Positions 1 to 64,000 of a stretch of DNA of 64,000 nt are shown piece after piece (within the stretch, counting starts at the first letter, position 1; each line of letters starts with the position of its first letter). The stretch comes from a virus. Its lineage: Duplodnaviria; Heunggongvirae; Uroviricota; Caudoviricetes. The notes below the pieces were generated by a model, which did not search any database, had not been told where the DNA came from, and saw nothing but the letters and a program-made list of their open reading frames with translations. Location: the IMG/VR virus record IMGVR_UViG_3300027375_000001; one strand, 5' to 3'. The translations under genes were made by a program, and so were the position numbers.

Positions 1-960
1 TTGTGGATGATCAAAGATGATACACTTTACCATTTTGACAAAGACGGTAGTATTTTACTAAAAAGAACATACCCGTATATATCCTCCGGGCCTAAAAAAT
101 TAGCAATAACTCGTGAACTCACCAATTCTGGTTGGAAGGATTTCATTTGGGTTATGGACAAACAATCGATCATAAAATATTCTTCGTCTGGCAGATTTGA
201 GAAAATAATTAAACCAACCGATTATTTCAGCACAGGCAATTATCCAGGCAGAGATCGTAACAAATTGAATTTGACTTTCGCAAAATATTGCACAAAATAT
301 AATTTTTATCGCGATGCCAAATTGTTAAATCCTGGCTTGGATGACAAAAATTATATTACAGCCAATTTCAAAATTACAAACGGAACATCCGTATCGGCAA
401 AAGAACTTATAGCACCTACAAACGCATTGTCGAGAGGATGGCACCACTTAGCACTTACTTTTGATTCTGCTAATGGAGTCGCCAGACTATATGTCGATGG
501 GCAAACAATAGATAGTATTTCATTTGCGGAGGGCCAATACATGTTGGATTATACTAATAAAAATACATTTTATATTGGCAACACAAACGATAGTCACGAT
601 ACAAAGGAATATACATGGCTTTTAGATAAAAAACCAACTATGGTGGGCAAGATCGATGACATTAGAGTTTATTCCTGCGCACTATCTGAAAGAGATGTCT
701 TGGTGTTATCTAGAAAGAAACTTAAATTCACCCCAGTCGAATTTAACGTCACGGCACCGACAAGGCAATATATAGAGACGATTGATAGGTTCAATACGCA
801 CAGGACTCCTGGGTTTAAGTCAAATATTTTCAACATACGCATTTTGAATAGCGACTTGGATAGTGAAGATTTAAAAGAATCAATTGAGGACGCTATTTGC
901 AAGGCATTGACGAAGATAACACCCGTTGGTGCTAAACTAAACAAAATCGTGTGGGAATAA
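1..960 (+). CDS. LamG/concanavalin-A-like lectin domain protein (5'-partial, runs off window start)
   Basis: ORF is open from base 1 with no start codon. Jelly-roll-like segment (ALTFDSANGVARLYVDGQ...IGNTND...GKIDDIRVYSCALSERDV) is typical of LamG-type domains in phage fibres. Confidence 0.45.
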   Translation: MWMIKDDTLYHFDKDGSILLKRTYPYISSGPKKLAITRELTNSGWKDFIWVMDKQSIIKYSSSGRFEKIIKPTDYFSTGNYPGRDRNKLNLTFAKYCTKYNFYRDAKLLNPGLDDKNYITANFKITNGTSVSAKELIAPTNALSRGWHHLALTFDSANGVARLYVDGQTIDSISFAEGQYMLDYTNKNTFYIGNTNDSHDTKEYTWLLDKKPTMVGKIDDIRVYSCALSERDVLVLSRKKLKFTPVEFNVTAPTRQYIETIDRFNTHRTPGFKSNIFNIRILNSDLDSEDLKESIEDAICKALTKITPVGAKLNKIVWE

Positions 961-985
961 ACAATACGTCATCTAAATATTAGAG

Positions 986-3900
986 ATGTTTGTAGAAGTT
1001 TCGACATTAACTGCTTGGCCAAATGAATCGTTCAGAGTAACGCATTCAGCACTATCGACTACTGGTTCGGGCCCCATTTATTCAATTGCGGGATATACGC
1101 CTCTTACGATTGCGATTAATATTGACGGAATACACAATTCCGCATCTTTAAATGCAGTAATTGTGCCGCGACTTACATATACAACAGGTGCAACAGTCGA
1201 AGCTGTTATTACAGAATTGGCACAGTCAACACTATCTGGGGTGCCGTCGTTTACAATCAAATCAACAACAAGCGGGCTTTATTTGCCGTTTAACGATCAT
1301 TCGACTTTTACTAGTAGAATATTTAATAAATCGATATTTACATTTTCAGGAACAGAAGGGCAGCAACAAGATCAGTTGGCATCTATGGCACTAACGGCAG
1401 GGTCTGCATATTACATTATACCATCGCATTTAACATATACAGACAATAGGGAACCATCAGCAATTATTGCATCGGGTCGTCTCGATTTATCTGCGAGATT
1501 AAGAAATTGGGAATATGACTTATTTACAAGTAGCACTTTAGAAACAGGCCAAGCAAATACATCGCCATATAATTTTGCATTTTTGAATTATGCAGTTTCG
1601 CCTGCATCTTATACACCAATTACAACGAATCAAATCAGTGCGTTAAGTGCTATTATCAACACACCAAAAGTATATCGCCATGTTGATGTAAATGTAGCAA
1701 CCACAGTAGACGGTGCGTCGTCTTTCTCGAATAACTTATTATCAGTAGCAGGTGCGTCACAATCACTAGGCGAAGAATTGCTGCCTGGTAGCATTGTTCT
1801 AGAATTTTCATACGACAGCCCTCTCTATAAAGATAGTGAGTATACGTTCGATGAAATACCTGCAACATATGGATATAGTTCGGGATATCGCGAAACATTG
1901 CTAAAAGAATTGTCATCCGTTACAGTCCCTGTTATCAGCTCTGGAACTGCATTTGTGCGGGACATTCCTATGACGGGAGCTAATCCAGTCTCTGGTAACC
2001 TTGTAGGGAGGGACCCAATTTTCAATGAATATTTTGTTAACAGCGCAACAAGTGTTATTAATTATCAAACTGGTGCGTTTGCTCTTTTCTTAAACACGGG
2101 ATATAAACTTACAGGAAATGCGCTGTTGCGTGGATTTTACGATAACAAGTATGACGATTTTGCTGGCTATCCTACGTATCAAGTAATTGGCCAATCTCCT
2201 AACGATCATGAATTGAGCCTGATTGATAAAAGTGTACGAACTGTAGGCAATAATGTATTTGCAAGATACGATGTTAGCGTATATAATTTGTCATCGATTG
2301 TAGACAGAAACGACTACCCAACATATCCATCAACAATCACATCGATTAAGGCGTATAATTACGCATCATCGATACAAATTGGTTTGAATGCATTAACTTC
2401 ATTTAATGCCGTTTCGTCGATTTCATTCAGCTCGACAAATACGCCACTGTGGCTATTCACATACACAAGTACAATAACTTCAAATACCAATACATCAAAA
2501 GTCAACGGGCTTCAAATGGTGTTTAACACCCTAAGTGCTAGAACAGCTGTGACAAGCAATTCTGCTTTTATTACACCACATATAGTTAGCAATTACGGCA
2601 CTACAATACTACCATTCGCTTCAAGCGATGCATATTATGGCTACTTGCAATTCAATTGCTTGGGTGCGGTTACTAAAGTAGACAATAGAACTCAAACACC
2701 GACTCTATCTGTATATAAAATTGAATCAAACGGGCAATTAACACCATATGAAGTGTCTATGAATGTGTATGACATAACATATCCATACGAACTAAGAAGA
2801 TCTGCAAACCAAACATATCAAGTCGAAACTAGTGCGATTTCAGCTCAAACTGCATTCTTGTCAGGAGATCTGTCAATGTCATTAAGAGATGTTGCATTGT
2901 TCTATGAAACAGATGCATCTGATTTATACGATGATAATAAAATTGCATTACAATTGTACGGATTAAATACCGCAATTAAAACATCTATATTTGATCAATC
3001 TATATCATTTATTAATGGCGGTGCTAAAGTATTCATTAATCTCATACAGCAAACAATAAAAGAATTGGCTGGAGTATCGAGATCGAGCATATCCCTGGAT
3101 GATTTCGATACTGAAATATTCTACAAGCTCACCACAACAGGCAATTATTTCAAAAATGTACAGACCACGTTTAATGAAGAGTGTCGTGCATATATCTTGC
3201 AGTCGACGTCGAGTAGTACTGCGAATGAATTTAAGACTCCAATTGAAAGTCTGTGTGCGGAACTGAGCCCCGTTCTCTCATCTCTAGCAGCTGCAGGGTC
3301 TACTGGAAATGATACTCTCAGCTTTGTATTGACAAATGATTTATTCAGTATTGGCAAATTAATCGGAAGCACAAGTATTACTGCAGAGGAATATAACGTT
3401 ATCATAGATTTGTTGACCAAGAGCTTTGTCTTTGCAGCCTGGCCTGCCGCATATGATGTTGCTTCGTCATTAACATTAAGTAATCCTGCATATTTGGGTA
3501 CCAATTTGAATATTGTTAAATTGATATTCAGTCTTGGTCTTGAGACTGTATTTGATTTGTATGTCAAGGCATTTAAAGACACACTGCGCCGCGGTGCCAT
3601 AACACAAACGAAATATGACGAAATTCTTAAATACTACGCCGATCAAAACTACGCTAGATTCAATTATGAGATATCGCTAATCAAAACTGCGATTGATTAT
3701 CCAACGCTAATCAAAGGGACGTTGAATCCAAATTATAGTAGCACAAATTACATATCGATTGCGTATTATCTTGCAACTGCAGAAAAAGAACTTGGCACAT
3801 TGTTTGAGTATGTATATGCATTTAACACCAATGCGAATGAGACTGTATTTAATAACTTTTTCCGCAATTTTAACCTGATCGATAATAAAGTCGGTATGCT

Positions 3901-6900
3901 GAATATTCGTTATTCGACAGGCAATACAATTTACGACAAAACCATAGGCGCGACTATTGAGCCATATGACGGCAGAATTTTAACACTCAACCCACAAACA
4001 CATCGATTCACCTCCGCGCTTGTCCCTCTATCATCTAAATTCTGCATCATCACACCACCAGATTCGCCAGTAGAAGTTGATTATGAATTGAAGATGTACT
4101 CACAAGTTATTGGATGCCAATATGATGATATCACCACACCAATCAAAGAATCAAAAACATATATCTATAAATCACCTAAATTAGGCAGACAGCTACAATA
4201 TAGAGCGGATCCGTTTACTGTGTATCCAACAGCAGCATATAATTCAATGGTGTTGAATTTTTATCATACAACAGATGATGATGCTACGGACTCTGTCAGA
4301 ATTAAAGCATTACCTGCGATCGAAGATATGCTTGCATCCAGTAGTGCGAGCGCGTGCTCTATTATTTGGAATGTTCAATTCTTAGATATTGACGGAACGT
4401 ATGCAACAACGAAATTTATACCAATAACCGCAGCAGCAGGCACATCAAATGTAGTGAATATGTCTGCGATGCCATATGTAAGTTTCCAAACATTACCTCT
4501 ATACACTAATGTTGTAGAGTATGCGCTCGAGCCTACAGAAATACCAAATACATTCACCAGAACACCAATTGTAAAAACAATTGCATCGCATAGCAAAACA
4601 CAAGCAACATATGCTAATGAAATTATAATTGATAAAATTGGAGTTAATCCAATAACTGTCAGTGTTTCTGTTACAGGAGCTTCCTTGTCAAACTATGGAG
4701 TTACTAATAATATCTTGACAGGGCAAATGATATATTACCCGGATTTAGGTCAAGACAACACAACAAATCTATTAACACCTCAATACAGTTACAGCAGTAC
4801 TGTTGTTAGCAGACTTAGTGTTGTATCATATGATAGTGATATTGATAATAGTCTTCTATTAAGAAACTACTTCATCAAAAACAATAGAATCTATAATCCG
4901 CCAGTATACGAGAATACCACATTTAATGTCGACAGCATCCGAGGTGTTTCGCTTTTATTTAAATGTGACAATAACGGAAATAATGAGCAAGAAATTCCTT
5001 TGGGTGTTGACAATAGAAACACGGCCTATTACAAAGTCAAAACATTGATGCCTAAAACTCTCAATGTAGTTGCACCAGAAAAAGATCGACTTACTATTCA
5101 AACATTCCACACCCCAGCATGTATTGCACCAACGCAAGTAATACAATTGCCAGTTAATTATTTCCCAAGTCAAGATATATTCTATTCTAAATTTAATATT
5201 GCAATCGCAGGTACTGCCGGATCTGCATTCTATATTGGCAATATTGATACAATTAATACGCTTGTCGTATTGAGCTCAATAACACAACCATTTACAGCAG
5301 AATTAACTCCGTTGACTGTACCACAAGTCGAACATGGATGGATATCAACATCTGCATTATCTACTACATACTCAGTCGCATCTGCGACGCAAAAATTGGT
5401 ATTTACATCCTCTACACTATCTGGATTATCCGCCGGCATTGGTACGTTTAATTTATCATCAAAATTTACATATCAAAATGGAGAGTATGCTATTCTGAAG
5501 TCAAAACCACTCTATGTATATGTATCACCACAAGCATCTGTCAATGAGCTCAGTGCAAAGGTGTGGACGGTTAATACATTTACCAACCAAGGACCGTCAG
5601 CAGTCAACACTCTAAACTCAATAACAGTTAATACACAATTAACAACCGTTGGAAATGGCCATACAGAAACACTTGTGTTAAGCTCGTTCGGAACACGATA
5701 TAAAACATATGCATGGACCATTGGAAACGAAAAGGAATATGTAACCAATTCACCAATTGCATCAGCCACAATCAAAGGAACTGCGGGTACATTATCTGCT
5801 ATATCTGTCAAGGGGTATTATCTACAGCTAGATGTAGTCCCTTCATTAACTGCTCTTACATCGAGAGCGGATTATGATGATAATAAAACTGCATATGTCA
5901 ATGTTAAAAATGCAATTAACTTACTACAAGATCGCAATAATGTAATTTATACAGCAAACTCTAGCGTCACGTCTGATTATTTCAAGCCATTGCAATTTAT
6001 CGATTTGGCAACGCCTGTGATATCAGCAGAGCCTGCAGATGTATATTTTTATTCGGATTCAATTAGTAGTTTATATGATGCAGCTGTATTTACTTCAAAT
6101 AATAAAGGCGAATATGTTGTTGGGGGTACTACTACCTCATATGTAAACATTCGTAGTCTGGATACACAACAATCAATAACATATGGACCGATTGAGTATA
6201 GCTTAGTCTCTGGATTTAACAATAACACCATTACAATTCCTGATAATATCATCACAGATCCAGACTCATACAACTGTGCCGTCTTGGCTATCACATCTAC
6301 AGATACAATAGTAACTAATGCGTACAATTCTGTAGAAATTGGTAAAACAACAACATCTACAAGAGTAGACACAATTACGGCGATTAAGATACCAACATTC
6401 AATCTATTCTGGGATGAAGATTATTATGCTATTGGGTCTGCATTGACAATCAAAAATTATTACAAAAATACAAACTGTGGTGGTGCTGATTATGGATTGG
6501 GCTCGATATCAATAACATTTAATGGCCAGACACAAGTATATCCAGCATCAACTGAAACGTTTGCGTTTAACAACCTTAATGACATTGGTGTATATTCTAT
6601 CTCCGTATCTGCGAATACATACGGGCTCCTATCATCAATTCAAACGACAATTGAATCGAAATATGATAGAGCTATCAATGTAGTTAATGCATTTGACACG
6701 TTTGACAAAAATGCACGAACATACAACGAACAATTAATATTCCCTTATAGTTTGGATCAAATCTATGTAGCACCAAACGAGATTGCCAATGCTAATAATA
6801 TTAATAGTTCACTCAAGAAATTGCTTGCTAATTTTGATTATTTGATCAATAAATCAAAACTTAATGATACCAAGTTGCCAGTATTGTTTAATAAATGGTT

Positions 6901-8458
6901 AGGAGCGGAGAATAGCAAAGGCCATCGTTGGAATGATGTATCCGAATCAGATTGGGTTAATGTTTTCCCAGAATTCGACGCTACTGAATTTCATGACGTA
7001 CAAGATGCCAAGATATACAATGATAGATTAATTGTAATTGATCGGAATACAGATAATACAATCACGGATAGTATTAAAATATATGATTTGGATCGACTTT
7101 CGAGAAAATTAAACGATACTAATCTCGTCGGAGAAAAAGATTACGTAGGGAAGCTAGACTCCATTGCTATTAATGACGATGGAGAAATATACATAACAGA
7201 CACCGCGAATCATTGCGTATATGTCTACAGCATCGAATATAGTACTGGAACGTTTACATTTTTAAACAAAATCGGTGGTTTGGGCAATGCTCATCGCCCA
7301 TATCGATTTAACACCCCGACTGATATCCATTATAATCTAGGCAAGATATACGTGATTGACAAGAATAATGATGTCATTAAAGTTTATAATGATAAGATGC
7401 AATACTTCTATAACATTTCTCACGGGGAATGGGTAATGAAGAATAATTTAGTATCCATCACTACAGATACTGCAGCGAATGTATATGTATTAACAGCAGA
7501 TGGCCAGATATACACATTCAATAACACAGGCGAATATGTTAGCACAATATCAGGCATCGCCAATCCTTTTGCAGGCACTCCTGTTAAAATACATGCTAAT
7601 AATATTGATGATGGTATAATTTATATCGTATATAATACACACATATCCAAGATTACGTCTCAGGGGTATTATCTCGGATATTTTATGCCTTTATATACGC
7701 CATATGTAACTCAACTCAATAGCATCTGTCAGTATGGTAGAGGCGTTTATATTATCGACACCCGATCAATCTATAAAAATACAGATTTTGTTTCAATCAA
7801 GAGCATTATAAATGATATTGAAGGTGCACTATGGAAAGCTGATGATATTTTGATCGAAGAACAAGATTTGATTCAAGACTGGGTATATAATGTCGTATTT
7901 AACAGAATCAAAGATAATTTCGAATTGCTCGCCAAAAACATACATTCCAAATATGTGAGAAGCATCGATCTTGCTGGTAATATATCTATTGATATGGAAC
8001 CGATGTTGACAGCAGAACTACCGCAATTCGATTTCAGCCAATGTTTCATTGGACAAAATGAGCTTGTATTTACAGACGTTATCAATCGGGTAATTAAGCA
8101 TCTGTATGCAAATCTTGATAAACTAAGAGTATCTCTTGACACAATCATTGGATCTGATATGTGTAAAAATAGCTGGTGCTGGTCTTGGGCATCGATGGGA
8201 TCTTATGATCCAGTTAAAAAGAATTGTATCGTAAATCCAATCTCATTTATTGAATTGAGATCAGATAGTCCTGGTATTGGTGGTAGAACATGGGAACAGA
8301 TGTCATCTGTTGGTAGTGGTTGTTGCGAAGTGGTAACACTTAGCGGCACACGCATTCCAGAAATACATCAAGGTTATATGGCACTTTCTCCGAATGGGTC
8401 TGTTCTTTCCTTGGGTGGTAATTCTAGTATTTTGTCACTTTATTCTTTGTCAAGCTAA
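986..8458 (+). CDS. giant 2490-aa S/T/N/Y-rich structural protein (putative tail fibre or adhesin)
   Basis: Single uninterrupted 7.4-kb ORF with extreme Ser/Thr/Asn/Tyr/Ile content and no enzymatic motifs. Internal opposite-strand ORFs are short and look spurious. Confidence 0.5.
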   Translation: MFVEVSTLTAWPNESFRVTHSALSTTGSGPIYSIAGYTPLTIAINIDGIHNSASLNAVIVPRLTYTTGATVEAVITELAQSTLSGVPSFTIKSTTSGLYLPFNDHSTFTSRIFNKSIFTFSGTEGQQQDQLASMALTAGSAYYIIPSHLTYTDNREPSAIIASGRLDLSARLRNWEYDLFTSSTLETGQANTSPYNFAFLNYAVSPASYTPITTNQISALSAIINTPKVYRHVDVNVATTVDGASSFSNNLLSVAGASQSLGEELLPGSIVLEFSYDSPLYKDSEYTFDEIPATYGYSSGYRETLLKELSSVTVPVISSGTAFVRDIPMTGANPVSGNLVGRDPIFNEYFVNSATSVINYQTGAFALFLNTGYKLTGNALLRGFYDNKYDDFAGYPTYQVIGQSPNDHELSLIDKSVRTVGNNVFARYDVSVYNLSSIVDRNDYPTYPSTITSIKAYNYASSIQIGLNALTSFNAVSSISFSSTNTPLWLFTYTSTITSNTNTSKVNGLQMVFNTLSARTAVTSNSAFITPHIVSNYGTTILPFASSDAYYGYLQFNCLGAVTKVDNRTQTPTLSVYKIESNGQLTPYEVSMNVYDITYPYELRRSANQTYQVETSAISAQTAFLSGDLSMSLRDVALFYETDASDLYDDNKIALQLYGLNTAIKTSIFDQSISFINGGAKVFINLIQQTIKELAGVSRSSISLDDFDTEIFYKLTTTGNYFKNVQTTFNEECRAYILQSTSSSTANEFKTPIESLCAELSPVLSSLAAAGSTGNDTLSFVLTNDLFSIGKLIGSTSITAEEYNVIIDLLTKSFVFAAWPAAYDVASSLTLSNPAYLGTNLNIVKLIFSLGLETVFDLYVKAFKDTLRRGAITQTKYDEILKYYADQNYARFNYEISLIKTAIDYPTLIKGTLNPNYSSTNYISIAYYLATAEKELGTLFEYVYAFNTNANETVFNNFFRNFNLIDNKVGMLNIRYSTGNTIYDKTIGATIEPYDGRILTLNPQTHRFTSALVPLSSKFCIITPPDSPVEVDYELKMYSQVIGCQYDDITTPIKESKTYIYKSPKLGRQLQYRADPFTVYPTAAYNSMVLNFYHTTDDDATDSVRIKALPAIEDMLASSSASACSIIWNVQFLDIDGTYATTKFIPITAAAGTSNVVNMSAMPYVSFQTLPLYTNVVEYALEPTEIPNTFTRTPIVKTIASHSKTQATYANEIIIDKIGVNPITVSVSVTGASLSNYGVTNNILTGQMIYYPDLGQDNTTNLLTPQYSYSSTVVSRLSVVSYDSDIDNSLLLRNYFIKNNRIYNPPVYENTTFNVDSIRGVSLLFKCDNNGNNEQEIPLGVDNRNTAYYKVKTLMPKTLNVVAPEKDRLTIQTFHTPACIAPTQVIQLPVNYFPSQDIFYSKFNIAIAGTAGSAFYIGNIDTINTLVVLSSITQPFTAELTPLTVPQVEHGWISTSALSTTYSVASATQKLVFTSSTLSGLSAGIGTFNLSSKFTYQNGEYAILKSKPLYVYVSPQASVNELSAKVWTVNTFTNQGPSAVNTLNSITVNTQLTTVGNGHTETLVLSSFGTRYKTYAWTIGNEKEYVTNSPIASATIKGTAGTLSAISVKGYYLQLDVVPSLTALTSRADYDDNKTAYVNVKNAINLLQDRNNVIYTANSSVTSDYFKPLQFIDLATPVISAEPADVYFYSDSISSLYDAAVFTSNNKGEYVVGGTTTSYVNIRSLDTQQSITYGPIEYSLVSGFNNNTITIPDNIITDPDSYNCAVLAITSTDTIVTNAYNSVEIGKTTTSTRVDTITAIKIPTFNLFWDEDYYAIGSALTIKNYYKNTNCGGADYGLGSISITFNGQTQVYPASTETFAFNNLNDIGVYSISVSANTYGLLSSIQTTIESKYDRAINVVNAFDTFDKNARTYNEQLIFPYSLDQIYVAPNEIANANNINSSLKKLLANFDYLINKSKLNDTKLPVLFNKWLGAENSKGHRWNDVSESDWVNVFPEFDATEFHDVQDAKIYNDRLIVIDRNTDNTITDSIKIYDLDRLSRKLNDTNLVGEKDYVGKLDSIAINDDGEIYITDTANHCVYVYSIEYSTGTFTFLNKIGGLGNAHRPYRFNTPTDIHYNLGKIYVIDKNNDVIKVYNDKMQYFYNISHGEWVMKNNLVSITTDTAANVYVLTADGQIYTFNNTGEYVSTISGIANPFAGTPVKIHANNIDDGIIYIVYNTHISKITSQGYYLGYFMPLYTPYVTQLNSICQYGRGVYIIDTRSIYKNTDFVSIKSIINDIEGALWKADDILIEEQDLIQDWVYNVVFNRIKDNFELLAKNIHSKYVRSIDLAGNISIDMEPMLTAELPQFDFSQCFIGQNELVFTDVINRVIKHLYANLDKLRVSLDTIIGSDMCKNSWCWSWASMGSYDPVKKNCIVNPISFIELRSDSPGIGGRTWEQMSSVGSGCCEVVTLSGTRIPEIHQGYMALSPNGSVLSLGGNSSILSLYSLSS

Positions 8459-10667
8459 TCCATTAAGTAAATACAATTATATGGCATGTATTGTTAATTT
8501 TACGGATCTATCTTCGTTAGCGTCTTTGTCCTCATCGGCCCAGATGTTGATTTATCGTGATAATGGCCAGCCAGGGGCAGATGGATTTGGTCGAGTTACA
8601 TTGTTGAATTTAAATAATAGTCTGCCTCTATTTTCGTTAGTTAGTTCTAATTCTAGCTTTTGGGCCGGCGGGTCGCAGGCATTTGTTACGACGTATGACG
8701 AACTCATAGCAGCTAAAAACAACTCATCAATTCAGACTATAATTCTAGGCAAAGATATTTCCTTTAGCGCGCCGGGCAATCTTTCAATTCCAGCGCGATG
8801 TTCTATCATTTTTAATGGATATAAGTTCATCAGAACAGGTTTAACTATTTTGTTTATCGAGGGCGAGGTGGTAGCCCCTCGGGTGCAAATATTTAGCAAC
8901 TGGCCGGCTAGTACTATAAAAGGCACAATGAGAAATAGTGAAATATTTCCGGAGTGGTGGGGTCTACAGGGGTCTACAGTGCACGACGGTAGACATGATA
9001 TTGCAATAAATTGCGCTATTCGTACATCAGATCCGTCCTTTAGTATCGGCAGAACTATCAGCTTTGCTGCTGGTATTTATTATGTCGGAAGGCCGCTAGA
9101 TGCTACAGAATTAGCAATTCGATTTAAGGGTGCTGGTTCTAATGCTACTAAAATAATCGCATCCAAATTATGGACATCTGATACTTGGCAACCAACGACC
9201 CGATTCAGATTTTGGAGTAATTTCATGAAATACAGCGGGACTACCAACTTTACTGCTGCATGTTCTGTCCCTGGTGGCACTAAATTAATTACCCCAACCG
9301 GTGGCTCATTTGAATTTTTAAGCGGCGGCCAGGCACGCATAACAAATTCGCCACTGTATAACGGCACCCATACAGTTAGCGGTACAACAGCAGCAGTGGC
9401 ATTAACATCAATAGTTCTTTCTGGGACTACATTTGTAGGTACAACTACAGGATTCGCCACACCAATCACATTAGATACTGAAATGGAAACAGCCAGCTGT
9501 GCTTCTTCTCTATTTTGGATTGGGGGTGGAAACGGGAGCTACTGGTCTGGGGTAGCTCCGATGTCTGGTGGGGGCGGGGCGCGATACTGGAGTGGTGTAG
9601 AAGGCATGACCATCGTTGCTGCGGAGGCTACAATTAATAATCCAACTAAAAGAATTAGCGGAATTTCATGGAAACATAATGTCGAAGAGAATACTATTAT
9701 CCGTGATGTGGATATTCAGTATTTTTCCGGCATGGGAATTGGCGGCGGCATGTATGACACTTGGCGTAATGCTGGCGACGCGACGAAACAAGATGGTGGT
9801 ATTATCAATGGATTGCAAATTCAGAATTTCTGGATTAAAGAAGCAACCCGTCGTGGAGCGATACCTATCTTTATTAATAAAAATACATCAGTTTGTAATA
9901 TTAAAACTGGGACAATAGATTGTTCTACCACATCAGCAGCGCTAACTGCATCTTTCCCATACATAAGAACTTGGCCATTATTTGGAATATTAATTTATCA
10001 AGGTGACGGGGTGTCTGTGGACAGCGTCCATTTCGAGGGCATGGGCACTGGTATTCATATAGGAACAACAAACGATGGAGGTTCAATGACCAGACTTGCT
10101 TCATTGGAGAGCGAACGATTGATGGACTTTGGTGTGACTGATACAGACAGACAAGCTTTAATTCCACTGTCATCCAAGATAGTGCCTTTAGCTACACAAA
10201 TGACCCAGCAATCTTTTGGATACCTTAATCACTTATCTTCTGTTAATAATGGATTTTTCTCTGATTTAGGTTCTTACCTATTTAGATATAGTGCATTAGT
10301 TACAATCGGTACTTCATTTGAATATGCCGCATTTATCAGTACATATCCTAATAATCAGTTTTCGACTATCGATATAACTAACCTAGCAGGCTATACTCAA
10401 TATCTTTTGAGAGATTTACAATATGGCATTGATATCCCTGGGTATGGGGGTGGCGGCAGCAATTATGCGGAGTACAACAGCCGAATTTGTCGATATTCGA
10501 GAGGAATTGCATATGTTCCTGCTTCTACTGCACCTGGGGTGTATCCTCCGTCTGGATCCGGTCAAGTTTTCAATGGATATAGGCAATCAACGAGTTCAGG
10601 CACATGGATTACTAACGCCAAACCAGTAGGTTCTTGGGAGAAAACATATTACCAATTAATTTTATAA
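8394..10667 (+). CDS. Gly-rich beta-helix-like structural protein (putative tailspike or fibre); true start may lie downstream (e.g. Met near 8481)
   Basis: 757-aa ORF overlapping the end of the giant gene. Hydrophobic N-terminus, GGG-rich tracts, and repetitive NG/TG-rich segments reminiscent of right-handed beta-helices. Confidence 0.4.
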   Translation: MGLFFPWVVILVFCHFILCQANPLSKYNYMACIVNFTDLSSLASLSSSAQMLIYRDNGQPGADGFGRVTLLNLNNSLPLFSLVSSNSSFWAGGSQAFVTTYDELIAAKNNSSIQTIILGKDISFSAPGNLSIPARCSIIFNGYKFIRTGLTILFIEGEVVAPRVQIFSNWPASTIKGTMRNSEIFPEWWGLQGSTVHDGRHDIAINCAIRTSDPSFSIGRTISFAAGIYYVGRPLDATELAIRFKGAGSNATKIIASKLWTSDTWQPTTRFRFWSNFMKYSGTTNFTAACSVPGGTKLITPTGGSFEFLSGGQARITNSPLYNGTHTVSGTTAAVALTSIVLSGTTFVGTTTGFATPITLDTEMETASCASSLFWIGGGNGSYWSGVAPMSGGGGARYWSGVEGMTIVAAEATINNPTKRISGISWKHNVEENTIIRDVDIQYFSGMGIGGGMYDTWRNAGDATKQDGGIINGLQIQNFWIKEATRRGAIPIFINKNTSVCNIKTGTIDCSTTSAALTASFPYIRTWPLFGILIYQGDGVSVDSVHFEGMGTGIHIGTTNDGGSMTRLASLESERLMDFGVTDTDRQALIPLSSKIVPLATQMTQQSFGYLNHLSSVNNGFFSDLGSYLFRYSALVTIGTSFEYAAFISTYPNNQFSTIDITNLAGYTQYLLRDLQYGIDIPGYGGGGSNYAEYNSRICRYSRGIAYVPASTAPGVYPPSGSGQVFNGYRQSTSSGTWITNAKPVGSWEKTYYQLIL

Positions 10668-10968
10668 TATAGGTGGCAATAAAATAAAGACACCCGGTAA
10701 ATAGGTTATATGGGGATTGAAGAAATAGTCCGAACTGCATGGCGACATGTAGAAGCAAAGTTTAAACGGCTTTGCGATAACAATACTTGCTGCTGCGCAG
10801 GGTTATCACGGCCCATATCGGGTGAATTCAAGGGACAACTCTTCGGAGTCAATCTTGAGCCAACTCTAATAAAAGTCCCAGTATTATTAGAAAGGTGCAG
10901 AGACTAGATGGTGAGCCGACTTAGCAATACTCTATCCACGAGCGCCCGACAATCCCCATTATAATTTT

Positions 10969-11769
10969 ATGCCGACATTTAGCGAATCTATTACATCAAT
11001 TGACCCGCGCATCTGTGCAGGCAATACCCTGTCGACAATTAATCAAAATTTTGCGTTGCTTGATTACAAGCTAACCAATATTTCTCTATCGGCTGATTTA
11101 TATTGGAATGCTTTATACACAATAGCCAAAGAGACTTCCAGCACATGGGCGGATGTTGCAACTGTTGTAAAATCAAACTCTGCAAATTGGAACGATGCGT
11201 ATACCACCGTATCTTCATATAGTGCTTGTTGGTTAAGACCAATATCTCTTATTTTCCCATTGACACCAGATAATAATGCCATTAATCAAACTACATTCAT
11301 TAACAGCATTTCATCGTGGTTAAATTCTAACTTCCCTGTTACGGCTACTATTGATTCGAATACAGTAACGAATTATTGCAAAGGCCAAGAAATATTTGTC
11401 TTTACATTGGGGTTCTATAAAGATCTAGAAACAATCGCACCAGATACAAGATACCTGACAGCTAAGTGCCGAGCTGCTGTTACCTGGAGCTATCGTAGCT
11501 GCAGTATTCGAGGTCGTTGCGTAACTAATACAAGAACAGTAATCGGCCATGACCGCAATAACGTGGCAAGCAGACGCGATAATAAAGCTACAGGATTTGA
11601 TGCAGCAGGAGGCACCTCGGTATCATTATTAGCGCAAATTGCAGGTCTTGAAAATCTGAATTCATCTATAGTGAATTACATTCCAGCCGTTTACCAAAAT
11701 TACTATAAATTTGTAAACAATAGCGGATCTCGCTGGCAGTATGTTACGACCACTCCTTTAAGTAGCTAA
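10969..11769 (+). CDS. hypothetical structural protein
   Basis: 266-aa ORF immediately upstream of the next structural gene, with an AT-rich TATAAT-like upstream region. Confidence 0.35.
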   Translation: MPTFSESITSIDPRICAGNTLSTINQNFALLDYKLTNISLSADLYWNALYTIAKETSSTWADVATVVKSNSANWNDAYTTVSSYSACWLRPISLIFPLTPDNNAINQTTFINSISSWLNSNFPVTATIDSNTVTNYCKGQEIFVFTLGFYKDLETIAPDTRYLTAKCRAAVTWSYRSCSIRGRCVTNTRTVIGHDRNNVASRRDNKATGFDAAGGTSVSLLAQIAGLENLNSSIVNYIPAVYQNYYKFVNNSGSRWQYVTTTPLSS

Positions 11770-11770
11770 C

Positions 11771-14386
11771 ATGTCATGTTCGTATCCACAAATTAAAGAC
11801 ACTGAAAGCGCAGGTTCGGCCATTGTGCTTATCAATGATCATTTTAAGTGGATAGATAAACAAACGGGTGTTATATACACACAGACAAAAAAAATATCTG
11901 AAGCTGTTCCGATTCTGCAGGATATTGTAGCAACAACTGCATATTTGCTTGATACATCTACAGGTAAAGAAAAATACAAATCGTTAAACGATATGGTGTC
12001 GATAACCAGATCGACTTCATGTTTCGCAGTAAAGCCTGTAACAGTATTTTGCCCAATCAAAATAACAGACCGGTCCACCTTCGCAACAACTATTTCAAAA
12101 TGGCTCGAAACTACGTTTCCAGCAGAATCTGCAGACTGCCGTTTGAATGATTTATATGTATTTGCATTAAGACAATATGCAGATGAAACAAATAGACCGA
12201 ATCCTATCCTGGCACCGTATTTTGTATCCAAATTTAATGCGGTTAACAATAACGAAAGATTCTTAATGGGTCGATTTATCAAGACAGGATACCCCATACT
12301 CAAATGGGAATACTGGCCTACAATGAATCCTTTTTATTGCCCAGAGTCCGTCATTGAGGTTTGTGAACCAGAACCAGAAGGTTTTAGCTATTATTATAAA
12401 TTTGCATCTTGTTCAGTTCCTGGTCTTGCTTTTTATTCATCTAATGATTATAGCCATTTAGTAGGTCTTGGGGTTGTTCTGGACAAATACCCAGATCAAA
12501 GATTCTTAGTAAGTAAAGTATCGGTTGCAGATAAAGCAATCACTACAAATCTTAATCCTATTTTCACAACAAAGAAAGGTTGTAGTGATACTTGTTATAT
12601 CCTAACCAATACGTTTACTCAGGAAAAAATCGTAGCAACAAATGATGAATTCCAATTTTATGCTGGATCTGATACTACAGTGCAAATAGATGGTCTTGCT
12701 GGTGACTGGACTGTAGTAGCATCATCTGAAGATTGCGAATGTGGGTGTGAATATAGAATCAATAGAGCAGCACCCGTTATAATCAAATTGACAAATTGCT
12801 GTTGGAAATATCAGCCATGCCCAGATGTTGTTAACGGAACTCTTCGAAAAGAATTATTTGTCATTGATAATAAACGCATTTTAATCCCAGGCAAGGCTGT
12901 TACTCTTGCAGAGTATCCAGGAGTAAGATGGTATATTGAAAAGGTAGTTTACGATAATCAGCAGATAACAGAAGAGTATACTGTTGTAGATCTTTATGAA
13001 GATTGTAATTCACAAGAAATCCCAAAACCTAAAGATACACTGCTTTACAAATTAACACCGTCGTGTTTTAATACATCAAAGACTGTATTGTATTCTAAGA
13101 ATCCATTACTCAAACCATATCTAGGATCTGTCGTATATATCAATCTCGATAATCGAAATTACTATTATGTGTCGATAGTTCCTCAAACATCCCAGTTGAT
13201 TGAAAATGTCACCATAATAGATGTATATCAATATGGATATGAATTACCAGAATATCAAGCAGGCGAAAAAATAAAACAAGCCACTGTTCTATTCTCTGTA
13301 TCTGCACTGCCTGATTACAGCGTTAGAGGTGCCGAGTATTATGTTCGTCCTAATATCAACTATACTAATAAGCCAGTAGAAACATGTAAGCGCAGATATT
13401 CATTTTGGAATATTGCCGTTGCTAATGTATTAAGCTCACAAACATTTGCCGCTGATGCCCAAAAATCAAGAAGCTGGAATTTTAACTATGTTGAAAATTA
13501 TTCGAAAATATTAGATGAATGGTATGTAGGGGATTCGTGGTTTAATTTTGCAAACGATCAATTAGACGAATTAGCATCCATTGTAATGGGTAAAACTGCA
13601 TCAGAGACCGATACATACCTAAAAGAAAATAATCTCTATTTTGAAATTGAAGTCGAGTTTAAAAGGTATCGCAAAACATTGAGAGGTTCAAGAAACCAAT
13701 TATACGGAGAAGAAACAGATTCAATTGCTTATATCGGTCCGGTTACATTATATCCAGCAACTATAACCAATGCTAGTGTTGGATTTGGTGATTGTGGTGA
13801 AATTTTAGTTATGCAAATGTGCGGCTCTACTATCAAATACGGGGTAGATGCAGCAGATGGATTTGTATACAGCGGTCAGTATCTTATTTATAACGGTGAA
13901 TATTACGCCGTTACATATGGATTGCGCTCAGATATCGCTACCATCATAACCCTGACAACAGGAAATACTACTATCATCGATAGCGCAACATATAACTCGT
14001 ATTGCAATGATGTCTTGATTACGCCAACCGCCACACCAACAGCCACGCCAGTTGTACCAATTGTACCAATTGTGCCTACAATCCCAACGACGATACCGTC
14101 AATAACATACGATACTAGCAATACTTTAGCTGCACTTTACTTCACAGTACCATATGATGGCGGATCGCCGATCACAATATACCAATACACACTAAGTGAT
14201 CCACTTGATCCTTATACAATTTGGACAGATGCAGTGGAGACTGAACCTCCTCTACTTATTGATGTAGGAAGCTATGGTGTATACACGATTTACGTCCGCG
14301 CAGTAAATGAGGTTGGTCCTGGCGGATACACATCAGTAGAAGTAACTACATCACCGTCGCCGACACCTACCCCGACGCCCGTGTAA
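11771..14386 (+). CDS. structural protein with a C-terminal fibronectin-III-like domain and a Pro/Thr-rich linker
   Basis: 871-aa ORF. The C-terminus has a PT linker (TPTATPTATPVVPIVPIVPT) followed by an FN3-like motif (YQYTLS...YVRAVNEVGPGGY) and a PTPTPTP tail. Confidence 0.45.
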   Translation: MSCSYPQIKDTESAGSAIVLINDHFKWIDKQTGVIYTQTKKISEAVPILQDIVATTAYLLDTSTGKEKYKSLNDMVSITRSTSCFAVKPVTVFCPIKITDRSTFATTISKWLETTFPAESADCRLNDLYVFALRQYADETNRPNPILAPYFVSKFNAVNNNERFLMGRFIKTGYPILKWEYWPTMNPFYCPESVIEVCEPEPEGFSYYYKFASCSVPGLAFYSSNDYSHLVGLGVVLDKYPDQRFLVSKVSVADKAITTNLNPIFTTKKGCSDTCYILTNTFTQEKIVATNDEFQFYAGSDTTVQIDGLAGDWTVVASSEDCECGCEYRINRAAPVIIKLTNCCWKYQPCPDVVNGTLRKELFVIDNKRILIPGKAVTLAEYPGVRWYIEKVVYDNQQITEEYTVVDLYEDCNSQEIPKPKDTLLYKLTPSCFNTSKTVLYSKNPLLKPYLGSVVYINLDNRNYYYVSIVPQTSQLIENVTIIDVYQYGYELPEYQAGEKIKQATVLFSVSALPDYSVRGAEYYVRPNINYTNKPVETCKRRYSFWNIAVANVLSSQTFAADAQKSRSWNFNYVENYSKILDEWYVGDSWFNFANDQLDELASIVMGKTASETDTYLKENNLYFEIEVEFKRYRKTLRGSRNQLYGEETDSIAYIGPVTLYPATITNASVGFGDCGEILVMQMCGSTIKYGVDAADGFVYSGQYLIYNGEYYAVTYGLRSDIATIITLTTGNTTIIDSATYNSYCNDVLITPTATPTATPVVPIVPIVPTIPTTIPSITYDTSNTLAALYFTVPYDGGSPITIYQYTLSDPLDPYTIWTDAVETEPPLLIDVGSYGVYTIYVRAVNEVGPGGYTSVEVTTSPSPTPTPTPV

Positions 14387-14444
14387 CTCAGCAGAATAAT
14401 TTAGAGTGAAATAGAATATATTGAATATAATTTAATATACTATC

Positions 14445-15698
14445 ATGTCTAGTCGCATTTTTATTCAGATAGCGTCGTATAGAGACCCTCAATTGCGCCA
14501 TACCCTTAAATCGTGTATCGACAATTCAAAATTTCCTGAAAATTTAGTATTTGCAATCGCACGGCAATATCATCCTGCGGACAAATTCGATGATTTGAGT
14601 GAGTATAAAAACGATACTCGCTTTAAAATTATAGATATTCCATATGAACAATCAAAGGGTGTGTGCTGGGCGCGCAATTCAGTACAGCAACTTTATGATT
14701 CGGAAGAATATACTTTGCAAATTGATTCTCATATGCGGTTTGAAAAGAATTGGGATTTCGAAATGATAGAAATGATAGAAGATTTAAAGAAAAGAGGATA
14801 TAAAAAACCTCTATTAACCGCATATGCGTCATCATTTAATCCCGCCAATGACCCTGAGGGAAGAGTGCGTGTGCCTTGGCGAATGTCATTTGACAGATTT
14901 TCCCCAGAAGGTGTTGTATTCTTCGTGCCGGAGGTGATGCCTGATTGGGAAAAACTAAAAGAACCAGTCCCCGCAAGATTTTACTCCGCTCATTTTTGCT
15001 TCACGTCTGGCGAATTTGCAAAGGTAGTACAACATAACCCCGATTACTATTTTCACGGAGAAGAAATTTCAATAGCAGCAAGGGCGTATACTCACGGGTA
15101 TGATTTGTTTCACCCACATCGGGTATTGATATGGCACGAATATACGAGAAAAGAAAGAACAAAGCATTGGGACGATGATAAAAAATGGGCCGAAAAGAAT
15201 ATTAAATCACATGCCACCAATCGCAAACTGTTTGGTATAGACGGCATCACGCAAGAAGGTCATGATGGTGTATACGGATTTGGCAAATCAAGAACTCTGA
15301 GAGATTATGAAAAATATGCAGGTATTCTTTTTGAAAAAAGATCTGTACAGAAGCATACTTTAGAAAAACATAATCCACCAGACCCAACTGAGTATATCAG
15401 TGAGAAATTATGGCTCGATAGCTTTAAATCGATTTTTAAGCATTGTATTGATATTAGTTGCAGTCAGTTCGCCGAAGACGATTATGATTTTTGGTCGATT
15501 ACATTCCACAGCACAAATAACGACGTCCTTTATCGCAGCGATGCCAATATAGATGAAATCGCATTAATGCGAAGAGATCCCGACGGGTATTGTAAAATAT
15601 GGCGCGAATTTTCAACAGACACAAAACCCGCATATTGGGCTGTTCATCCTCATTCAAAATCAAAAGGATGGTGTAGAAGAATAATAGGTAAATTGTAA
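14445..15698 (+). CDS. GT-A fold glycosyltransferase (GlcNAc-transferase-like)
   Basis: N-terminal IFIQIASYRDPQL and a DxH metal motif (IDSHMRF) are characteristic of GlcNAc-transferase-type GT-A enzymes. 417 aa. Confidence 0.45.
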   Translation: MSSRIFIQIASYRDPQLRHTLKSCIDNSKFPENLVFAIARQYHPADKFDDLSEYKNDTRFKIIDIPYEQSKGVCWARNSVQQLYDSEEYTLQIDSHMRFEKNWDFEMIEMIEDLKKRGYKKPLLTAYASSFNPANDPEGRVRVPWRMSFDRFSPEGVVFFVPEVMPDWEKLKEPVPARFYSAHFCFTSGEFAKVVQHNPDYYFHGEEISIAARAYTHGYDLFHPHRVLIWHEYTRKERTKHWDDDKKWAEKNIKSHATNRKLFGIDGITQEGHDGVYGFGKSRTLRDYEKYAGILFEKRSVQKHTLEKHNPPDPTEYISEKLWLDSFKSIFKHCIDISCSQFAEDDYDFWSITFHSTNNDVLYRSDANIDEIALMRRDPDGYCKIWREFSTDTKPAYWAVHPHSKSKGWCRRIIGKL

Positions 15699-15756
15699 CT
15701 AAAATTGGAAAAGAATTTTGATTTGAATATGTATACCTGCTGTTCTAAATAGCATC

Positions 15757-16485
15757 ATGGATATCGTACAATATGAAGAATATTTAAAAGAAAAAAATAT
15801 TCATGTCATACCATCTAGCTATTGGGAATCCGACTATCCCAATTCTTTCACGCTCATAAAACCTTTTGACCCCACAGTATTTCAAAAAAATTATAATTCG
15901 TCTTATATCGACTCTAAGCACACCTTTAATATTACGTTTTTATTCCAAAAGGAAGAATATTACGACACTAGCGACACTTTGGCGCTGATTAAATATATTT
16001 TAAAATCAGGCTTATCTCAAAAATATACAGTCACATTTAAATTCAATTACGATCCGCATCCTAATATTGTAAAAACTATGCCAATTGCTAATATTAGATA
16101 TATTGGCAAGCTTCCGACAGAGGAATATTATGGACTGTTACAAAATAGTCATTTAATTTGTTCTAATCATCGTACTAATTATTCTGGTAGGTATCTAGCA
16201 GAAGCCGCTATGTTTTCTGTGCCGATTTTATCATCCCCTTCTGGAGGCAGTATGCAATTTTTGACTGACGACAATAGCTTGTTTTTCAAGACCAAGAATA
16301 TGGATGGTCCTGAAAATTTTGTGCCTTGTGAAGAATGTTACGCAGGATTGTTTGGCGTTGTTGAGAAAAATTATAATAACCTGATTCGATTCGCTTATAG
16401 GTGTCGTGCGGTGGTTTCGCGATTATATTCGCAGTCATATTACACAGACACCCTAAAATATATTCAGGAGGCAACAGAATTATGA
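15757..16485 (+). CDS. hypothetical protein (possibly a sugar-transferase accessory)
   Basis: 242-aa ORF in the same operon-like block as the glycosyltransferase. Confidence 0.3.
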   Translation: MDIVQYEEYLKEKNIHVIPSSYWESDYPNSFTLIKPFDPTVFQKNYNSSYIDSKHTFNITFLFQKEEYYDTSDTLALIKYILKSGLSQKYTVTFKFNYDPHPNIVKTMPIANIRYIGKLPTEEYYGLLQNSHLICSNHRTNYSGRYLAEAAMFSVPILSSPSGGSMQFLTDDNSLFFKTKNMDGPENFVPCEECYAGLFGVVEKNYNNLIRFAYRCRAVVSRLYSQSYYTDTLKYIQEATEL

Positions 16486-17135
16486 AATATATATTTTTCG
16501 GATTACCAACTTACATGTCCGACCGAATATTAAACATATTTGGATCACTAAGCAATGTGGCTAGTTCTACTAATATTATTGGTACTCCGGCAGAATCATT
16601 AGATGTTGGTACTGTTATCAATATCAAAGAGAGAATCAAAGCATCTCCGCATACAGCAGTATATCTACCAGCATATCCTCTCAATATGTTGCCTGTGTTT
16701 TCAAAGTTGCCTCCTGGAGATTTTCGATATACATTGATTTATTTGAAATATAGCATTTATGATTATATTCTATACAAGACCATTGAATCAATGCAAAGTG
16801 CATCTTTGTCTCTTCAGGATATTAATCGGTTTATTTTGACGAATGATTCGCATGTAAGAAGTTGGAAATCTCAATTCGAACAAGCAAGCAGAACTGGTGT
16901 TTTTGATTTGTCGTTTGCTCTTCAATTTGATGTAGCGAGATACGTTAAAGATCCATCCAAATACATTAAGGAATTTACGGATGTATCGGAATCTGTTATT
17001 AGTGGATCTGTGGCAAACAATAAAATTGATAATCCTCTTTATCTGAATAGATATAATGTACCTGAACACTATTATAACTCGACCAAAGACATCATGCTTG
17101 GTGATAATACATTACAACATATACTAGAACTCTAA
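16483..17135 (+). CDS. hypothetical protein
   Basis: The start was moved to the ATG at 16483 because it is preceded by AGGAGG (caggaggcaacagaattATG). The listed start at 16401 overlaps the previous gene. Confidence 0.35.
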
Positions 17136-17614
17136 TGCCTCTTACTATTCCAAAATTTCAACGTAACGCAGACGCCATCGTGGCATATGTCCAACAACCG
17201 CATATAGCAGAACTTTTTAGACCAAGAGAAGGTCATCTTTCTCACGGAGATACCTATGGCCATAGCTCACGATTCTCTAGTCTTCTAAGTGAAGACATGC
17301 CAAAAGAATTAGTTAATTTAATCTTTTCAGGGGGCGGATGGGATGAAGACCTGAAGGACTTCTATCAGTTTATTCAAATTCAACGTTACATGCCGGGCGA
17401 TTATATTGCACCACACCAAGACAAGTATGCAATTAAAAAATTGCATCTCGTATGCCTTACCACAAGTCAAAGTAACGGATTCTACGTCTTTGAGGACGAT
17501 CGTTTGCACCGCATAGACGACGAAGCGGGTGCAAAAATCGAATTTGAATACGACGCCGTGCACTTTGTACCCACTTGCAATTATGAAAGATATTCATTAG
17601 TTATAGCCGAATAA
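17135..17614 (+). CDS. 2OG-Fe(II) oxygenase-like protein (prolyl-hydroxylase-type HxD...H)
   Basis: HQD triad element (YIAPHQDKY) and a distal His (YDAVHFVP) in a 159-aa protein. Start overlaps the upstream stop (taATG). Confidence 0.35.
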   Translation: MPLTIPKFQRNADAIVAYVQQPHIAELFRPREGHLSHGDTYGHSSRFSSLLSEDMPKELVNLIFSGGGWDEDLKDFYQFIQIQRYMPGDYIAPHQDKYAIKKLHLVCLTTSQSNGFYVFEDDRLHRIDDEAGAKIEFEYDAVHFVPTCNYERYSLVIAE

Positions 17615-17619
17615 AGATT

Positions 17620-18096
17620 ATGGATAATAACTTATACGCCCTTTTCAATAAAACAAATAAAAAATTTGTATGCTTTTCTATTGGTAGTGAAAATTTGCCA
17701 CCCGGCTCATTATATCGAAAGATTGAAATAGAGGGAGGCTTTAATCTAGACGCATACGAATGGATAGGAGATTATGATGATGGCCAATTTGTAGACAAAA
17801 GCCAACAGCCGTTTAAGATATCGGAAGTCGATTTGCAAAAGCAAATGTATGATGTCTTTTTCCGAAAATTCGAACCAGTATACGTATTGATGAATATTAT
17901 CAACACCTTACTGATCCAATACGAAAAAGACCAATTGCCTTGGGTGGATGAGCCAATGGAAGAAATGTTGCAATTTTACCGAAAGCTCCTTATTAGAACA
18001 GAAACGGATGCTAAGTTTTACCAGAATTCAAAATTCCATACATATGTAACTAAGCAGCAGATAGAGGATGACTTCCAGTCTCGTTTGGAGAACTGA
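17620..18096 (+). CDS. hypothetical protein
   Basis: 158-aa ORF tightly packed in a plus-strand block. Confidence 0.3.
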   Translation: MDNNLYALFNKTNKKFVCFSIGSENLPPGSLYRKIEIEGGFNLDAYEWIGDYDDGQFVDKSQQPFKISEVDLQKQMYDVFFRKFEPVYVLMNIINTLLIQYEKDQLPWVDEPMEEMLQFYRKLLIRTETDAKFYQNSKFHTYVTKQQIEDDFQSRLEN

Positions 18097-18551
18097 TGAA
18101 AAAATACGCACAATTCAAACAAGGAGTATATAAACCACTTAACAGGGCGAAGTGCACAAACTCTGGTAATATTATCTACCGTAGTTTTCTGGAAAGAAAA
18201 TTTATGATCTGGTGTGATAAGAACGCCAATGTCATTGAATGGGGCTCTGAGAATGTGATAGTCCCGTACGTTTCTCCTATTGATAATGCAGTTCATCGTT
18301 ATATCGTCGATATGTACGTTAAAGTCCGCGAACGCGATAAGATCTGCAAATACCTCATTGAAATCAAGCCTTATAAGCAAACCATTCAGCCTACTATTAC
18401 TAAAAAGAAAAAAGAATCAACTATCATTCATGAGCATGCAACATGGGTGGTAAACAATGCCAAATGGGAAGCAGCAAAAGGCTTTGCAAACAAGTACGGC
18501 ATGAAATTTATTATCATCACAGATAAAGATTTGGATAATACGTGTAAGTAA
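18096..18551 (+). CDS. hypothetical protein
   Basis: 151-aa ORF with an ATGA stop/start overlap with the previous gene. Confidence 0.3.
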   Translation: MKKYAQFKQGVYKPLNRAKCTNSGNIIYRSFLERKFMIWCDKNANVIEWGSENVIVPYVSPIDNAVHRYIVDMYVKVRERDKICKYLIEIKPYKQTIQPTITKKKKESTIIHEHATWVVNNAKWEAAKGFANKYGMKFIIITDKDLDNTCK

Positions 18552-18557
18552 TTTTAC

Positions 18558-19295
18558 ATGTCCAAGAAAAAGCGACTTCGGCACCCCGAAGAAACTGATG
18601 AGCTTGCCAGAGTATATTTTGGCAGGGAAATTGACGGTCTAAATTTTAAAATCTATTGCAAATTTGATTTCAACGAAACACACAAAAGATTTTTACAGCT
18701 ATTAGACGATGTAGACACAAAAATGGTCATGGTAGATGGCCCCGCTGGATCAGGTAAAACATATCTATCTGTTCTTGCAGGACTAAAGCACCTATCACAG
18801 AGACACTTCGAAAAAATTGTATATATTCGAAGCATAGCAGAATCCGCAGCGAAAAGTATTGGATCATTGCCTGGTGAATTGGATGAAAAATTCAAACCAT
18901 GGTCAATTCCGTTAATGGAAAAATTATCAGAGCTAATTGATCGCACTACTATCGCAAATTTAATGGAAGACAATAGAATCGAGTGTGTTCCTGTTAACTT
19001 TGTAAGAGGCATGACATTCCACGATAGCTTTGTCATTATTGACGAAGCTCAGAATCTTGACTTCAAAGAATTGACCAGTTGTTTAACACGATTTGGTAAC
19101 AACACTCAATATGTTGTTATTGGAGATGCCAAGCAAGCCGACATCGGCGAGCGTTCTGGATTTACACGTGCTACAAAGGCTTTTGCTGATGTTGAATGTA
19201 TCGAAAACGGTATTTATTCGTTCAAATTTACTGAGGATGATATTGTTCGTTCTGCAATCCTTAAACTCATAGCACGCAAGCTAGGAGCTGTATAA
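18558..19295 (+). CDS. phoH: PhoH-like ATPase
   Basis: Walker A (DGPAGSGKT) and Walker B (FVIIDEAQN) with overall PhoH architecture. 245 aa. Confidence 0.8.
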   Translation: MSKKKRLRHPEETDELARVYFGREIDGLNFKIYCKFDFNETHKRFLQLLDDVDTKMVMVDGPAGSGKTYLSVLAGLKHLSQRHFEKIVYIRSIAESAAKSIGSLPGELDEKFKPWSIPLMEKLSELIDRTTIANLMEDNRIECVPVNFVRGMTFHDSFVIIDEAQNLDFKELTSCLTRFGNNTQYVVIGDAKQADIGERSGFTRATKAFADVECIENGIYSFKFTEDDIVRSAILKLIARKLGAV

Positions 19296-19360
19296 TAACG
19301 CAATGATGGCACGATAACCTAGCTAAAGTTATCGTGCCATCCTATAGTTATCGTTCTGTA

Positions 19361-19801
19361 TTATTTGTCGTATTTCACTTTATAGTGAGATACTAGCATT
19401 TCATAGAATCTTTCATTTGGGTTTGCGATAGACTGGCCTGCGTGTTCGTATTTGGTTCTTGAATGTGGTTTATACAAATAAGATAGCCATTGATATCCTA
19501 AACACTCTTCGCAGAACTTTGCAATCGCGCATGAATTATACTCGCCACTATGGCAGTCGATAATAATATTTTTCTTTGCATTTGCAATAAAATTGATAAT
19601 TGCATCAACACATTGCAGTTCATGAGAGTCTTCTTTTAGCACCACAGACAGTTTAGGATACTGATCCAATATATTGTTTGCGGTAATTGTATCAAGTGTA
19701 GCATCTTGGATAGATATCCATGAATAATTAATAACATTCAGGCTCCACTTTTCGGCTACCTTTCTTGATATGTTTAGTACCTTTGGAGGCGGCTTGATCA
19801 T
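19361..19801 (-). CDS. hypothetical protein (Cys-containing; possible small phosphatase or redox fold)
   Basis: 146-aa ORF. A DCHSGEYNSC segment is present but no canonical CX5R motif. Confidence 0.25.
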   Translation of the reverse strand: MIKPPPKVLNISRKVAEKWSLNVINYSWISIQDATLDTITANNILDQYPKLSVVLKEDSHELQCVDAIINFIANAKKNIIIDCHSGEYNSCAIAKFCEECLGYQWLSYLYKPHSRTKYEHAGQSIANPNERFYEMLVSHYKVKYDK

Positions 19802-19804
19802 GTG

Positions 19805-20011
19805 TCATTTTAAAGTATTGCGGTCTAAAGAAAGATCGTAATTTTTATCACACAGCAATGAATTTTTTAAGTCATCTCCATTAATTTCGAATTCTTTTTT
19901 ATTATCCTCAACGAAAACTAACATATTGCCTTTTTCTTTTTTGCGAACGTAGCTATATATTGTCTTTTTATTGTCTTTTCGGATTGAAAGATAGTATTTT
20001 GGAGATTTCAT
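19805..20011 (-). CDS. hypothetical small protein
   Basis: 68-aa ORF between nrdB and the neighbouring gene. Confidence 0.2.
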   Translation of the reverse strand: MKSPKYYLSIRKDNKKTIYSYVRKKEKGNMLVFVEDNKKEFEINGDDLKNSLLCDKNYDLSLDRNTLK

Positions 20012-21078
20012 TACAGGGCGATTTTCTTTAAACGGGACTTATCAATAGTACTATTCCGACTACCGATTTGGTATGTAGTAAGATTTTGTTCCTGTGGAGC
20101 TGATTGTGATAGAGTTGGGTCGAGATATTCGACTAACCAAGAACCGATTGGATTTTTCTTGCTAGCAAAAATCTTTTCATAGCCCAAACTCGAAAGTCGG
20201 TTATTCGCCAACCATTCGATATATTGGTGTACATTCTCCTCATTGAATCCAATCAAACTGCCCTTTGAGAACAAATAGCTAGCCCAATCCTTTTCACATT
20301 GAACTGCCGTTTTATACATCTCATAAACCAAGTCAGTATTCTTTTCTACTAGGTCTTGGAAACCTTCATCTGGATTGGTCTTCCAAAGCTTGATGATGTT
20401 TTGCGTAATTGCAACGTGAAGCGATTCATCTTTATTGATCAGGCGAATAATTTTCGCCATTTGAGGTGCCTTTCCTTGTTTGCCAAACCAGAAGGAGAAC
20501 AGGAACGATACATGAAAATTAAGTCCTTCTGCAATCTGCGTTGACAAAACAGTCTTAAAGATTTGCTCTTGAACATTTCTATCCGAATCTTTGGTGCCTA
20601 AAAGATCATCAAATGCTTTAGTTACTTCGACAGATCTCTTATTGATTTCTTCATTGACTACGATTGAGTCAAAAAATTCCTCTGGCTTCTTGGTAAGGCC
20701 TTTAAGCGCATGCGTATAAGATTCACTATGAAGAACTTCACAGAATTGCCAATACGAACAGGCTGCTTCCAATTCAGGTAGCGTAATGTATTTGGTAATT
20801 TCATTAATGCCTCTGCTCAGCACTGAGTCTGTTGCCGTTTGCCACATTAGATTATTCTCAAAGATCCATTTCTCTGTAGCACTCATTGTGTCAATTTTCG
20901 ACGCTTCGCCAGAAAAATCAATCTCCTCTGGATTCCAGAATGCAGACTTTTGATCTTGATATAAATCATAAAATTTCTTATACTTGAAAACATCGAACCG
21001 TTGTAGGTTGAGTTCAGGTCCTAAGAACATTTTACGTTCATGTGGTGGAATATTAGATTTGTTGTATACGCTTTTCAT
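20011..21078 (-). CDS. nrdB: ribonucleotide reductase class I small subunit
   Basis: Ferritin-like di-iron/tyrosyl radical protein with conserved E..H motifs. The start was set at Met 21078 so that ATGA overlaps the nrdA C-fragment stop. Confidence 0.75.
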   Translation of the reverse strand: MKSVYNKSNIPPHERKMFLGPELNLQRFDVFKYKKFYDLYQDQKSAFWNPEEIDFSGEASKIDTMSATEKWIFENNLMWQTATDSVLSRGINEITKYITLPELEAACSYWQFCEVLHSESYTHALKGLTKKPEEFFDSIVVNEEINKRSVEVTKAFDDLLGTKDSDRNVQEQIFKTVLSTQIAEGLNFHVSFLFSFWFGKQGKAPQMAKIIRLINKDESLHVAITQNIIKLWKTNPDEGFQDLVEKNTDLVYEMYKTAVQCEKDWASYLFSKGSLIGFNEENVHQYIEWLANNRLSSLGYEKIFASKKNPIGSWLVEYLDPTLSQSAPQEQNLTTYQIGSRNSTIDKSRLKKIAL

Positions 21079-21668
21079 AGTGAGCAAAATCCGGTAGCAC
21101 ATCCAGAATCGTCCGAAGACTCGGCTTTTTCTGATGTATCATTTTCTGAGACTTCTTCCGCAGCAAGACTTGTGTCTGCTGAGACTATTTGTTTGTTCTT
21201 CGCATAATAAAGAGTCTTCAGACCGTATTTGTATGATAAAAGAATATCATACGCAACGTCTGTAGTTTCAAGTTTATTATTCTCATAATTGCCGTAGTTG
21301 TAGTAATGATTGGTACTAGCGGCCATGCACAGCCATTTCGTAATAGCTGCAGCACATTTGATAATTCCTTCATTTGTACAATCATACGCCGATTTATAAT
21401 ACTTACCGTATTTCTTTGCACCTGGTGCAATCCATGCCGCACTTCCTTGACGATCATCTTTGAATTGGAAGAGACTGACAATTGGTTCCATACCATTAGT
21501 CGAATTCTGGGTTAAAGAACTATTGTGCGATATAATCTTGCTTTTTCCCGAGTCGATTACATAAGAATGGACATTTGGAGATTCTACGTCGTACGTTGGA
21601 CAAATTTCGTTAGATTTTGTTATTCTGTTGATTTTCATATTCGTTATATATTTTATACAATTCGTCAA
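21075..21668 (-). CDS. nrdA: NrdA C-terminal fragment: split-intein C-half followed by the C-extein
   Basis: The N-terminal ~49 aa end in VHSYVIDSGKSKIISHN|S (intein blocks F/G, terminal HN, +1 Ser). The extein then resumes SLTQNSTNGMEP, aligning with E. coli NrdA ...SQISNATNGIEP. The C-terminal tail DDSGCATGFCSL resembles the NrdA redox-active CxxxxC tail. Confidence 0.7.
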   Translation of the reverse strand: MTNCIKYITNMKINRITKSNEICPTYDVESPNVHSYVIDSGKSKIISHNSSLTQNSTNGMEPIVSLFQFKDDRQGSAAWIAPGAKKYGKYYKSAYDCTNEGIIKCAAAITKWLCMAASTNHYYNYGNYENNKLETTDVAYDILLSYKYGLKTLYYAKNKQIVSADTSLAAEEVSENDTSEKAESSDDSGCATGFCSL

Positions 21669-22698
21669 TACTGATGCTTGACTTGCTTTGTTTTGAACAA
21701 TTTTTTGATCTCTCTAAAATTTCTAAATTGACAACAGACCCAATCACTCTCGGTGATATGTCGTTTATATATCCTTGCTTCTGTGAATATCGATGGTCTA
21801 CATGATATTCCTTGCTTCTTTTTTCAAAAAGTACTTCATTATCATTGATTGATTGGGATGTCCAAAATCCTACTTCCATTTTGTATTTCTTCCAGTCATC
21901 TAATTTGTCAAGAGTTAGCCACACACCTTTTTTTTCCATTGTCTCTCTTAACTTATTATTAATCTCTTGATGATGTGCAAGCCATTCATCACCAAATATG
22001 CGTTGGAGATTGGTTGGGTTTCTTGTGTTGTTGAATATACGTTTGGCATTTATTTTTTCCAAAATAATATCAATATCCTCATCCGTATACCCTTTGTCGT
22101 AATATACAGAGCTCAGTAGCCCACACTTTTGAAAATAGTATTCTCGTGCTAATTTACTAGCTTCCTCTTCGGTGCAATCTTGTCTTGACAAATAATACTC
22201 TTTGCACCATTTGGATTTGCGGCGCATGTAATTACTATATTCACATTTCCATGTATGTGGATATTTTTGTTTATACTCATTCAATATATTAACTGAGGAT
22301 TTCTTGCTTGACAACTGAAATTTTTTAAATAATGCTTCGCCTTTTTCTTTGCCGTGTCTCGCACAAAACCCTTCTAAAGATGTAGTCTTTTGAGATTTTA
22401 AATTGGCTATTTTTAATTCCGCTTCAATTAATGTAATACCGAATTTGAGAGATGCTGTGAGTGGATCATACATAACCGGAATTTTGTTTTGAAGACAATA
22501 TTTGACTCGGGTATTCCATTTGTAAAATCCATCTTTTGACCATTTGTCTTTTATCGCCATTGCGAAAACTTTTATAGTTTTGCCTTGAAATCCCTCGCCA
22601 TATAATTCATCTACATCTTTTTTGGCATTTATATTCGATGAAAATGCATTTAAAAAATCGATAATACTACTCTTTAGATTAGAACGTTTAGTTGCCAT
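21610..22698 (-). CDS. free-standing HNH homing endonuclease inserted between the split-intein halves
   Basis: 362-aa ORF in a third frame between the two nrdA fragments. HNH-like motif YHVDHRYSQKQGYINDISPRVIGSVVNLEIL near the C-terminus. Confidence 0.5.
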   Translation of the reverse strand: MATKRSNLKSSIIDFLNAFSSNINAKKDVDELYGEGFQGKTIKVFAMAIKDKWSKDGFYKWNTRVKYCLQNKIPVMYDPLTASLKFGITLIEAELKIANLKSQKTTSLEGFCARHGKEKGEALFKKFQLSSKKSSVNILNEYKQKYPHTWKCEYSNYMRRKSKWCKEYYLSRQDCTEEEASKLAREYYFQKCGLLSSVYYDKGYTDEDIDIILEKINAKRIFNNTRNPTNLQRIFGDEWLAHHQEINNKLRETMEKKGVWLTLDKLDDWKKYKMEVGFWTSQSINDNEVLFEKRSKEYHVDHRYSQKQGYINDISPRVIGSVVNLEILERSKNCSKQSKSSISIDELYKIYNEYENQQNNKI

Positions 22699-22747
22699 AA
22701 TGCGTATAGATTTTACTTATCGCATTATGGCAACTAAATTGGGTAGA

Positions 22748-24955
22748 TTATTCGATTTCCATAATTTCTTCGTCAACTGAAAGTTCTTCCACTGTCTTCC
22801 ACCCATCCTTGGTCAGGAATCTATGATCTTTAGTCGCTTTGATAATATCACCATTTTCAAGCTCAATATCAAATACTTCGCTAGTGCCATTGTAATAAAT
22901 TCTATTCGTCTCAACCGGCCCGTCTTTTGTTTCGAGTGTAATAGTTTTATCAGACTCATGCCAGCCTTTCATATCATGCATTTCAATATTCTTCCACGAA
23001 AACCCAAGTTGTTCGCAAATTTCATGGAAGTTCATAGGTTTGCCATCAACAAAGACTTTGGTATCCCATTTTAGGCACTTTTCGCACGGCATCTGTGAGG
23101 AGACCGTCATGTTTCTCATGCCGTCACGACGAATATTTGACATCAGGGCATCCCAGTCCATTGAAGGCTTTCTGGTAATAAATTCATCCACATCCTTCTT
23201 GTATAGATCAAGCTTGGAATATCCTTGAGCGTATTTGGATTTAGACCAGTCAGGCGCTGGTCCCTTTTCTTTGGCAAGCAACCAAGATGCCTCCATTAGG
23301 TAATATTGCTGGCGTTCCATGAACTCATCGATAGCATTAGGTGCTTCTGGTGAATCATGATTCAAGCCTTGTGTCGCTAACCATCCTGCTAGATTAGTAA
23401 TGCCAATACCAAGCGATCTTTTATTCTTAGTGAATCTTTCGGCAGCAGGTGCAAAGTATAATTGGCGATCTACCATATCATCTAGCATGCGTACGGCCTG
23501 ATGGCATACCTCACGGTGTTCATTTGCCGATCTGATATTGAGCATATTGACCGCCGCAAGCAAACACGTACCAATTTCACCATTAGGATCATCTAGGGAT
23601 TGACATGGTTTCGTTGGTTGTAGGATTTCTACACAAAGATTCGTCATGTTGACACGCTCAGTCCATGGAGAAAAATCATTAGCAAGATCGATATTAAGAA
23701 TATAAATTCTGTTCGTTTCGATTCTTTCTTTGATCAAAGAATCAAAGATATCATCTGCAGGAATAGACTTTTTAAATTTAATCTCTGGGTTTGCTTCTGC
23801 CTTGAGATAAAGCTCGTCAAATTCAGGCATACCAAACGAATCAAATAATTCAGGAACCTCATGATTCGAGAATAGAGTAATGTTTCCGCCTTCATTCCAG
23901 CGTTCATAGAAGATTTTAGAAATACCAATTACATAGTCAAGATGTCTTACACGATTATATTCGGTACCACCAACATTTCGCAATTGGAGAATAGATTCAA
24001 TCTCCCAATGGAAAATAGGTGCATTGGCTGTACCGGCACCACGTCTAGCACCACCTTGTTGCTGAGACTTGATCGCATCTTGGAACACTTTGAGATATGG
24101 AATAACCCCACCATGAATAGTCTCGCCATTCTTAACAGGAGACCCAACACCACGAATCTTGCCGAAATCTAATCCAATGCCATATCCATAACTGGTAGCC
24201 CTCGCCATAATATGCGCAGACGAAAAGATCGAGTCTGCCGTATCATCGACTTGAATCAAGCAACAAGATGCACCTGTCTTAACGGGGGTTCTCCATCTTG
24301 TAAGCATTGGTGTTGGTATATTCAAACGACGCTCAGATACATCGTCATAGAATTGGCGGATATATTGAATCCGTTTCTTGGATTCATAATTTGCATAGTG
24401 AGACATACCAATACACATGAACGCAAATTGAGGAGTCTCATATACTTTATGATTGACTCGATCTTGAACTAAGCCAGTGCGCACGAGATGCTTCATGCCA
24501 GCAAAATCGAACATAGTCTCGTCTCTTTCGTGGTCAATATAACTGCCAATCTTATTGATCTCTTCTTCACTGAACTTGTTAATTAGCTCATCTGTATAGA
24601 CTCCGAGGTCTACACATTTCTTGATGTGGTCATATAGTCTTGGTGGTGTATTACCACCCCACACTTCTTTACGAAGGCCATATACCAAAAGCCGTGCGGC
24701 TACAATTGAATAATTTGGATTTTCTAAAGAAATAAGATCTTCTGCTGACTTAACCAATGAGTCTTGAATTTCCGCTGAGGTGATGCCATCGTAGAAGTTA
24801 ATCTTGGCATTCATAAGAATATCAATTGCTGATGCTCCTGCTACGCCTTTTGTTGCATGGTAGACCATTCTATTGGCCTTTTCTGCATCGAAAATTTCTG
24901 TATCTCCTGTCCGTTTTTTGACTAAAATGTCTTTCATGTAATGTTTATCGAGCAT
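22748..24955 (-). CDS. nrdA: NrdA N-terminal fragment: ATP-cone plus catalytic region plus split-intein N-half
   Basis: ATP-cone (VKKRTGDTEIFD). The RNR alpha core runs up to ...RNMTVSSQMPCEK, matching E. coli RNSTLSALMPSET. Then come intein block A (CLKWDTKVFVDGKPMNFHEI) and block B (IKATKDHRFLTKDG) before the stop. Confidence 0.8.
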   Translation of the reverse strand: MLDKHYMKDILVKKRTGDTEIFDAEKANRMVYHATKGVAGASAIDILMNAKINFYDGITSAEIQDSLVKSAEDLISLENPNYSIVAARLLVYGLRKEVWGGNTPPRLYDHIKKCVDLGVYTDELINKFSEEEINKIGSYIDHERDETMFDFAGMKHLVRTGLVQDRVNHKVYETPQFAFMCIGMSHYANYESKKRIQYIRQFYDDVSERRLNIPTPMLTRWRTPVKTGASCCLIQVDDTADSIFSSAHIMARATSYGYGIGLDFGKIRGVGSPVKNGETIHGGVIPYLKVFQDAIKSQQQGGARRGAGTANAPIFHWEIESILQLRNVGGTEYNRVRHLDYVIGISKIFYERWNEGGNITLFSNHEVPELFDSFGMPEFDELYLKAEANPEIKFKKSIPADDIFDSLIKERIETNRIYILNIDLANDFSPWTERVNMTNLCVEILQPTKPCQSLDDPNGEIGTCLLAAVNMLNIRSANEHREVCHQAVRMLDDMVDRQLYFAPAAERFTKNKRSLGIGITNLAGWLATQGLNHDSPEAPNAIDEFMERQQYYLMEASWLLAKEKGPAPDWSKSKYAQGYSKLDLYKKDVDEFITRKPSMDWDALMSNIRRDGMRNMTVSSQMPCEKCLKWDTKVFVDGKPMNFHEICEQLGFSWKNIEMHDMKGWHESDKTITLETKDGPVETNRIYYNGTSEVFDIELENGDIIKATKDHRFLTKDGWKTVEELSVDEEIMEIE

Positions 24956-25018
24956 ACGTTTTAGTATTTAGATTCTTATAATGGCTGAATCTATACTATT
25001 CGTTTATTTATTTTTATA

Positions 25019-25285
25019 TTAATCTTCGTCTTCAATATCGACCGAAATCGTCTCATCTTCGAGAATGATTTCCTGGATTTTATCAAACAGGATCATCTCT
25101 GCTTTTTCGCTGTCGATGGGATTATCCGTCATAGATACCACAGTCTTAATCAGGTATGCGATGGCAACTGCACACTCTTCGATAGTTGTGTCTTTGCAAA
25201 TTTTGACATCAAATGCTTCGTCGTCGCCAGACAATTGAACGAGAAATAATACATTTGAATCATTCGATGATTTCTTTACACTCAT
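25019..25285 (-). CDS. hypothetical acidic protein
   Basis: 88-aa ORF with a highly acidic C-terminus. Confidence 0.3.
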   Translation of the reverse strand: MSVKKSSNDSNVLFLVQLSGDDEAFDVKICKDTTIEECAVAIAYLIKTVVSMTDNPIDSEKAEMILFDKIQEIILEDETISVDIEDED

Positions 25286-25333
25286 ATCGATAATATGATA
25301 TTGTGTGTATGCAAAATCAAGAAATGTATTGAA

Positions 25334-25696
25334 TTAAAATGGCATTACATCGACATCTTTTTTTGCCGCGTACTGATCTATTAGAGCTCGTTCTGCTTGT
25401 GCGTCTGCACTTATCTTGTAAATAATCTGGACTGCATTTTGAACCTCTTTTAGCATATAGTCATTGATTATATTAAGTTCAATGTTTGTAACGTCTTCAC
25501 TCTCCTCGTTATCCAAAAGACCAGAATCAATTAATCCTTGTGCCCACGACTTTGCCAGGGCGTCGGCGATTTCTGGTATGTCTTTGGTACTAAACATAGA
25601 CAGATATTTTTTGAAGAGATAGAAAACAAGATAATTTGTTATATCCTCTCTAAATATTGACTTAATGTCTGAATCAAATTGGAAATCATCATTCAT
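25334..25696 (-). CDS. hypothetical protein
   Basis: 120-aa ORF with a start/stop overlap with the exonuclease gene. Confidence 0.3.
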   Translation of the reverse strand: MNDDFQFDSDIKSIFREDITNYLVFYLFKKYLSMFSTKDIPEIADALAKSWAQGLIDSGLLDNEESEDVTNIELNIINDYMLKEVQNAVQIIYKISADAQAERALIDQYAAKKDVDVMPF

Positions 25697-26232
25697 GGCA
25701 GTTTGAGATTCAAATGATTCAAGACGGCCAAAAGATGAGTCGCTTCATAAACCGCGTCAAAGAGTGCGTGGTGCAGTGGATGTTTTTCTGATCTTTCTTT
25801 TCGGAATTTGTTGTCAGGATCAAATTGAAGAATGGTTCTTACACATCTCTCTTTATTATATGGCCACGGTGATCTTTTGCCACAAAGCTTAAAGCTATCT
25901 TCGAGAATCGAGCAATCAAATGAAGGGCCGTGTCCCCAGATATAACTATTTGGCACTTTTCGAAACCACTCCTCGAATTTGGTAGTTGCGATGTCTAGTG
26001 TGACTGGATCAACAAGCAGCGCTTTTTGTATATTTTCTGGTTGTTTTTTCCACCAGTTCATTGTATTCACTTCAGTAGTAGCCCCTTTCTGAACCGAATC
26101 CAAAGGATCGACATTGGTATAGAATGTATCATACATTCCATTGCTATCAAATCTAACAGCACCTATAGAAATAATCGCTGCGTTGTGTTGTGTTGATAGC
26201 GTTTCGAGGTCTACTAAAACGTGATTTCTCAT
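25693..26232 (-). CDS. DEDDh-family 3'-5' exonuclease
   Basis: Exo I (VLVDLETL), Exo II (GHGPSFDCSIL) and Exo III (HHALFDAVYEA) motifs. Confidence 0.6.
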   Translation of the reverse strand: MRNHVLVDLETLSTQHNAAIISIGAVRFDSNGMYDTFYTNVDPLDSVQKGATTEVNTMNWWKKQPENIQKALLVDPVTLDIATTKFEEWFRKVPNSYIWGHGPSFDCSILEDSFKLCGKRSPWPYNKERCVRTILQFDPDNKFRKERSEKHPLHHALFDAVYEATHLLAVLNHLNLKLP

Positions 26233-26240
26233 TTATATAT

Positions 26241-26471
26241 CTAGGTTTGTTGATCTTTATTATCAACGAAGCGATCATATTTTTCAACAATAGATTTTTT
26301 AATTTCCTCACCATCTGCATTAACTGGCACCTTTGCCAATTTTCCCATAACAACTTCTGCAATAGAATGCTGGAGGTGATAATGAACGGGCTTGTTGTTA
26401 TTGATAATTGCCAAAAGTAGGCAATGCTCGTCATCGGATAATTGCCTGATAAAATCAGTATGAAATGTCAT
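26241..26471 (-). CDS. hypothetical protein
   Basis: 76-aa ORF. Confidence 0.25.
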   Translation of the reverse strand: MTFHTDFIRQLSDDEHCLLLAIINNNKPVHYHLQHSIAEVVMGKLAKVPVNADGEEIKKSIVEKYDRFVDNKDQQT

Positions 26472-26672
26472 ATATTCTATTTGATTGGTTGTTTTTTAAT
26501 TCTGTTTCAAAGTGATGTAATTTATTAAGGACGTTATCTTTGAATCTTGACATTGCTGCTGCAAAAGCTATAATAATGATGGCAACTAAACCATACCCTA
26601 GAAAGTCGTAATAACCAAATGAAAATGAGGACATATAAAATTATTTACAACAAGATGGAAGTCCTTTTGTTC

Positions 26673-26936
26673 TTATTTGGTGTAGTTTCGTCTCTCTATC
26701 AATCTGTATCTTTTGTCTGAATGCCACACCTCTCCTTCTGTCTGAACTTCGTAGATTCCTTCTGTGGTTGGGATCTGAGTGCCTTTGATCGGTGTCAGAA
26801 TCGATGGTTGGTAAATTTTAAGAGGTGTTACCGATGGCATGCTTTCCTGCTGCGAGTGTTTACACGCCAGTAGTTGTATTGCCAGTGCTATTAGGATTAT
26901 CTTTGTTTTCATTCTTTTTTGGCGTAAAGTATTCAC
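26673..26936 (-). CDS. small lipoprotein
   Basis: Signal peptide with lipobox (IILIALAIQLLAC). Confidence 0.3.
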   Translation of the reverse strand: MNTLRQKRMKTKIILIALAIQLLACKHSQQESMPSVTPLKIYQPSILTPIKGTQIPTTEGIYEVQTEGEVWHSDKRYRLIERRNYTK

Positions 26937-27159
26937 TCATATCTGTCATGAACCTTTGCTCCGATAGGAGATAGGAATATATTAAATCTGCCATATCCGA
27001 TGAGTCGGTTGTTTTTTGACCCCGAAGCATTTCGATTTGATCGGCATATTCTTTTTGCTTCTCTCTAGATTTAGAATGGATTTCATAGTAATAATACTTG
27101 CCCTTCCATTCTAAAAATAGAATAGTCGCATCCAGAAGTCTTTTGATGATCTCTATCAC
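26860..27159 (-). CDS. hypothetical protein
   Basis: 99-aa ORF. It partially overlaps the neighbouring lipoprotein ORF, and one of the two may be mis-started. Confidence 0.2.
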   Translation of the reverse strand: MIEIIKRLLDATILFLEWKGKYYYYEIHSKSREKQKEYADQIEMLRGQKTTDSSDMADLIYSYLLSEQRFMTDMSEYFTPKKNENKDNPNSTGNTTTGV

Positions 27160-27377
27160 TTTTCTTTACCAGTTTCTTTGGCGTGTAGAATGTTAAGTGC
27201 AAGAAAATCAATTACTTTGTATATTTTGGCAAGACCAGTTCCTTCTTTTGGTGTTGGAATGATGGCAGCAAGCGCAGAAGCAAATGTCACCAATGCCGAA
27301 AATACTTGGAAATATTGATTGTTGATTAGCGGTTTAAGTAGTTCTTCCATGAATCTACTTACCTGTAGCATGTGCAT
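27156..27377 (-). CDS. small membrane protein
   Basis: 73-aa ORF with a hydrophobic segment (VFSALVTFASALAAIIP). Confidence 0.3.
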   Translation of the reverse strand: MHMLQVSRFMEELLKPLINNQYFQVFSALVTFASALAAIIPTPKEGTGLAKIYKVIDFLALNILHAKETGKEK

Positions 27378-28257
27378 TTTCGCTAATATTCATCAAAAGT
27401 GCAGTTTGCAGGATTGATGTTCTAATTGGTGTCAAAGATATACCATGATCGAGAGCGCATTGACTATCTAACGCACAATTTGCTCTTGGAATTGGGTCCA
27501 TCTTTTTATATTCTTCCAATGTCATATATTGCTTTTTGGGAATTTTATCTCCCATAGCAGAAGTCAATATGTCTATAATTTGTTTCGTTGTGATGTAACC
27601 CGGTTGTGTTAAATTGAATGTTTTACGGCTCGTTTGCAAGCTGAATGTCTTGTAAGCTGCACGCACGAACTCGTATAAATCAGTATAAGAATTCGTTGTA
27701 TTGATTAATTTTTTAAAGAGGATGAATTTGCTGATAACGTTTTTTGGATGCGGTACTGAATTAAATGGGAGCCTCATTCTCCATATCAGCGCATCTGTAT
27801 TTTTGAGCAATTTTTCACCAAGAGCCTTTGTTCCACTATACCAAGACGAGTTAGCATCATCAAAACAAAAGTTAGGTTCGTCTCTTTCGTTGTATAATTT
27901 CGTAGGTGATTCACCGATATCACACCGAGGATCGCTGTATATGCATCCCGTAGAAACATGCCCGAATTTGACATTGAGACTATCACATATTTCAGCTATT
28001 CTTAGAGGCATGAATGCATTAGCTTCGATGCATTCTGTTTTTGCATCAGGCAATTCACAAGCAGCGATGTTTGGAGATCCAGTGTACGCTGCGCAGTTAA
28101 TCACTCTTTCTATGCCATTTTCAAGAAGATATTTTCTAAACTCTTCTTTGACTATAGGATGTCTGGCTGAATAGGTTTTGAGCTCTGGGGTTAAATCACT
28201 CAAATAACGGGCAAAAGCACTTCCAACATAACCATTAGAACCCAACAACAACGTCAT
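27355..28257 (-). CDS. NAD(P)-dependent sugar epimerase/reductase of the extended SDR family (RmlD-like)
   Basis: Rossmann GxxGxxG (GSNGYVGSAF) at the N-terminus and a catalytic YxxxK (YSGTKALGEK). Size (300 aa) fits dTDP-4-dehydrorhamnose reductase-type enzymes. Confidence 0.55.
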   Translation of the reverse strand: MTLLLGSNGYVGSAFARYLSDLTPELKTYSARHPIVKEEFRKYLLENGIERVINCAAYTGSPNIAACELPDAKTECIEANAFMPLRIAEICDSLNVKFGHVSTGCIYSDPRCDIGESPTKLYNERDEPNFCFDDANSSWYSGTKALGEKLLKNTDALIWRMRLPFNSVPHPKNVISKFILFKKLINTTNSYTDLYEFVRAAYKTFSLQTSRKTFNLTQPGYITTKQIIDILTSAMGDKIPKKQYMTLEEYKKMDPIPRANCALDSQCALDHGISLTPIRTSILQTALLMNISENAHATGK

Positions 28258-28408
28258 GGTTTGACGCTGCCTCCTGGTTCATTCATGTCTTTTTTATTTT
28301 TTGAAGACCAATTAATCAAATCCCAGCCGTTGCTAAACTTTTTAGGATTTTCTCCTTTACGTCGCTTTGGTCCTTTGCCTGCTTGAAATTTGCTCATATG
28401 TTATATTA

Positions 28409-28738
28409 CTAACGTCTCAAAATGAAATCAATGATTAATTGGGGCTTTTCGAAGAATTTTTTGAAAATCAAAATCACTCCTTCAATTACCTCGGGGCTTA
28501 CAACCCCAACTATGCCGTAAATTAATGCTTTAGTAAAGCTACTGAAATCTGATTGCTCGAGTATGAACCATGAAATGCTACTTGAAATTCCAGCGGCAAG
28601 GATTTTTCTCACATAAGAACCGATGCTATACTTTGCATTGCTGTGTAAGATTCTAGCCAGCATACCACCGGCTCCTATGAGAGAAACAATCCAACCGCCT
28701 TCGGCGAATCGATCAACAATAGTTTTTTCTGTATCCAT
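28409..28738 (-). CDS. membrane protein
   Basis: 109-aa ORF with two to three predicted TM segments. Confidence 0.3.
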   Translation of the reverse strand: MDTEKTIVDRFAEGGWIVSLIGAGGMLARILHSNAKYSIGSYVRKILAAGISSSISWFILEQSDFSSFTKALIYGIVGVVSPEVIEGVILIFKKFFEKPQLIIDFILRR

Positions 28739-28788
28739 TTTATTATCAATACTTATTTAAGGTATTGATAACTATTTGGCTCGCCATA

Positions 28789-29805
28789 TCAATTATCGTA
28801 AATATTGATCACATTGTGCAGGAGTTGTGGTCCGTTGATGAACATTTCGCCAGCAACCTTATTAAGACCCAACGCGGTATTGGTGCCAATTTCATCTCGG
28901 TGATGGCTCGAGAGAGCCGTAGCCAAATTGAAGACATCGTAGTTATTGACTTTCGTATAAACCAAACGCTGTTGCTTTGCTGGCATTTCGCTAAGATCGA
29001 TACCACGATTCTTATGTTCGATGATAGTATCGAGATACCAATCAGGCATCAGGACATCTTGTTGGTCTGTAGTCAATACATCAGCAACTGCTTCCATTTC
29101 GTAGAATGATGCACGATGGTTCTTCATCTTTTCTACCCGCGGGGCAATCAAAGAAGATGCATTGTTTTCTTTGATGAAGTTAAGGAACTGACGCCCAACA
29201 TTCTTTGTTTTATGGGCTTGGCGGTAAACAAGATTCTCACGAGTTGTCATCCCATTCGTGCACAGCAAACGGAGGAAATAATTTGAATATTTCTGTGATA
29301 CGAGACCGATCTGAGTAGTCACACCAAATTTCCAAAGATCACCATCACCACAATTGATTTCATCAGATCCAGTAGTGTCAATGAAGAAGGTTGCATTCTC
29401 TGGACTGAAATAGGCACGGCTAATGCTATTTTCAGAGGCGATGATGCTATTCACCAAATCATCAATACGATCATCGTAGTCTAGCTGGGTCGCTTCAGAT
29501 GGTCCGTCTTTGATCACACAGGTAATATTCTCTTTCTTGTCCGCAATATAACCAAACCGCTTGTTGCGATCGATGGTCTGCAGAGCCTCTTGCAACGGCT
29601 TCCAATTTTGATCTGGTTCCTTGAGCACACCATTAGTAAGGCGAGCTCGAAGGCCAATCACATCCATGAGATCGTTGAACTGTGTCGTATTGATCTTATT
29701 GTCGTGGATGTAAACGCCATCTTTGCTGCAATTAAGATCTGCCGCACTGAATGGCCGAACGTTGTAGGATTTGATTTCTGATTTGAGGTCGTCGATGATT
29801 TGCAT
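28789..29805 (-). CDS. hypothetical protein
   Basis: 338-aa ORF with no recognisable motif. Confidence 0.3.
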   Translation of the reverse strand: MQIIDDLKSEIKSYNVRPFSAADLNCSKDGVYIHDNKINTTQFNDLMDVIGLRARLTNGVLKEPDQNWKPLQEALQTIDRNKRFGYIADKKENITCVIKDGPSEATQLDYDDRIDDLVNSIIASENSISRAYFSPENATFFIDTTGSDEINCGDGDLWKFGVTTQIGLVSQKYSNYFLRLLCTNGMTTRENLVYRQAHKTKNVGRQFLNFIKENNASSLIAPRVEKMKNHRASFYEMEAVADVLTTDQQDVLMPDWYLDTIIEHKNRGIDLSEMPAKQQRLVYTKVNNYDVFNLATALSSHHRDEIGTNTALGLNKVAGEMFINGPQLLHNVINIYDN

Positions 29806-29840
29806 GTTTTAATATCGCCGCTGGCGTGTACGCAATCAAC

Positions 29841-30422
29841 TCAATTCTCAATCAGCACATACGTAAATGTTTCTTTTGCAAAGTCTTGTCCATATAAGCG
29901 GATCGCTTCTGTTTTGGCCGCATTATAGAACGCAGTCCATTGGCTAGGTGGAAATGTTTGACATCCTTCGGATGACGTTCCATTAATACCTCCCCTATGA
30001 ATGTTGATTCCAAACCATCCAGTGTCCAATACACCACCATCTCTTTTAACTGTTACCTCACCCCTGCGTTGGCAGATCGCTGGATGTGGTCTACTTCCAT
30101 TGTGTGTATCAAAGGCATATACAGGCCACACCCCTGGTTGCAGCACAGCAATCCCTTTACGTGTGCGTGTTTGCTTGCGATAGACTGATGGGTCAGTATT
30201 TGCGTTGTATGAAGCAAATACATTAGGAGAAATGATGAAAATAGCATCATCATAGATTCCTCGATCGTTTGATAATGGATTACCCATAGTCTTCTTATAG
30301 TAACCTCGAACTCCGCAAAACCACAGATTATCTCCTGGTTTGAAGTCTGGATACTTTGCAGCTACTTGGCTTAGTAGCTCTTCCTTCGTGATTTGAGGTC
30401 TGCTTGCTGGTATAAATGGCAT
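29841..30422 (-). CDS. putative cell-wall enzyme, L,D-transpeptidase (YkuD)-like
   Basis: H(x13)SxGC arrangement (IHRGGINGTSSEGCQT) resembles the LD-transpeptidase catalytic His/Cys motif. This is a weak call. Confidence 0.3.
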   Translation of the reverse strand: MPFIPASRPQITKEELLSQVAAKYPDFKPGDNLWFCGVRGYYKKTMGNPLSNDRGIYDDAIFIISPNVFASYNANTDPSVYRKQTRTRKGIAVLQPGVWPVYAFDTHNGSRPHPAICQRRGEVTVKRDGGVLDTGWFGINIHRGGINGTSSEGCQTFPPSQWTAFYNAAKTEAIRLYGQDFAKETFTYVLIEN

Positions 30423-30472
30423 GTAAAATACTTATGCCACAAATAGAAGGATATAAGTGTATGAAGTAAAAT

Positions 30473-30550
30473 GGTGGCTATAACAGGACTCGAACCTGCA
30501 AAACTTGCATCCTCAATGCAATACGTTTACCAATTACGTCATATAGCCAT
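30473..30550 (-). tRNA. class I (short variable arm) tRNA with anticodon GAG (leucine codons CUC/CUU); CCA encoded
   Basis: Hand-folded cloverleaf: ggctata/tatagcc acceptor, D arm acgt-aattggtaa-acgt, anticodon arm ttgca-UUGAGGA-tgcaa, T arm gcagg-ttcgagt-cctgt, A73. Confidence 0.5.
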
Positions 30551-30555
30551 GAAAT

Positions 30556-30636
30556 GGTAGGAGCGACAGGATTCGAACCTGTGATGATTGCCAGTGTGTA
30601 AAACTGGTGCGTTCGGCCGCTACGCTAACACTCCCA
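30556..30636 (-). tRNA. tRNA-Val(UAC)
   Basis: Anticodon arm ccagt-UUUACAC-actgg, T arm acagg-ttcgaat-cctgt, CCA encoded. Acceptor and D pairing are slightly irregular, so the ends are +/-2 nt. Confidence 0.5.
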
Positions 30637-30644
30637 TAAAAAGT

Positions 30645-30718
30645 ACCCGCAGAGGGATTCGAACCCCCAACCTCTTGATCCTAAGTCAAGTGCCTCTACC
30701 GATTGGGCTATGCGGGCA
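30645..30718 (-). tRNA. class I tRNA with anticodon UAG (leucine codons CUA/CUG); no encoded CCA
   Basis: gcccgca/tgcgggt acceptor (G1.U72), anticodon arm cttga-CUUAGGA-tcaag (G37), T arm ggggg-ttcgaat-ccctc, 5-nt variable loop, A73. Confidence 0.5.
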
Positions 30719-30868
30719 TATGTAAATTGTCGAGACCTGATCCATCGTGTGCACTCGAACACACCTCCCGCACCGATTAACTGCGGTGTTCAACCTATAA
30801 ACTTCGAAATGGGGGTCTCAGTTAGTCTTTAGTATCTTTCGAACGATACCATTAACTATTCGCGAATT

Positions 30869-30946
30869 GGTTCCCTGGGATGGAATTGCACCATCTTCGT
30901 TCGCTTCACAGGCGAAGACATTAACTAAATATGCTACACAGGGCAT
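30869..30946 (-). tRNA. tRNA-His(GUG)-like, possibly degenerate
   Basis: Good T arm (gatgg-tgcaatt-ccatc), ...ccagggaACCA 3' end, and anticodon arm ttcgc-CUGUGAA-gcgaa. The 5' acceptor strand pairs poorly (5 of 7). Confidence 0.3.
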
Positions 30947-31023
30947 GGTAGCCACGATGGGACTCGAACCCATAGAAAACAGTTTTTGAGACCGTCACGT
31001 TTACCAATTACATCACGTGGCTA
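30947..31023 (-). tRNA. class I tRNA with anticodon CAA (leucine codon UUG); CCA encoded
   Basis: Perfect 7-bp acceptor agccacg/cgtggct, D arm atgt-aattggtaa-acgt, anticodon arm acggt-CUCAAAA-actgt, T arm atggg-ttcgagt-cccat, A73. Anticodon arm and T-loop closely resemble tRNA-Trp. Confidence 0.55.
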
Positions 31024-31033
31024 TATGGAAAAT

Positions 31034-31108
31034 GGTACCCAGTAGAGGAATCGAACCTCTATTCGCGGTTTAGAAGACCGCTGTCCTATCCGTTGAACGA
31101 ACTGGGCA
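31034..31108 (-). tRNA. tRNA-Arg(UCU)
   Basis: Anticodon arm gcggt-CUUCUAA-accgc, T arm gaggt-tcgattc..., CCA encoded. Confidence 0.6.
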
Positions 31109-31111
31109 TAT

Positions 31112-31186
31112 GGTGGGCAGTAGAGGAATCGAACCCCTGTCTCAACGTCCGTAGCGTTGCGTACTATCCGTTATACGAACCACCCA
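31112..31186 (-). tRNA. tRNA-Arg(ACG)
   Basis: Anticodon arm caacg-CUACGGA-cgttg, T arm agggg-ttcgatt-cctct, CCA encoded. Confidence 0.6.
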
Positions 31187-31257
31187 AATTAACGAGGCCG
31201 TCTCTCCGGCTGTCACGCACTTTACCAGGTGGCGTTCGCCTATTCAGATCAGTATAA

Positions 31258-31746
31258 TCAGAACTTAAACCCAACACCTGCTCGAATTGCAACGACGCCA
31301 TCCTTGGCATCATTCTCTACAAGGAAATTGTAGGTTGCATCTGCAAACAGATTGAGGGTATTAGTAAGACTATAACTTAGACCGCCACCGGTTCGTACGG
31401 TCCATTGATCTGTATCGAATTCATAAGCACCGCCCGCCAAGCCATATACAGAAAGCTTCTCTCCTACGGGGACGTAATAGAGAAGATTACCACCTACGGT
31501 ATAAAGGTCATCTGCTACACCAACAGTAAGTTCTGCTTTCAGATCGCCTACAACTGGAGCTTCAAGACTCAAACCTCCACCGACTGTTTCATCACCATTG
31601 TCAAGGACCACAGTTGTGAATGCCTTTGAAACCCATCCTGTGGATCCAACTTCTGGTGTAGCAGGGGTTGGAGGTGTTACAGGAGAGCCTGCAAATGCCA
31701 TTTGTGTTGCGAGTGCCATTACTAGTGATAGTAGTTTTGTTTTCAT
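31258..31746 (-). CDS. outer-membrane beta-barrel protein (OmpA/OmpW-like small porin fold)
   Basis: Cleavable signal peptide (MKTKLLSLVMALATQMAFA), alternating hydrophobic beta-strand pattern, Gly/Tyr-rich, and a C-terminal ...GVGFKF ending in Phe typical of OMPs. Confidence 0.5.
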   Translation of the reverse strand: MKTKLLSLVMALATQMAFAGSPVTPPTPATPEVGSTGWVSKAFTTVVLDNGDETVGGGLSLEAPVVGDLKAELTVGVADDLYTVGGNLLYYVPVGEKLSVYGLAGGAYEFDTDQWTVRTGGGLSYSLTNTLNLFADATYNFLVENDAKDGVVAIRAGVGFKF

Positions 31747-31845
31747 AATTTGATTTTGTTGAAGATGTTATCTTCGTTTATATTATACTTTGTGGTGTGT
31801 GTTAAATCAACATCTTATTGTTTGTTTTTTAAAAATCAAAAGAAA

Positions 31846-32190
31846 TTAATGCCTCTTTCTTTTCATCATAACTGCTACCCCCGCTGCTGTCATCAGGACT
31901 CCTGGGTTCGTTGGTTCGGGTGCGCTAATATGTTGCCCATAGCAATCCCATTGATTTCCATTCCGCACACAAATACCATCAGGCCCGTCAGAACCTAATG
32001 TATTTAATCGAAAAGAATTTTGCCCATTAACTCCCTGCACTAAAAGGAACCCGATGCTTAAAATTAGTGCCATGTTGAATTTGCTTTTACACCAAATATA
32101 GAATTTAGTAGGAGCTACCATCAAAGAAGTGCGTTGGGGCTCTTCTTGTTTAGATTGATTGTTTGTAGTGGTTGTATGTATAGTGTGCAT
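31846..32190 (-). CDS. secreted small Cys-containing protein (start probably an internal Met)
   Basis: Internal signal-like segment MALILSIGFLLVQGVNG followed by a Cys-containing mature region. Confidence 0.25.
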   Translation of the reverse strand: MHTIHTTTTNNQSKQEEPQRTSLMVAPTKFYIWCKSKFNMALILSIGFLLVQGVNGQNSFRLNTLGSDGPDGICVRNGNQWDCYGQHISAPEPTNPGVLMTAAGVAVMMKRKRH

Positions 32191-32367
32191 GTTTTAAAAT
32201 TGGAGGATGGCTTGAGAATCGCACTCAACAACAAACGTTTTGCAGACGTAGCCCTTCACTAGCCGGGTCGCCATCCAAATTGTGCGGTTCTCTCCCGCAG
32301 TCACTAGTTGAACTGATGTTGGATATCCTCGACATGCGTCCGTCTAGTCGTCCATGCCAAATTTAAA

Positions 32368-32889
32368 TTAGTAGCTCAATACGTATCTGATAGTCACCCT
32401 CTCACCAGGAATCTCGAAGCTTGAGACGTGTTCTGGAGGATCTCCATCTTCGCCTTCCAATTCGATGTCATCTGTACCGTTATAACCTTCAAGGTCATCA
32501 TACAAGTCAGAGATAGCTGATTCGATATATGACGGAAGATAACGCGAATTGTCTTCTTCTGGATTGATGTATCTTCGCCCTCGTTTAATATATGCATCAT
32601 ATTCAACTACAGTCTTGTCACCTGAAGGTCGTGTATATACACCCCCGGGAGTTAATGCTATTGCACCATTTCGATCATATCGTTTGAGAATGTTTTCAAA
32701 TGCTTGAATTGCTTTGGATGTCTTCGCTGGTGCAGTTAGTTCTGCTTCGATAAAAATCGAATATTCTTCAGAGTCGGATGCATTTGATGCGATTTGATCT
32801 GCGTACGCTTCACAGATGAGAGATTGGTCGTTAGTGGGCATAAGAGTATTTAAGGTTAAGTAAGTTGATGTTCTGCAAGTTTGGTACAA
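32368..32889 (-). CDS. hypothetical acidic protein
   Basis: 173-aa ORF. Confidence 0.3.
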   Translation of the reverse strand: MYQTCRTSTYLTLNTLMPTNDQSLICEAYADQIASNASDSEEYSIFIEAELTAPAKTSKAIQAFENILKRYDRNGAIALTPGGVYTRPSGDKTVVEYDAYIKRGRRYINPEEDNSRYLPSYIESAISDLYDDLEGYNGTDDIELEGEDGDPPEHVSSFEIPGERVTIRYVLSY

Positions 32890-33152
32890 AAATCCTTGAT
32901 TGCTTTGTTATATAGTTCCCTGAATGTATCTTCTCCAATATCTCCTTCAACAAGATAATCGATATGATGTACTATATCTGCAGCAGTATCTAATATAATC
33001 ATTGCTACTTCAAACTTATCTAAAATATCAGTAGGATACTTCCGAGCCTGCCTGAATTCATTTGGAACTTCATTGCTATTAATAAGGGACATGATTTCCC
33101 TCGAAATGTCAGTCAATCGAAATTGATTGTAATCAAAATGCCCTCCACTCAT
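32856..33152 (-). CDS. hypothetical protein
   Basis: 98-aa ORF. Confidence 0.3.
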   Translation of the reverse strand: MSGGHFDYNQFRLTDISREIMSLINSNEVPNEFRQARKYPTDILDKFEVAMIILDTAADIVHHIDYLVEGDIGEDTFRELYNKAIKDFCTKLAEHQLT

Positions 33153-33319
33153 ATTTTAGAAATCAATGATTGCATCGAGTGCGATAACCAATGCTTTGAT
33201 AATCAATGCAAAGTACAATATAACTAAAAATCCAATGCTTGTGAAATAAATCAATTTTGGTATTGTAGTGATAATTGAGTCTATATCCATTATGTTGATT
33301 TGGTTGATTTGGTTGAATG

Positions 33320-33395
33320 TGGTGCGGTAGACAGGACTCGAACCTGCAACATTCTGAGTGGAAGTCAGACGCCCTACCAATTGAGCTACTACCGC
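33320..33395 (-). tRNA. tRNA-Gly(UCC)
   Basis: gcggtag/ctaccgc acceptor, D arm agctcaattggtagggc, anticodon arm tctga-CUUCCAC-tcaga, T arm gcagg-ttcgagt-cctgt, CCA encoded. Confidence 0.7.
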
Positions 33396-33419
33396 GTAAA
33401 CAATTATACAACGGGGCTG

Positions 33420-33812
33420 TTAGCCTATCAAGTCTTTTGTTGATGCTCTTGCGTAAAATGTGAACGTAATCGGAATTAGTTTCCATGTGTCGAGTACTTT
33501 TATAATCGGTCTCGTTTCACAATATCCGTCCCACCCCTCGACTACTTCAAATTCATCAGTTTCTTCCATGTCATATTCTTTCTTGCGAAGAATGAAAGAA
33601 CCCGATTCTTCGTCATAAGATATTGCTTTGTTGTATTCTTCCAGAAACCACAGATCAGCATCAACATACAGAGTGTTTGTGCCTTTAAAAAATTTAAGAA
33701 GGTTTTGTTTGAATCTACACTCCCGAACATCAGTACAGTCAGGATGCTTGTATTTTACTATAAACCTTGGATCTGATAATAGTTTATGGAAATGATTAAA
33801 AGATATATTCAT
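33420..33812 (-). CDS. hypothetical protein
   Basis: 130-aa ORF directly upstream (in transcription order) of the DNA ligase. Confidence 0.3.
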   Translation of the reverse strand: MNISFNHFHKLLSDPRFIVKYKHPDCTDVRECRFKQNLLKFFKGTNTLYVDADLWFLEEYNKAISYDEESGSFILRKKEYDMEETDEFEVVEGWDGYCETRPIIKVLDTWKLIPITFTFYARASTKDLIG

Positions 33813-33814
33813 AC

Positions 33815-34951
33815 TTAGAATCCTTCATATCTTACGATTTTCATTTTACCAAATCTAGGAATCCCCTGTGCAGTCTTTCCTTGGTATTTTACTGTGGCTA
33901 GCATCCCTTTGACTTTTTCGCGGTCATTAAATAAGCCACGTGCATATTCTTCGTTGCCAATAACTCCAGTAGAAAAAGCTCTACCGTCTTCAAGAGCCAA
34001 TACTGCTTCTGTGGCTAGTCCGGTGCGATTACCTTGACCTTCTTTGATTTCGACAATATTGAATTCTTCGTCTTGGAATTGTTTGAGTTTCAGAAGTCCT
34101 TTCGATCTTTTATTCTCATAGATAGATGTAGTATCACGAATCATGATACCTTCATATCCATCTTCCACACACTCACTTTCATACTCCGCAATAGCATCGC
34201 TGCCATTTACGAACAATGTAGTAACCATGTTTATATGCTCATTATTACAAAGCCGTAATTGCTTTGTAACCAATTGCCAATTTCTTTCGTCGAAAGTTAG
34301 TTGTCGGTTATTTAGATCAACAAGATCATAAACATGATATTGAATATCTTTGCATTCCGCAGTGTGTTCAATTTGACGAACTAACCCCGAAATCTTTTCA
34401 AACGGAATGGTATGATTGTAAAGCTCACCATCTAGAATAAAAGATTGATTTTCTTTGAATAAATCTTCAAGAGCATTTTCAATATGGGTGCATGAAGTGA
34501 TCTGTTTGCCCTTTCGACTTTGGAGATATACTTTACCATCTTTAAGATACGCAATGCATCTATGTCCGTCTAGTTTGGGCTGAAGAGCCAATGGTGTACC
34601 AGGTGCTAGAGGGTGCTGATCCCATTTATGAGCAAGCATCGGTTCAAAGAAATTCGCACCAGATGATTCCAATGTCTCGCTGAATCCGGCGTCCTTTTTC
34701 TTGCGATAGATAGATTCAGCCTTTTTCAGAGCTTGTTCTTCTGCCGTAGTTGCGTTTGCCTTACCAACATTCTTTGCGAAACAAATAGTCCATTGCGAAG
34801 TAGTCAGCTTGCCTCCTACTTGCCCTTCAATCGTTCGATACTTGTCACCTTCTACTTCAATGCTCCACTGAAGAGGTGCGCCTTTGGTACTGTATTTGTA
34901 AAGTGTTTGCATTGGATTTAATATGTTGAAATTGAATTGCGAGGACTCCAT
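33815..34951 (-). CDS. ATP-dependent DNA ligase
   Basis: Nucleotidyltransferase motif I KxDGxR (QPKLDGHRCIAY) with an adenylation-domain-like context. 378 aa. Confidence 0.7.
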   Translation of the reverse strand: MESSQFNFNILNPMQTLYKYSTKGAPLQWSIEVEGDKYRTIEGQVGGKLTTSQWTICFAKNVGKANATTAEEQALKKAESIYRKKKDAGFSETLESSGANFFEPMLAHKWDQHPLAPGTPLALQPKLDGHRCIAYLKDGKVYLQSRKGKQITSCTHIENALEDLFKENQSFILDGELYNHTIPFEKISGLVRQIEHTAECKDIQYHVYDLVDLNNRQLTFDERNWQLVTKQLRLCNNEHINMVTTLFVNGSDAIAEYESECVEDGYEGIMIRDTTSIYENKRSKGLLKLKQFQDEEFNIVEIKEGQGNRTGLATEAVLALEDGRAFSTGVIGNEEYARGLFNDREKVKGMLATVKYQGKTAQGIPRFGKMKIVRYEGF

Positions 34952-35145
34952 TCGTTTAAATCTACTATTTCATACCAATCACATGGCATATCTCCAATAG
35001 TATAACCACACCTACCGTAGTTATTTTCTTCCATTGTTTCAACCATATTGAGAGCCTCTTCGTATGAATCATACGAATCAACCCAATTGCTTGTACCCGC
35101 ACCAGGATAATAGTCGTGGCCTGCTATCAAAAGATATCTTTTCAT
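34918..35145 (-). CDS. hypothetical protein
   Basis: 75-aa ORF. Confidence 0.25.
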   Translation of the reverse strand: MKRYLLIAGHDYYPGAGTSNWVDSYDSYEEALNMVETMEENNYGRCGYTIGDMPCDWYEIVDLNEWSPRNSISTY

Positions 35146-35167
35146 TTTTAGTATTGGTTATTGAAAT

Positions 35168-35242
35168 TGGTTGTCCCGACTGGAATCGAACCAGCTACCT
35201 ATTCCTTATCAGGGAAGTGCTCTACCGATGAGCTACGAGACA
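35168..35242 (-). tRNA. tRNA-Ile(GAU)
   Basis: D arm gctc-atcggta-gagc, anticodon loop CUGAUAA, T arm tagctgg-ttcgatt-ccagt, CCA encoded. Confidence 0.6.
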
Positions 35243-35248
35243 ATAAAG

Positions 35249-35344
35249 TGGCGGAGTGCACTGGACTCGAACCAGATGGCTTTTTAGCAAAACCACAATC
35301 TGTTTAGCAAACAGTTCCAACGCGCCTGTTTGGTTTACACTCCG
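35249..35344 (-). tRNA. tRNA-Ser(GCU), class II (long variable arm)
   Basis: cggagtg/cactccg acceptor, anticodon loop UUGCUAA, long extra arm, T arm ctgg-ttcgagt-ccag, CCA encoded. Confidence 0.55.
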
Positions 35345-35353
35345 TATTGAAAT

Positions 35354-35428
35354 TGGTATCGCCGAGGGGAATCGAACCCCCATTTGAGGAATGAAAATCC
35401 TCCGTCCTAACCATTAGACGACGGCGAC
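35354..35428 (-). tRNA. tRNA-Glu(UUC)
   Basis: gtcgccg/cggcgat acceptor, D arm cgtctaatggttaggacg, anticodon arm gagga-UUUUCAU-tcctc, T arm ggggg-ttcgatt-cccct, CCA encoded. Confidence 0.7.
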
Positions 35429-35433
35429 ATAAG

Positions 35434-35509
35434 TGGTGGGTTGACTCGGATTCGAACCGAGATGATCTGTTCTTCAGACAGACGCATGAACCATCATTGC
35501 TATCAACCC
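35434..35509 (-). tRNA. tRNA-Phe(GAA)
   Basis: gggttga/tcaaccc acceptor, anticodon arm tctgt-CUGAAGA-acaga, T arm ctcgg-ttcgaat-ccgag, CCA encoded. Confidence 0.7.
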
Positions 35510-35790
35510 GAAATTGGTTTGTCTTTCATGATTTCTATTAGACCTTCATCGATAAGCTTATTGAATATCTCTTTGAATTGTTTTTCAAATTCTATTTGAT
35601 CTTTCTCGGCAATATAATCAAGGAACATGTTGTATACAGAAGCACATGCGCACGCAACGTAATAAGTATTAAAATTTAATCCCGAGTCAGGTGCTTGAAA
35701 TCTAATTAACGGTCTATTCCCTTGTTTGCCATTTTTATCTGTAACTTTGACATTTGCAATGTAGCAGAATGGTTCTATTAGTTGTTCCAT
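35503..35790 (-). CDS. hypothetical protein
   Basis: 95-aa ORF between tRNA sub-clusters. Confidence 0.3.
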   Translation of the reverse strand: MEQLIEPFCYIANVKVTDKNGKQGNRPLIRFQAPDSGLNFNTYYVACACASVYNMFLDYIAEKDQIEFEKQFKEIFNKLIDEGLIEIMKDKPISG

Positions 35791-36039
35791 TTAATTGAAC
35801 AATGGCGAGGTTTCTACTTTTTCAAATTTAGTGATGTACTCATCCAGTACACTAATATATTCTCGAGCACTTTGAATGTCCCGTTGCAATTCTTCAATTC
35901 TGGTTTTATCCTCTGTGCCACATGCCATCCATTCACTATTTTCAATGCGAAGAAGATATTCTGACTTGATGTGAATAAGTTCTTTACGAATGATGTAGTT
36001 GACTAAGTCGTCTGCACATTGGCGTTGAGTTTTCTTCAT
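35791..36039 (-). CDS. hypothetical protein
   Basis: 82-aa ORF. Confidence 0.3.
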   Translation of the reverse strand: MKKTQRQCADDLVNYIIRKELIHIKSEYLLRIENSEWMACGTEDKTRIEELQRDIQSAREYISVLDEYITKFEKVETSPLFN

Positions 36040-36103
36040 GTTATATATTCACATCGGGTGTTGTTATTAGCAACTGCTTTGTGTTTTGATCGCAGTTATA
36101 AAT

Positions 36104-36178
36104 TGGCTCCTCAGGAAGGTTACGCTCCTTCATAATCCCGATTAACAGTCGGGTGCATTGCTAGTCTGCCACTGAGGA
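36104..36178 (-). tRNA. tRNA-Asn(GUU) with a non-canonical T-loop
   Basis: tcctcag/ctgagga acceptor, anticodon arm cccga-CUGUUAA-tcggg, T arm gaagg-AGCGUAA-ccttc (no TPsiC), CCA encoded. Confidence 0.45.
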
Positions 36179-36247
36179 ATATTAAAAATTAAATTAAATT
36201 ATTACTTATATACTATAGCAATATATCAGAGCGTTGACTGTATAAAT

Positions 36248-36322
36248 TGGTGCCTCCGATGGGACTCGAACCCATAACCTTCAGATTAAAAGTCTGTTAT
36301 TCTACCATTGAATTACAGAGGC
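36248..36322 (-). tRNA. tRNA-Lys(UUU)
   Basis: gcctctg/cggaggc acceptor, D arm attcaatggtagaat, anticodon loop CUUUUAA, T arm atggg-ttcgagt-cccat, CCA encoded. Confidence 0.65.
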
Positions 36323-36331
36323 ATGTGCAGG

Positions 36332-36655
36332 TTAAACTTCTATTGAAATTTGATTGTGTGTAGGCCAGAATCTTTTTTTGTTATCTACCTGAATGTCGCG
36401 ATCTACTTTAATGTAAGATCTACCCCAGCCTCTCCATATATGCCCTTGATTCATTTTCCTAGCATGTACTTTGAATGGTTTTTTTGGTGTCATCTTTCTG
36501 CTGATGGCGTAATGATAACACCCGATTTGAATTCCAGGATGGCCGTTTAGTTGATCGGCGTTGTCTAAACAATATGCATATAAAGAGTAATATGCTTCAC
36601 CAGCATTTACATCAATCCACTCATATGTGGGTTTGTTGCGATCTTTTTTAGTCAT
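36332..36655 (-). CDS. hypothetical protein (start trimmed to Met at 36655)
   Basis: The listed ORF extends to 36898 through two tRNA genes. The Met at 36653-36655 (MTKKDRNKPTYEW...) gives a non-overlapping 108-aa CDS. Confidence 0.35.
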   Translation of the reverse strand: MTKKDRNKPTYEWIDVNAGEAYYSLYAYCLDNADQLNGHPGIQIGCYHYAISRKMTPKKPFKVHARKMNQGHIWRGWGRSYIKVDRDIQVDNKKRFWPTHNQISIEV

Positions 36656-36673
36656 TTTTGTTTTCGTTGAAAT

Positions 36674-36769
36674 TGGTACTCCTGGCCGGATTCGAACCGA
36701 CAACCGCGCCCTAATCTGGGGCATACGAAAGGTATAAGCTTTCCGCTCTACCAATTGAGCTACAGGAGC
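36674..36769 (-). tRNA. Leu-type class II-like tRNA carrying an anticodon loop CUUAUAC (anticodon UAU, AUA codon)
   Basis: gctcctg/caggagt acceptor, D arm gctc-aattggta-gagc, anticodon arm gaaag-CUUAUAC-ctttc, ~25-nt extra region (gtatgccccagattagggcgcggtt), T arm gtcgg-ttcgaat-ccggc, A73, CCA encoded. Confidence 0.4.
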
Positions 36770-36783
36770 ACATATGTTGAAAT

Positions 36784-36858
36784 TGGTTGCGGGAGATGGA
36801 CTTGCACCACCGACCTCCTGGTTATGAGCCAGTTGAGCTACTACTGCTCTATCCCGCA
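36784..36858 (-). tRNA. tRNA with anticodon CAU (Met or Ile2-type), T-loop UGCAAGU
   Basis: tgcggga/tcccgca acceptor, D arm gagc-agtagta-gctc, anticodon loop CUCAUAA, T arm ggtgg-tgcaagt-ccatc, CCA encoded. Confidence 0.55.
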
Positions 36859-36915
36859 ATGTGTAGTTAATATTAACACGTGGTTGTGTTGTTATCAACT
36901 TGTTTATTTATAAAT

Positions 36916-36992
36916 TGGTCTGGATGGTGGGATTCGAACCCACGACCTTTTGATCCCAAATCAAATGTTCTACCAAGCTGAACTACATCCAG
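36916..36992 (-). tRNA. tRNA-Pro(UGG)
   Basis: ctggatg/catccag acceptor, D arm gttcagcttggtagaac, anticodon arm tttga-UUUGGGA-tcaaa, T arm cgtggg-ttcgaat-cccac, CCA encoded. Confidence 0.7.
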
Positions 36993-37651
36993 ATAAAATT
37001 ATTTTTGCAATACTCATTAATTACTCTCATGTCTGGCCACGTGATCGTTTGCGACTTCCACGAAATTGGCCTGTACCATATGAATTCAATGTTGTTATTG
37101 ACACAATCACTTAACGAGAAATTCAATATATTTCTTATTTCTTCTTTAGTTAGATTTGTTTTATTTGAGTAATTTTCTATTAAAAATTTTTCATAGTACC
37201 TAACATCATAGTTTGGCTGCAATGCGAAAAATTTAAGCATCTCATCAATTTTCCCACCTATAATAATATCTAAAAAATAAGTGGTAGATGTCTCTATGCC
37301 AGCGATAGCTGTTAGCTTTTCGCGATACGACTTCGCCAGTATCTCTAAATATCTATCATAATCTTGACATAGTATATCAAAACGAGTCCTTAATACATAT
37401 TCATATCCGTTTTCTTTAAGATACTTCAACCCATTATGTACAGTAATAAACTGTGGTTTATATATTTCTTGTTGTTTTACACTATTGTAAATGATTTTAA
37501 AATTGTTGTTTTTTAATTTGTCGACATATTCAGGTGATTCATTTTCCCATATTGATGCTATTTTATTTGTCTGATTTTTGGTCTGTTCAATTAGAACATC
37601 AATGGTGTCACCGTGTACGTTTCCTGTGAATAAAATTGCAGTGTTTGGCAT
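36983..37651 (-). CDS. hypothetical protein (start trimmed to avoid a tRNA)
   Basis: The listed start at 37687 overlaps a tRNA(CAU) gene. An internal Met (MPNTAILFTGNVHGD) at 37649-37651 gives a 222-aa CDS. Confidence 0.35.
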   Translation of the reverse strand: MPNTAILFTGNVHGDTIDVLIEQTKNQTNKIASIWENESPEYVDKLKNNNFKIIYNSVKQQEIYKPQFITVHNGLKYLKENGYEYVLRTRFDILCQDYDRYLEILAKSYREKLTAIAGIETSTTYFLDIIIGGKIDEMLKFFALQPNYDVRYYEKFLIENYSNKTNLTKEEIRNILNFSLSDCVNNNIEFIWYRPISWKSQTITWPDMRVINEYCKNNFIWM

Positions 37652-37660
37652 ATAAATTAG

Positions 37661-37732
37661 TACCTCCGGAAGGACTTGCACCTTCACCGTGTTGCTTATG
37701 AAACAACCATTCTACTTTTGAATTACAGAGGC
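37661..37732 (-). tRNA. tRNA with anticodon CAU (second Met/Ile2-type), T-loop UGCAAGU; no encoded CCA
   Basis: gcctctg/cggaggt acceptor, anticodon arm gttgt-UUCAUAA-gcaac, T arm gaagg-tgcaagt-ccttc. Confidence 0.5.
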
Positions 37733-37737
37733 GTGTG

Positions 37738-37811
37738 GGGCTCAAAGTGGGAATCGAACCCACATCCCTTCCATACCAAGGAAATACACTCACCATTGTG
37801 CTATTCGAGCC
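37738..37811 (-). tRNA. tRNA-Thr(GGU)
   Basis: ggctcga/ttgagcc acceptor, anticodon arm tttcc-UUGGUAU-ggaag, T arm gtggg-ttcgatt-cccac. Confidence 0.55.
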
Positions 37812-37820
37812 AAAAGAAAT

Positions 37821-37894
37821 TGGAAGTCCCTGATGGAATTGAACCATCATAGTCGGAATCAAAATCCGATGCATTACCATTATGCTAAAGGACC
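37821..37894 (-). tRNA. tRNA-Gln(UUG)
   Basis: D arm gcat-aatggta-atgc, anticodon arm tcgga-UUUUGAU-tccga, T arm gatgg-ttcaatt-ccatc, CCA encoded. Confidence 0.65.
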
Positions 37895-37902
37895 ATATAA
37901 AA

Positions 37903-37995
37903 TGGCGGGTAGCTGAGGACTTGCACCCCAACCTAGGTTCGCTAGATCAATCCGCTTTCGAGACGGTTGCAGTACGCTTGTCTGCTTAACTACCC
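37903..37995 (-). tRNA. tRNA-Ser(CGA), class II, T-loop UGCAAGU
   Basis: gggtagt/gctaccc acceptor, anticodon loop CUCGAAA, long extra arm (gatctagcgaacctagg), T arm tgggg-tgcaagt-cctca, G73, CCA encoded. Confidence 0.5.
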
Positions 37996-37997
37996 AT

Positions 37998-38074
37998 TGG
38001 TGCGGCTGACAGGATTCGAACCTGCGACAATATCCTTGGCAAGGATGCGCTCTACCAAATTGAGCTACAACCGC
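37998..38074 (-). tRNA. tRNA-Gly(GCC)
   Basis: gcggttg/cagccgc acceptor, D arm agctcaatttggtagagc, anticodon loop UUGCCAA, T arm gcagg-ttcgaat-cctgt, CCA encoded. Confidence 0.65.
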
Positions 38075-38080
38075 ATAAGA

Positions 38081-38154
38081 TGGAGGCCTATCCCAGAATT
38101 GAGCTGGGGACTATTCATTACGAGTAAATTGTTTTACCACTAAACTAATAGGCC
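38081..38154 (-). tRNA. tRNA-Thr(CGU)
   Basis: ggcctat/ataggcc acceptor, anticodon arm attta-CUCGUAA-tgaat, T arm cccag-ctcaatt-ctggg, CCA encoded. Confidence 0.5.
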
Positions 38155-38159
38155 GAAAT

Positions 38160-38235
38160 TGGCACGTGCTGTCAGAATCGAACTGACCCAGTCGGATTTG
38201 GAGTCCAACTCGCCTGCCTTGGGACATTAGCACGT
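38160..38235 (-). tRNA. tRNA-Trp(CCA)
   Basis: Perfect acgtgct/agcacgt acceptor, anticodon arm ttgga-CUCCAAA-tccga, T arm gtcag-ttcgatt-ctgac, CCA encoded. Confidence 0.65.
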
Positions 38236-38244
38236 AAAAAGAAA

Positions 38245-38318
38245 TGGAGGTCCTGTCCGGAGTCGAACCGGAATCAACGCATTACAAGTGCGTCGTTTTA
38301 CCATTAAACTAAAAGACC
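38245..38318 (-). tRNA. tRNA-Thr(UGU)
   Basis: D arm gttt-aatggtaa-aac, anticodon arm acgca-CUUGUAA-tgcgt, T arm tccgg-ttcgact-ccgga, CCA encoded. Confidence 0.65.
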
Positions 38319-38462
38319 GAAATGTGCTCCACTAAGAGTTAGCTATTTTCCAGTGAGCACTGTTATCATCTACAAACATGCACAAGCCCATGTTTGACCA
38401 GAGCCATATAAGGGATAGCTTGTGAGGATTTCCTCATAAAGTGTGGATAGTTGATGCTTAAT

Positions 38463-38555
38463 TGGCGGGTAACTGAGGACTTGCACCCCAACCTAGGATC
38501 ACTAGATCAATCCGCTTTCAAGGCGGTTACAGCGCGCTTGTCTGTTTAGCTACCC
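38463..38555 (-). tRNA. tRNA-Ser(UGA), class II, T-loop UGCAAGU
   Basis: Paralogous to the 37903 gene. Anticodon loop CUUGAAA, long extra arm, CCA encoded. Confidence 0.5.
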
Positions 38556-38561
38556 ATAAAT

Positions 38562-38637
38562 TGGCGGTGCTGACGGGATTCGAACCCGCATCATCTATCG
38601 TGACAGGATAGCAATTTGCCGATTAAAATACAACACC
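38562..38637 (-). tRNA. tRNA-Asp(GUC)
   Basis: ggtgttg/cagcacc acceptor, anticodon arm ctatc-CUGUCAC-gatag, T arm gcggg-ttcgaat-cccgt, G73, CCA encoded. Confidence 0.65.
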
Positions 38638-38643
38638 AGAAAG

Positions 38644-38736
38644 TGGCGGATGAATGAGGACTTGCACCCCAACCTAGGATCACTAGATCAATCTGTCTTC
38701 CAAACAGATGCAGCACGCTTGTCTGCTTAATCATCC
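38644..38736 (-). tRNA. tRNA-Ser(GGA), class II, T-loop UGCAAGU
   Basis: Anticodon arm tctgt-UUGGAAG-acaga, long extra arm (gatctagtgatcctagg), CCA encoded. Confidence 0.5.
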
Positions 38737-38740
38737 AAAT

Positions 38741-38817
38741 TGGTGGAGATGGTGGGAATCGAACCCACAACAGTCTGATTGCAAATCAGTCTCGCTAGCC
38801 TTAGTACATGCACCCCC
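38741..38817 (-). tRNA. tRNA-Ala(UGC)
   Basis: gggggtg/catctcc acceptor with G3.U70, anticodon loop UUUGCAA, T arm gtggg-ttcgatt-cccac, CCA encoded. The D arm is irregular. Confidence 0.5.
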
Positions 38818-38827
38818 ATTTGAAATT

Positions 38828-38915
38828 GGTGGGTCCTCAAGGAGTTGAACCTTCTGCCGAACCGCCTGACATAACACGGCAATGGATTTACAGTCCACCG
38901 TCAGGAAAAGAACCC
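38828..38915 (-). tRNA. tRNA-Tyr(GUA), class II
   Basis: gggttct/aggaccc acceptor, anticodon arm gtgga-CUGUAAA-tccat, long extra arm, T arm gaagg-ttcaact-ccttg, CCA encoded. Confidence 0.6.
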
Positions 38916-39313
38916 TAAAAAAAGATATGTTATTCAGTGTACTACACTAGGAAACATCAAGCATTTGCTTTACTGGACCCTTGATATCAAGACATTTGAT
39001 ATCTGTAAAAATACTTCATACACTATCAGCTTTTAACTGATGTCACTTTCTGTGATCGCTTGGGCGCTTCAGGTGCTCCCTTGTCGTGAACCTCGTTGTT
39101 TATTTTAACTTTTTTATTATAACTGCGGCGTGTTACACCTGCAAGTCTTTTTTAAAGTTTTTTTCAACTCGCGGATGATCGCTGAGCATCGAGGAGACGC
39201 CACTTGCAACCACCCGCAGCCATTCGATTGGCTGTTGGAGTTGTATAAAAGAAATTAATCTCTGGCGTCTGTGTATTCACGTTAAAATTATTTATATTCG
39301 AGATTTACTATTT

Positions 39314-39610
39314 CTACTCTTTATAGTAAAGTTTTTCAAAATTCTTTAAGGCTTCACTATTAGAATTAAAGGTAGTCATTGCCAAATTATACATCTGGGT
39401 GCAAGTTTCCCAAACGGCATCAATGGATCCGTCGCCAGTGTCTTGATAAAGGTTCATCATTTGTTTCAAAGAGGATTGGGTGTTGTCAATTGCGTCCTTG
39501 AGTGTCGTTTCAAGGCTAGCTACATTGGCGGCACAGGATTGGAGATCCACCTCCTCATTGATTGTTCCTAGATACTGGCGCTGTATTGTTTCGAATTTGG
39601 ATTTGCTCAT
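39314..39610 (-). CDS. hypothetical protein
   Basis: 98-aa ORF. Confidence 0.3.
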   Translation of the reverse strand: MSKSKFETIQRQYLGTINEEVDLQSCAANVASLETTLKDAIDNTQSSLKQMMNLYQDTGDGSIDAVWETCTQMYNLAMTTFNSNSEALKNFEKLYYKE

Positions 39611-39702
39611 ATACTTATTTATATAGTTACAAACAAAATACTATCCATATGCTTTAGAACCTAGCGACTTCATCGTTACTATCACTACAGAAATCTAAAA
39701 AT

Positions 39703-39750
39703 CAAGGGGCTAGATGAGAATTGCCTAAAAATATCTCATCTAGCCCCCTT
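39703..39750 (-). terminator. hairpin with a 14-bp stem (probable terminator between two minus-strand genes)
   Basis: ggggctagatgaga...tctcatctagcccc inverted repeat with a T-rich flank on the minus strand. Confidence 0.4.
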
Positions 39751-39783
39751 AAGGATGGTTCTTCGATTGCTTAATTATTCCTA

Positions 39784-40137
39784 TTAGTAAAGATCTTGAT
39801 CGTTGTCAAATTGATCCTTCAATTCAGATAGTAGAAATTTTTCTACTTCCGGAGTAATTTGTCCTGTGACATCTACCTCTTGTGGGTTATCACTATCATC
39901 GAAGTAATACACCCTGTCAATAGAACCATCTTGCCACTCAGGAACACTCAATGGTTCGCCACCACCACCTTCATCAGAATAAGAGGAGTATTCGACAGTA
40001 CCCTCTACATAGAAAGGACCTCCAGACATTCCAGGAATTTCCTCTACTACAAATTCATATTGCTCAGACATGCCGTTGCTTTCGTTTAGAACTTTACGAT
40101 ATTGCTCAAAGATTAATTGATTTTCACGATATTTCAT
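39784..40137 (-). CDS. hypothetical acidic protein
   Basis: 117-aa ORF, Glu/Asp-rich. Confidence 0.3.
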   Translation of the reverse strand: MKYRENQLIFEQYRKVLNESNGMSEQYEFVVEEIPGMSGGPFYVEGTVEYSSYSDEGGGGEPLSVPEWQDGSIDRVYYFDDSDNPQEVDVTGQITPEVEKFLLSELKDQFDNDQDLY

Positions 40138-40156
40138 ATACCTTTATTTAGTCCAT

Positions 40157-40696
40157 TCAATGGACTAAATCCTTTGGCCAGTGGCATATAAATCTTTTGC
40201 CCTTAGATATGGCTGCTTTCATATCGTCAATCATGAGATCTGCTTCATCGTGTCTATTATTGTCACGAAGTGCCTTCGCAATTTTGTGCGCTCGCACTCG
40301 CCCAGTGAGTTTATATTTCTTAGCCCGCTGATGGTCATCAGTAACCTGATACCCATAAATTCGAAATATATCAGCAGCAGTGTAAGGTTCTTGTTCTAAT
40401 CGCCAAATGGCATGATACTTCTTTTTATTGTCGTCCATCATATAATTCATACAATAGACACTTCGACCATCAGGACCTGTCATATTTATACGATAACGAC
40501 CAATGCCTTTTCGGTTATTGCCAGTTGTATGAAAGATGGTTCTTTGCGTAATTTCAATTGGTTCATCAGTGACCGCATCAAATACAAATGCACCCTCTGG
40601 TGCAGACACCTGCATCCCCTTTAAAATTTGCTGAGAGCAATTTTCAAGTTTGATAAAAGCCATATTAGATACTGCAAATATATACTTGCTTACCAC
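40157..40696 (-). CDS. hypothetical protein
   Basis: 179-aa ORF. Confidence 0.3.
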   Translation of the reverse strand: MVSKYIFAVSNMAFIKLENCSQQILKGMQVSAPEGAFVFDAVTDEPIEITQRTIFHTTGNNRKGIGRYRINMTGPDGRSVYCMNYMMDDNKKKYHAIWRLEQEPYTAADIFRIYGYQVTDDHQRAKKYKLTGRVRAHKIAKALRDNNRHDEADLMIDDMKAAISKGKRFICHWPKDLVH

Positions 40697-41108
40697 TGGA
40701 TCCGAATGTCTTGGTGATCATTTCGAGAACATAATCCCAGTCTCCACCACCAAGCCCACAACCAATCCGATATGGGATGTAGATATCACGATGGGCGGAC
40801 TTTTCGATCAGCTGGAATCCCTTAGCAAGGGCGATGTAATCAGTTTGTCTCGACCCCAGACCAATATTATATTGACCAAATAGATTGCAAATATGAAGTT
40901 TAGGCGCAACTTGCACCCACAAGACATCACCAAGAAGACTCTTTGATCTTCCTTCTCGTTTGACTTTTTCTTTATAGACACGAACATTGGTAGGCCATAG
41001 GCGACCAATTGCACCAGCCAACCCTCCCACGGCACCAATGCAGTTGACGGAATGAACAATTGTTCCCTCTTTAACAGTCAAGATGTTTTTATTGATTTGT
41101 GAGACCAT
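40665..41108 (-). CDS. Macro domain protein (ADP-ribose binding/processing)
   Basis: VHSVNCIGAVGGLAGAIGRLWP matches the macro N..N...GGGV.GAI pocket. The distal IPYRIGCGLGGGDW matches the second conserved loop. Confidence 0.55.
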   Translation of the reverse strand: MVSQINKNILTVKEGTIVHSVNCIGAVGGLAGAIGRLWPTNVRVYKEKVKREGRSKSLLGDVLWVQVAPKLHICNLFGQYNIGLGSRQTDYIALAKGFQLIEKSAHRDIYIPYRIGCGLGGGDWDYVLEMITKTFGSSGKQVYICSI

Positions 41109-41123
41109 GATTTAATATATTAC

Positions 41124-41648
41124 GTGCGGGTGTTGGAAGCCGCAACTGATTATATCAAACACCAAATCACAAAATGTAGTTGTCACCAGCAACACCCGAT
41201 AGTATTTTATTGCATGCCGAAAAAAGCAAAACCATTCGTGTTGGACATTGACAAAGTCAAAGCCGATCACCAAAAAGGTAAATTCCCATACAAGATTCCA
41301 TGTTCTTCATGCAACAAACTCTGCGGGAACACCTCAATGGAAATTTTTAATACTAGGATCAAATCGTACGGGAGCATCGATAAACTGTACGCCAACTATG
41401 TTTGTACAGACTGTCGAAAAAATAAGCAAATCGCCCCAATTAAAGAAAATTCAACACCAGCGATCGTATCACAAGCAAACAACAACAACCCAATTCCTAT
41501 AGAGAGCCTGGGGAGGATGCCTGATGGATCAATCAATTACTGGTTTCGACATCCATTGTACCGACTGCCAGCGGTTCAACGAAAAATGGTTGAAACGTAC
41601 GATGGGTATGTTACCTTTGTGAAAACCGGCGTCGAAGACGATAATTAA
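41124..41648 (+). CDS. Cys-rich zinc-finger protein
   Basis: Multiple CxxC pairs (CSSCNKLCGN; CTDCRKN). Confidence 0.3.
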   Translation: MRVLEAATDYIKHQITKCSCHQQHPIVFYCMPKKAKPFVLDIDKVKADHQKGKFPYKIPCSSCNKLCGNTSMEIFNTRIKSYGSIDKLYANYVCTDCRKNKQIAPIKENSTPAIVSQANNNNPIPIESLGRMPDGSINYWFRHPLYRLPAVQRKMVETYDGYVTFVKTGVEDDN

Positions 41649-41659
41649 TATATTAAGCA

Positions 41660-42031
41660 ATGAAAAAGCTATCTCAAAAGGAAAGAATGGAGATTACTCT
41701 CAGAATGTATGGGGACAAACACAAAGAATTTCGCAAATCAGATCCAACACCGAAAGAAGTAAGAGCGGCAAACATTAAAGTAGTTGTCGCACAACCCGAG
41801 TGGCAAAAAATTAGACATAGCTTTATCGGCACATGGAATAATACGCCAGAAGAAAATATTAGGACGATGCGACGGTATGTAGGTAATATGAAAGATCCCA
41901 TCAAGGTTCGCCAAGTTCTTAATTATGTTACGTCGTCAGGATTTCGCATTGGCATTATTGATCATCCTGACATTACTAAATTCAGAGAAGAGGTAAGGGA
42001 TGCTTGGAAAGAACTAAACAACAACGAATAA
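41660..42031 (+). CDS. hypothetical protein
   Basis: 123-aa ORF. Confidence 0.3.
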   Translation: MKKLSQKERMEITLRMYGDKHKEFRKSDPTPKEVRAANIKVVVAQPEWQKIRHSFIGTWNNTPEENIRTMRRYVGNMKDPIKVRQVLNYVTSSGFRIGIIDHPDITKFREEVRDAWKELNNNE

Positions 42032-42035
42032 TGAG

Positions 42036-42152
42036 ATGAATATAACACACTGGCACAACTTAATCCCACCGCCGATACTCCCACCATTTATAATTTTGCT
42101 TATCTTGGTGGTCTACAGCTGGTACTTTTACATGATCAATCTGCGATAATAT
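42036..42152 (+). CDS. small hydrophobic peptide (38 aa)
   Basis: Not in the ORF track. ATG at 42036; translation MNITHWHNLIPPPILPPFIILLILVVYSWYFYMINLR; the stop overlaps the next ATG. Confidence 0.2.
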
Positions 42153-42618
42153 GAACAAAATATCAAACGAATTGGCAACCATCAATGAGACCAATGAACA
42201 TATCAATCAAGTCCGAAATGTTCTTTATGGTTTGATAAATCAATTAAGTGGCAGAGCATTAGATCACGACAAATCAAAACTATGTTCACCAGAGTTAGAG
42301 GCATTTGCTGCAACACAAGGCGAGTTGAAAGAAGTCGAATATGGCACCCCAGAATACGACCAACTGAAAGGCAAAGTAAAACTGGCGATTGATCACCATT
42401 ACAAGAACAATAGGCATCACCCAGAACACTTCGCTGGTGGTGTAAATGATATGAATTTGGTGGATATTATTGAAATGTTCGCTGACTGGGTTGCAGCAAC
42501 TAAGCGCACAAAAAATGGGAACATTTTAACAAGCATTGAGAAAAATACCATTCGCTTTAAAATGGATGAACAGCTTACGCAAATCTTTTTGAATTCGGCT
42601 AAAGATTTTTCAGAGTAA
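42151..42618 (+). CDS. HD-domain-like phosphohydrolase (weak)
   Basis: H...HD...H..HH...D spacing (LDHDKSK; HHYKNNRHHPEH; DIIEMFAD). Confidence 0.3.
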   Translation: MNKISNELATINETNEHINQVRNVLYGLINQLSGRALDHDKSKLCSPELEAFAATQGELKEVEYGTPEYDQLKGKVKLAIDHHYKNNRHHPEHFAGGVNDMNLVDIIEMFADWVAATKRTKNGNILTSIEKNTIRFKMDEQLTQIFLNSAKDFSE

Positions 42619-42656
42619 CCACTTGATTACATACACACCGCCCGCGATATTCAATT

Positions 42657-42890
42657 ATGATTGAATTCGCAATTAAAGTCACGACGCCAGGAGGTGCTGT
42701 AATCGTTTCTCGGCTTGAGAAAATTGAACCAGAAAAATATGCCCAATTTAGATTCGATCTTCGCAAGGCGATTGGTGAAGGCAATTTTTCAGTAATCGAT
42801 GAAGATGGTGACATGGTGATTCTCCCAGAAAAAATCATGAAGGAAAGCATCGTGCAAATCGTCCAAACAAACGAAGTTAAATATTCATGA
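42657..42890 (+). CDS. hypothetical protein
   Basis: 77-aa ORF. Confidence 0.3.
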   Translation: MIEFAIKVTTPGGAVIVSRLEKIEPEKYAQFRFDLRKAIGEGNFSVIDEDGDMVILPEKIMKESIVQIVQTNEVKYS

Positions 42891-43246
42891 AGTACAAAAT
42901 TCATTGTGCAGCTACTGGCGACGAGGTTTCAGCAAGGCCTGATGTATGGGAAAAAAGATTTGAGAAAATGGGAACCACAGCCGAAGGTGCCAAATATAAC
43001 TATATCTCCAAAAAAGGCTTAAAAGAGATTAAGGAGGTTATGGTTTCAAATGATCTTAGCGCCGACAAAGCATTGGCGTATGTTCAAAATTTCCATGCTC
43101 TTTTGGAAGATCCAATCAGCACCCCCATCTGGCCTTATTACTTGAGTCTCCTTGAAGGGAAGACTCTAGTTGAAGATTTTGAGATTGAAAACAAACCAAG
43201 CAGCACCGGACACATCAAAGAACAAATTGAAACAATTGAAGTATGA
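42887..43246 (+). CDS. hypothetical protein
   Basis: 119-aa ORF with an ATGA overlap with the upstream gene. Confidence 0.3.
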   Translation: MKYKIHCAATGDEVSARPDVWEKRFEKMGTTAEGAKYNYISKKGLKEIKEVMVSNDLSADKALAYVQNFHALLEDPISTPIWPYYLSLLEGKTLVEDFEIENKPSSTGHIKEQIETIEV

Positions 43247-43500
43247 ATATTGAAACACTCAAAAGCAAAATCCAAAAATGGAATAATGGACTTGAGACAC
43301 TTGCAGAGTATCGCAAAGGATTACAACTACCGTCTAATGCTTTCAGCAAAGATGAAATTATTGGATATCAAGCAGATTATCTATCAGCATTGCGAAATGA
43401 CATTCTTGGTATTGCATATAGTTTTGATAGGGTGAATGAACTACCTTCTGATCTCGGTGAGGCAGTTAAAGAAATCAAAAATACAGCAATTGCTAGTTGA
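43243..43500 (+). CDS. hypothetical protein
   Basis: 85-aa ORF. Confidence 0.3.
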   Translation: MNIETLKSKIQKWNNGLETLAEYRKGLQLPSNAFSKDEIIGYQADYLSALRNDILGIAYSFDRVNELPSDLGEAVKEIKNTAIAS

Positions 43501-43534
43501 TATACACAGCACCACACTTTACATTAAAACACAT

Positions 43535-43756
43535 ATGAAAACACGAAAGAACCTAAATCGCCAATGGTACAATAGCAACGACGTCCGCCCCAAGACGTTC
43601 CACCTCGAGGTCGAACGAACCCCGAATGGTGGTTATCGAATTTTGGGTGCAGAGATTGTCAATGTCATTAACCAGCACGAACAAATCTGTCAGCGGATCG
43701 ACGTTAGAGACCTTGCATCTGACGTCAAGCGCAAGGGTGGAATTTACGCACTCTAA
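43535..43756 (+). CDS. hypothetical basic protein (start moved to the ATG at 43535)
   Basis: The listed ORF starts at 43436 and overlaps the previous gene. MKTRKNLNRQW begins right after that gene's stop. An intrinsic terminator follows. Confidence 0.3.
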   Translation: MKTRKNLNRQWYNSNDVRPKTFHLEVERTPNGGYRILGAEIVNVINQHEQICQRIDVRDLASDVKRKGGIYAL

Positions 43757-43777
43757 CACATACGGAAGTAAGCAAAA

Positions 43778-43807
43778 AGCCGGAGGGAGACCTCCGGCTT
43801 TTTTTGT
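43778..43807 (+). terminator. rho-independent terminator
   Basis: aaaagccggaggGAGAcctccggcttttttt: GC-rich 8-bp stem, tetraloop and T-run after the gene ending at 43756. Confidence 0.7.
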
Positions 43808-43831
43808 TGTTAAACATCAAGCACAAGCTAG

Positions 43832-44800
43832 TTGATTGCAGCACAACCCACATCCATATTAAAGAGTAATCAAACACCAAACACAAACAAACAATATATG
43901 AAGCTTAGTTATCAAAAGTCCAGCATGGTTCGTGTTTCTGAAATCAAAATTCCTGATGTGTTCTTCCGTCGGATGCACACAGGCATTGAAGTGGTTGATA
44001 AACTTTTTGGTGGTGAGGGAATCCTTCCGGGCATGGTATTCACTCTATCCGCCGCCGCAGGAGTTGGTAAGACTACGCTGATGCTTCAAATCTGCGAGGC
44101 TCTCGCCGATCAAGGATATGAAGCGGGATACGTGACTGGTGAAGAAACTACCACGATGCTCGCGTACAGCTGCCGCCGGTTGGGTTTGAAATCCGTTCAA
44201 GTATGTCACGAGACGGATGTGGAAGAAATCTGCAAGATGATGAAGCAAATGGACTTTCTGATCGTCGACAGCTTTGCTACACTTCAATTCGATGATAAGC
44301 GCATGGGAGATGCGGACGCAATTAACAAAATCGTCTCCGCAGCCAAAGAGAGCGAATGTGCGGTTGGTATCATCCTCCATCAAACCAAAAACGGAAACTT
44401 CAAAGGAAGCACTGTGATTACTCATGCGGTTGATTGTAATATCGCAATCAGCATCAATGATGAATCTGATGATCATCGAGACATCCAAACCTCGAAAAAC
44501 CGTTATGGTACCCCGTATAGTGGTGTGTTGAGAATCAGTCCAAGCGGATACGATTTGTCTGCGCTCGCTGATATGTCTGCATTCACTACCGCGTCCGCGA
44601 AATCGAAAAAATCACGCAAGGAAGACCAGATCCTTTCTATGAAGGAACCGCCGAACATTACGATCGATCGCGTGGTTCAAGAACTGAATGTCAGCGAAGC
44701 ATATGCTCGGCAGATGCTTTACAAGCTCAATAAGGAAAACAAACTCGTGAAGATCGGTTCGGGTTCGGATGCTGTTTGGAAATTCCCAATCAACAAATAA
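43832..44800 (+). CDS. RecA-superfamily ATPase, RadA/Sms-like, with a C-terminal winged-helix region
   Basis: HTGIEVVDKLFGGEGILPGMVFTLSAAAGVGKTTLMLQ matches the RadA T-G-I-x-ELD..LGGG...G + Walker A block. Confidence 0.5.
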   Translation: MIAAQPTSILKSNQTPNTNKQYMKLSYQKSSMVRVSEIKIPDVFFRRMHTGIEVVDKLFGGEGILPGMVFTLSAAAGVGKTTLMLQICEALADQGYEAGYVTGEETTTMLAYSCRRLGLKSVQVCHETDVEEICKMMKQMDFLIVDSFATLQFDDKRMGDADAINKIVSAAKESECAVGIILHQTKNGNFKGSTVITHAVDCNIAISINDESDDHRDIQTSKNRYGTPYSGVLRISPSGYDLSALADMSAFTTASAKSKKSRKEDQILSMKEPPNITIDRVVQELNVSEAYARQMLYKLNKENKLVKIGSGSDAVWKFPINK

Positions 44801-44837
44801 TGAGTGATTAAAATGTCACCACACTGTATAATATTGT

Positions 44838-45437
44838 ATGATCTCAAAGAGACCAATTTTAAAGCTCAATGCTAACTATCAACCACTAGAACCGGCTAGT
44901 TGGTCTGATATCATGGTTGGTATTTTCTCCAAATCTTTTGTCCCACTGGATATTAGCTACACCCAGAATGAGGATGGGTCGTACGATACTACGCAAATAG
45001 AATCGTTCATCGCAATCAAGGACTGGAAGCAATGGATCAAGCTACCTATTCGTCCTTGTGATGATTATGTACAAACATCCAAAGGACCAGTGCGGTTGCC
45101 CTCCATTGTGATCTGTAGCAGATTCGACCGAATGGTCATTAAGAAGGGCAAATTTCCTACTAAGCAAAACATTTTTCGGAGAGATAACTATACTTGTGCA
45201 TACACCGGAAAGAAACTACAAAAGAGTGAACTCAGTGTTGATCATATCATTCCTTCTAGCAGAGGTGGTACCAACACTTGGGATAATTTGGTCTGCTGTG
45301 ATCGCGAAGTGAATAACGCTAAAGCAGATAGGACTCCGTCTGAATGTGGGTTGAAGTTGCTATGGAAACCCACCAAACCAAAAGATGGTGTAGTATTTGA
45401 TATTTTGCGTGATGATTGGCAGATGTTCGTAAAATAA
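44838..45437 (+). CDS. HNH endonuclease
   Basis: SVDHIIPSSRGGTNTWDNLVCCDREVNNAKADR is a classic HNH (H-N-N) motif. Confidence 0.7.
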   Translation: MISKRPILKLNANYQPLEPASWSDIMVGIFSKSFVPLDISYTQNEDGSYDTTQIESFIAIKDWKQWIKLPIRPCDDYVQTSKGPVRLPSIVICSRFDRMVIKKGKFPTKQNIFRRDNYTCAYTGKKLQKSELSVDHIIPSSRGGTNTWDNLVCCDREVNNAKADRTPSECGLKLLWKPTKPKDGVVFDILRDDWQMFVK

Positions 45438-45708
45438 ATAATGTCACAATGACACAAGATCCTCGCCTCCAACAAATTCGCAAGATCAGAAAACATATCG
45501 ACAGTGACTCATTCCTGAAGTATGGTTTCTGGTATACAATACCAGACGATTACAAAATCTATAGTCAAAAAGAACAACTCTTATTCAACACATATCTGAA
45601 GTGTCGATTCTATATTCAGTATCTGTTTCGGAATATATGCAATCCATCTGCTTGGTGATGTATGATAAAAACTGTTGATTCACACATAACCCTATTTTAT
45701 ATTAATTC

Positions 45709-46500
45709 ATGGAAGTCAGACTTGTAACAAAAACAACAGGCGTCGCCGAATTCACAGACAAGAGCATCGATGAGATCCTTGTCGGGATTGCTAGAATCTC
45801 CTCTTCAAGAGAAGTCAATGAACTGTTTACGGAGCCGCACAAGCTCCTAAGGCATTGTCTCCGAGAAGGTCATTGGTCGGTATTCGCAATGGCAAACTTG
45901 GGTATCGAAATCATCACCAGCAGAGCAATCGGTCGGGAACTACTTCGTCATTGGAGTCTTCAACCACAAGAGCTCAGCCAGCGATATAAGGCAGTCTCTG
46001 AATTCGAACCAATCGAGATTAGAGCGCAATGCACTAACAATAGGCAATCATCGACGGATCTCATCAATCCAGTATTGTTTAAGAGTGCAGATGATATGTA
46101 TACAGATGAGAGTAGACATGCGTCAGAAGCGATTGAAGATCATCTCAACCAAACACGAGAGCTATACCAGGAACTCATTAAGAATGGAGTAGCGAAGGAA
46201 TGTGCACGAATGGTGATGCCAGAGGCAACACAGACAAAGATTGTCTTCAATGGCAAAGTGCGAGATTGGATTACGACACTCAACAAACGCCTATACAAGA
46301 CTACACAAAAAGAATGCCGTGAAGTAGCAGAAGCCATCCGGGATCTTTTCATTGCAGAGTGCCCTGTCATCTCAAAGATGCTTTGGAATTTCGAGGATGC
46401 CCATGATATCGAAATCCTTGAACGCCTCATCCTCGACAGATACGGTGTATATGATATGGTAAAGAAAAACAACTTCAAACGACTTAATCTGGCTGCTTGA
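45709..46500 (+). CDS. thyX: flavin-dependent thymidylate synthase
   Basis: ThyX signature RH(R/W)x7SxRY present as LRHWSLQPQELSQRY. Size (263 aa) is consistent. Confidence 0.65.
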   Translation: MEVRLVTKTTGVAEFTDKSIDEILVGIARISSSREVNELFTEPHKLLRHCLREGHWSVFAMANLGIEIITSRAIGRELLRHWSLQPQELSQRYKAVSEFEPIEIRAQCTNNRQSSTDLINPVLFKSADDMYTDESRHASEAIEDHLNQTRELYQELIKNGVAKECARMVMPEATQTKIVFNGKVRDWITTLNKRLYKTTQKECREVAEAIRDLFIAECPVISKMLWNFEDAHDIEILERLILDRYGVYDMVKKNNFKRLNLAA

Positions 46501-46501
46501 T

Positions 46502-47206
46502 ATGACAAAAGATAAAATTATTATTGCTGGAGACATTCACGGAGATGTTGGTCTTTTTGCTATTAAGCTTAAGCGAAATCAAATCGAGAATGCTCATATC
46601 ATCCATGTGGGGGATTTTGGTATTGGTTTCTTTGAGGATCATGAGTACCCAAAATTACTCAAACCACTTCACAAGTTCCTTGCTGAATCGAATAGTCACT
46701 TGTATGTCATTCGTGGAAACCATGATGACCCAGGATACTTTAATACTAGGAAGACAATAGGAGGGTATGACAATATCGAATTGCTCCCCGACTATACTGT
46801 TCTTGAATTGCTTGGTAAGAAAATTCTTCTTGTAGGCGGTGCAGTATCGATTGATCGGATTGATAGATATAATACTAGCATTCCTACTTGGTGGAAAAAT
46901 GAAACGTTCTATCTTAATGAGAATTTTGCATACGAAACATACGATGCTGTAGTAACTCATACCCGCCCCCCGATCTCGGGTCTTTTTGGTATTAATAACT
47001 TTGTCAAATCGATGATGGTGGCTGATAAAGATCTGGAACAGGATCTCAAGATTGAAAATGAAGATATGGATAAGCTGTATCAACTAACTAAACCAAAGCA
47101 TTGGTTCTTTGGTCACTTCCATGAATCAGCAACCGCATTCGTTGAGAATACCAAATTCCGCTGCGTTGATTGCCATGAAGCGTATATGTACCACTACACT
47201 GAATAA
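46502..47206 (+). CDS. calcineurin-like metallophosphoesterase
   Basis: GDxHG (IIAGDIHGD), GDxxD-like (HVGDFG) and GNH(D/E) (RGNHDDPGY) motifs. Confidence 0.6.
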   Translation: MTKDKIIIAGDIHGDVGLFAIKLKRNQIENAHIIHVGDFGIGFFEDHEYPKLLKPLHKFLAESNSHLYVIRGNHDDPGYFNTRKTIGGYDNIELLPDYTVLELLGKKILLVGGAVSIDRIDRYNTSIPTWWKNETFYLNENFAYETYDAVVTHTRPPISGLFGINNFVKSMMVADKDLEQDLKIENEDMDKLYQLTKPKHWFFGHFHESATAFVENTKFRCVDCHEAYMYHYTE

Positions 47207-47306
47207 TTATGATTGAACTAACACTGAACGTGCTCTTGCAACTATGTCCTCTGGATATTAGTATCTTCGGTCCCATCATGGATAAGATGTTGGACACGAT
47301 TTATAT

Positions 47307-47543
47307 ATGCTAAACACACTTCACAAATGGAATGCAGATACTTTGGATCGGTTAGAAGCGATTATTCAACAAATTCGCATTGACCACACAGATCCAAAAT
47401 CTGCATCCATTTGTGATCTTATTTTGTCAAATATCAAAATAGCAAAGGTGAATGATGTCGAATACTATGGAGATGATATTGAATATATTCACATGACAAA
47501 CGATCAATTAAAGAACCTCACAAATTTGCTTATTCCTAAATGA
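47307..47543 (+). CDS. hypothetical protein
   Basis: 78-aa ORF. Confidence 0.3.
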   Translation: MLNTLHKWNADTLDRLEAIIQQIRIDHTDPKSASICDLILSNIKIAKVNDVEYYGDDIEYIHMTNDQLKNLTNLLIPK

Positions 47544-48298
47544 AATCAACATTCACACTTCTTCTGTGCTCGCTTCTAATAGGTTGCAGCACAGTAAGCC
47601 CAAAACCAGAGTATCGTACACCCTCACCATCAGCGAAGGTGTACAAACCAACATCGTGGCATATTAATGATTCGAGGGATTTGAAAGAAGCAGAAAAAAC
47701 ATTAGACACAAAAGCAATTAACAAAGACGGTGTATACATTCTAGACTTGAAAGGAGGTATCTTAGATGGGACTAAGCAACGAGGAGATGGAGGACAAAGT
47801 GAAACACAGGAACCGCTATTTGTAGCAAATATCCCTCTTGTTGTTAAAAACGGATTCGTCCGAAACAATAAGAATGCGGCGATGTTTGCTAAACCAAATT
47901 CAGGTATTGAGTATGTGACATTTCTTAATGTAGGCGAAGATGCGGTCTCTACAAGCATCAAAGCAAAGAACTTCAAAGTATCTTATTGTGAATTCATGAA
48001 CAGCAACAAAGGAGATAAGTCAATTCAACTCAACCAGGCAGATGGTGCAGTGATTAACAACAACATAATCTATGGTGGTATCACTGGAGTTCGAGTTCAT
48101 GAATCGTCTTGGGCGAACAGCGATAGCTTAGCTACATGCAGTAAGAACACGTTTATTGGCACGGATACTGCATGGAATGTTTCCAAAGGAATTCTAGAAG
48201 TAAAGGATAGTAACACATACAATAATGTTCGGATTCCATTCAAAACAAGCAAGGGGGCTACCATCAAAAATGCAGATGGCAAAGTTGTTGAGGACTGA
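47540..48298 (+). CDS. lipoprotein with a parallel beta-helix (pectate-lyase-like) fold
   Basis: Lipobox LLIGC|S after a signal peptide. Repetitive N/G-rich beta-helix-like rungs (NNNIIYGGITGVRVHESSWANSD). Confidence 0.4.
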   Translation: MKSTFTLLLCSLLIGCSTVSPKPEYRTPSPSAKVYKPTSWHINDSRDLKEAEKTLDTKAINKDGVYILDLKGGILDGTKQRGDGGQSETQEPLFVANIPLVVKNGFVRNNKNAAMFAKPNSGIEYVTFLNVGEDAVSTSIKAKNFKVSYCEFMNSNKGDKSIQLNQADGAVINNNIIYGGITGVRVHESSWANSDSLATCSKNTFIGTDTAWNVSKGILEVKDSNTYNNVRIPFKTSKGATIKNADGKVVED

Positions 48299-48348
48299 GC
48301 AAACACCTGTTGATTTGAAAACAACCACAATTTATAGTAAGTAAACAT

Positions 48349-48624
48349 ATGAGCAAGCTAATTCTGATGCTAATCACTGCACTGACATTGTCAAGTTGTA
48401 ACACTATTAAACCAACAGTCGAGGGACTCGCCGACGAAGCAAAGGTCAACGGATCGATCGATGCGAAGATAGGACAGACAGATAATGGATACGGTGCATC
48501 AGTTGGTGCATCTACAAAGATTTATCGGGTCAAGCCATACTTTAATATCGGCATTGGGTTCTCATGGATTCCAAAAGCAATCACCCCTCTGCCAGAAGAT
48601 CCGCTTCCACTTCCCACCAAGTGA
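48349..48624 (+). CDS. small lipoprotein
   Basis: Signal peptide plus lipobox LTLSSC|N. Confidence 0.35.
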   Translation: MSKLILMLITALTLSSCNTIKPTVEGLADEAKVNGSIDAKIGQTDNGYGASVGASTKIYRVKPYFNIGIGFSWIPKAITPLPEDPLPLPTK

Positions 48625-48668
48625 ATTAAATGTTATAAAGACATTTGATGACAGGTGCAAATAAATAA

Positions 48669-49205
48669 ATGTTAGAACGCCTAATTGACGCCCTAATAAG
48701 TTGCTGGTATTATCTAAAGCCAGCGGTAGTTATACCTGCGTACAGCGAAGCAGTTGTATTTCGTTTAGGGAAATATCACAGAACACTCAAACCCGGAATA
48801 CACTTTAAGTTCCCCGTAATTGATGAAATACATGAGTACTACACTGTCATCACTACAATTAGTTTGCCACCCCAATCCCTTTTCATTCAAAAAAGTAAAA
48901 CAAATTTAGTTGTCAAGGGTGTTATAAAATATAAAATTGTCGATGGCAAAACATTCTTCTTAACAGCGAACGCCGCGAAGGATGCACTCGCTGATGTGAC
49001 ACAAGGTATTATTAAAAGAGTTCTTACAGAATCGAATCTAGACGAATGTTTCAGTAATACTATTGATCGGCAGCTTACAAAACATGCAGCGTCAGAAGCA
49101 AAGAAATGGGGTGTTGAGGTTCAAGCAGTTACGTTAACTGACATAGCACCTATCCGCAGCTACAGACTGTTTAATGAAACGTCTCCAGATTTCAAATATG
49201 ATTAA
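48669..49205 (+). CDS. SPFH/Band-7 (stomatin/prohibitin-like) domain protein
   Basis: N-terminal hydrophobic anchor then VVIPAYSEAVVFRLGKYHRTLKPGIHFKFPVIDEI, typical of SPFH domains. Confidence 0.55.
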   Translation: MLERLIDALISCWYYLKPAVVIPAYSEAVVFRLGKYHRTLKPGIHFKFPVIDEIHEYYTVITTISLPPQSLFIQKSKTNLVVKGVIKYKIVDGKTFFLTANAAKDALADVTQGIIKRVLTESNLDECFSNTIDRQLTKHAASEAKKWGVEVQAVTLTDIAPIRSYRLFNETSPDFKYD

Positions 49206-49210
49206 AAATT

Positions 49211-49666
49211 ATGAAGAGTATATTATTATCATTAGTGTTGGCGATATCTTCGCTGTCATGCAACGGAGCTGATATCCACATTAAGACGACTGCGTATACT
49301 CATACAGAAAAGGATCATATTAGGTACAAAAGTAAAACAGCATTAGGAACTCCTCTTGGCGTTACATCTGCTGCATCTGACTGGTCTGTCTTTCCAGCAG
49401 GAACTATTTTATTGATTGACAATAAAAGATATGTCATCACCGACTATGGGTCTGCATTGGTAAAGCCTGTTGGCGCAACGCCAGTGGTTGATATCTATCA
49501 GCCTTCAAAAAGTGCTATGCGCCGATGGGGTGTAAAGTTCTTTAATATCAAAGTGCTTAAATGGGGTAGCCTAAAAGCATCCGCAGATATCCTGAAATCA
49601 CGCCTTAGATATAGACATTGTAGAATAATGTACGAACGCATATTATCCAAGATTCGACGGAAGTAA
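49211..49666 (+). CDS. 3D-domain lipoprotein (MltA-like cell-wall-binding module)
   Basis: Lipobox SSLSC|N. TTAYT...G motif and a conserved Asp-containing core (VFPAGTILLIDNKRYVITDYGSAL) matching 3D domains. Confidence 0.45.
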   Translation: MKSILLSLVLAISSLSCNGADIHIKTTAYTHTEKDHIRYKSKTALGTPLGVTSAASDWSVFPAGTILLIDNKRYVITDYGSALVKPVGATPVVDIYQPSKSAMRRWGVKFFNIKVLKWGSLKASADILKSRLRYRHCRIMYERILSKIRRK

Positions 49667-49678
49667 GTAGTTTCTATA

Positions 49679-49852
49679 ATGAAACTTTTCCTTGCTTCGA
49701 TTTTATTTTTCCTAACCAGTTGTAGTGCTATCCATAAAATGGAATACAACAAATTGTCTGAAACAAACAAACAGGTTTACGATTGTTTGAATGACAATTT
49801 TCACCATAATGAAAAAATACAAATAATTAAATACTTCAATGAATCCCCTTAA
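49679..49852 (+). CDS. small lipoprotein (57 aa)
   Basis: Not in the ORF track (<60 aa). MKLFLASILFFLTSC|SAIHK... has a lipobox LTSC. Confidence 0.3.
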   Translation: MKLFLASILFFLTSCSAIHKMEYNKLSETNKQVYDCLNDNFHHNEKIQIIKYFNESP

Positions 49853-50189
49853 TGATTTCGGAAATGCAACGATATATGTCTATCATGAAGATGGGCACTA
49901 TGCCGAACGAAGTTTCTCCAGAAGAAGCTACGACACATTAACAGCACGATATGATAGGTTCCAAGGCTGGGTGTCTCCATATAGAGATATTGTATATTGG
50001 AATCGAGTCTATCGCATAGGCAATAACAGACCAACAGTGGTGCCCGACCATATCGTCGTATGGAAACAAGGGGATGCAACTGAGTATAAATACAACAAAG
50101 TTGTCATGTCGTTTGTCAATAAAATTTTGTCATGGATCCCACGAAAATGGGCAGTTCGACATAAAAGATGGCGCTGGCTTAAATGCTAA
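49839..50189 (+). CDS. hypothetical protein
   Basis: 116-aa ORF. Confidence 0.3.
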   Translation: MNPLNDFGNATIYVYHEDGHYAERSFSRRSYDTLTARYDRFQGWVSPYRDIVYWNRVYRIGNNRPTVVPDHIVVWKQGDATEYKYNKVVMSFVNKILSWIPRKWAVRHKRWRWLKC

Positions 50190-50229
50190 AATAGTTGATA
50201 CACATCACACCTCGAGCTATATTAACTAC

Positions 50230-51255
50230 ATGAAGCTCGCCTCTATTGAAACCATCGCTGCTGTCAAACATCATCCCAATGCAGATTCGTTGGATCTCGT
50301 TGGAGTTCTAGGATATGAATGCATCACTCTTAAAGACAAATATAAGGTAGGTGATCGTGTAGTCTTTATCCAGCCCGATACTGTTCTTCCAGATAAGCCC
50401 TGGGCTGAAATCTTTAAGAAAAAGTCGTCGCGAGTCAAAGCTATCAAGCTTCGAGGCGAATGGTCGTTTGGTATTATCATGGGACTTACCGAAGTAGACT
50501 CGTTATTCGATCTTCAAAATGTCGAAGTTGGTACTGAGATTAGTTCCCATATTGGGGTATATAAGTACGACCCACCTGCTCCAACCTCTCTGGATGCTAA
50601 AGGGAATCTGCCGTATAGTCTGGTGAAGACTGACGAAGAACGATTCCAGAACCTTATCGGGTTTCTCCCGTATGGTGAAAAGGTTGATGTCACCCTGAAG
50701 ATTGATGGGCAAAGTGCTACTTACTACGCACGCAAAGATCCGTCGACCGGAGAATGGTCTACTGGTGTTACTAGTCGCAATCTAGAAATCAAACCAGAAA
50801 CTAATAACAACTATACCAAGATCGTGAAGAAATACAATATTCTCGAGAAGCTTCTTGAGTATTGCAAACGGAACGACGTATCACTTGCTCTTCGAGGTGA
50901 AATCTATGGAGGCAATATCCAAAATTTCAGCAAGAACCCACACAGCAAAGGTCCCTTGGACTTTGCCGTATTCAGTGTCTTCAATCTTAATACCCTGAAG
51001 TATGAAAAGGAAGGCGACGCTGATTACTCCCCGAACGTGGCGGCTGTATTACAAATTCCTCATGTGCCGTTTGTAAACGACAATTACACTGTTGACTTTG
51101 AACACTCTGTGAGGCCGTTGCTATCCGAAGATATGATTAACTTCTACCAAAAAGGAATCAATCAAATCGATGGCAAACCCTTTGAAGGTGTAGTAGTTCG
51201 ACACAGCAAAGGTTCGTTCAAGATCATCAATCTCGATTACGACTCAAACAAATAA
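50230..51255 (+). CDS. RNA ligase with an N-terminal tRNA-binding OB (Myf-like) domain (Rnl5/DraRnl-like architecture)
   Basis: The start was moved to Met 50230. The N-terminus KHHPNADSLDLVGVLGYECITLKDKYKVGDRVVFIQPDTVLP matches the tRNA-binding OB-fold consensus (HPNADKL..V.VDvG......IVsGA.N...GD.V.VA..Ga.LP). It is followed by the nucleotidyltransferase motif I KxDG (TLKIDGQSATYYAR). Confidence 0.5.
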   Translation: MKLASIETIAAVKHHPNADSLDLVGVLGYECITLKDKYKVGDRVVFIQPDTVLPDKPWAEIFKKKSSRVKAIKLRGEWSFGIIMGLTEVDSLFDLQNVEVGTEISSHIGVYKYDPPAPTSLDAKGNLPYSLVKTDEERFQNLIGFLPYGEKVDVTLKIDGQSATYYARKDPSTGEWSTGVTSRNLEIKPETNNNYTKIVKKYNILEKLLEYCKRNDVSLALRGEIYGGNIQNFSKNPHSKGPLDFAVFSVFNLNTLKYEKEGDADYSPNVAAVLQIPHVPFVNDNYTVDFEHSVRPLLSEDMINFYQKGINQIDGKPFEGVVVRHSKGSFKIINLDYDSNK

Positions 51256-51417
51256 GCATAAATGTTTGCTGATAAGCAAACCCGATTGTATTGTATTAAA
51301 CAGAAAAGCAATGCCAACCACAATACCAACAAAGCCGCCGGCACCAACTAAACCAGCGAAACCGTTCAATCCAATCCGTAAACCAAGCCCAGGGCAACAC
51401 CCGAAACCAAAAGCGTA

Positions 51418-52485
51418 ATGAATACTAAAAATACATTTGAGTCGATGACCACTAACGTCAAGTATAGTTATGCAAACAGCGAGCGGCTGGCTCTTGTTTC
51501 CGAACACGAGTCCAAGCGCTACGGGATTGATCCTATGCTGATGGCGTCGAAGCATTACACCGATCTCGTCAATAAAGTTCTACACTACTCGAAGGCTCCA
51601 AGCATCAATCTCATGGAAATGCTTTTCCAGATGAAGAATGGAGTCAAGATCGCTTACGATCGAGAGAAGGAACATCGTGATGAGCTTTCTCGACTTGCAT
51701 TGAATACGATTCTAAACATGGAAGAGTTCAAGTTCATTCGGGATATGATTCAGGATGGAGATCTCAAGATCGATGCGAAGCTTGTAGATATGGATGCACT
51801 CGATATCAATGCTGACATGGATGAACTTCCGGAGAAAGAAGAAGATCCGGAGATTCGGTTTAGTCTGGCGGAAGTGATGTTTGATGATGATGAGCGGAAA
51901 GCTCGGAAAGTCCTCGCAAACAGCATTGCTCAAGGCTCAGCACTCAATACACAATATGCGTTTCACTTGGTTGAAGATGAACTAGAACGGCTTGGTTGTG
52001 CTTCACCGAATGTATATGGGTTTGTCATGTCATACGCAACACTGCTGTATTACACCATGCCAGATGGAATGCCTCCTATGGGAGCCGAACAAGGCGGTCA
52101 AGTCGATGTGGCAGAAGATGAAGAAGGGACGTATGTGATCAAAGCCCGTGGTGTGATCTTCCCAGTACTCCTTCAAGAAATTGTCAAAGGTATTTATCAA
52201 TATGTTTCTTTGACGGATGGATTGCGTGATGCAGAAGAAGGAGATGTAGCTTCGGAAATCAACGATATCATCGTGGGGCCTGAAATTGCTAACCTGTTCC
52301 GCAAATATATCAAGGAAGACGAATTGAAATACGTGGTCCCAGCGTTTCAGCAGATGCTCATTACACTGGATTCGGATGAGATCAAGGAAATCTTTACAGC
52401 TGAATGCGATAAGAATCCCCTCCGTGCTATCATCGATAGCATGAAGGAAGAGGAAGAAGATTGTGGTCGCCAATTTGATAGTTGA
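51418..52485 (+). CDS. hypothetical highly acidic protein
   Basis: 355-aa ORF, Glu/Asp-rich. Confidence 0.3.
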   Translation: MNTKNTFESMTTNVKYSYANSERLALVSEHESKRYGIDPMLMASKHYTDLVNKVLHYSKAPSINLMEMLFQMKNGVKIAYDREKEHRDELSRLALNTILNMEEFKFIRDMIQDGDLKIDAKLVDMDALDINADMDELPEKEEDPEIRFSLAEVMFDDDERKARKVLANSIAQGSALNTQYAFHLVEDELERLGCASPNVYGFVMSYATLLYYTMPDGMPPMGAEQGGQVDVAEDEEGTYVIKARGVIFPVLLQEIVKGIYQYVSLTDGLRDAEEGDVASEINDIIVGPEIANLFRKYIKEDELKYVVPAFQQMLITLDSDEIKEIFTAECDKNPLRAIIDSMKEEEEDCGRQFDS

Positions 52486-52516
52486 GCAACAACACACCAC
52501 GTAGTATATTTGTTAT

Positions 52517-52771
52517 ATGAAATGCAACTGCGGCAATCCAATCGAACAAGAGCGTCTTGAATTCAAATTGAGCACCTGCGTCCGATGTGCTCGAAGTCAA
52601 CCTCAAGAGCGACCTCGCGGCATTATGTTGTACGGTCACAAGACCGCCGGAGAAATCCAGATTGTCTCTCAAGAGGCATTTCAGGATTATCGAAAGTATA
52701 ATCCTTGTGGTCGGTATACTGGTCGTGGATCGGGGCTTCACCGTGTTTCTAGATCCACAGCCAGTATTTAA
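52517..52771 (+). CDS. TraR/DksA-type C4 zinc-finger protein
   Basis: CNCGNPIEQERLEFKLSTCVRCARS matches CxxC-(17)-CxxC of the TraR/DksA finger. Confidence 0.4.
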   Translation: MKCNCGNPIEQERLEFKLSTCVRCARSQPQERPRGIMLYGHKTAGEIQIVSQEAFQDYRKYNPCGRYTGRGSGLHRVSRSTASI

Positions 52772-52775
52772 TAAT

Positions 52776-53030
52776 ATGAATAATATGAATGATGCAAAGG
52801 TGTTTACAACTGAGGAATTGATAGGCAAAGAACTTACGACAAAACTCAAGAAGGACATTGATAAATACGAGATTCGAGGTGAGAAGGCAGACCAGATCAT
52901 GCAGTGGGCATTACTGACTTTGATAAACGCAAACATGCTCGAGATGATCCGCTCTGGTGAAGTAGATGTCGTTAATATAGAACCAGTCGAAATCCAAACA
53001 TACGAAGCGGTAATAGCCAATCCAATATGA
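52776..53030 (+). CDS. hypothetical protein (start moved to 52776)
   Basis: The listed ORF starts at 52587 and overlaps the zinc-finger gene in another frame. ATG (MNNMNDAKVF) follows directly after that gene's stop. Confidence 0.3.
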   Translation: MNNMNDAKVFTTEELIGKELTTKLKKDIDKYEIRGEKADQIMQWALLTLINANMLEMIRSGEVDVVNIEPVEIQTYEAVIANPI

Positions 53031-53398
53031 AATACGATCCTGTTGATTATGCTAGAGACGGTGTCGATAACGCATTTCGTTATCTCGGTCAAAAGGTAAA
53101 TGGCGAATTTGCTTACACCATTTTCGATCCAGTGCCGACAATTGGTCGAGATGAAATGTCTCGCAAATTTATTAACCATCTTGCTGAAACAGGAACACTC
53201 TATTGTGATCCACAAACCCTAAAAGAAAGTAAGTATCGTCGCCATCCATTCTTTGAATGGCTTCGAGATGCAATGCCAGATCTTAAATTCATGATGGTAA
53301 CCTTTATGGACCCGTACTCATACCTCGTTACTGATGACGATGACATGCAAGAAATCACAAATGAAGCTGTCGACGAAGAAACAGAAGATGAGGATTGA
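53027..53398 (+). CDS. hypothetical acidic protein
   Basis: 123-aa ORF with an ATGA overlap. Confidence 0.3.
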   Translation: MKYDPVDYARDGVDNAFRYLGQKVNGEFAYTIFDPVPTIGRDEMSRKFINHLAETGTLYCDPQTLKESKYRRHPFFEWLRDAMPDLKFMMVTFMDPYSYLVTDDDDMQEITNEAVDEETEDED

Positions 53399-53428
53399 TT
53401 AAAACACAACCCACTATTATAATATAAC

Positions 53429-53731
53429 ATGACAAACATCCGCATCATTCTCAACAACAAAGTCTACGAAGAAAATCAAAGAGACTACCAGATTGTGACG
53501 CAGGAATTTGAGTTTAATCTTCCTGCCAAATATGATGGAGAAGACGCTTGCGAAGCTGCATTTGCCATTACTAATGCACCCGAAGATGCACTAAGTGAGG
53601 AATGGGCTGCGATCGCGAGAGAGTATCGTCCGTTGCGTTCGGTATCAATTGGCGATGCTGTAGTGGTCAATGGCGTTAAATACTTCTGCATGAATGTCGG
53701 GTGGAGGCCGCTGACGAAATCGTCAGATTGA
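53429..53731 (+). CDS. hypothetical protein
   Basis: 100-aa ORF. Confidence 0.3.
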   Translation: MTNIRIILNNKVYEENQRDYQIVTQEFEFNLPAKYDGEDACEAAFAITNAPEDALSEEWAAIAREYRPLRSVSIGDAVVVNGVKYFCMNVGWRPLTKSSD

Positions 53732-53968
53732 GAATTGTGCTTAGCTAGTCGCCATGCTGTTAAGTAACAGTATATGGATTACGAAAGCATAAGCCAATTC
53801 TTAATGGAAACCTTTCATCTTACTGATTTCGAAAGAACTTGGTTGGAATCTAGATTCTCGCTGAGTGAAGACGATGAATCGATATGGTATAAAATCCTCA
53901 AGAAATATTATCTGACAAACTAAACAATATTTGATTAGATAACAACCACGAGGTATTGTATTATACAC

Positions 53969-54394
53969 ATGACACCAACAAACGATATCGTAGAGATTGC
54001 CAAACGCATTGCAATAAAGGCTCACGAAGGGCAATTTCGGCGAGATGGTGTTACTCCTTATATTAAACATCCCGAAGCTGTTGCATCGAGACTCACAGAC
54101 AATCCAGGTGTCGAAGCAGTGGCATGGCTTCATGATGTTCTGGAAGATACGTCAGTGACAGTCGAAGATCTACGAGATCAAGGGATTTCGAACCAAATCA
54201 TCGATATCGTCATCATGTTGACAAAAAAGAAAGACATTCCATACGACGAGTATATTAAAACCATTGCGTCGAACCGATTCGCAACAGAAGTCAAAATTGC
54301 AGACATGCTAGCAAATCTTAGTGATAGCCCAACAGAGGACCAAGTACTAAAGTATATGAAATCATTGCTTTATCTTCTCGACTCAAATAAATAA
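53969..54394 (+). CDS. (p)ppGpp hydrolase HD domain (small alarmone hydrolase, SpoT/Mesh1-like)
   Basis: AHEGQFRRDGVTPYIKHPEAVA...VAWLHDVLEDTSVTVEDL matches the SpoT/RelA hydrolase H..GQ.R..G.PY..HP...A and HD..EDT blocks. Confidence 0.6.
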   Translation: MTPTNDIVEIAKRIAIKAHEGQFRRDGVTPYIKHPEAVASRLTDNPGVEAVAWLHDVLEDTSVTVEDLRDQGISNQIIDIVIMLTKKKDIPYDEYIKTIASNRFATEVKIADMLANLSDSPTEDQVLKYMKSLLYLLDSNK

Positions 54395-54412
54395 ATCTAT
54401 CACACGAAACAT

Positions 54413-54488
54413 GGCCACGTAGTCCAATGGCAGAGGCAACGGACTTAAAATCCGTAGAGTGTCGGTTCGAGTCCGACCGTGGCTACCA
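54413..54488 (+). tRNA. class I tRNA with anticodon UAA (leucine codon UUA); exactly 76 nt with CCA
   Basis: ggccacg/cgtggct acceptor (G1.U72), anticodon arm acgga-CUUAAAA-tccgt, 5-nt variable loop agagt, T arm gtcgg-ttcgagt-ccgac, A73. The acceptor is almost identical to that of the CAA tRNA at 30947. Confidence 0.6.
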
Positions 54489-54845
54489 TTTATCGAAACG
54501 ATATAACCTCCCAAGTTACTTTAAGTACGCGAATGTCACTGCTACTACCAAGCTCCCCACAAACTCTTGATGCATGTGAATCATATAATTCTTTTGCTTC
54601 ACGATGGCTATAAGCCTTGTCAATAGGTTTCCAATCGTCCATGTGATCTCGTCGTTCAATCCAATATTCAGTAATCATTATTAATACTTATCACATGAAA
54701 AATAAAATTTCAATTAGCTTGCCCGTTAAAGAATGGATTGCAATCGTTGCACTTCTTGCGTTAAACCTCAAAGATGACATCCGGGAAAAAATTGAAAAGC
54801 AATTATTCGAACAGCACGACGAATAAACATAAGTAAGTATTATCC

Positions 54846-55370
54846 ATGAGACATTATACCGAGAACAATCGTCTTTGGGAATCATACTCCCAGACTGTAC
54901 AGATCGCAGAAGCAAGAGAGCTTTATGCGGGACAAATTAGACAACTCATTGAGCAATACATTGCTGATCCATCAAGAATCGATGAAGCTTGGTGGGATAA
55001 ACTCAAGGGCGCTGTTAGTGGCTTGGGAAGTGCTGCAGGAAGTGCAGTAGGGAGCGCGGCGAAGGCAGTAGGAAGAGGTGCTGCGCAAGTCGGTGCAAAC
55101 ATTAGCAATATTGCCAAGACGGGGGCAGCTGCAGCAGAGGCGAAGGCACAGGCAAGACAACTGACCAAACTTTTAACACAAGCAGATCAAATTATTCAAA
55201 AATTAGTGAGTCTTGACAGTAATTGGGAAGGTCTTCTAAATACAAGTCTTTCTCTTGATGATTTGAATGACGCAGCATCAAGTATTGTAGGATCGACCGC
55301 AGCGTCAGCAGGCGCAGCCCAGGCAGACGGCTTTACTAAAGGCGCGATGAATGCAATGAGAACACCATAA
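54846..55370 (+). CDS. hypothetical Ala/Gly-rich protein
   Basis: 174-aa ORF with a low-complexity AAGSAVGSAAKAVGRGAAQ core. A terminator follows. Confidence 0.3.
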   Translation: MRHYTENNRLWESYSQTVQIAEARELYAGQIRQLIEQYIADPSRIDEAWWDKLKGAVSGLGSAAGSAVGSAAKAVGRGAAQVGANISNIAKTGAAAAEAKAQARQLTKLLTQADQIIQKLVSLDSNWEGLLNTSLSLDDLNDAASSIVGSTAASAGAAQADGFTKGAMNAMRTP

Positions 55371-55410
55371 GATTCAAATTCATTTTCCGAATCATATTTC
55401 ATAGCAAAAA

Positions 55411-55436
55411 AGCACACTAAAACAGTGTGCTTTTTT
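55411..55436 (+). terminator. rho-independent terminator
   Basis: agcacactAAAACagtgtgcttttttg after the gene ending at 55370. Confidence 0.65.
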
Positions 55437-55471
55437 GTTGAATCTATACACACCATCATTGATAATAATAT

Positions 55472-55978
55472 ATGCAAGCAACCACAATCAAGAGACCAAA
55501 GTTCAGCGAAGATCAAATTGATTATACTGCCCCTGATGTTCAGAGGCTCATTGGTAGGTATTGTGATTGGCTAGATGCTTGCAATGAAGGTTCTTCTGAT
55601 GAAGAATGCATCTCTGATATAAAAAAGGTTTTCGGAAGGATCTCAAGATATGGGGTATTTACTGATGATGGCTTCAGTCTGGCTAAGTACATGGAAGACC
55701 ATCTATATTTAACAGGAGATTCTAATCTAGTAGAAATCCTCGATGATGCACCAGATATTGCACGGTCACATCATCGGGCTGCTGTTCTCAAGTGGACCAC
55801 TGAAAACAATTTAATCATACCGGAAAATATTGTAGGAAGTAAGTGCATTACCAGTGGAACATATAAGGGGATGTATGTAGTAGGGATCAGGGGTGATGAA
55901 TATAAGGTAGTGTTGAACGAAAACCAAAATAAATCCGGGGGATACATTGTTGAATTTGAAAGCATCCAGTTTGAGTAA
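55472..55978 (+). CDS. hypothetical protein
   Basis: 168-aa ORF. Confidence 0.3.
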   Translation: MQATTIKRPKFSEDQIDYTAPDVQRLIGRYCDWLDACNEGSSDEECISDIKKVFGRISRYGVFTDDGFSLAKYMEDHLYLTGDSNLVEILDDAPDIARSHHRAAVLKWTTENNLIIPENIVGSKCITSGTYKGMYVVGIRGDEYKVVLNENQNKSGGYIVEFESIQFE

Positions 55979-55996
55979 TCTTTAGAAAAAATTTAT

Positions 55997-56279
55997 GGGG
56001 GTGTAGCTTAAGGGTCAAAGCAGCCGACTTTAACGGGTCTTCTTATTAGAAATAGTAAGTTAGCAGAACTTAAATTCAGGGAACGCTTAACGGATAATGC
56101 CGATGCCAATCCTGAGCGAAGCCTCGAAAGAGGAACGTGCAGAGACTATAATAGTTCAATCTTACCGAGTCATGTCGAAGATTAAGGGATAGTCCAGACC
56201 ACAAACTATACAGGCGGCGAAAGCCGTAGTGGTAAGCATAATCGGTTGATTGTGGGTTCGAATCCCTCCGCCCCTACCA
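55997..56279 (+). tRNA. tRNA gene (probable anticodon CAU after splicing) interrupted by a group I intron
   Basis: 5' exon gggggtg-ta-gctt-aagggtca-aagc-a-gccga-cu| and 3' exon |cauaa-tcggt-tgatt-gtggg-ttcgaat-ccctc-cgcccct-a-cca together form a canonical cloverleaf. The middle ~207 nt carry group I core boxes. Confidence 0.6.
56030..56236 (+). other. group I self-splicing intron (ORF-less, ~207 nt) in the anticodon loop
   Basis: P-like aattcagggaac, R box gcAGAGACUAtaa (56139-56152), S box aagGGAUAGUCCag (56183-56198) with GACUA/UAGUC complementarity (P7). The intron follows U33 and ends with G (56236) before the 3' exon. Confidence 0.6.
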
Positions 56280-56353
56280 TATCACTAACATAAGCAGTTG
56301 AGTAAACAAACACCACGTTGTATAGTTATTAACAACCAAAGCATATAATAACT

Positions 56354-56872
56354 ATGATCGATCTGCGTAAGAACACTAAGGTGTCTATGAATAGGCAACC
56401 TTTGAAATCTTCTTCTATCTTTGCCTGTAGAGGTACTAATGTTAAATGGCCAACAATTCGCAAGGCATATCTTAATGATGCGAATGTAGATGCACTGAAA
56501 GAACATGCTACCACCAAAGGAAGATCTATTGTCTTTCTCGACGGCGAGTATATCACGAAGCTTAATAGATATGTAGGCAAGGCCCCGGAAGAAAGAGCAG
56601 TGTTCTTCGAATACATGGTTAGTGACAAGAATGTGAAAGGAGCGATATTTCTTCTCTGCTGGATTGGTAATTTCCATAATGGTTCAATAGCACACTTTGC
56701 GCCTCAATATCCTCAAATGAATTGTTGGATCGAGACAATGGGATTCGAAGCAGCGACCGCCTTTTTCGAAAAGAAAGCATTTGAATTATACAAAATCATT
56801 GTGAGTATTCTTCACGAAGGCAAACCAATCATCGACGACGAAGTTCGCAAATTTATTTTAGCAAATCAGTAA
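56354..56872 (+). CDS. hypothetical protein
   Basis: 172-aa ORF. It shares a conserved upstream element with the next gene. Confidence 0.3.
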   Translation: MIDLRKNTKVSMNRQPLKSSSIFACRGTNVKWPTIRKAYLNDANVDALKEHATTKGRSIVFLDGEYITKLNRYVGKAPEERAVFFEYMVSDKNVKGAIFLLCWIGNFHNGSIAHFAPQYPQMNCWIETMGFEAATAFFEKKAFELYKIIVSILHEGKPIIDDEVRKFILANQ

Positions 56873-56934
56873 CACATATCGGTTGATCGAACAAACACCA
56901 AGTGGTATAGTTATAAACACCAACGCACTTAATT

Positions 56935-57792
56935 ATGAATCTTATCTCAATCGAGCCAATCATCGAAGCAGTTAATAAAGTCACCAAAATCAAAGGCATT
57001 GACAATGAAGTGATCACTCAATGGCTGGTCAAGGCGGAGAAGCGCTTCTTCGAAAGTTCCGGCGAAATGTGCCGACATGAATTGCAAAACATTGTACGTA
57101 AATACAATCCAGCGAAAGGCGACGAGGATTGGAAAAAGAATGCTTATGTCGTGGTATATGATAATGGTCGCATTGATTTCCTTCTTCATGTGTGCGACTT
57201 CCTCTTGACCAAAGATGAAAAATATTTGTCGAAGCTCTACAAGAAGACTCCAGAAGATATCTACTGCAATGAGATTGAAGTCTGGGACGAGCAGATGGCT
57301 AACTCCGGGGCGTCTGTCGATAAGAATCAATTGGTCGAGGGTGTCGACTATAAGGTGATCCATGTGTTTGAAAACGGACATAAGATCATCGGTGCTCTTA
57401 CCGCAAAGGTGTGTCAATATGAGGGAGAGTCAATGGGCCACTGTGCGAAAAATGAATCGTACAAAGTCAAGCCAACTTCAATCATCAGCCTATGGGATCG
57501 AGGTAATAATCCTCACGTTACTATGGAACTCTCCCCACCATCCTCAAAGACCATTGTGCAAATCAAAGGCAAACAAAACCGGGCGCCAGTTGAAAAGTAT
57601 AAACAATATATCGTTGACTTCATCCAGAGCGAGAAATATAAGGTCACCCGTGATGGGGAGAACCTTGGAATGGTTTCTTTTGATAATGTGTACTACTTTA
57701 AAAATTCCGAAGAATTTGCGAAGGTTTACGAGACTGAAATTATTCCTCGCCAAAATGAGGCATTCGAGAAAATCAAAAAAATGATCAAGTAA
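56935..57792 (+). CDS. hypothetical protein
   Basis: 285-aa ORF. Confidence 0.3.
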   Translation: MNLISIEPIIEAVNKVTKIKGIDNEVITQWLVKAEKRFFESSGEMCRHELQNIVRKYNPAKGDEDWKKNAYVVVYDNGRIDFLLHVCDFLLTKDEKYLSKLYKKTPEDIYCNEIEVWDEQMANSGASVDKNQLVEGVDYKVIHVFENGHKIIGALTAKVCQYEGESMGHCAKNESYKVKPTSIISLWDRGNNPHVTMELSPPSSKTIVQIKGKQNRAPVEKYKQYIVDFIQSEKYKVTRDGENLGMVSFDNVYYFKNSEEFAKVYETEIIPRQNEAFEKIKKMIK

Positions 57793-57797
57793 GAAGT

Positions 57798-58001
57798 ATG
57801 GAGTCCAGCACTTTAGACAGTAAATTTAAAAAGAACCATTTTTTCCATTTGATCGAACGGATGGTTGCCGTTTATGTCGAAAAGAATGAAAAAGAATATG
57901 GTGCAGAGTATTGGGATAAATTTCAAGATGGGGTAGATGCCGCGGAAGACTTTATTGTCTTTTGGGAAAAGCCCAAGCAACACAATGAAGACAAATTGTA
58001 A
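57798..58001 (+). CDS. hypothetical small protein
   Basis: 67-aa ORF. Confidence 0.25.
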   Translation: MESSTLDSKFKKNHFFHLIERMVAVYVEKNEKEYGAEYWDKFQDGVDAAEDFIVFWEKPKQHNEDKL

Positions 58002-58272
58002 GAACTACGTAGAAGATCCATTCATTTGTGATTCGATGGGCGAACCAAAAGGTCAGTGTAGCAATTGTGGGTATAAGTGGTACGACCACGATCCAGCCGT
58101 TATTCCACCCGAACCAACTGCACACGAATACGTATTAGCAAAAGCAGTAGACTATTTAGCACAGAGCAAAAGACCAAAGGAGAATTGGCCTCAGTTCCTA
58201 AACTTAGTCAAAAGTACTAATATCTTTCGAGAGTCACAAATCAAACGATGGAATGACGAATATAACGCTTGA
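57937..58272 (+). CDS. Cys-rich zinc-ribbon protein
   Basis: CDSMGEPKGQCSNCGYKWYDH suggests a Cx8CxxC zinc ribbon. It overlaps the previous small ORF. Confidence 0.3.
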   Translation: MPRKTLLSFGKSPSNTMKTNCKNYVEDPFICDSMGEPKGQCSNCGYKWYDHDPAVIPPEPTAHEYVLAKAVDYLAQSKRPKENWPQFLNLVKSTNIFRESQIKRWNDEYNA

Positions 58273-58302
58273 TGAATAGAGAGCACTGATTTATAATATA
58301 CT

Positions 58303-58932
58303 ATGGAGAAGGTTATTAACGGCAATGTAATTCTTGATGAATTGGTTCTTTTTAAATTGCCGGAATTTCTCAATGGTGCTGTAGTCAATGGGATGTTTTC
58401 ATGTATAGAAAATTATCTTTATACATTAGAGAATAGCCCAAGAGTAGTACAAACATTTGATTGTTATTCAAATAGGCTTAAATCATTAAAAGGAGGCCCC
58501 GAGAAAGTAAAAGGATCCTTTGACTGCTCTTGCAACTCTCTCACTACTCTAGAAGGAGGTCCAATAGAAGTAGGGACAGATTACGATTGTGGTATTAACT
58601 CACTCGTGTCATTAGAAGGAGCCCCCGATGAAGTAGATGGGATTTTCTATTGCAATGATAATAAACTTTCTACACTAGAGGGAGCTCCTAAGAGAGTAGG
58701 TGGGGATTTCTATTGCTATAACAACAATCTCACCTCTTTGAAAGGTGCACCGAGAATAGTAAAATATTCATTTTCATGCATTGACAATCCTCTGGTTTCA
58801 TTAGAGGGCATACCATCAGAAATTGGCGAAGATTTTTATATTCCTTTGAAATTGAAAGAATTTTTCCCAGAAACAGAAATTAGGAAACGGTCGAAAATCC
58901 GAGGGTTTGTTAAATATATTAAGGACCGGTAA
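58303..58932 (+). CDS. repeat protein family member 1 (divergent founder; about six 21-aa Cys/Leu-rich repeats)
   Basis: Repeats of the form (F/Y)xCxxNxL(T/V)(S/T)LEG(A/G)PxxV.G with the family C-terminus (EIGEDFYIPLKL...IRKRSKIRG). Confidence 0.55.
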   Translation: MEKVINGNVILDELVLFKLPEFLNGAVVNGMFSCIENYLYTLENSPRVVQTFDCYSNRLKSLKGGPEKVKGSFDCSCNSLTTLEGGPIEVGTDYDCGINSLVSLEGAPDEVDGIFYCNDNKLSTLEGAPKRVGGDFYCYNNNLTSLKGAPRIVKYSFSCIDNPLVSLEGIPSEIGEDFYIPLKLKEFFPETEIRKRSKIRGFVKYIKDR

Positions 58933-58947
58933 TCCGAATATTTTTAT

Positions 58948-59448
58948 ATGTCGAAAGAAATTCATGGAAGTGTTAATGTTAGTAAATTATACATCACTAA
59001 AATACCAGACTTCATGAAAGAGGTTATGGTTGTACATGGCATGTTCCATTGCGCTTTCAACTTCCTATCCTCTCTAGAAGGTGCTCCAGAGAAAGTAGGT
59101 CGTGGTTTCTATTGCTACAACAACTCCCTCACATCCTTAGAAGGAGCCCCAGAGAAAGTAGGTGGAAATTACAACTGTACATATAACAGTCTCAAGACCC
59201 TAAATGGAGCTCCAGCCAAAGTATATGGATATTTTGATTGCTCTTATAACTCTCTCACTTCCTTAGAAGGTGCTCCAGAGGAAGTAGGAGGAAATTTCAG
59301 TTGTATTTACAATCCTCTCATTTCACTAGAAGGATTACCTAAAAAGATTGGTGAAGATCTTTATATCTCTTCTGCTAAAGGGATCTATTTCACGAAGGAG
59401 GAAATTAGAAAAGTGTCAAATATTAAAGGCAGAATCATCAATGTATAA
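58948..59448 (+). CDS. repeat protein family member 2 (about five repeats)
   Basis: FYCYNNSLTSLEGAPEKVGGNYNC... repeats. Conserved C-terminus LEGLPKKIGEDLYISSAKGIYFTKEEIRKVSNIKGR. Confidence 0.6.
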   Translation: MSKEIHGSVNVSKLYITKIPDFMKEVMVVHGMFHCAFNFLSSLEGAPEKVGRGFYCYNNSLTSLEGAPEKVGGNYNCTYNSLKTLNGAPAKVYGYFDCSYNSLTSLEGAPEEVGGNFSCIYNPLISLEGLPKKIGEDLYISSAKGIYFTKEEIRKVSNIKGRIINV

Positions 59449-59483
59449 GTTGAGATCGACTACGCCCTAAGCTATAGTATTGT

Positions 59484-59861
59484 ATGATCAAAGTGATCCA
59501 AGGAGATGTCGATCTTAGTGATTTGTACCTCGAGAAACTACCAGATTTCTTGGAAGATGTGATAGTGAAGGGTGATTTCTTTTGCGGCAACAACTCTCTC
59601 ACATCCTTAGAAGGGGCTCCAAAGAAAGTAGGTGGTAATTTCTATTGCCCCTACAACTCTTTCACATCCTTAGAAGGAGCACCGGAGAAAGTAGGTGGTA
59701 ATTTCTTTTGCCACGACAACAAACTTACATCTTTAGAAGGTTTACCTAAAGAGATTGGTAGAATTCTTTGGATCTCTTTTGCAAAAGGGATCCATTTCAC
59801 AGAAGAGGAAATCAGAAAAGTATCCAAGATCAAAGGGAGAGTTTATATCATTGAAGAATAA
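59484..59861 (+). CDS. repeat protein family member 3 (three repeats)
   Basis: Conserved N-terminus MIKVIQGDVDLSDLYLEKLPDFLEDVIVKGDFFC and C-terminus ...ISFAKGIHFTEEEIRKVSKIKGRVYIIEE. Confidence 0.65.
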   Translation: MIKVIQGDVDLSDLYLEKLPDFLEDVIVKGDFFCGNNSLTSLEGAPKKVGGNFYCPYNSFTSLEGAPEKVGGNFFCHDNKLTSLEGLPKEIGRILWISFAKGIHFTEEEIRKVSKIKGRVYIIEE

Positions 59862-59884
59862 GACGCCCTAATCTATAGTATTGT

Positions 59885-60511
59885 ATGATCAAAGTGATTC
59901 AAGAAAACGTCGATCTTAGTGCTTTGTACCTAGACCGATTGCCAGATTTCTTGGAAGATGTGATAGTGAAGGGTAATTTCCTTTGCTACAACAACTCCCT
60001 CACATCCTTGGAAGGGGCGCCAGAGAAAGTAGAAGGTCATTTCTCTTGCACCAACAACTCCCTCACTTCTCTGAAAGGGGCGCCAAAGGAAGTAGGACGT
60101 TATTTCCATTGCTACAACAACTCTCTGACTTCCCTGAAAGGAGCACCAGAGAAAGTAGGAGGCAGTTTCCATTGCTACAACAACTCTCTCACTTCCTTGG
60201 AAGGTGCTCCAGAGAAAGTAGAAGGCGATTTCTTTTGTGACCAAAACCCTCTCACTTCTCTAGAAGGGTCACCAATGGAAGTAGGTGGTGATTTCTATTG
60301 CTACAACAACTCTCTGGCTTCCCTGAAAGGTGCTCCAGAGAAAGTAGGCGGTGATTTCTCGTGCTACAACTCTCTCACTTCCTTAGAAGGCCTACCTAAA
60401 GAGATTGGTGGAAATCTTTGGATCTCTTTTGCAAAAGGAATCTATTTCACAGAAGAGGAAATTAGAAAAGTATCTAAGATCAAAGAGTATGTTTATATCC
60501 TTGAAGAATAA
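59885..60511 (+). CDS. repeat protein family member 4 (seven to eight repeats)
   Basis: Same conserved termini with 63-nt tandem coding repeats. Confidence 0.65.
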   Translation: MIKVIQENVDLSALYLDRLPDFLEDVIVKGNFLCYNNSLTSLEGAPEKVEGHFSCTNNSLTSLKGAPKEVGRYFHCYNNSLTSLKGAPEKVGGSFHCYNNSLTSLEGAPEKVEGDFFCDQNPLTSLEGSPMEVGGDFYCYNNSLASLKGAPEKVGGDFSCYNSLTSLEGLPKEIGGNLWISFAKGIYFTEEEIRKVSKIKEYVYILEE

Positions 60512-60534
60512 GACGCCCTAAGCTATAGTATTGT

Positions 60535-61038
60535 ATGCCAAAAGTGATTCAAGAAGATGTCGATCTTAGGAGTTTGCACCTAGACCGATTGCCAGATTTT
60601 CTCGAAGATGTGATAGTAAAGGGTGAGTTCTATTGCACCAACAACTCTCTCACATCTTTGGAAGGAGCACCAATGGAAGTGGGTGGGCATTTCTATTGCT
60701 CCAACAACTCCCTCACATCCTTGGAAGGAGCACCAAAGAAAGTAGGTGGGCATTTCTTTTGCTCCAACAACTCCCTCACATCTTTGGAAGGAGCACCAGA
60801 GAAAGTAGGTGGAAGTTTCTATTGCTACAACAACTCTCTCACTTCCTTGGAAGGAGCTCCAAAGAAAGTAGGTCGTGATTTCTATTGCGACCATAACTCT
60901 CTCACTTCCTTAGAAGGCCTACCTAAAGAGATTGGTGGAAATCTTTGGATCTCTTTTGCAAAAGGAATCTATTTCACAGAAGAGGAAATTAGAAAAGTAT
61001 CTAAGATCAAAGGGAAAGTTTATATCCTTGATGCCTAA
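60535..61038 (+). CDS. repeat protein family member 5 (five repeats)
   Basis: Same conserved termini. Preceded by the 23-nt conserved upstream motif. Confidence 0.65.
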   Translation: MPKVIQEDVDLRSLHLDRLPDFLEDVIVKGEFYCTNNSLTSLEGAPMEVGGHFYCSNNSLTSLEGAPKKVGGHFFCSNNSLTSLEGAPEKVGGSFYCYNNSLTSLEGAPKKVGRDFYCDHNSLTSLEGLPKEIGGNLWISFAKGIYFTEEEIRKVSKIKGKVYILDA

Positions 61039-61061
61039 GACGCCCTAAGCTATAGTATTGT
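61039..61061 (+). promoter_or_regulatory. conserved 23-nt upstream element GACGCCCTAAGCTATAGTATTGT abutting the ATG of array paralogs
   Basis: The same 23-mer (0-2 mismatches) fills the spacers 59862-59884, 60512-60534, 61039-61061, 61503-61525, 61904-61926, 62431-62453, 62895-62917 and 63485-63507. Its TATAGTAT core resembles the short A/T-rich late-promoter boxes of T4-like phages. Related GTATAGTTAT boxes lie upstream of 56354 and 56935. Confidence 0.45.
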
Positions 61062-61502
61062 ATGCCAAAAGTGATTCAAGAAGATGTCGATCTTAGGAGT
61101 TTGCATCTCGAGAAACTACCAGATTTCTTGGAAGATGTGATAGTGAAGGGTGATTTCTATTGCCCCTACAACTCTCTCACATCCCTGAAAGGTGCTCCAA
61201 AGAAAGTAGGTGGTGATTTCTATTGCCACAACAACTCTCTCACATCCTTAGAAGGAGCACCAAAGGAAGTAGGTGGAAGTTTCTTATGCCCCTACAACTC
61301 TCTCACATCCTTAGAAGGAGCCCCAAAGGAAGTAGGTGGGTATTTCTTTTGCTCCTACAACTCTCTCACTTCCTTGGAAGGCCTACCTAAAGAGATTGGT
61401 GAAGATCTTTATATCTCCTTTGCAAAAGGAATCTATTTCACGGAAGAAGAGATAAGAAAAGTGTCAAATATTAAAGGGAGAGTTTATATCATTGAAGCCT
61501 AA
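61062..61502 (+). CDS. repeat protein family member 6 (four repeats)
   Basis: Same conserved termini. Preceded by the 23-nt conserved upstream motif. Confidence 0.65.
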   Translation: MPKVIQEDVDLRSLHLEKLPDFLEDVIVKGDFYCPYNSLTSLKGAPKKVGGDFYCHNNSLTSLEGAPKEVGGSFLCPYNSLTSLEGAPKEVGGYFFCSYNSLTSLEGLPKEIGEDLYISFAKGIYFTEEEIRKVSNIKGRVYIIEA

Positions 61503-61525
61503 GACGCCCTAATCTATAGTATTGT

Positions 61526-61903
61526 ATGCCAAAAGTGATTCAAGAAGATGTCGATCTTAGTGATTTGTACCTCGAGAAACTACCAGATTTTCTGGAAGAT
61601 GTGATAGTGAAGGGTGATTTCTTTTGCTGCAACAACTCTCTCACTTCCTTGGAAGGGGCTCCAAAGAAAGTAGGTGGTGGTTTCTATTGCGAATACAACT
61701 CTCTCACTACTCTGAAAGGGGCACCAGAGAAAGTAGGCAGTGATTTCAATTGCTCCAACAACTCTCTCACATCCTTAGAAGGTCTACCTAAAGTGATCGG
61801 TGGAGATCTTTATATCTCCTTTGCAAAAGGAATCTATTTCACAGAAGAGGAAATTAGAAAAGTATCCAAGATCAAATGGAGAGTTTATATCAGTGAAGCC
61901 TAA
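61526..61903 (+). CDS. repeat protein family member 7 (three repeats)
   Basis: Same conserved termini. Preceded by the 23-nt conserved upstream motif. Confidence 0.65.
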   Translation: MPKVIQEDVDLSDLYLEKLPDFLEDVIVKGDFFCCNNSLTSLEGAPKKVGGGFYCEYNSLTTLKGAPEKVGSDFNCSNNSLTSLEGLPKVIGGDLYISFAKGIYFTEEEIRKVSKIKWRVYISEA

Positions 61904-61926
61904 GACGCCCGAAGCTATAGTATTGT

Positions 61927-62430
61927 ATGCCAAAAGTGATCCAAGGAGATGTCAGTCTTAGTGCTTTGCACCTAGACCGATTACCAGATTTCTTGGAAGA
62001 TGTGATAGTGAAGGGTCATTTCTTTTGCCACAACAACTCTCTCGCTTCCTTGGAAGGGGCACCAGAGAAAGTAGGTGGAAGTTTCTATTGTCACAACAAC
62101 TCGCTCACATCCCTGAAAGGGTCACCAGAGAAAGTAGGTGGAAGTTTCTATTGTCACAACAACTCGCTCACATCCCTGAAAGGGTCACCAGAGAAAGTAG
62201 GCGGTGATTTCTCTTGCTACAACAACTCTCTCACATCCTTAGAAGGAGCACCAGAGAAAGTAGGTGGTAATTTCTTTTGCCACAACAACTCTCTCACTTC
62301 CTTGGAAGGAGCACCTAAAGAGATCGGCGGAAATCTTTATATCTCTTTTGCAAAAGAGATCCATTTCACAGAAGAGGAAATCAGAAAAGTATCTAAGATC
62401 AAAGGGAAAGTTTATATCCTTGATGCCTAA
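61927..62430 (+). CDS. repeat protein family member 8 (five repeats, two of them identical at the DNA level)
   Basis: Two consecutive identical 63-nt units encode HNNSLTSLKGSPEKVGGSFYC twice. Confidence 0.65.
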   Translation: MPKVIQGDVSLSALHLDRLPDFLEDVIVKGHFFCHNNSLASLEGAPEKVGGSFYCHNNSLTSLKGSPEKVGGSFYCHNNSLTSLKGSPEKVGGDFSCYNNSLTSLEGAPEKVGGNFFCHNNSLTSLEGAPKEIGGNLYISFAKEIHFTEEEIRKVSKIKGKVYILDA

Positions 62431-62453
62431 GACGCCCTAAGCTATAGTATTGT

Positions 62454-62894
62454 ATGATCAAAGCGATTCAAGGAAATGTCGATCTTAGTGATTTGTACCT
62501 CAAGAAACTACCAGATTTCTTGGAAGATGTGATAGTGAAGGGTGATTTCTCTTGCCACAACAACTCCCTCACATCCTTGGAAGGAGCACCAAAGAAAGTA
62601 GGTGGGCATTTCTTTTGCTCCAACAACTCCCTCACATCTTTGGAAGGAGCACCAGAGAAAGTAGGTGGAAGTTTCTATTGCTACAACAACTCTCTCACTT
62701 CCTTGGAAGGAGCTCCAAAGAAAGTAGGTCGTGATTTCTATTGCGACCATAACTCTCTCACTTCCTTAGAAGGCCTACCTAAAGAGATTGGTGGAAATCT
62801 TTGGATCTCTTTTGCAAAAGGAATCTATTTCACAGAAGAGGAAATTAGAAAAGTATCTAAGATCAAAGGGAAAGTTTATATCAGTGAAGCCTAA
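62454..62894 (+). CDS. repeat protein family member 9 (four repeats; mosaic with member 5)
   Basis: The repeat block GHFFCSNNSLTSLEGAPEKVGGSFYCYNNSLTSLEGAPKKVGRDFYCDHNSLTSLEGLPKEIGGNLW is identical to that of member 5. Confidence 0.65.
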   Translation: MIKAIQGNVDLSDLYLKKLPDFLEDVIVKGDFSCHNNSLTSLEGAPKKVGGHFFCSNNSLTSLEGAPEKVGGSFYCYNNSLTSLEGAPKKVGRDFYCDHNSLTSLEGLPKEIGGNLWISFAKGIYFTEEEIRKVSKIKGKVYISEA

Positions 62895-62917
62895 GACGCC
62901 CGAAGCTATAGTATTGT

Positions 62918-63484
62918 ATGCCAAAAGTGATTCAAGAAGATGTCGATCTTAGGAGTTTGTACCTCGAGAAACTACCAGATTTCTTGGAAGATGTGATAGT
63001 GAAGGGTGATTTCTCTTGCAACGACAACTCTCTCACATCTTTGGAAGGAGCACCAAAGGAAGTAGGTCGTGATTTCTATTGCTCCTACAACTCTCTCACT
63101 TCCTTGGAAGGAGCACCAGAGAAAGTAGGTGGTGATTTCTCTTGCCACAACAACTCCCTCACTTCCTTAGAAGGAGCACCAAAGGAAGTAGGTCGTGATT
63201 TCTCTTGCACCTACAACCCTCTCACATCCCTGAAAGGTGCTCCAGAGAAAGTAGGAAGTGGTTTCTATTGCCCCTACAACTCTCTCACTTCCCTGAAAGG
63301 AGCACCAGAGAAAGTAGGTGGGTATTTCTATTGCCCCTACAACCCCCTCACTTCCTTAGAAGGTTTACCTAAAGAGATTGGTGAAGATCTTTATATCTCT
63401 TTTGCAAAAGAGATCCATTTCACAGAAGAGGAAATCAGAAAAGTATCTAAGATCAAAGGGAAAGTTTATATCCTTGATGCCTAA
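62918..63484 (+). CDS. repeat protein family member 10 (six repeats)
   Basis: Same conserved termini. Confidence 0.65.
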   Translation: MPKVIQEDVDLRSLYLEKLPDFLEDVIVKGDFSCNDNSLTSLEGAPKEVGRDFYCSYNSLTSLEGAPEKVGGDFSCHNNSLTSLEGAPKEVGRDFSCTYNPLTSLKGAPEKVGSGFYCPYNSLTSLKGAPEKVGGYFYCPYNPLTSLEGLPKEIGEDLYISFAKEIHFTEEEIRKVSKIKGKVYILDA

Positions 63485-63507
63485 GACGCCCTAATCTATA
63501 GTATTGT

Positions 63508-64000
63508 ATGATCAAAGCGATTCAAGGAAATGTCGATCTTAGTGATTTGTACCTAGACCGATTGCCAGATTTCTTGGAAGATGTGATAGTGAAGGGATAT
63601 TTCTATTGCTCCTACAACTCCCTCACTTCCTTAGAAGGAGCACCAGAGAAAGTAGAGGGTCATTTCTTTTGCCACAACAACTCTCTCGCTTCCTTGGAAG
63701 GGGCACCAGAGAAAGTAGGTGGAAGTTTCTATTGTCACAACAACTCGCTCACATCCCTGAAAGGGTCACCAGAGAAAGTAGGTGGAAGTTTCTATTGTCA
63801 CAACAACTCGCTCACATCCCTGAAAGGGTCACCAGAGAAAGTAGGCGGTGATTTCTCTTGCTACAACAACTCTCTCACATCCTTAGAAGGAGCACCAGAG
63901 AAAGTAGGTGGTAATTTCTTTTGCCACAACAACTCTCTCACTTCCTTGGAAGGAGCACCTAAAGAGATCGGCGGAAATCTTTATATCTCTTTTGCAAAAG
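63508..64000 (+). CDS. repeat protein family member 11 (3'-partial; at least seven repeats, runs off the window)
   Basis: ATG at 63508 after the conserved 23-nt motif. No stop before the window end. The C-terminal half duplicates member 8's repeat block. Confidence 0.6.
   Translation, partial: MIKAIQGNVDLSDLYLDRLPDFLEDVIVKGYFYCSYNSLTSLEGAPEKVEGHFFCHNNSLASLEGAPEKVGGSFYCHNNSLTSLKGSPEKVGGSFYCHNNSLTSLKGSPEKVGGDFSCYNNSLTSLEGAPEKVGGNFFCHNNSLTSLEGAPKEIGGNLYISFAK

What the first reader, a model, noticed from the sequence alone, without database searches (positions are those of the whole stretch)
58303..64000. Array of at least 11 tandem paralogous genes with a variable copy number of a 21-aa Cys/Leu-rich repeat
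Every gene has the same N-cap (M(P/I)KVIQEDVDL.SL(Y/H)L(E/D)KLPDFLEDVIVKGDF.C), then 3-8 copies of a 63-bp unit encoding ..(F/Y)xCxNNSLTSLEGAPEKVGG.., and the same C-cap (LEGLPKEIGGNLWISFAKGIYFTEEEIRKVSKIKGKVYI). Whole repeat blocks are identical between members (5 and 9; 8 and 11), implying ongoing gene conversion or unequal crossing-over. The 21-residue periodicity with Lx.L..Px.V.G.F.C..N.L.SL suggests an LRR/FNIP-like solenoid. An expandable, recombining family at a genome end suggests a variable binding or decoy function (host range, anti-defence).
Basis: seen in the sequence. Interest (0 to 1): 0.75.

Follow-up and report, generated by a model that had tools for sequence, protein, structure and literature searches.

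The report
Recombining leucine-rich-repeat gene array in a phage
A large uncultivated phage carries 13 back-to-back copies (11 in this window) of a small leucine-rich-repeat protein whose repeat number and predicted binding surface differ between copies, so it looks like a recombining set of protein-recognition modules, but their target and function are untested.

Summary
Window 58303-64000 holds 11 same-strand paralogous genes. The last is cut by the window end, and an overlapping contig adds its end plus two more genes, giving 13. Each gene has an N-cap, 3-7 copies of a 63-bp (21-aa) unit and a C-cap. Exact blocks of 325 nt and 345 nt are shared by genes 5/9 and 8/11.

The proteins are leucine-rich-repeat (LRR) solenoids of the short bacterial type with a cysteine ladder. 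The closest solved relatives are InlJ, SspH1/2, IpaH and YopM. They are not FNIP repeats. Variation between units is concentrated at four positions on or beside the concave beta-strand.

Otherwise identical copies of this ~194-kb phage genome from other metagenome assemblies differ by in-frame unit or gene gains and losses at 59-81-nt identical sequences. Contigs often break inside the array, so "at a genome end" is an assembly effect.

A PcfJ-like gene lies 510 nt upstream of the array. In other phage contigs a homologue of it is fused to this same LRR type.

Best reading: intracellular LRR recognition modules, each possibly with its own promoter, perhaps partnering the PcfJ-like protein. The function is inferred, not shown. 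Similar arrays recur in many phage contigs and MAGs. This is a new variant of a known kind.

The parts
56935..57792 (+). PcfJ-like gene (285 aa), 510 nt upstream of the array; candidate partner of the LRR proteins
   Evidence: Pfam PF14284 at E 1.9e-6, 28.2 bits against a cutoff of 25. Homologues are fused N-terminal to the same LRR type in P0217 (E 5e-40, full length), P0183 and seven other proteins. H169, C170, D188, H194 and E198 are invariant in a 3-sequence alignment.
58269..58297 (+). sigma70-like promoter candidate ahead of gene 1 (TTGATG-17-TATAAT), ending 5 nt before the ATG
   Evidence: 10 of 12 consensus matches. A consensus match only; no expression data.
58303..58932 (+). LRR gene 1 (209 aa, 7 units), diverged caps
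58948..59448 (+). LRR gene 2 (166 aa, 5 units), diverged N-cap
59484..59861 (+). LRR gene 3 (125 aa, 3 units)
59885..60511 (+). LRR gene 4 (208 aa, 7 units, one-codon deletion in the last unit)
   Evidence: PDB sequence hits to InlJ and SspH2
60535..61038 (+). LRR gene 5 (167 aa, 5 units); the member that was modelled
61062..61502 (+). LRR gene 6 (146 aa, 4 units)
61526..61903 (+). LRR gene 7 (125 aa, 3 units)
61927..62430 (+). LRR gene 8 (167 aa, 5 units)
   Evidence: The 81-nt stretch 61984-62064 is identical to a stretch in gene 12 and is the junction of the 2171-bp deletion variant in L003 and L004.
62454..62894 (+). LRR gene 9 (146 aa, 4 units)
62918..63484 (+). LRR gene 10 (188 aa, 6 units)
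63508..64000 (+). LRR gene 11, cut by the window end (188 aa and 6 units when completed from contig L008). Genes 12 (125 aa) and 13 (170 aa) follow outside the window.
60702..61026 (+). 325-nt block in gene 5 that is exactly identical to 62558-62882 in gene 9
   Evidence: The N-cap regions of the same two genes are only 76% identical.
62558..62882 (+). 325-nt block in gene 9, identical to the gene 5 block
62012..62356 (+). 345-nt block in gene 8 that is exactly identical to 63656-64000 in gene 11
   Evidence: Flanks are 87-88% identical.
63656..64000 (+). 345-nt block in gene 11, identical to the gene 8 block. It ends exactly at the window end.
59862..59884 (+). conserved 23-nt spacer GACGCCCTAA(G/T)CTATAGTATTGT (no Shine-Dalgarno motif; TATAGT lies 5 nt before the ATG). 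The same spacer occurs at 60512-60534, 61039-61061, 61503-61525, 61904-61926, 62431-62453, 62895-62917 and 63485-63507. The 35-nt spacer 59449-59483 carries its 3' 22 nt.
   Evidence: CTATAGTATTGT occurs 9 times exactly, only at these places in the window. Six of the eight 23-nt spacers and the 35-nt spacer are called as TTGA(A/T)G/TTGAGA-17-TATAGT promoter-like sites whose -35 lies in the preceding gene's last codons.

Best explanation
The locus is a 13-gene tandem family (11 genes in the window) of small, stand-alone LRR solenoid proteins with no signal peptide, encoded by an uncultivated phage of about 194 kb.

Shown:
- Each protein is an N-cap, 3-7 units of 21 residues (V-G-G-x-F-x-C-x-x-N-S-L-T-S-L-E-G-A-P-x-x) and a C-cap.
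- The fold is predicted to be an LRR of the short bacterial type, with Cys at the inward-facing 'L6' position (a cysteine ladder as in InlJ).
- Amino-acid variation between units is concentrated at unit positions 4, 6, 8 and 9. These alternate with, or flank, the core residues F5 and C7 of the concave beta-strand, which is the usual ligand-contact face of LRRs.
- The family changes by homologous recombination between its own repeats: exact 325- and 345-nt blocks sit inside otherwise 76-88% identical genes, and near-clonal genome copies differ by in-frame losses or gains of units or of whole genes.
- A PcfJ-like gene lies 510 nt upstream, and in other phage contigs a homologue of that protein is fused to this same LRR type with the same LPDF-type N-cap.

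Inferred:
- The proteins act inside the infected cell as protein-recognition modules with different specificities.
- Every gene from gene 3 on is preceded by a sigma70-like promoter candidate whose -10 ends 5 nt before the ATG. This would mean individual transcription by host polymerase, possibly as leaderless mRNAs, and therefore early expression.
- The most likely mechanism is that the LRRs bind host (or competitor) proteins and either recruit or regulate the PcfJ-like protein as separate targeting subunits, or block their targets directly.
- Recombination keeps generating new lengths and surface combinations under selection from variable host targets.
For: Anatomy.

Fold:
- AF2 pLDDT 88.7, with one main strand per unit covering unit positions 5-8.
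- phmmer against PDB sequences finds InlJ 4e-12, SspH2 1.9e-11, SspH1, IpaH7.8 and YopM.
- NCBIfam gives partial hits to SspH2 and InlJ.

Hypervariable positions: amino-acid entropy is 1.7-2.9 bits at positions 4, 6, 8 and 9, against 1.3 bits or less elsewhere. Crude dN/dS is 8.0 at these positions and 0.13 for the 15 positions outside 2, 3, 4, 6, 8 and 9.

Recombination:
- Exact blocks and mosaic flanks.
- Variants L003/L004 (2171-bp deletion between 81-nt identical stretches, fusing genes 8 and 12), L010 (590-bp loss of gene 11 between 59-nt identical stretches), L012 (gene 5 lacks 2 units) and L009/L011 (gene 13 has 2 extra units). Flanks outside the array carry no mismatches except one short indel patch near extended coordinate 65630-65650.
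- Further chimeric members occur in other metagenomes, for example P0002, P0004, P0018, P0038 and P0059.

Promoter candidates.

PcfJ link:
- Pfam hit.
- 9 of about 146 long family representatives are PcfJ-like plus LRR fusions.
- P0183 lies on a 238.7-kb contig with terminase and tail-tube genes. P0217 lies on a contig with an AAA_25 ATPase like the window's 43832-44800.
- A DGR survey lists a PcfJ-like motif upstream of the diversified region in some target proteins (PMC5758913).

No signal peptide or hydrophobic N-terminus is visible in the sequences. pI is 4.8-7.6.
Against: - No target, expression data or phenotype exists. All function is inferred from fold, variation pattern and gene neighbourhood.
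- The PcfJ link is not general. No PcfJ-like homologue was found within about 8 kb of the analogous arrays in the other loci held at that point, and only about 6% of long relatives are fusions.
- The biochemical role of PcfJ-like domains is unknown, and there is no solved relative.
- The dN/dS contrast is crude. It is partly post hoc, recombination was ignored, and two-fold codons at conserved positions also lack synonymous change.
- The promoter sites are consensus matches that were duplicated together with the genes, so they are not independent evidence.
- The structural variants come from short-read assemblies and could partly be assembly choices.
- The AF2 model was made from a single sequence.
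Confidence: 0.45

Rival explanations
1. The LRR proteins are stand-alone inhibitors or decoys. Each binds and neutralises a different host protein, for example a defence sensor or effector, independently of the PcfJ-like gene. The array is a fixed 'genomic accordion' of anti-defence binders.
For: - The proteins are small and cytoplasmic with a hypervariable concave face.
- The array lies in a long run of small same-strand ORFs of unknown function.
- Most analogous arrays in other phage contigs have no PcfJ-like neighbour.
- Phages are reported to acquire changes through recombination under defence pressure (abstract of bioRxiv 10.1101/2022.04.14.488369 seen; that these are tandem amplifications is from my own knowledge).
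Against: There is no similarity to any known anti-defence or defence family (PADLOC, NCBIfam, PHROGs families of unknown function). This reading does not explain why the N-cap is the one found directly after the PcfJ-like domain in the fusion proteins.
Confidence: 0.25
2. The proteins are carried in the virion. They could be internal head proteins injected with the DNA, as in T4 IPI-III, or surface or adhesin decorations. The array would then diversify what the particle delivers or binds.
For: - Most of the broader family (for example P0001, P0007, P0015, P0080 and the arrays in L013, L017, L024, L034 and L057) starts with MK.LKTY..LFES or MKSYKQFIKES. This resembles the T4 capsid targeting sequence MKTYQEFIAE (PMC8442874).
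- T-even internal proteins are described as a highly diverse set of anti-restriction proteins that share only that leader (PMC3012670).
Against: - The window's 13 proteins lack that N-terminal domain entirely and start at the LRR N-cap (M[PI]KVIQEDVDL...).
- No ORF of the array or its flanks starts with a convincing CTS-like leader. A loose N-terminal pattern matched only two unrelated small ORFs.
- The proteins are acidic to neutral (pI 4.8-7.6), whereas T4 internal proteins are described as highly basic (PMC8442874).
- The promoter candidates are sigma70-like, not late-type.
- The CTS resemblance itself is untested.
Confidence: 0.1
3. The array, or its copy number and order, is an assembly artefact: expansion, collapse or chimeric joining of a smaller repeat locus by short-read assemblers.
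For: - Perfect repeats of 325 and 345 nt exceed typical read and k-mer lengths and are interleaved (genes 5..8..9..11), so alternative paths exist.
- Contigs from many assemblies break inside the array.
- The window ends exactly at a repeat boundary.
- Different assemblies give 9 genes, an array lacking gene 11, or (window plus L008) 13 genes.
Against: - Independent JGI and ENA assemblies reproduce long stretches at 100% identity: genes 1-7 in L005, genes 8-13 in L008 and genes 1-8 in L003.
- The members differ from one another at many positions, so they are not copies of one collapsed gene.
- Variant junctions lie in 59-81-nt identical stretches, shorter than the k of 141 implied by the k141 contig names.
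- Comparable arrays occur in many unrelated contigs.
Confidence: 0.05

Closest known systems
Listeria internalin J (InlJ, PDB 3BZ5), the cysteine-ladder LRR
   Same: It is the best sequence match among solved structures (E 4e-12). The repeat is 21 residues with Cys at the inward-facing position of LxxLxCxxN; the spacing can be counted in the alignment, and the PDB title names the cysteine ladder.
   Different: From my own knowledge, InlJ is a large secreted, cell-wall-anchored surface protein with a signal peptide and further domains. The phage proteins are 125-209 aa, are LRR only and have no signal peptide. The NCBIfam InlJ model scores 16.8 bits against a cutoff of 1700.
LRR domains of type III effectors IpaH, SspH1/2, SlrP and YopM
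   Different: The phage proteins have no NEL E3-ligase domain and end right after the C-cap. Their unit is 21 residues, with one extra Gly relative to SspH2 in the alignment. The candidate enzymatic partner (PcfJ-like) is N-terminal in the fused relatives and is a separate gene here.
PcfJ-like plus LRR fusion proteins on phage-like contigs (P0217, P0183, P0136, P0170, P0188, P0196, P0145, P0247, P0265)
   Same: They carry the same LRR unit. In P0183 and P0217 the LPDF-type N-cap directly follows the PcfJ-like domain. P0217 has a C-cap like the window's (FTKEDIKK against FTEEEIRK), and its PcfJ-like part matches the window's 285-aa protein over its full length (E 5e-40).
   Different: Those are one polypeptide. 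Here the PcfJ-like protein and the LRR are separate genes, and the LRR part is amplified to 13 diverged copies.
Tandem arrays of the same 21-aa LRR in other viral contigs and MAGs (L013, L017, L018, L020, L024, L034, L050, L057)
   Same: They hold 4-12 back-to-back paralogues with 2-14 units each, built from the same NxLTSLEGAPxxVGGxFxC unit.
   Different: They have other N- and C-terminal domains. Most have a roughly 40-70-aa N-terminal helical region starting MK.LK.Y..FES and a different C-terminal domain. No PcfJ-like neighbour was detected in those that were checked.
Polymorphic internal-protein loci of T-even phages
   Same: They are rapidly varying sets of small proteins in large myoviruses directed at host defence (PMC3012670). 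Relatives of this family have leader-like N-termini resembling the T4 CTS.
   Different: The window's proteins lack the leader, are not basic and have an LRR fold. IPI* has a compact fold of two beta-sheets flanked by helices (PMC3012670).
LRR repertoires of immune receptors (lamprey VLRs, plant NLR clusters)
   Same: They also show variable LRR number, variation concentrated on the concave face, and diversification by recombination among tandem or cassette copies (my own knowledge; an analogy only).
   Different: They occur in different organisms and have different LRR classes and caps. VLRs are assembled somatically. Here the variation is germline variation among paralogues and among phage genome variants.

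Membership tests
Leucine-rich repeat (LRR) superfamily, short bacterial class | Tandem 20-30-residue units with the LxxLxLxxNxL core | tested here: met
   There are 63 units of 21 aa with V1..F5.C7..N10.L12, and V1, F5, C7, L15, G17 and P19 are invariant. Pfam LRR_4 and LRRNT hits are partial (gene 5: 30.8 and 32.5 bits).
Leucine-rich repeat (LRR) superfamily, short bacterial class | Curved solenoid with one beta-strand per unit forming a parallel sheet on the concave face | tested here: met
InlJ-type cysteine-ladder internalins | 21-residue LRR with Cys replacing the core Leu | tested here: met
   C7 is present in 42 of 42 distinct units. InlJ is the best PDB sequence hit.
InlJ-type cysteine-ladder internalins | Secreted, wall-anchored internalin architecture (signal peptide, inter-repeat and anchor regions) | tested here: not met
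   The proteins are 125-209 aa with no hydrophobic N-terminus and nothing beyond the caps. The NCBIfam internalin_J model scores 16.8 bits against a cutoff of 1700.
IpaH/SspH NEL E3-ligase effectors | LRR domain joined to a C-terminal NEL catalytic domain | tested here: not met
   Only the LRR part matches (query 31-134 to SspH2 model positions 306-405 of 788; 29.9 bits against a cutoff of 1243). The proteins end about 40 aa after the last unit.
FNIP/IP22 repeat proteins | Match to the FNIP repeat model (22-aa FNIP motif) | tested here: not met
   No FNIP family appears among the Pfam hits at E<=1 for six members. One BFVD FNIP-repeat protein appears only at E 2.5.
PcfJ-like plus LRR proteins of large phages (split form) | A PcfJ-like domain followed by an LPDF-type N-cap and this LRR unit | tested here: inconclusive
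   The domain and the LRRs are both present but on separate genes 510 nt apart. The N-cap is shared with the fusions P0183 and P0217. Physical interaction was not tested.
T4-type internal head proteins | N-terminal capsid targeting sequence (MKTYQEFIAE-like) cleaved by the prohead protease | tested here: not met
   The window proteins start M[PI]K[VA]IQ[EG][DN]VDL. No array ORF starts with a CTS-like leader, and a loose pattern matched only two unrelated small ORFs. Many relatives do have such a start, but cleavage and packaging cannot be tested here.
Diversity-generating retroelement (DGR) targets | A variable region that differs between closely related genomes at adenine-templated positions, with a template repeat and a reverse transcriptase | tested here: not met
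   The same units are 100% identical between samples (L005 over 6.9 kb, L008 over 1.8 kb). Variation is between paralogous units, not between populations. The codon pattern NNT/NNC was noted. No template repeat was seen. A reverse transcriptase was not searched for across the whole genome.

The most novel reading that the evidence does not exclude
Large phages, and some uncultivated bacteria, may carry germline repertoires of interchangeable LRR recognition modules. These would diversify by unequal crossing-over and gene conversion, and would retarget a constant partner domain (here PcfJ-like, a domain that elsewhere sits in front of DGR-diversified regions) to many host proteins. That would be a viral counterpart of IpaH-type effector families or of LRR immune-receptor repertoires. 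The locus may also be expressed as a battery of leaderless, individually promoted early genes.
Probability: 0.2. Interest if true: 0.85.

Novelty: new variant of a known kind. Interest (0 to 1): 0.6.

Why it matters
LRR proteins are the classic evolvable protein-binding scaffold of eukaryotic immunity and of bacterial effectors. In phages they are only auto-annotated; I found no paper in the searchable library describing phage LRR gene arrays.

This LRR type is very large: 23,486 cluster representatives at E<=1e-3 and 2,210 at E<=1e-30. It recurs as tandem arrays in unrelated phage contigs and in MAGs.

If the modules bind host proteins, the arrays are a ready-made catalogue of phage-host protein interfaces. 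They would also be a natural example of how a virus generates binding diversity by recombination alone. The PcfJ-like link offers a first handle on a domain of unknown function that is common on plasmids and phages. The small, well-folded, cysteine-ladder LRRs with 3-7 units could also serve as designable binder scaffolds.

Tried and rejected
- FNIP repeat: no Pfam support.
- DGR-type hypermutation: this was suggested by the NNT/NNC codon pattern at the variable positions. I rejected it because the units are identical between samples and the variation is between paralogues.
- Known defence or anti-defence families: none in PADLOC. NCBIfam gave only partial LRR hits. PHROGs gave only families of unknown function.
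- Close DNA relatives among GenBank phages: none. At protein level there are only LRR hits in Vibrio phages SRILMA, TDDLMA and phiKT1024, in 642-735-kb uncultured phage records and in Lak phages. An 871-aa neighbour protein has no phage match. The papers that mention those Vibrio phages were not opened.
- PcfJ-like function: there is no PDB relative by sequence or profile. A literature search for 'PcfJ' was swamped by C. elegans pCFJ plasmids.
- PcfJ-like neighbours of the other arrays: none found by phmmer in the loci held at that point.
- Clustering the N-terminal extensions of long relatives was uninformative, because residual LRR units linked everything.
- N-cap-based scan of bacterial and archaeal genomes: no relatives. 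The LRR-core scan found many MAG loci, but whether those are cellular genes, prophages or mis-binned phage contigs was not resolved.
- A genome-wide leaderless signal is only modest: TAnnnT at -11 in 15 of 97 ORFs.
- The antisense and alternative-frame ORFs inside the array are treated as by-products of the repeat, because only the main frame has homologues and a confident fold.

Full report
**1. What is in the sequence**

From 58303 to the window end there are 11 consecutive + strand genes. Their sizes are 209, 166, 125, 208, 167, 146, 125, 167, 146 and 188 aa, plus an eleventh gene cut at 64000.

Tandem Repeats Finder finds ten arrays of period 63 with 67-88% matches. The protein lengths step by exactly 21 residues.

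Genes 3-11 share an N-cap (M[PI]K[VA]IQ..V.L..L.L..LPDFLEDVIVKG.F.C) and a C-cap (LEG[LA]PKEIG..L[WY]ISFAK.I.FTEEEIRKVS.IKG.VYI...). Genes 1 and 2 carry clearly diverged versions of both.

I count 3-7 Cys-bearing units per gene.

From gene 3 on, the genes are separated by a nearly invariant 23-nt spacer, GACGCCCTAA(G/T)CTATAGTATTGT, with no Shine-Dalgarno motif. Its 12-nt core occurs exactly nine times in the window, only at these junctions.

**2. The array continues beyond the window, and its 'end' is an assembly effect**

An exact-protein look-up found the same phage in many metagenome assemblies, as contigs of about 193.5-195 kb and as many short ones.

- Contig L008 is 100% identical to 62230-64000. 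It continues with the rest of gene 11 (188 aa), gene 12 (125 aa) and gene 13 (170 aa). At least 9 kb of unrelated small genes follow. The array therefore has 13 genes over about 6.7 kb.
- In a 193,876-bp contig (L003) the array is internal.
- Three other ~194-kb contigs begin or end inside it (L004, L009, L010), as do several short contigs.
- The 345-nt exact repeat shared by genes 8 and 11 ends exactly at window base 64000. A graph-based assembler would stop there.

I therefore read 'at a genome end' as a contig break caused by the repeats. This is an inference.

**3. What the proteins are**

Pfam gives only partial LRR_4 and LRRNT hits. PHROGs gives families of unknown function.

A single-sequence AF2 model of gene 5 is confident (pLDDT 88.7, pTM 0.85). 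It shows one main beta-strand per unit covering unit positions 5-8 (F-x-C-x), plus a terminal helix in the C-cap.

- Foldseek against the PDB gave no significant match.
- By sequence, the closest solved proteins are InlJ (4e-12), SspH2 (1.9e-11), SspH1, IpaH7.8 and YopM.

InlJ has the same 21-residue period with a Cys at the core position, the 'cysteine ladder' named in the title of PDB 3BZ5. Relative to the 20-residue SspH2 unit, the phage unit has one extra Gly (alignment).

There is no signal peptide, no membrane segment and no extra domain. pI is 4.8-7.6. The FNIP suggestion is not supported.

**4. Where the copies differ**

I compared the 42 distinct units of genes 3-13.

- V1, F5, C7, L15, G17 and P19 are invariant.
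- Positions 4, 6, 8 and 9 carry 7-10 different residues each, mostly D, N, H, Y, S, F, P and T, with entropy of 1.7-2.9 bits.
- Positions 6 and 8 alternate with the core residues F5 and C7 within the modelled strand, and positions 4 and 9 flank it. By standard LRR geometry these residues form the concave, ligand-contacting face.
- A crude pairwise estimate gives dN/dS of 8.0 at these four positions and 0.13 for the 15 positions outside 2, 3, 4, 6, 8 and 9.

The dN/dS figure has three weaknesses. The positions were partly chosen after seeing the variation, recombination was ignored, and two-fold codons at conserved positions also show almost no synonymous change. The direction of the contrast is credible; its size is not.

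**5. How the array evolves**

Genes 5 and 9 share 325 identical nucleotides, yet their N-cap regions are the least similar pair in the family (76%). Genes 8 and 11 share 345 identical nucleotides flanked by 87-88% identity. N-cap and C-cap types are combined differently in different genes. This mosaic pattern is what gene conversion or crossing-over between paralogues produces.

Across assemblies, the flanks outside the array are identical, apart from one short indel patch near extended coordinate 65630-65650. The array itself differs:

| Contig(s) | Difference from the 13-gene version |
|---|---|
| L003, L004 | Clean 2171-bp deletion between two 81-nt identical stretches (61984-62064 and the matching part of gene 12), creating a chimeric 125-aa gene and a 9-gene array |
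| L010 | Gene 11 missing (590 bp) between 59-nt identical stretches |
| L012 | Gene 5 lacks two units |
| L009, L011 | Gene 13 has two extra units (212 aa) |

Further chimeric or shortened members occur in other metagenomes, for example P0002, P0004, P0018, P0038 and P0059.

All of these changes are in frame and in register. The junction identities are shorter than the k of 141 implied by the k141 contig names, which argues against simple collapse. Only long reads or read mapping can exclude assembler choices.

**6. Expression signals**

The consensus scan calls a sigma70-like site at six of the eight 23-nt spacers and at the 35-nt spacer before gene 3 (TTGA(A/T)G or TTGAGA, 17 nt, TATAGT). 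Ahead of gene 1 it calls TTGATG-17-TATAAT. In every case the -10 ends 5 nt before the ATG. The -35 lies in the last codons of the preceding gene.

A start at or next to the A of the ATG would give leaderless mRNAs. Elsewhere in the window, Shine-Dalgarno-like motifs precede only 8 of 97 ORFs, and TAnnnT sits at -11 in 15 of 97. A few other genes (45709, 53969) have a promoter-like -10 ending 4-5 nt before the ATG.

These are pattern matches, and the array sites were copied together with the genes. Individual, early, host-polymerase transcription is therefore an inference.

**7. The neighbour that may explain the function**

The gene at 56935-57792 encodes a 285-aa PcfJ-like protein (PF14284, E 1.9e-6, above the curated cutoff).

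An exhaustive search found 23,486 cluster representatives of this LRR type at E<=1e-3. Many are long proteins with the LRR at the C-terminal end. Nine of the roughly 146 best long ones carry a homologue of the window's PcfJ-like protein in front of the LRR.

- P0217 matches it over its whole length (E 5e-40).
- In P0183 and P0217 the PcfJ-like domain is followed directly by the same 'L..LPDF....V.G.F.C' N-cap that starts the window's genes. P0217 also ends with a similar FT.E.I.K C-cap.
- P0183 lies on a 238.7-kb contig with terminase and tail-tube genes. P0217 lies on a contig with an AAA_25 ATPase like the window's 43832-44800.

What is one polypeptide in those contigs is therefore a PcfJ-like gene plus an amplified set of LRR genes here. 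Fused elsewhere and separate here is a classic indication that two proteins work together.

In a 3-sequence alignment the PcfJ-like domain has invariant His, Cys, Asp, His and Glu residues. It has no solved relative. A survey of diversity-generating retroelements lists a PcfJ-like motif upstream of the diversified region in some target proteins (PMC5758913). That would be a second case of this domain sitting in front of a variable binding module.

The link is not universal. No PcfJ-like gene was found near the other arrays I had fetched at that point.

**8. The wider picture**

Tandem arrays of the same 21-aa unit, with other caps, occur in the following:

- Unrelated viral contigs: L017 with 11 genes of 172-382 aa, L018 with 11, L024 with 9, L013 with 6 and L020 with 4.
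- Contigs binned into MAGs: Ca. Muiribacterium halophilum L057 with 12 genes, Paludibacteraceae L050 with 9, rumen and gut Alphaproteobacteria, Chlorobiaceae and Sulfurovum.

Related Vibrio phages have one such gene with eight units (SRILMA) or two units (phiKT1024).

Most of these relatives start MK.LKTY..LFES or MKSYKQFIKES. This resembles the T4 capsid targeting sequence MKTYQEFIAE (PMC8442874). T-even internal proteins are described as a diverse set of anti-restriction proteins that share only that leader (PMC3012670). This is a lead that some relatives are packaged and injected. The window's proteins lack that N-terminal region altogether.

**9. Verdict**

- The LRR and recombination parts of the interpretation are supported. 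The FNIP and genome-end parts are not. The proposed function remains open.
- The best-supported mechanism is a recombining repertoire of intracellular LRR recognition modules, possibly partnering the adjacent PcfJ-like protein. Confidence is about 0.45 overall: high for the anatomy and mode of evolution, low for the function.
- I found no paper in the searchable library describing phage LRR gene arrays.
- I rate it a new variant of a known kind, with interest 0.6.

Noticed in passing
window 30472-38817 (- strand) and 54413-54488 (+ strand): There are 28 tRNA genes in clusters on the - strand plus a tRNA-Leu(taa) on the + strand, 29 in all. This is a large tRNA complement for a phage of about 194 kb.
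   Followed up: no
window-wide; examples at 45675-45703, 53936-53964 and 58269-58297: Shine-Dalgarno-like motifs precede only 8 of 97 ORFs. The region from -10 to -6 before start codons is AT-rich, with TAnnnT at -11 in 15 of 97. Several sigma70-like -10 hexamers end 4-5 nt before an ATG. This suggests a host that does not rely on Shine-Dalgarno pairing and possibly leaderless mRNAs.
   Followed up: partly
window 63656-64000: The 345-nt exact repeat shared with gene 8 ends exactly at the last base of the window. This suggests that the source contig stopped at a repeat branch point.
   Followed up: partly
window 58303-64000, repeat units: At the hypervariable codons the third base is fixed (position 4 NNT, 6 NNT and 8 NNC in 41 of 42 units each; position 9 NNC in 39 of 42) while the first two bases vary. 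Four-fold sites elsewhere in the unit vary freely, but conserved two-fold codons (F5 TTC 42/42, N10 AAC 41/41, E16 GAA 32/32) are also fixed. This is not explained. It is not DGR-like, because the units are identical between samples.
   Followed up: partly
window 56935-57792: A PcfJ-like protein has invariant H169, C170, D188, H194 and E198 in a 3-sequence alignment and no solved relative. The domain is also reported upstream of DGR variable regions in CPR bacteria.
   Followed up: partly
L013, L017, L018, L024, L034 and L057; proteins P0001-P0127: Most relatives outside this phage begin MK.LKTY..LFES or MKSYKQFIKES, followed by an (L/I)xE motif. This resembles the T4 capsid targeting sequence MKTYQEFIAE, so they may be packaged internal proteins.
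   Followed up: partly
L029-L106 (genome-contig hits): The same 21-aa LRR unit is abundant in MAGs of rumen and gut Alphaproteobacteria, Ca. Enterousia, Ca. Muiribacterium halophilum, Chlorobiaceae, Sulfurovum and others. Many loci occur per MAG and arrays reach 12 genes. Whether these are cellular genes, prophages or mis-binned phage contigs is unresolved.
   Followed up: partly
window 986-8458 and 8394-10667: A 2490-aa ORF carries an NHL repeat, and a 757-aa ORF has a sub-threshold hit to a pectate-lyase-like adhesive domain (22.9 bits against a cutoff of 24.3). These are probably tail-fibre or host-recognition proteins. The neighbouring 871-aa protein has no match in GenBank phages.
   Followed up: no
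window 59930-60244 (-), 60580-60894 (-), 59983-60240 (+) and similar: Open frames of 55-104 aa lie on the antisense strand and in an alternative sense frame inside the repeats. They are periodic like the repeat itself and are most simply by-products of it.
   Followed up: no
window 14445-15698, 20011-24955, 33815-34951, 43832-44800 and 50074-51255: Recognisable phage functions around the array are a glycosyltransferase, both ribonucleotide reductase subunits (closest to T4-like cyanophages at 47-49% identity), an ATP-dependent DNA ligase, a KaiC/AAA_25-type ATPase and an RNA ligase. In Vibrio phage SRILMA a gene annotated as RNA ligase lies about 2.5 kb from the LRR gene; homology and synteny with the window were not tested.
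   Followed up: no
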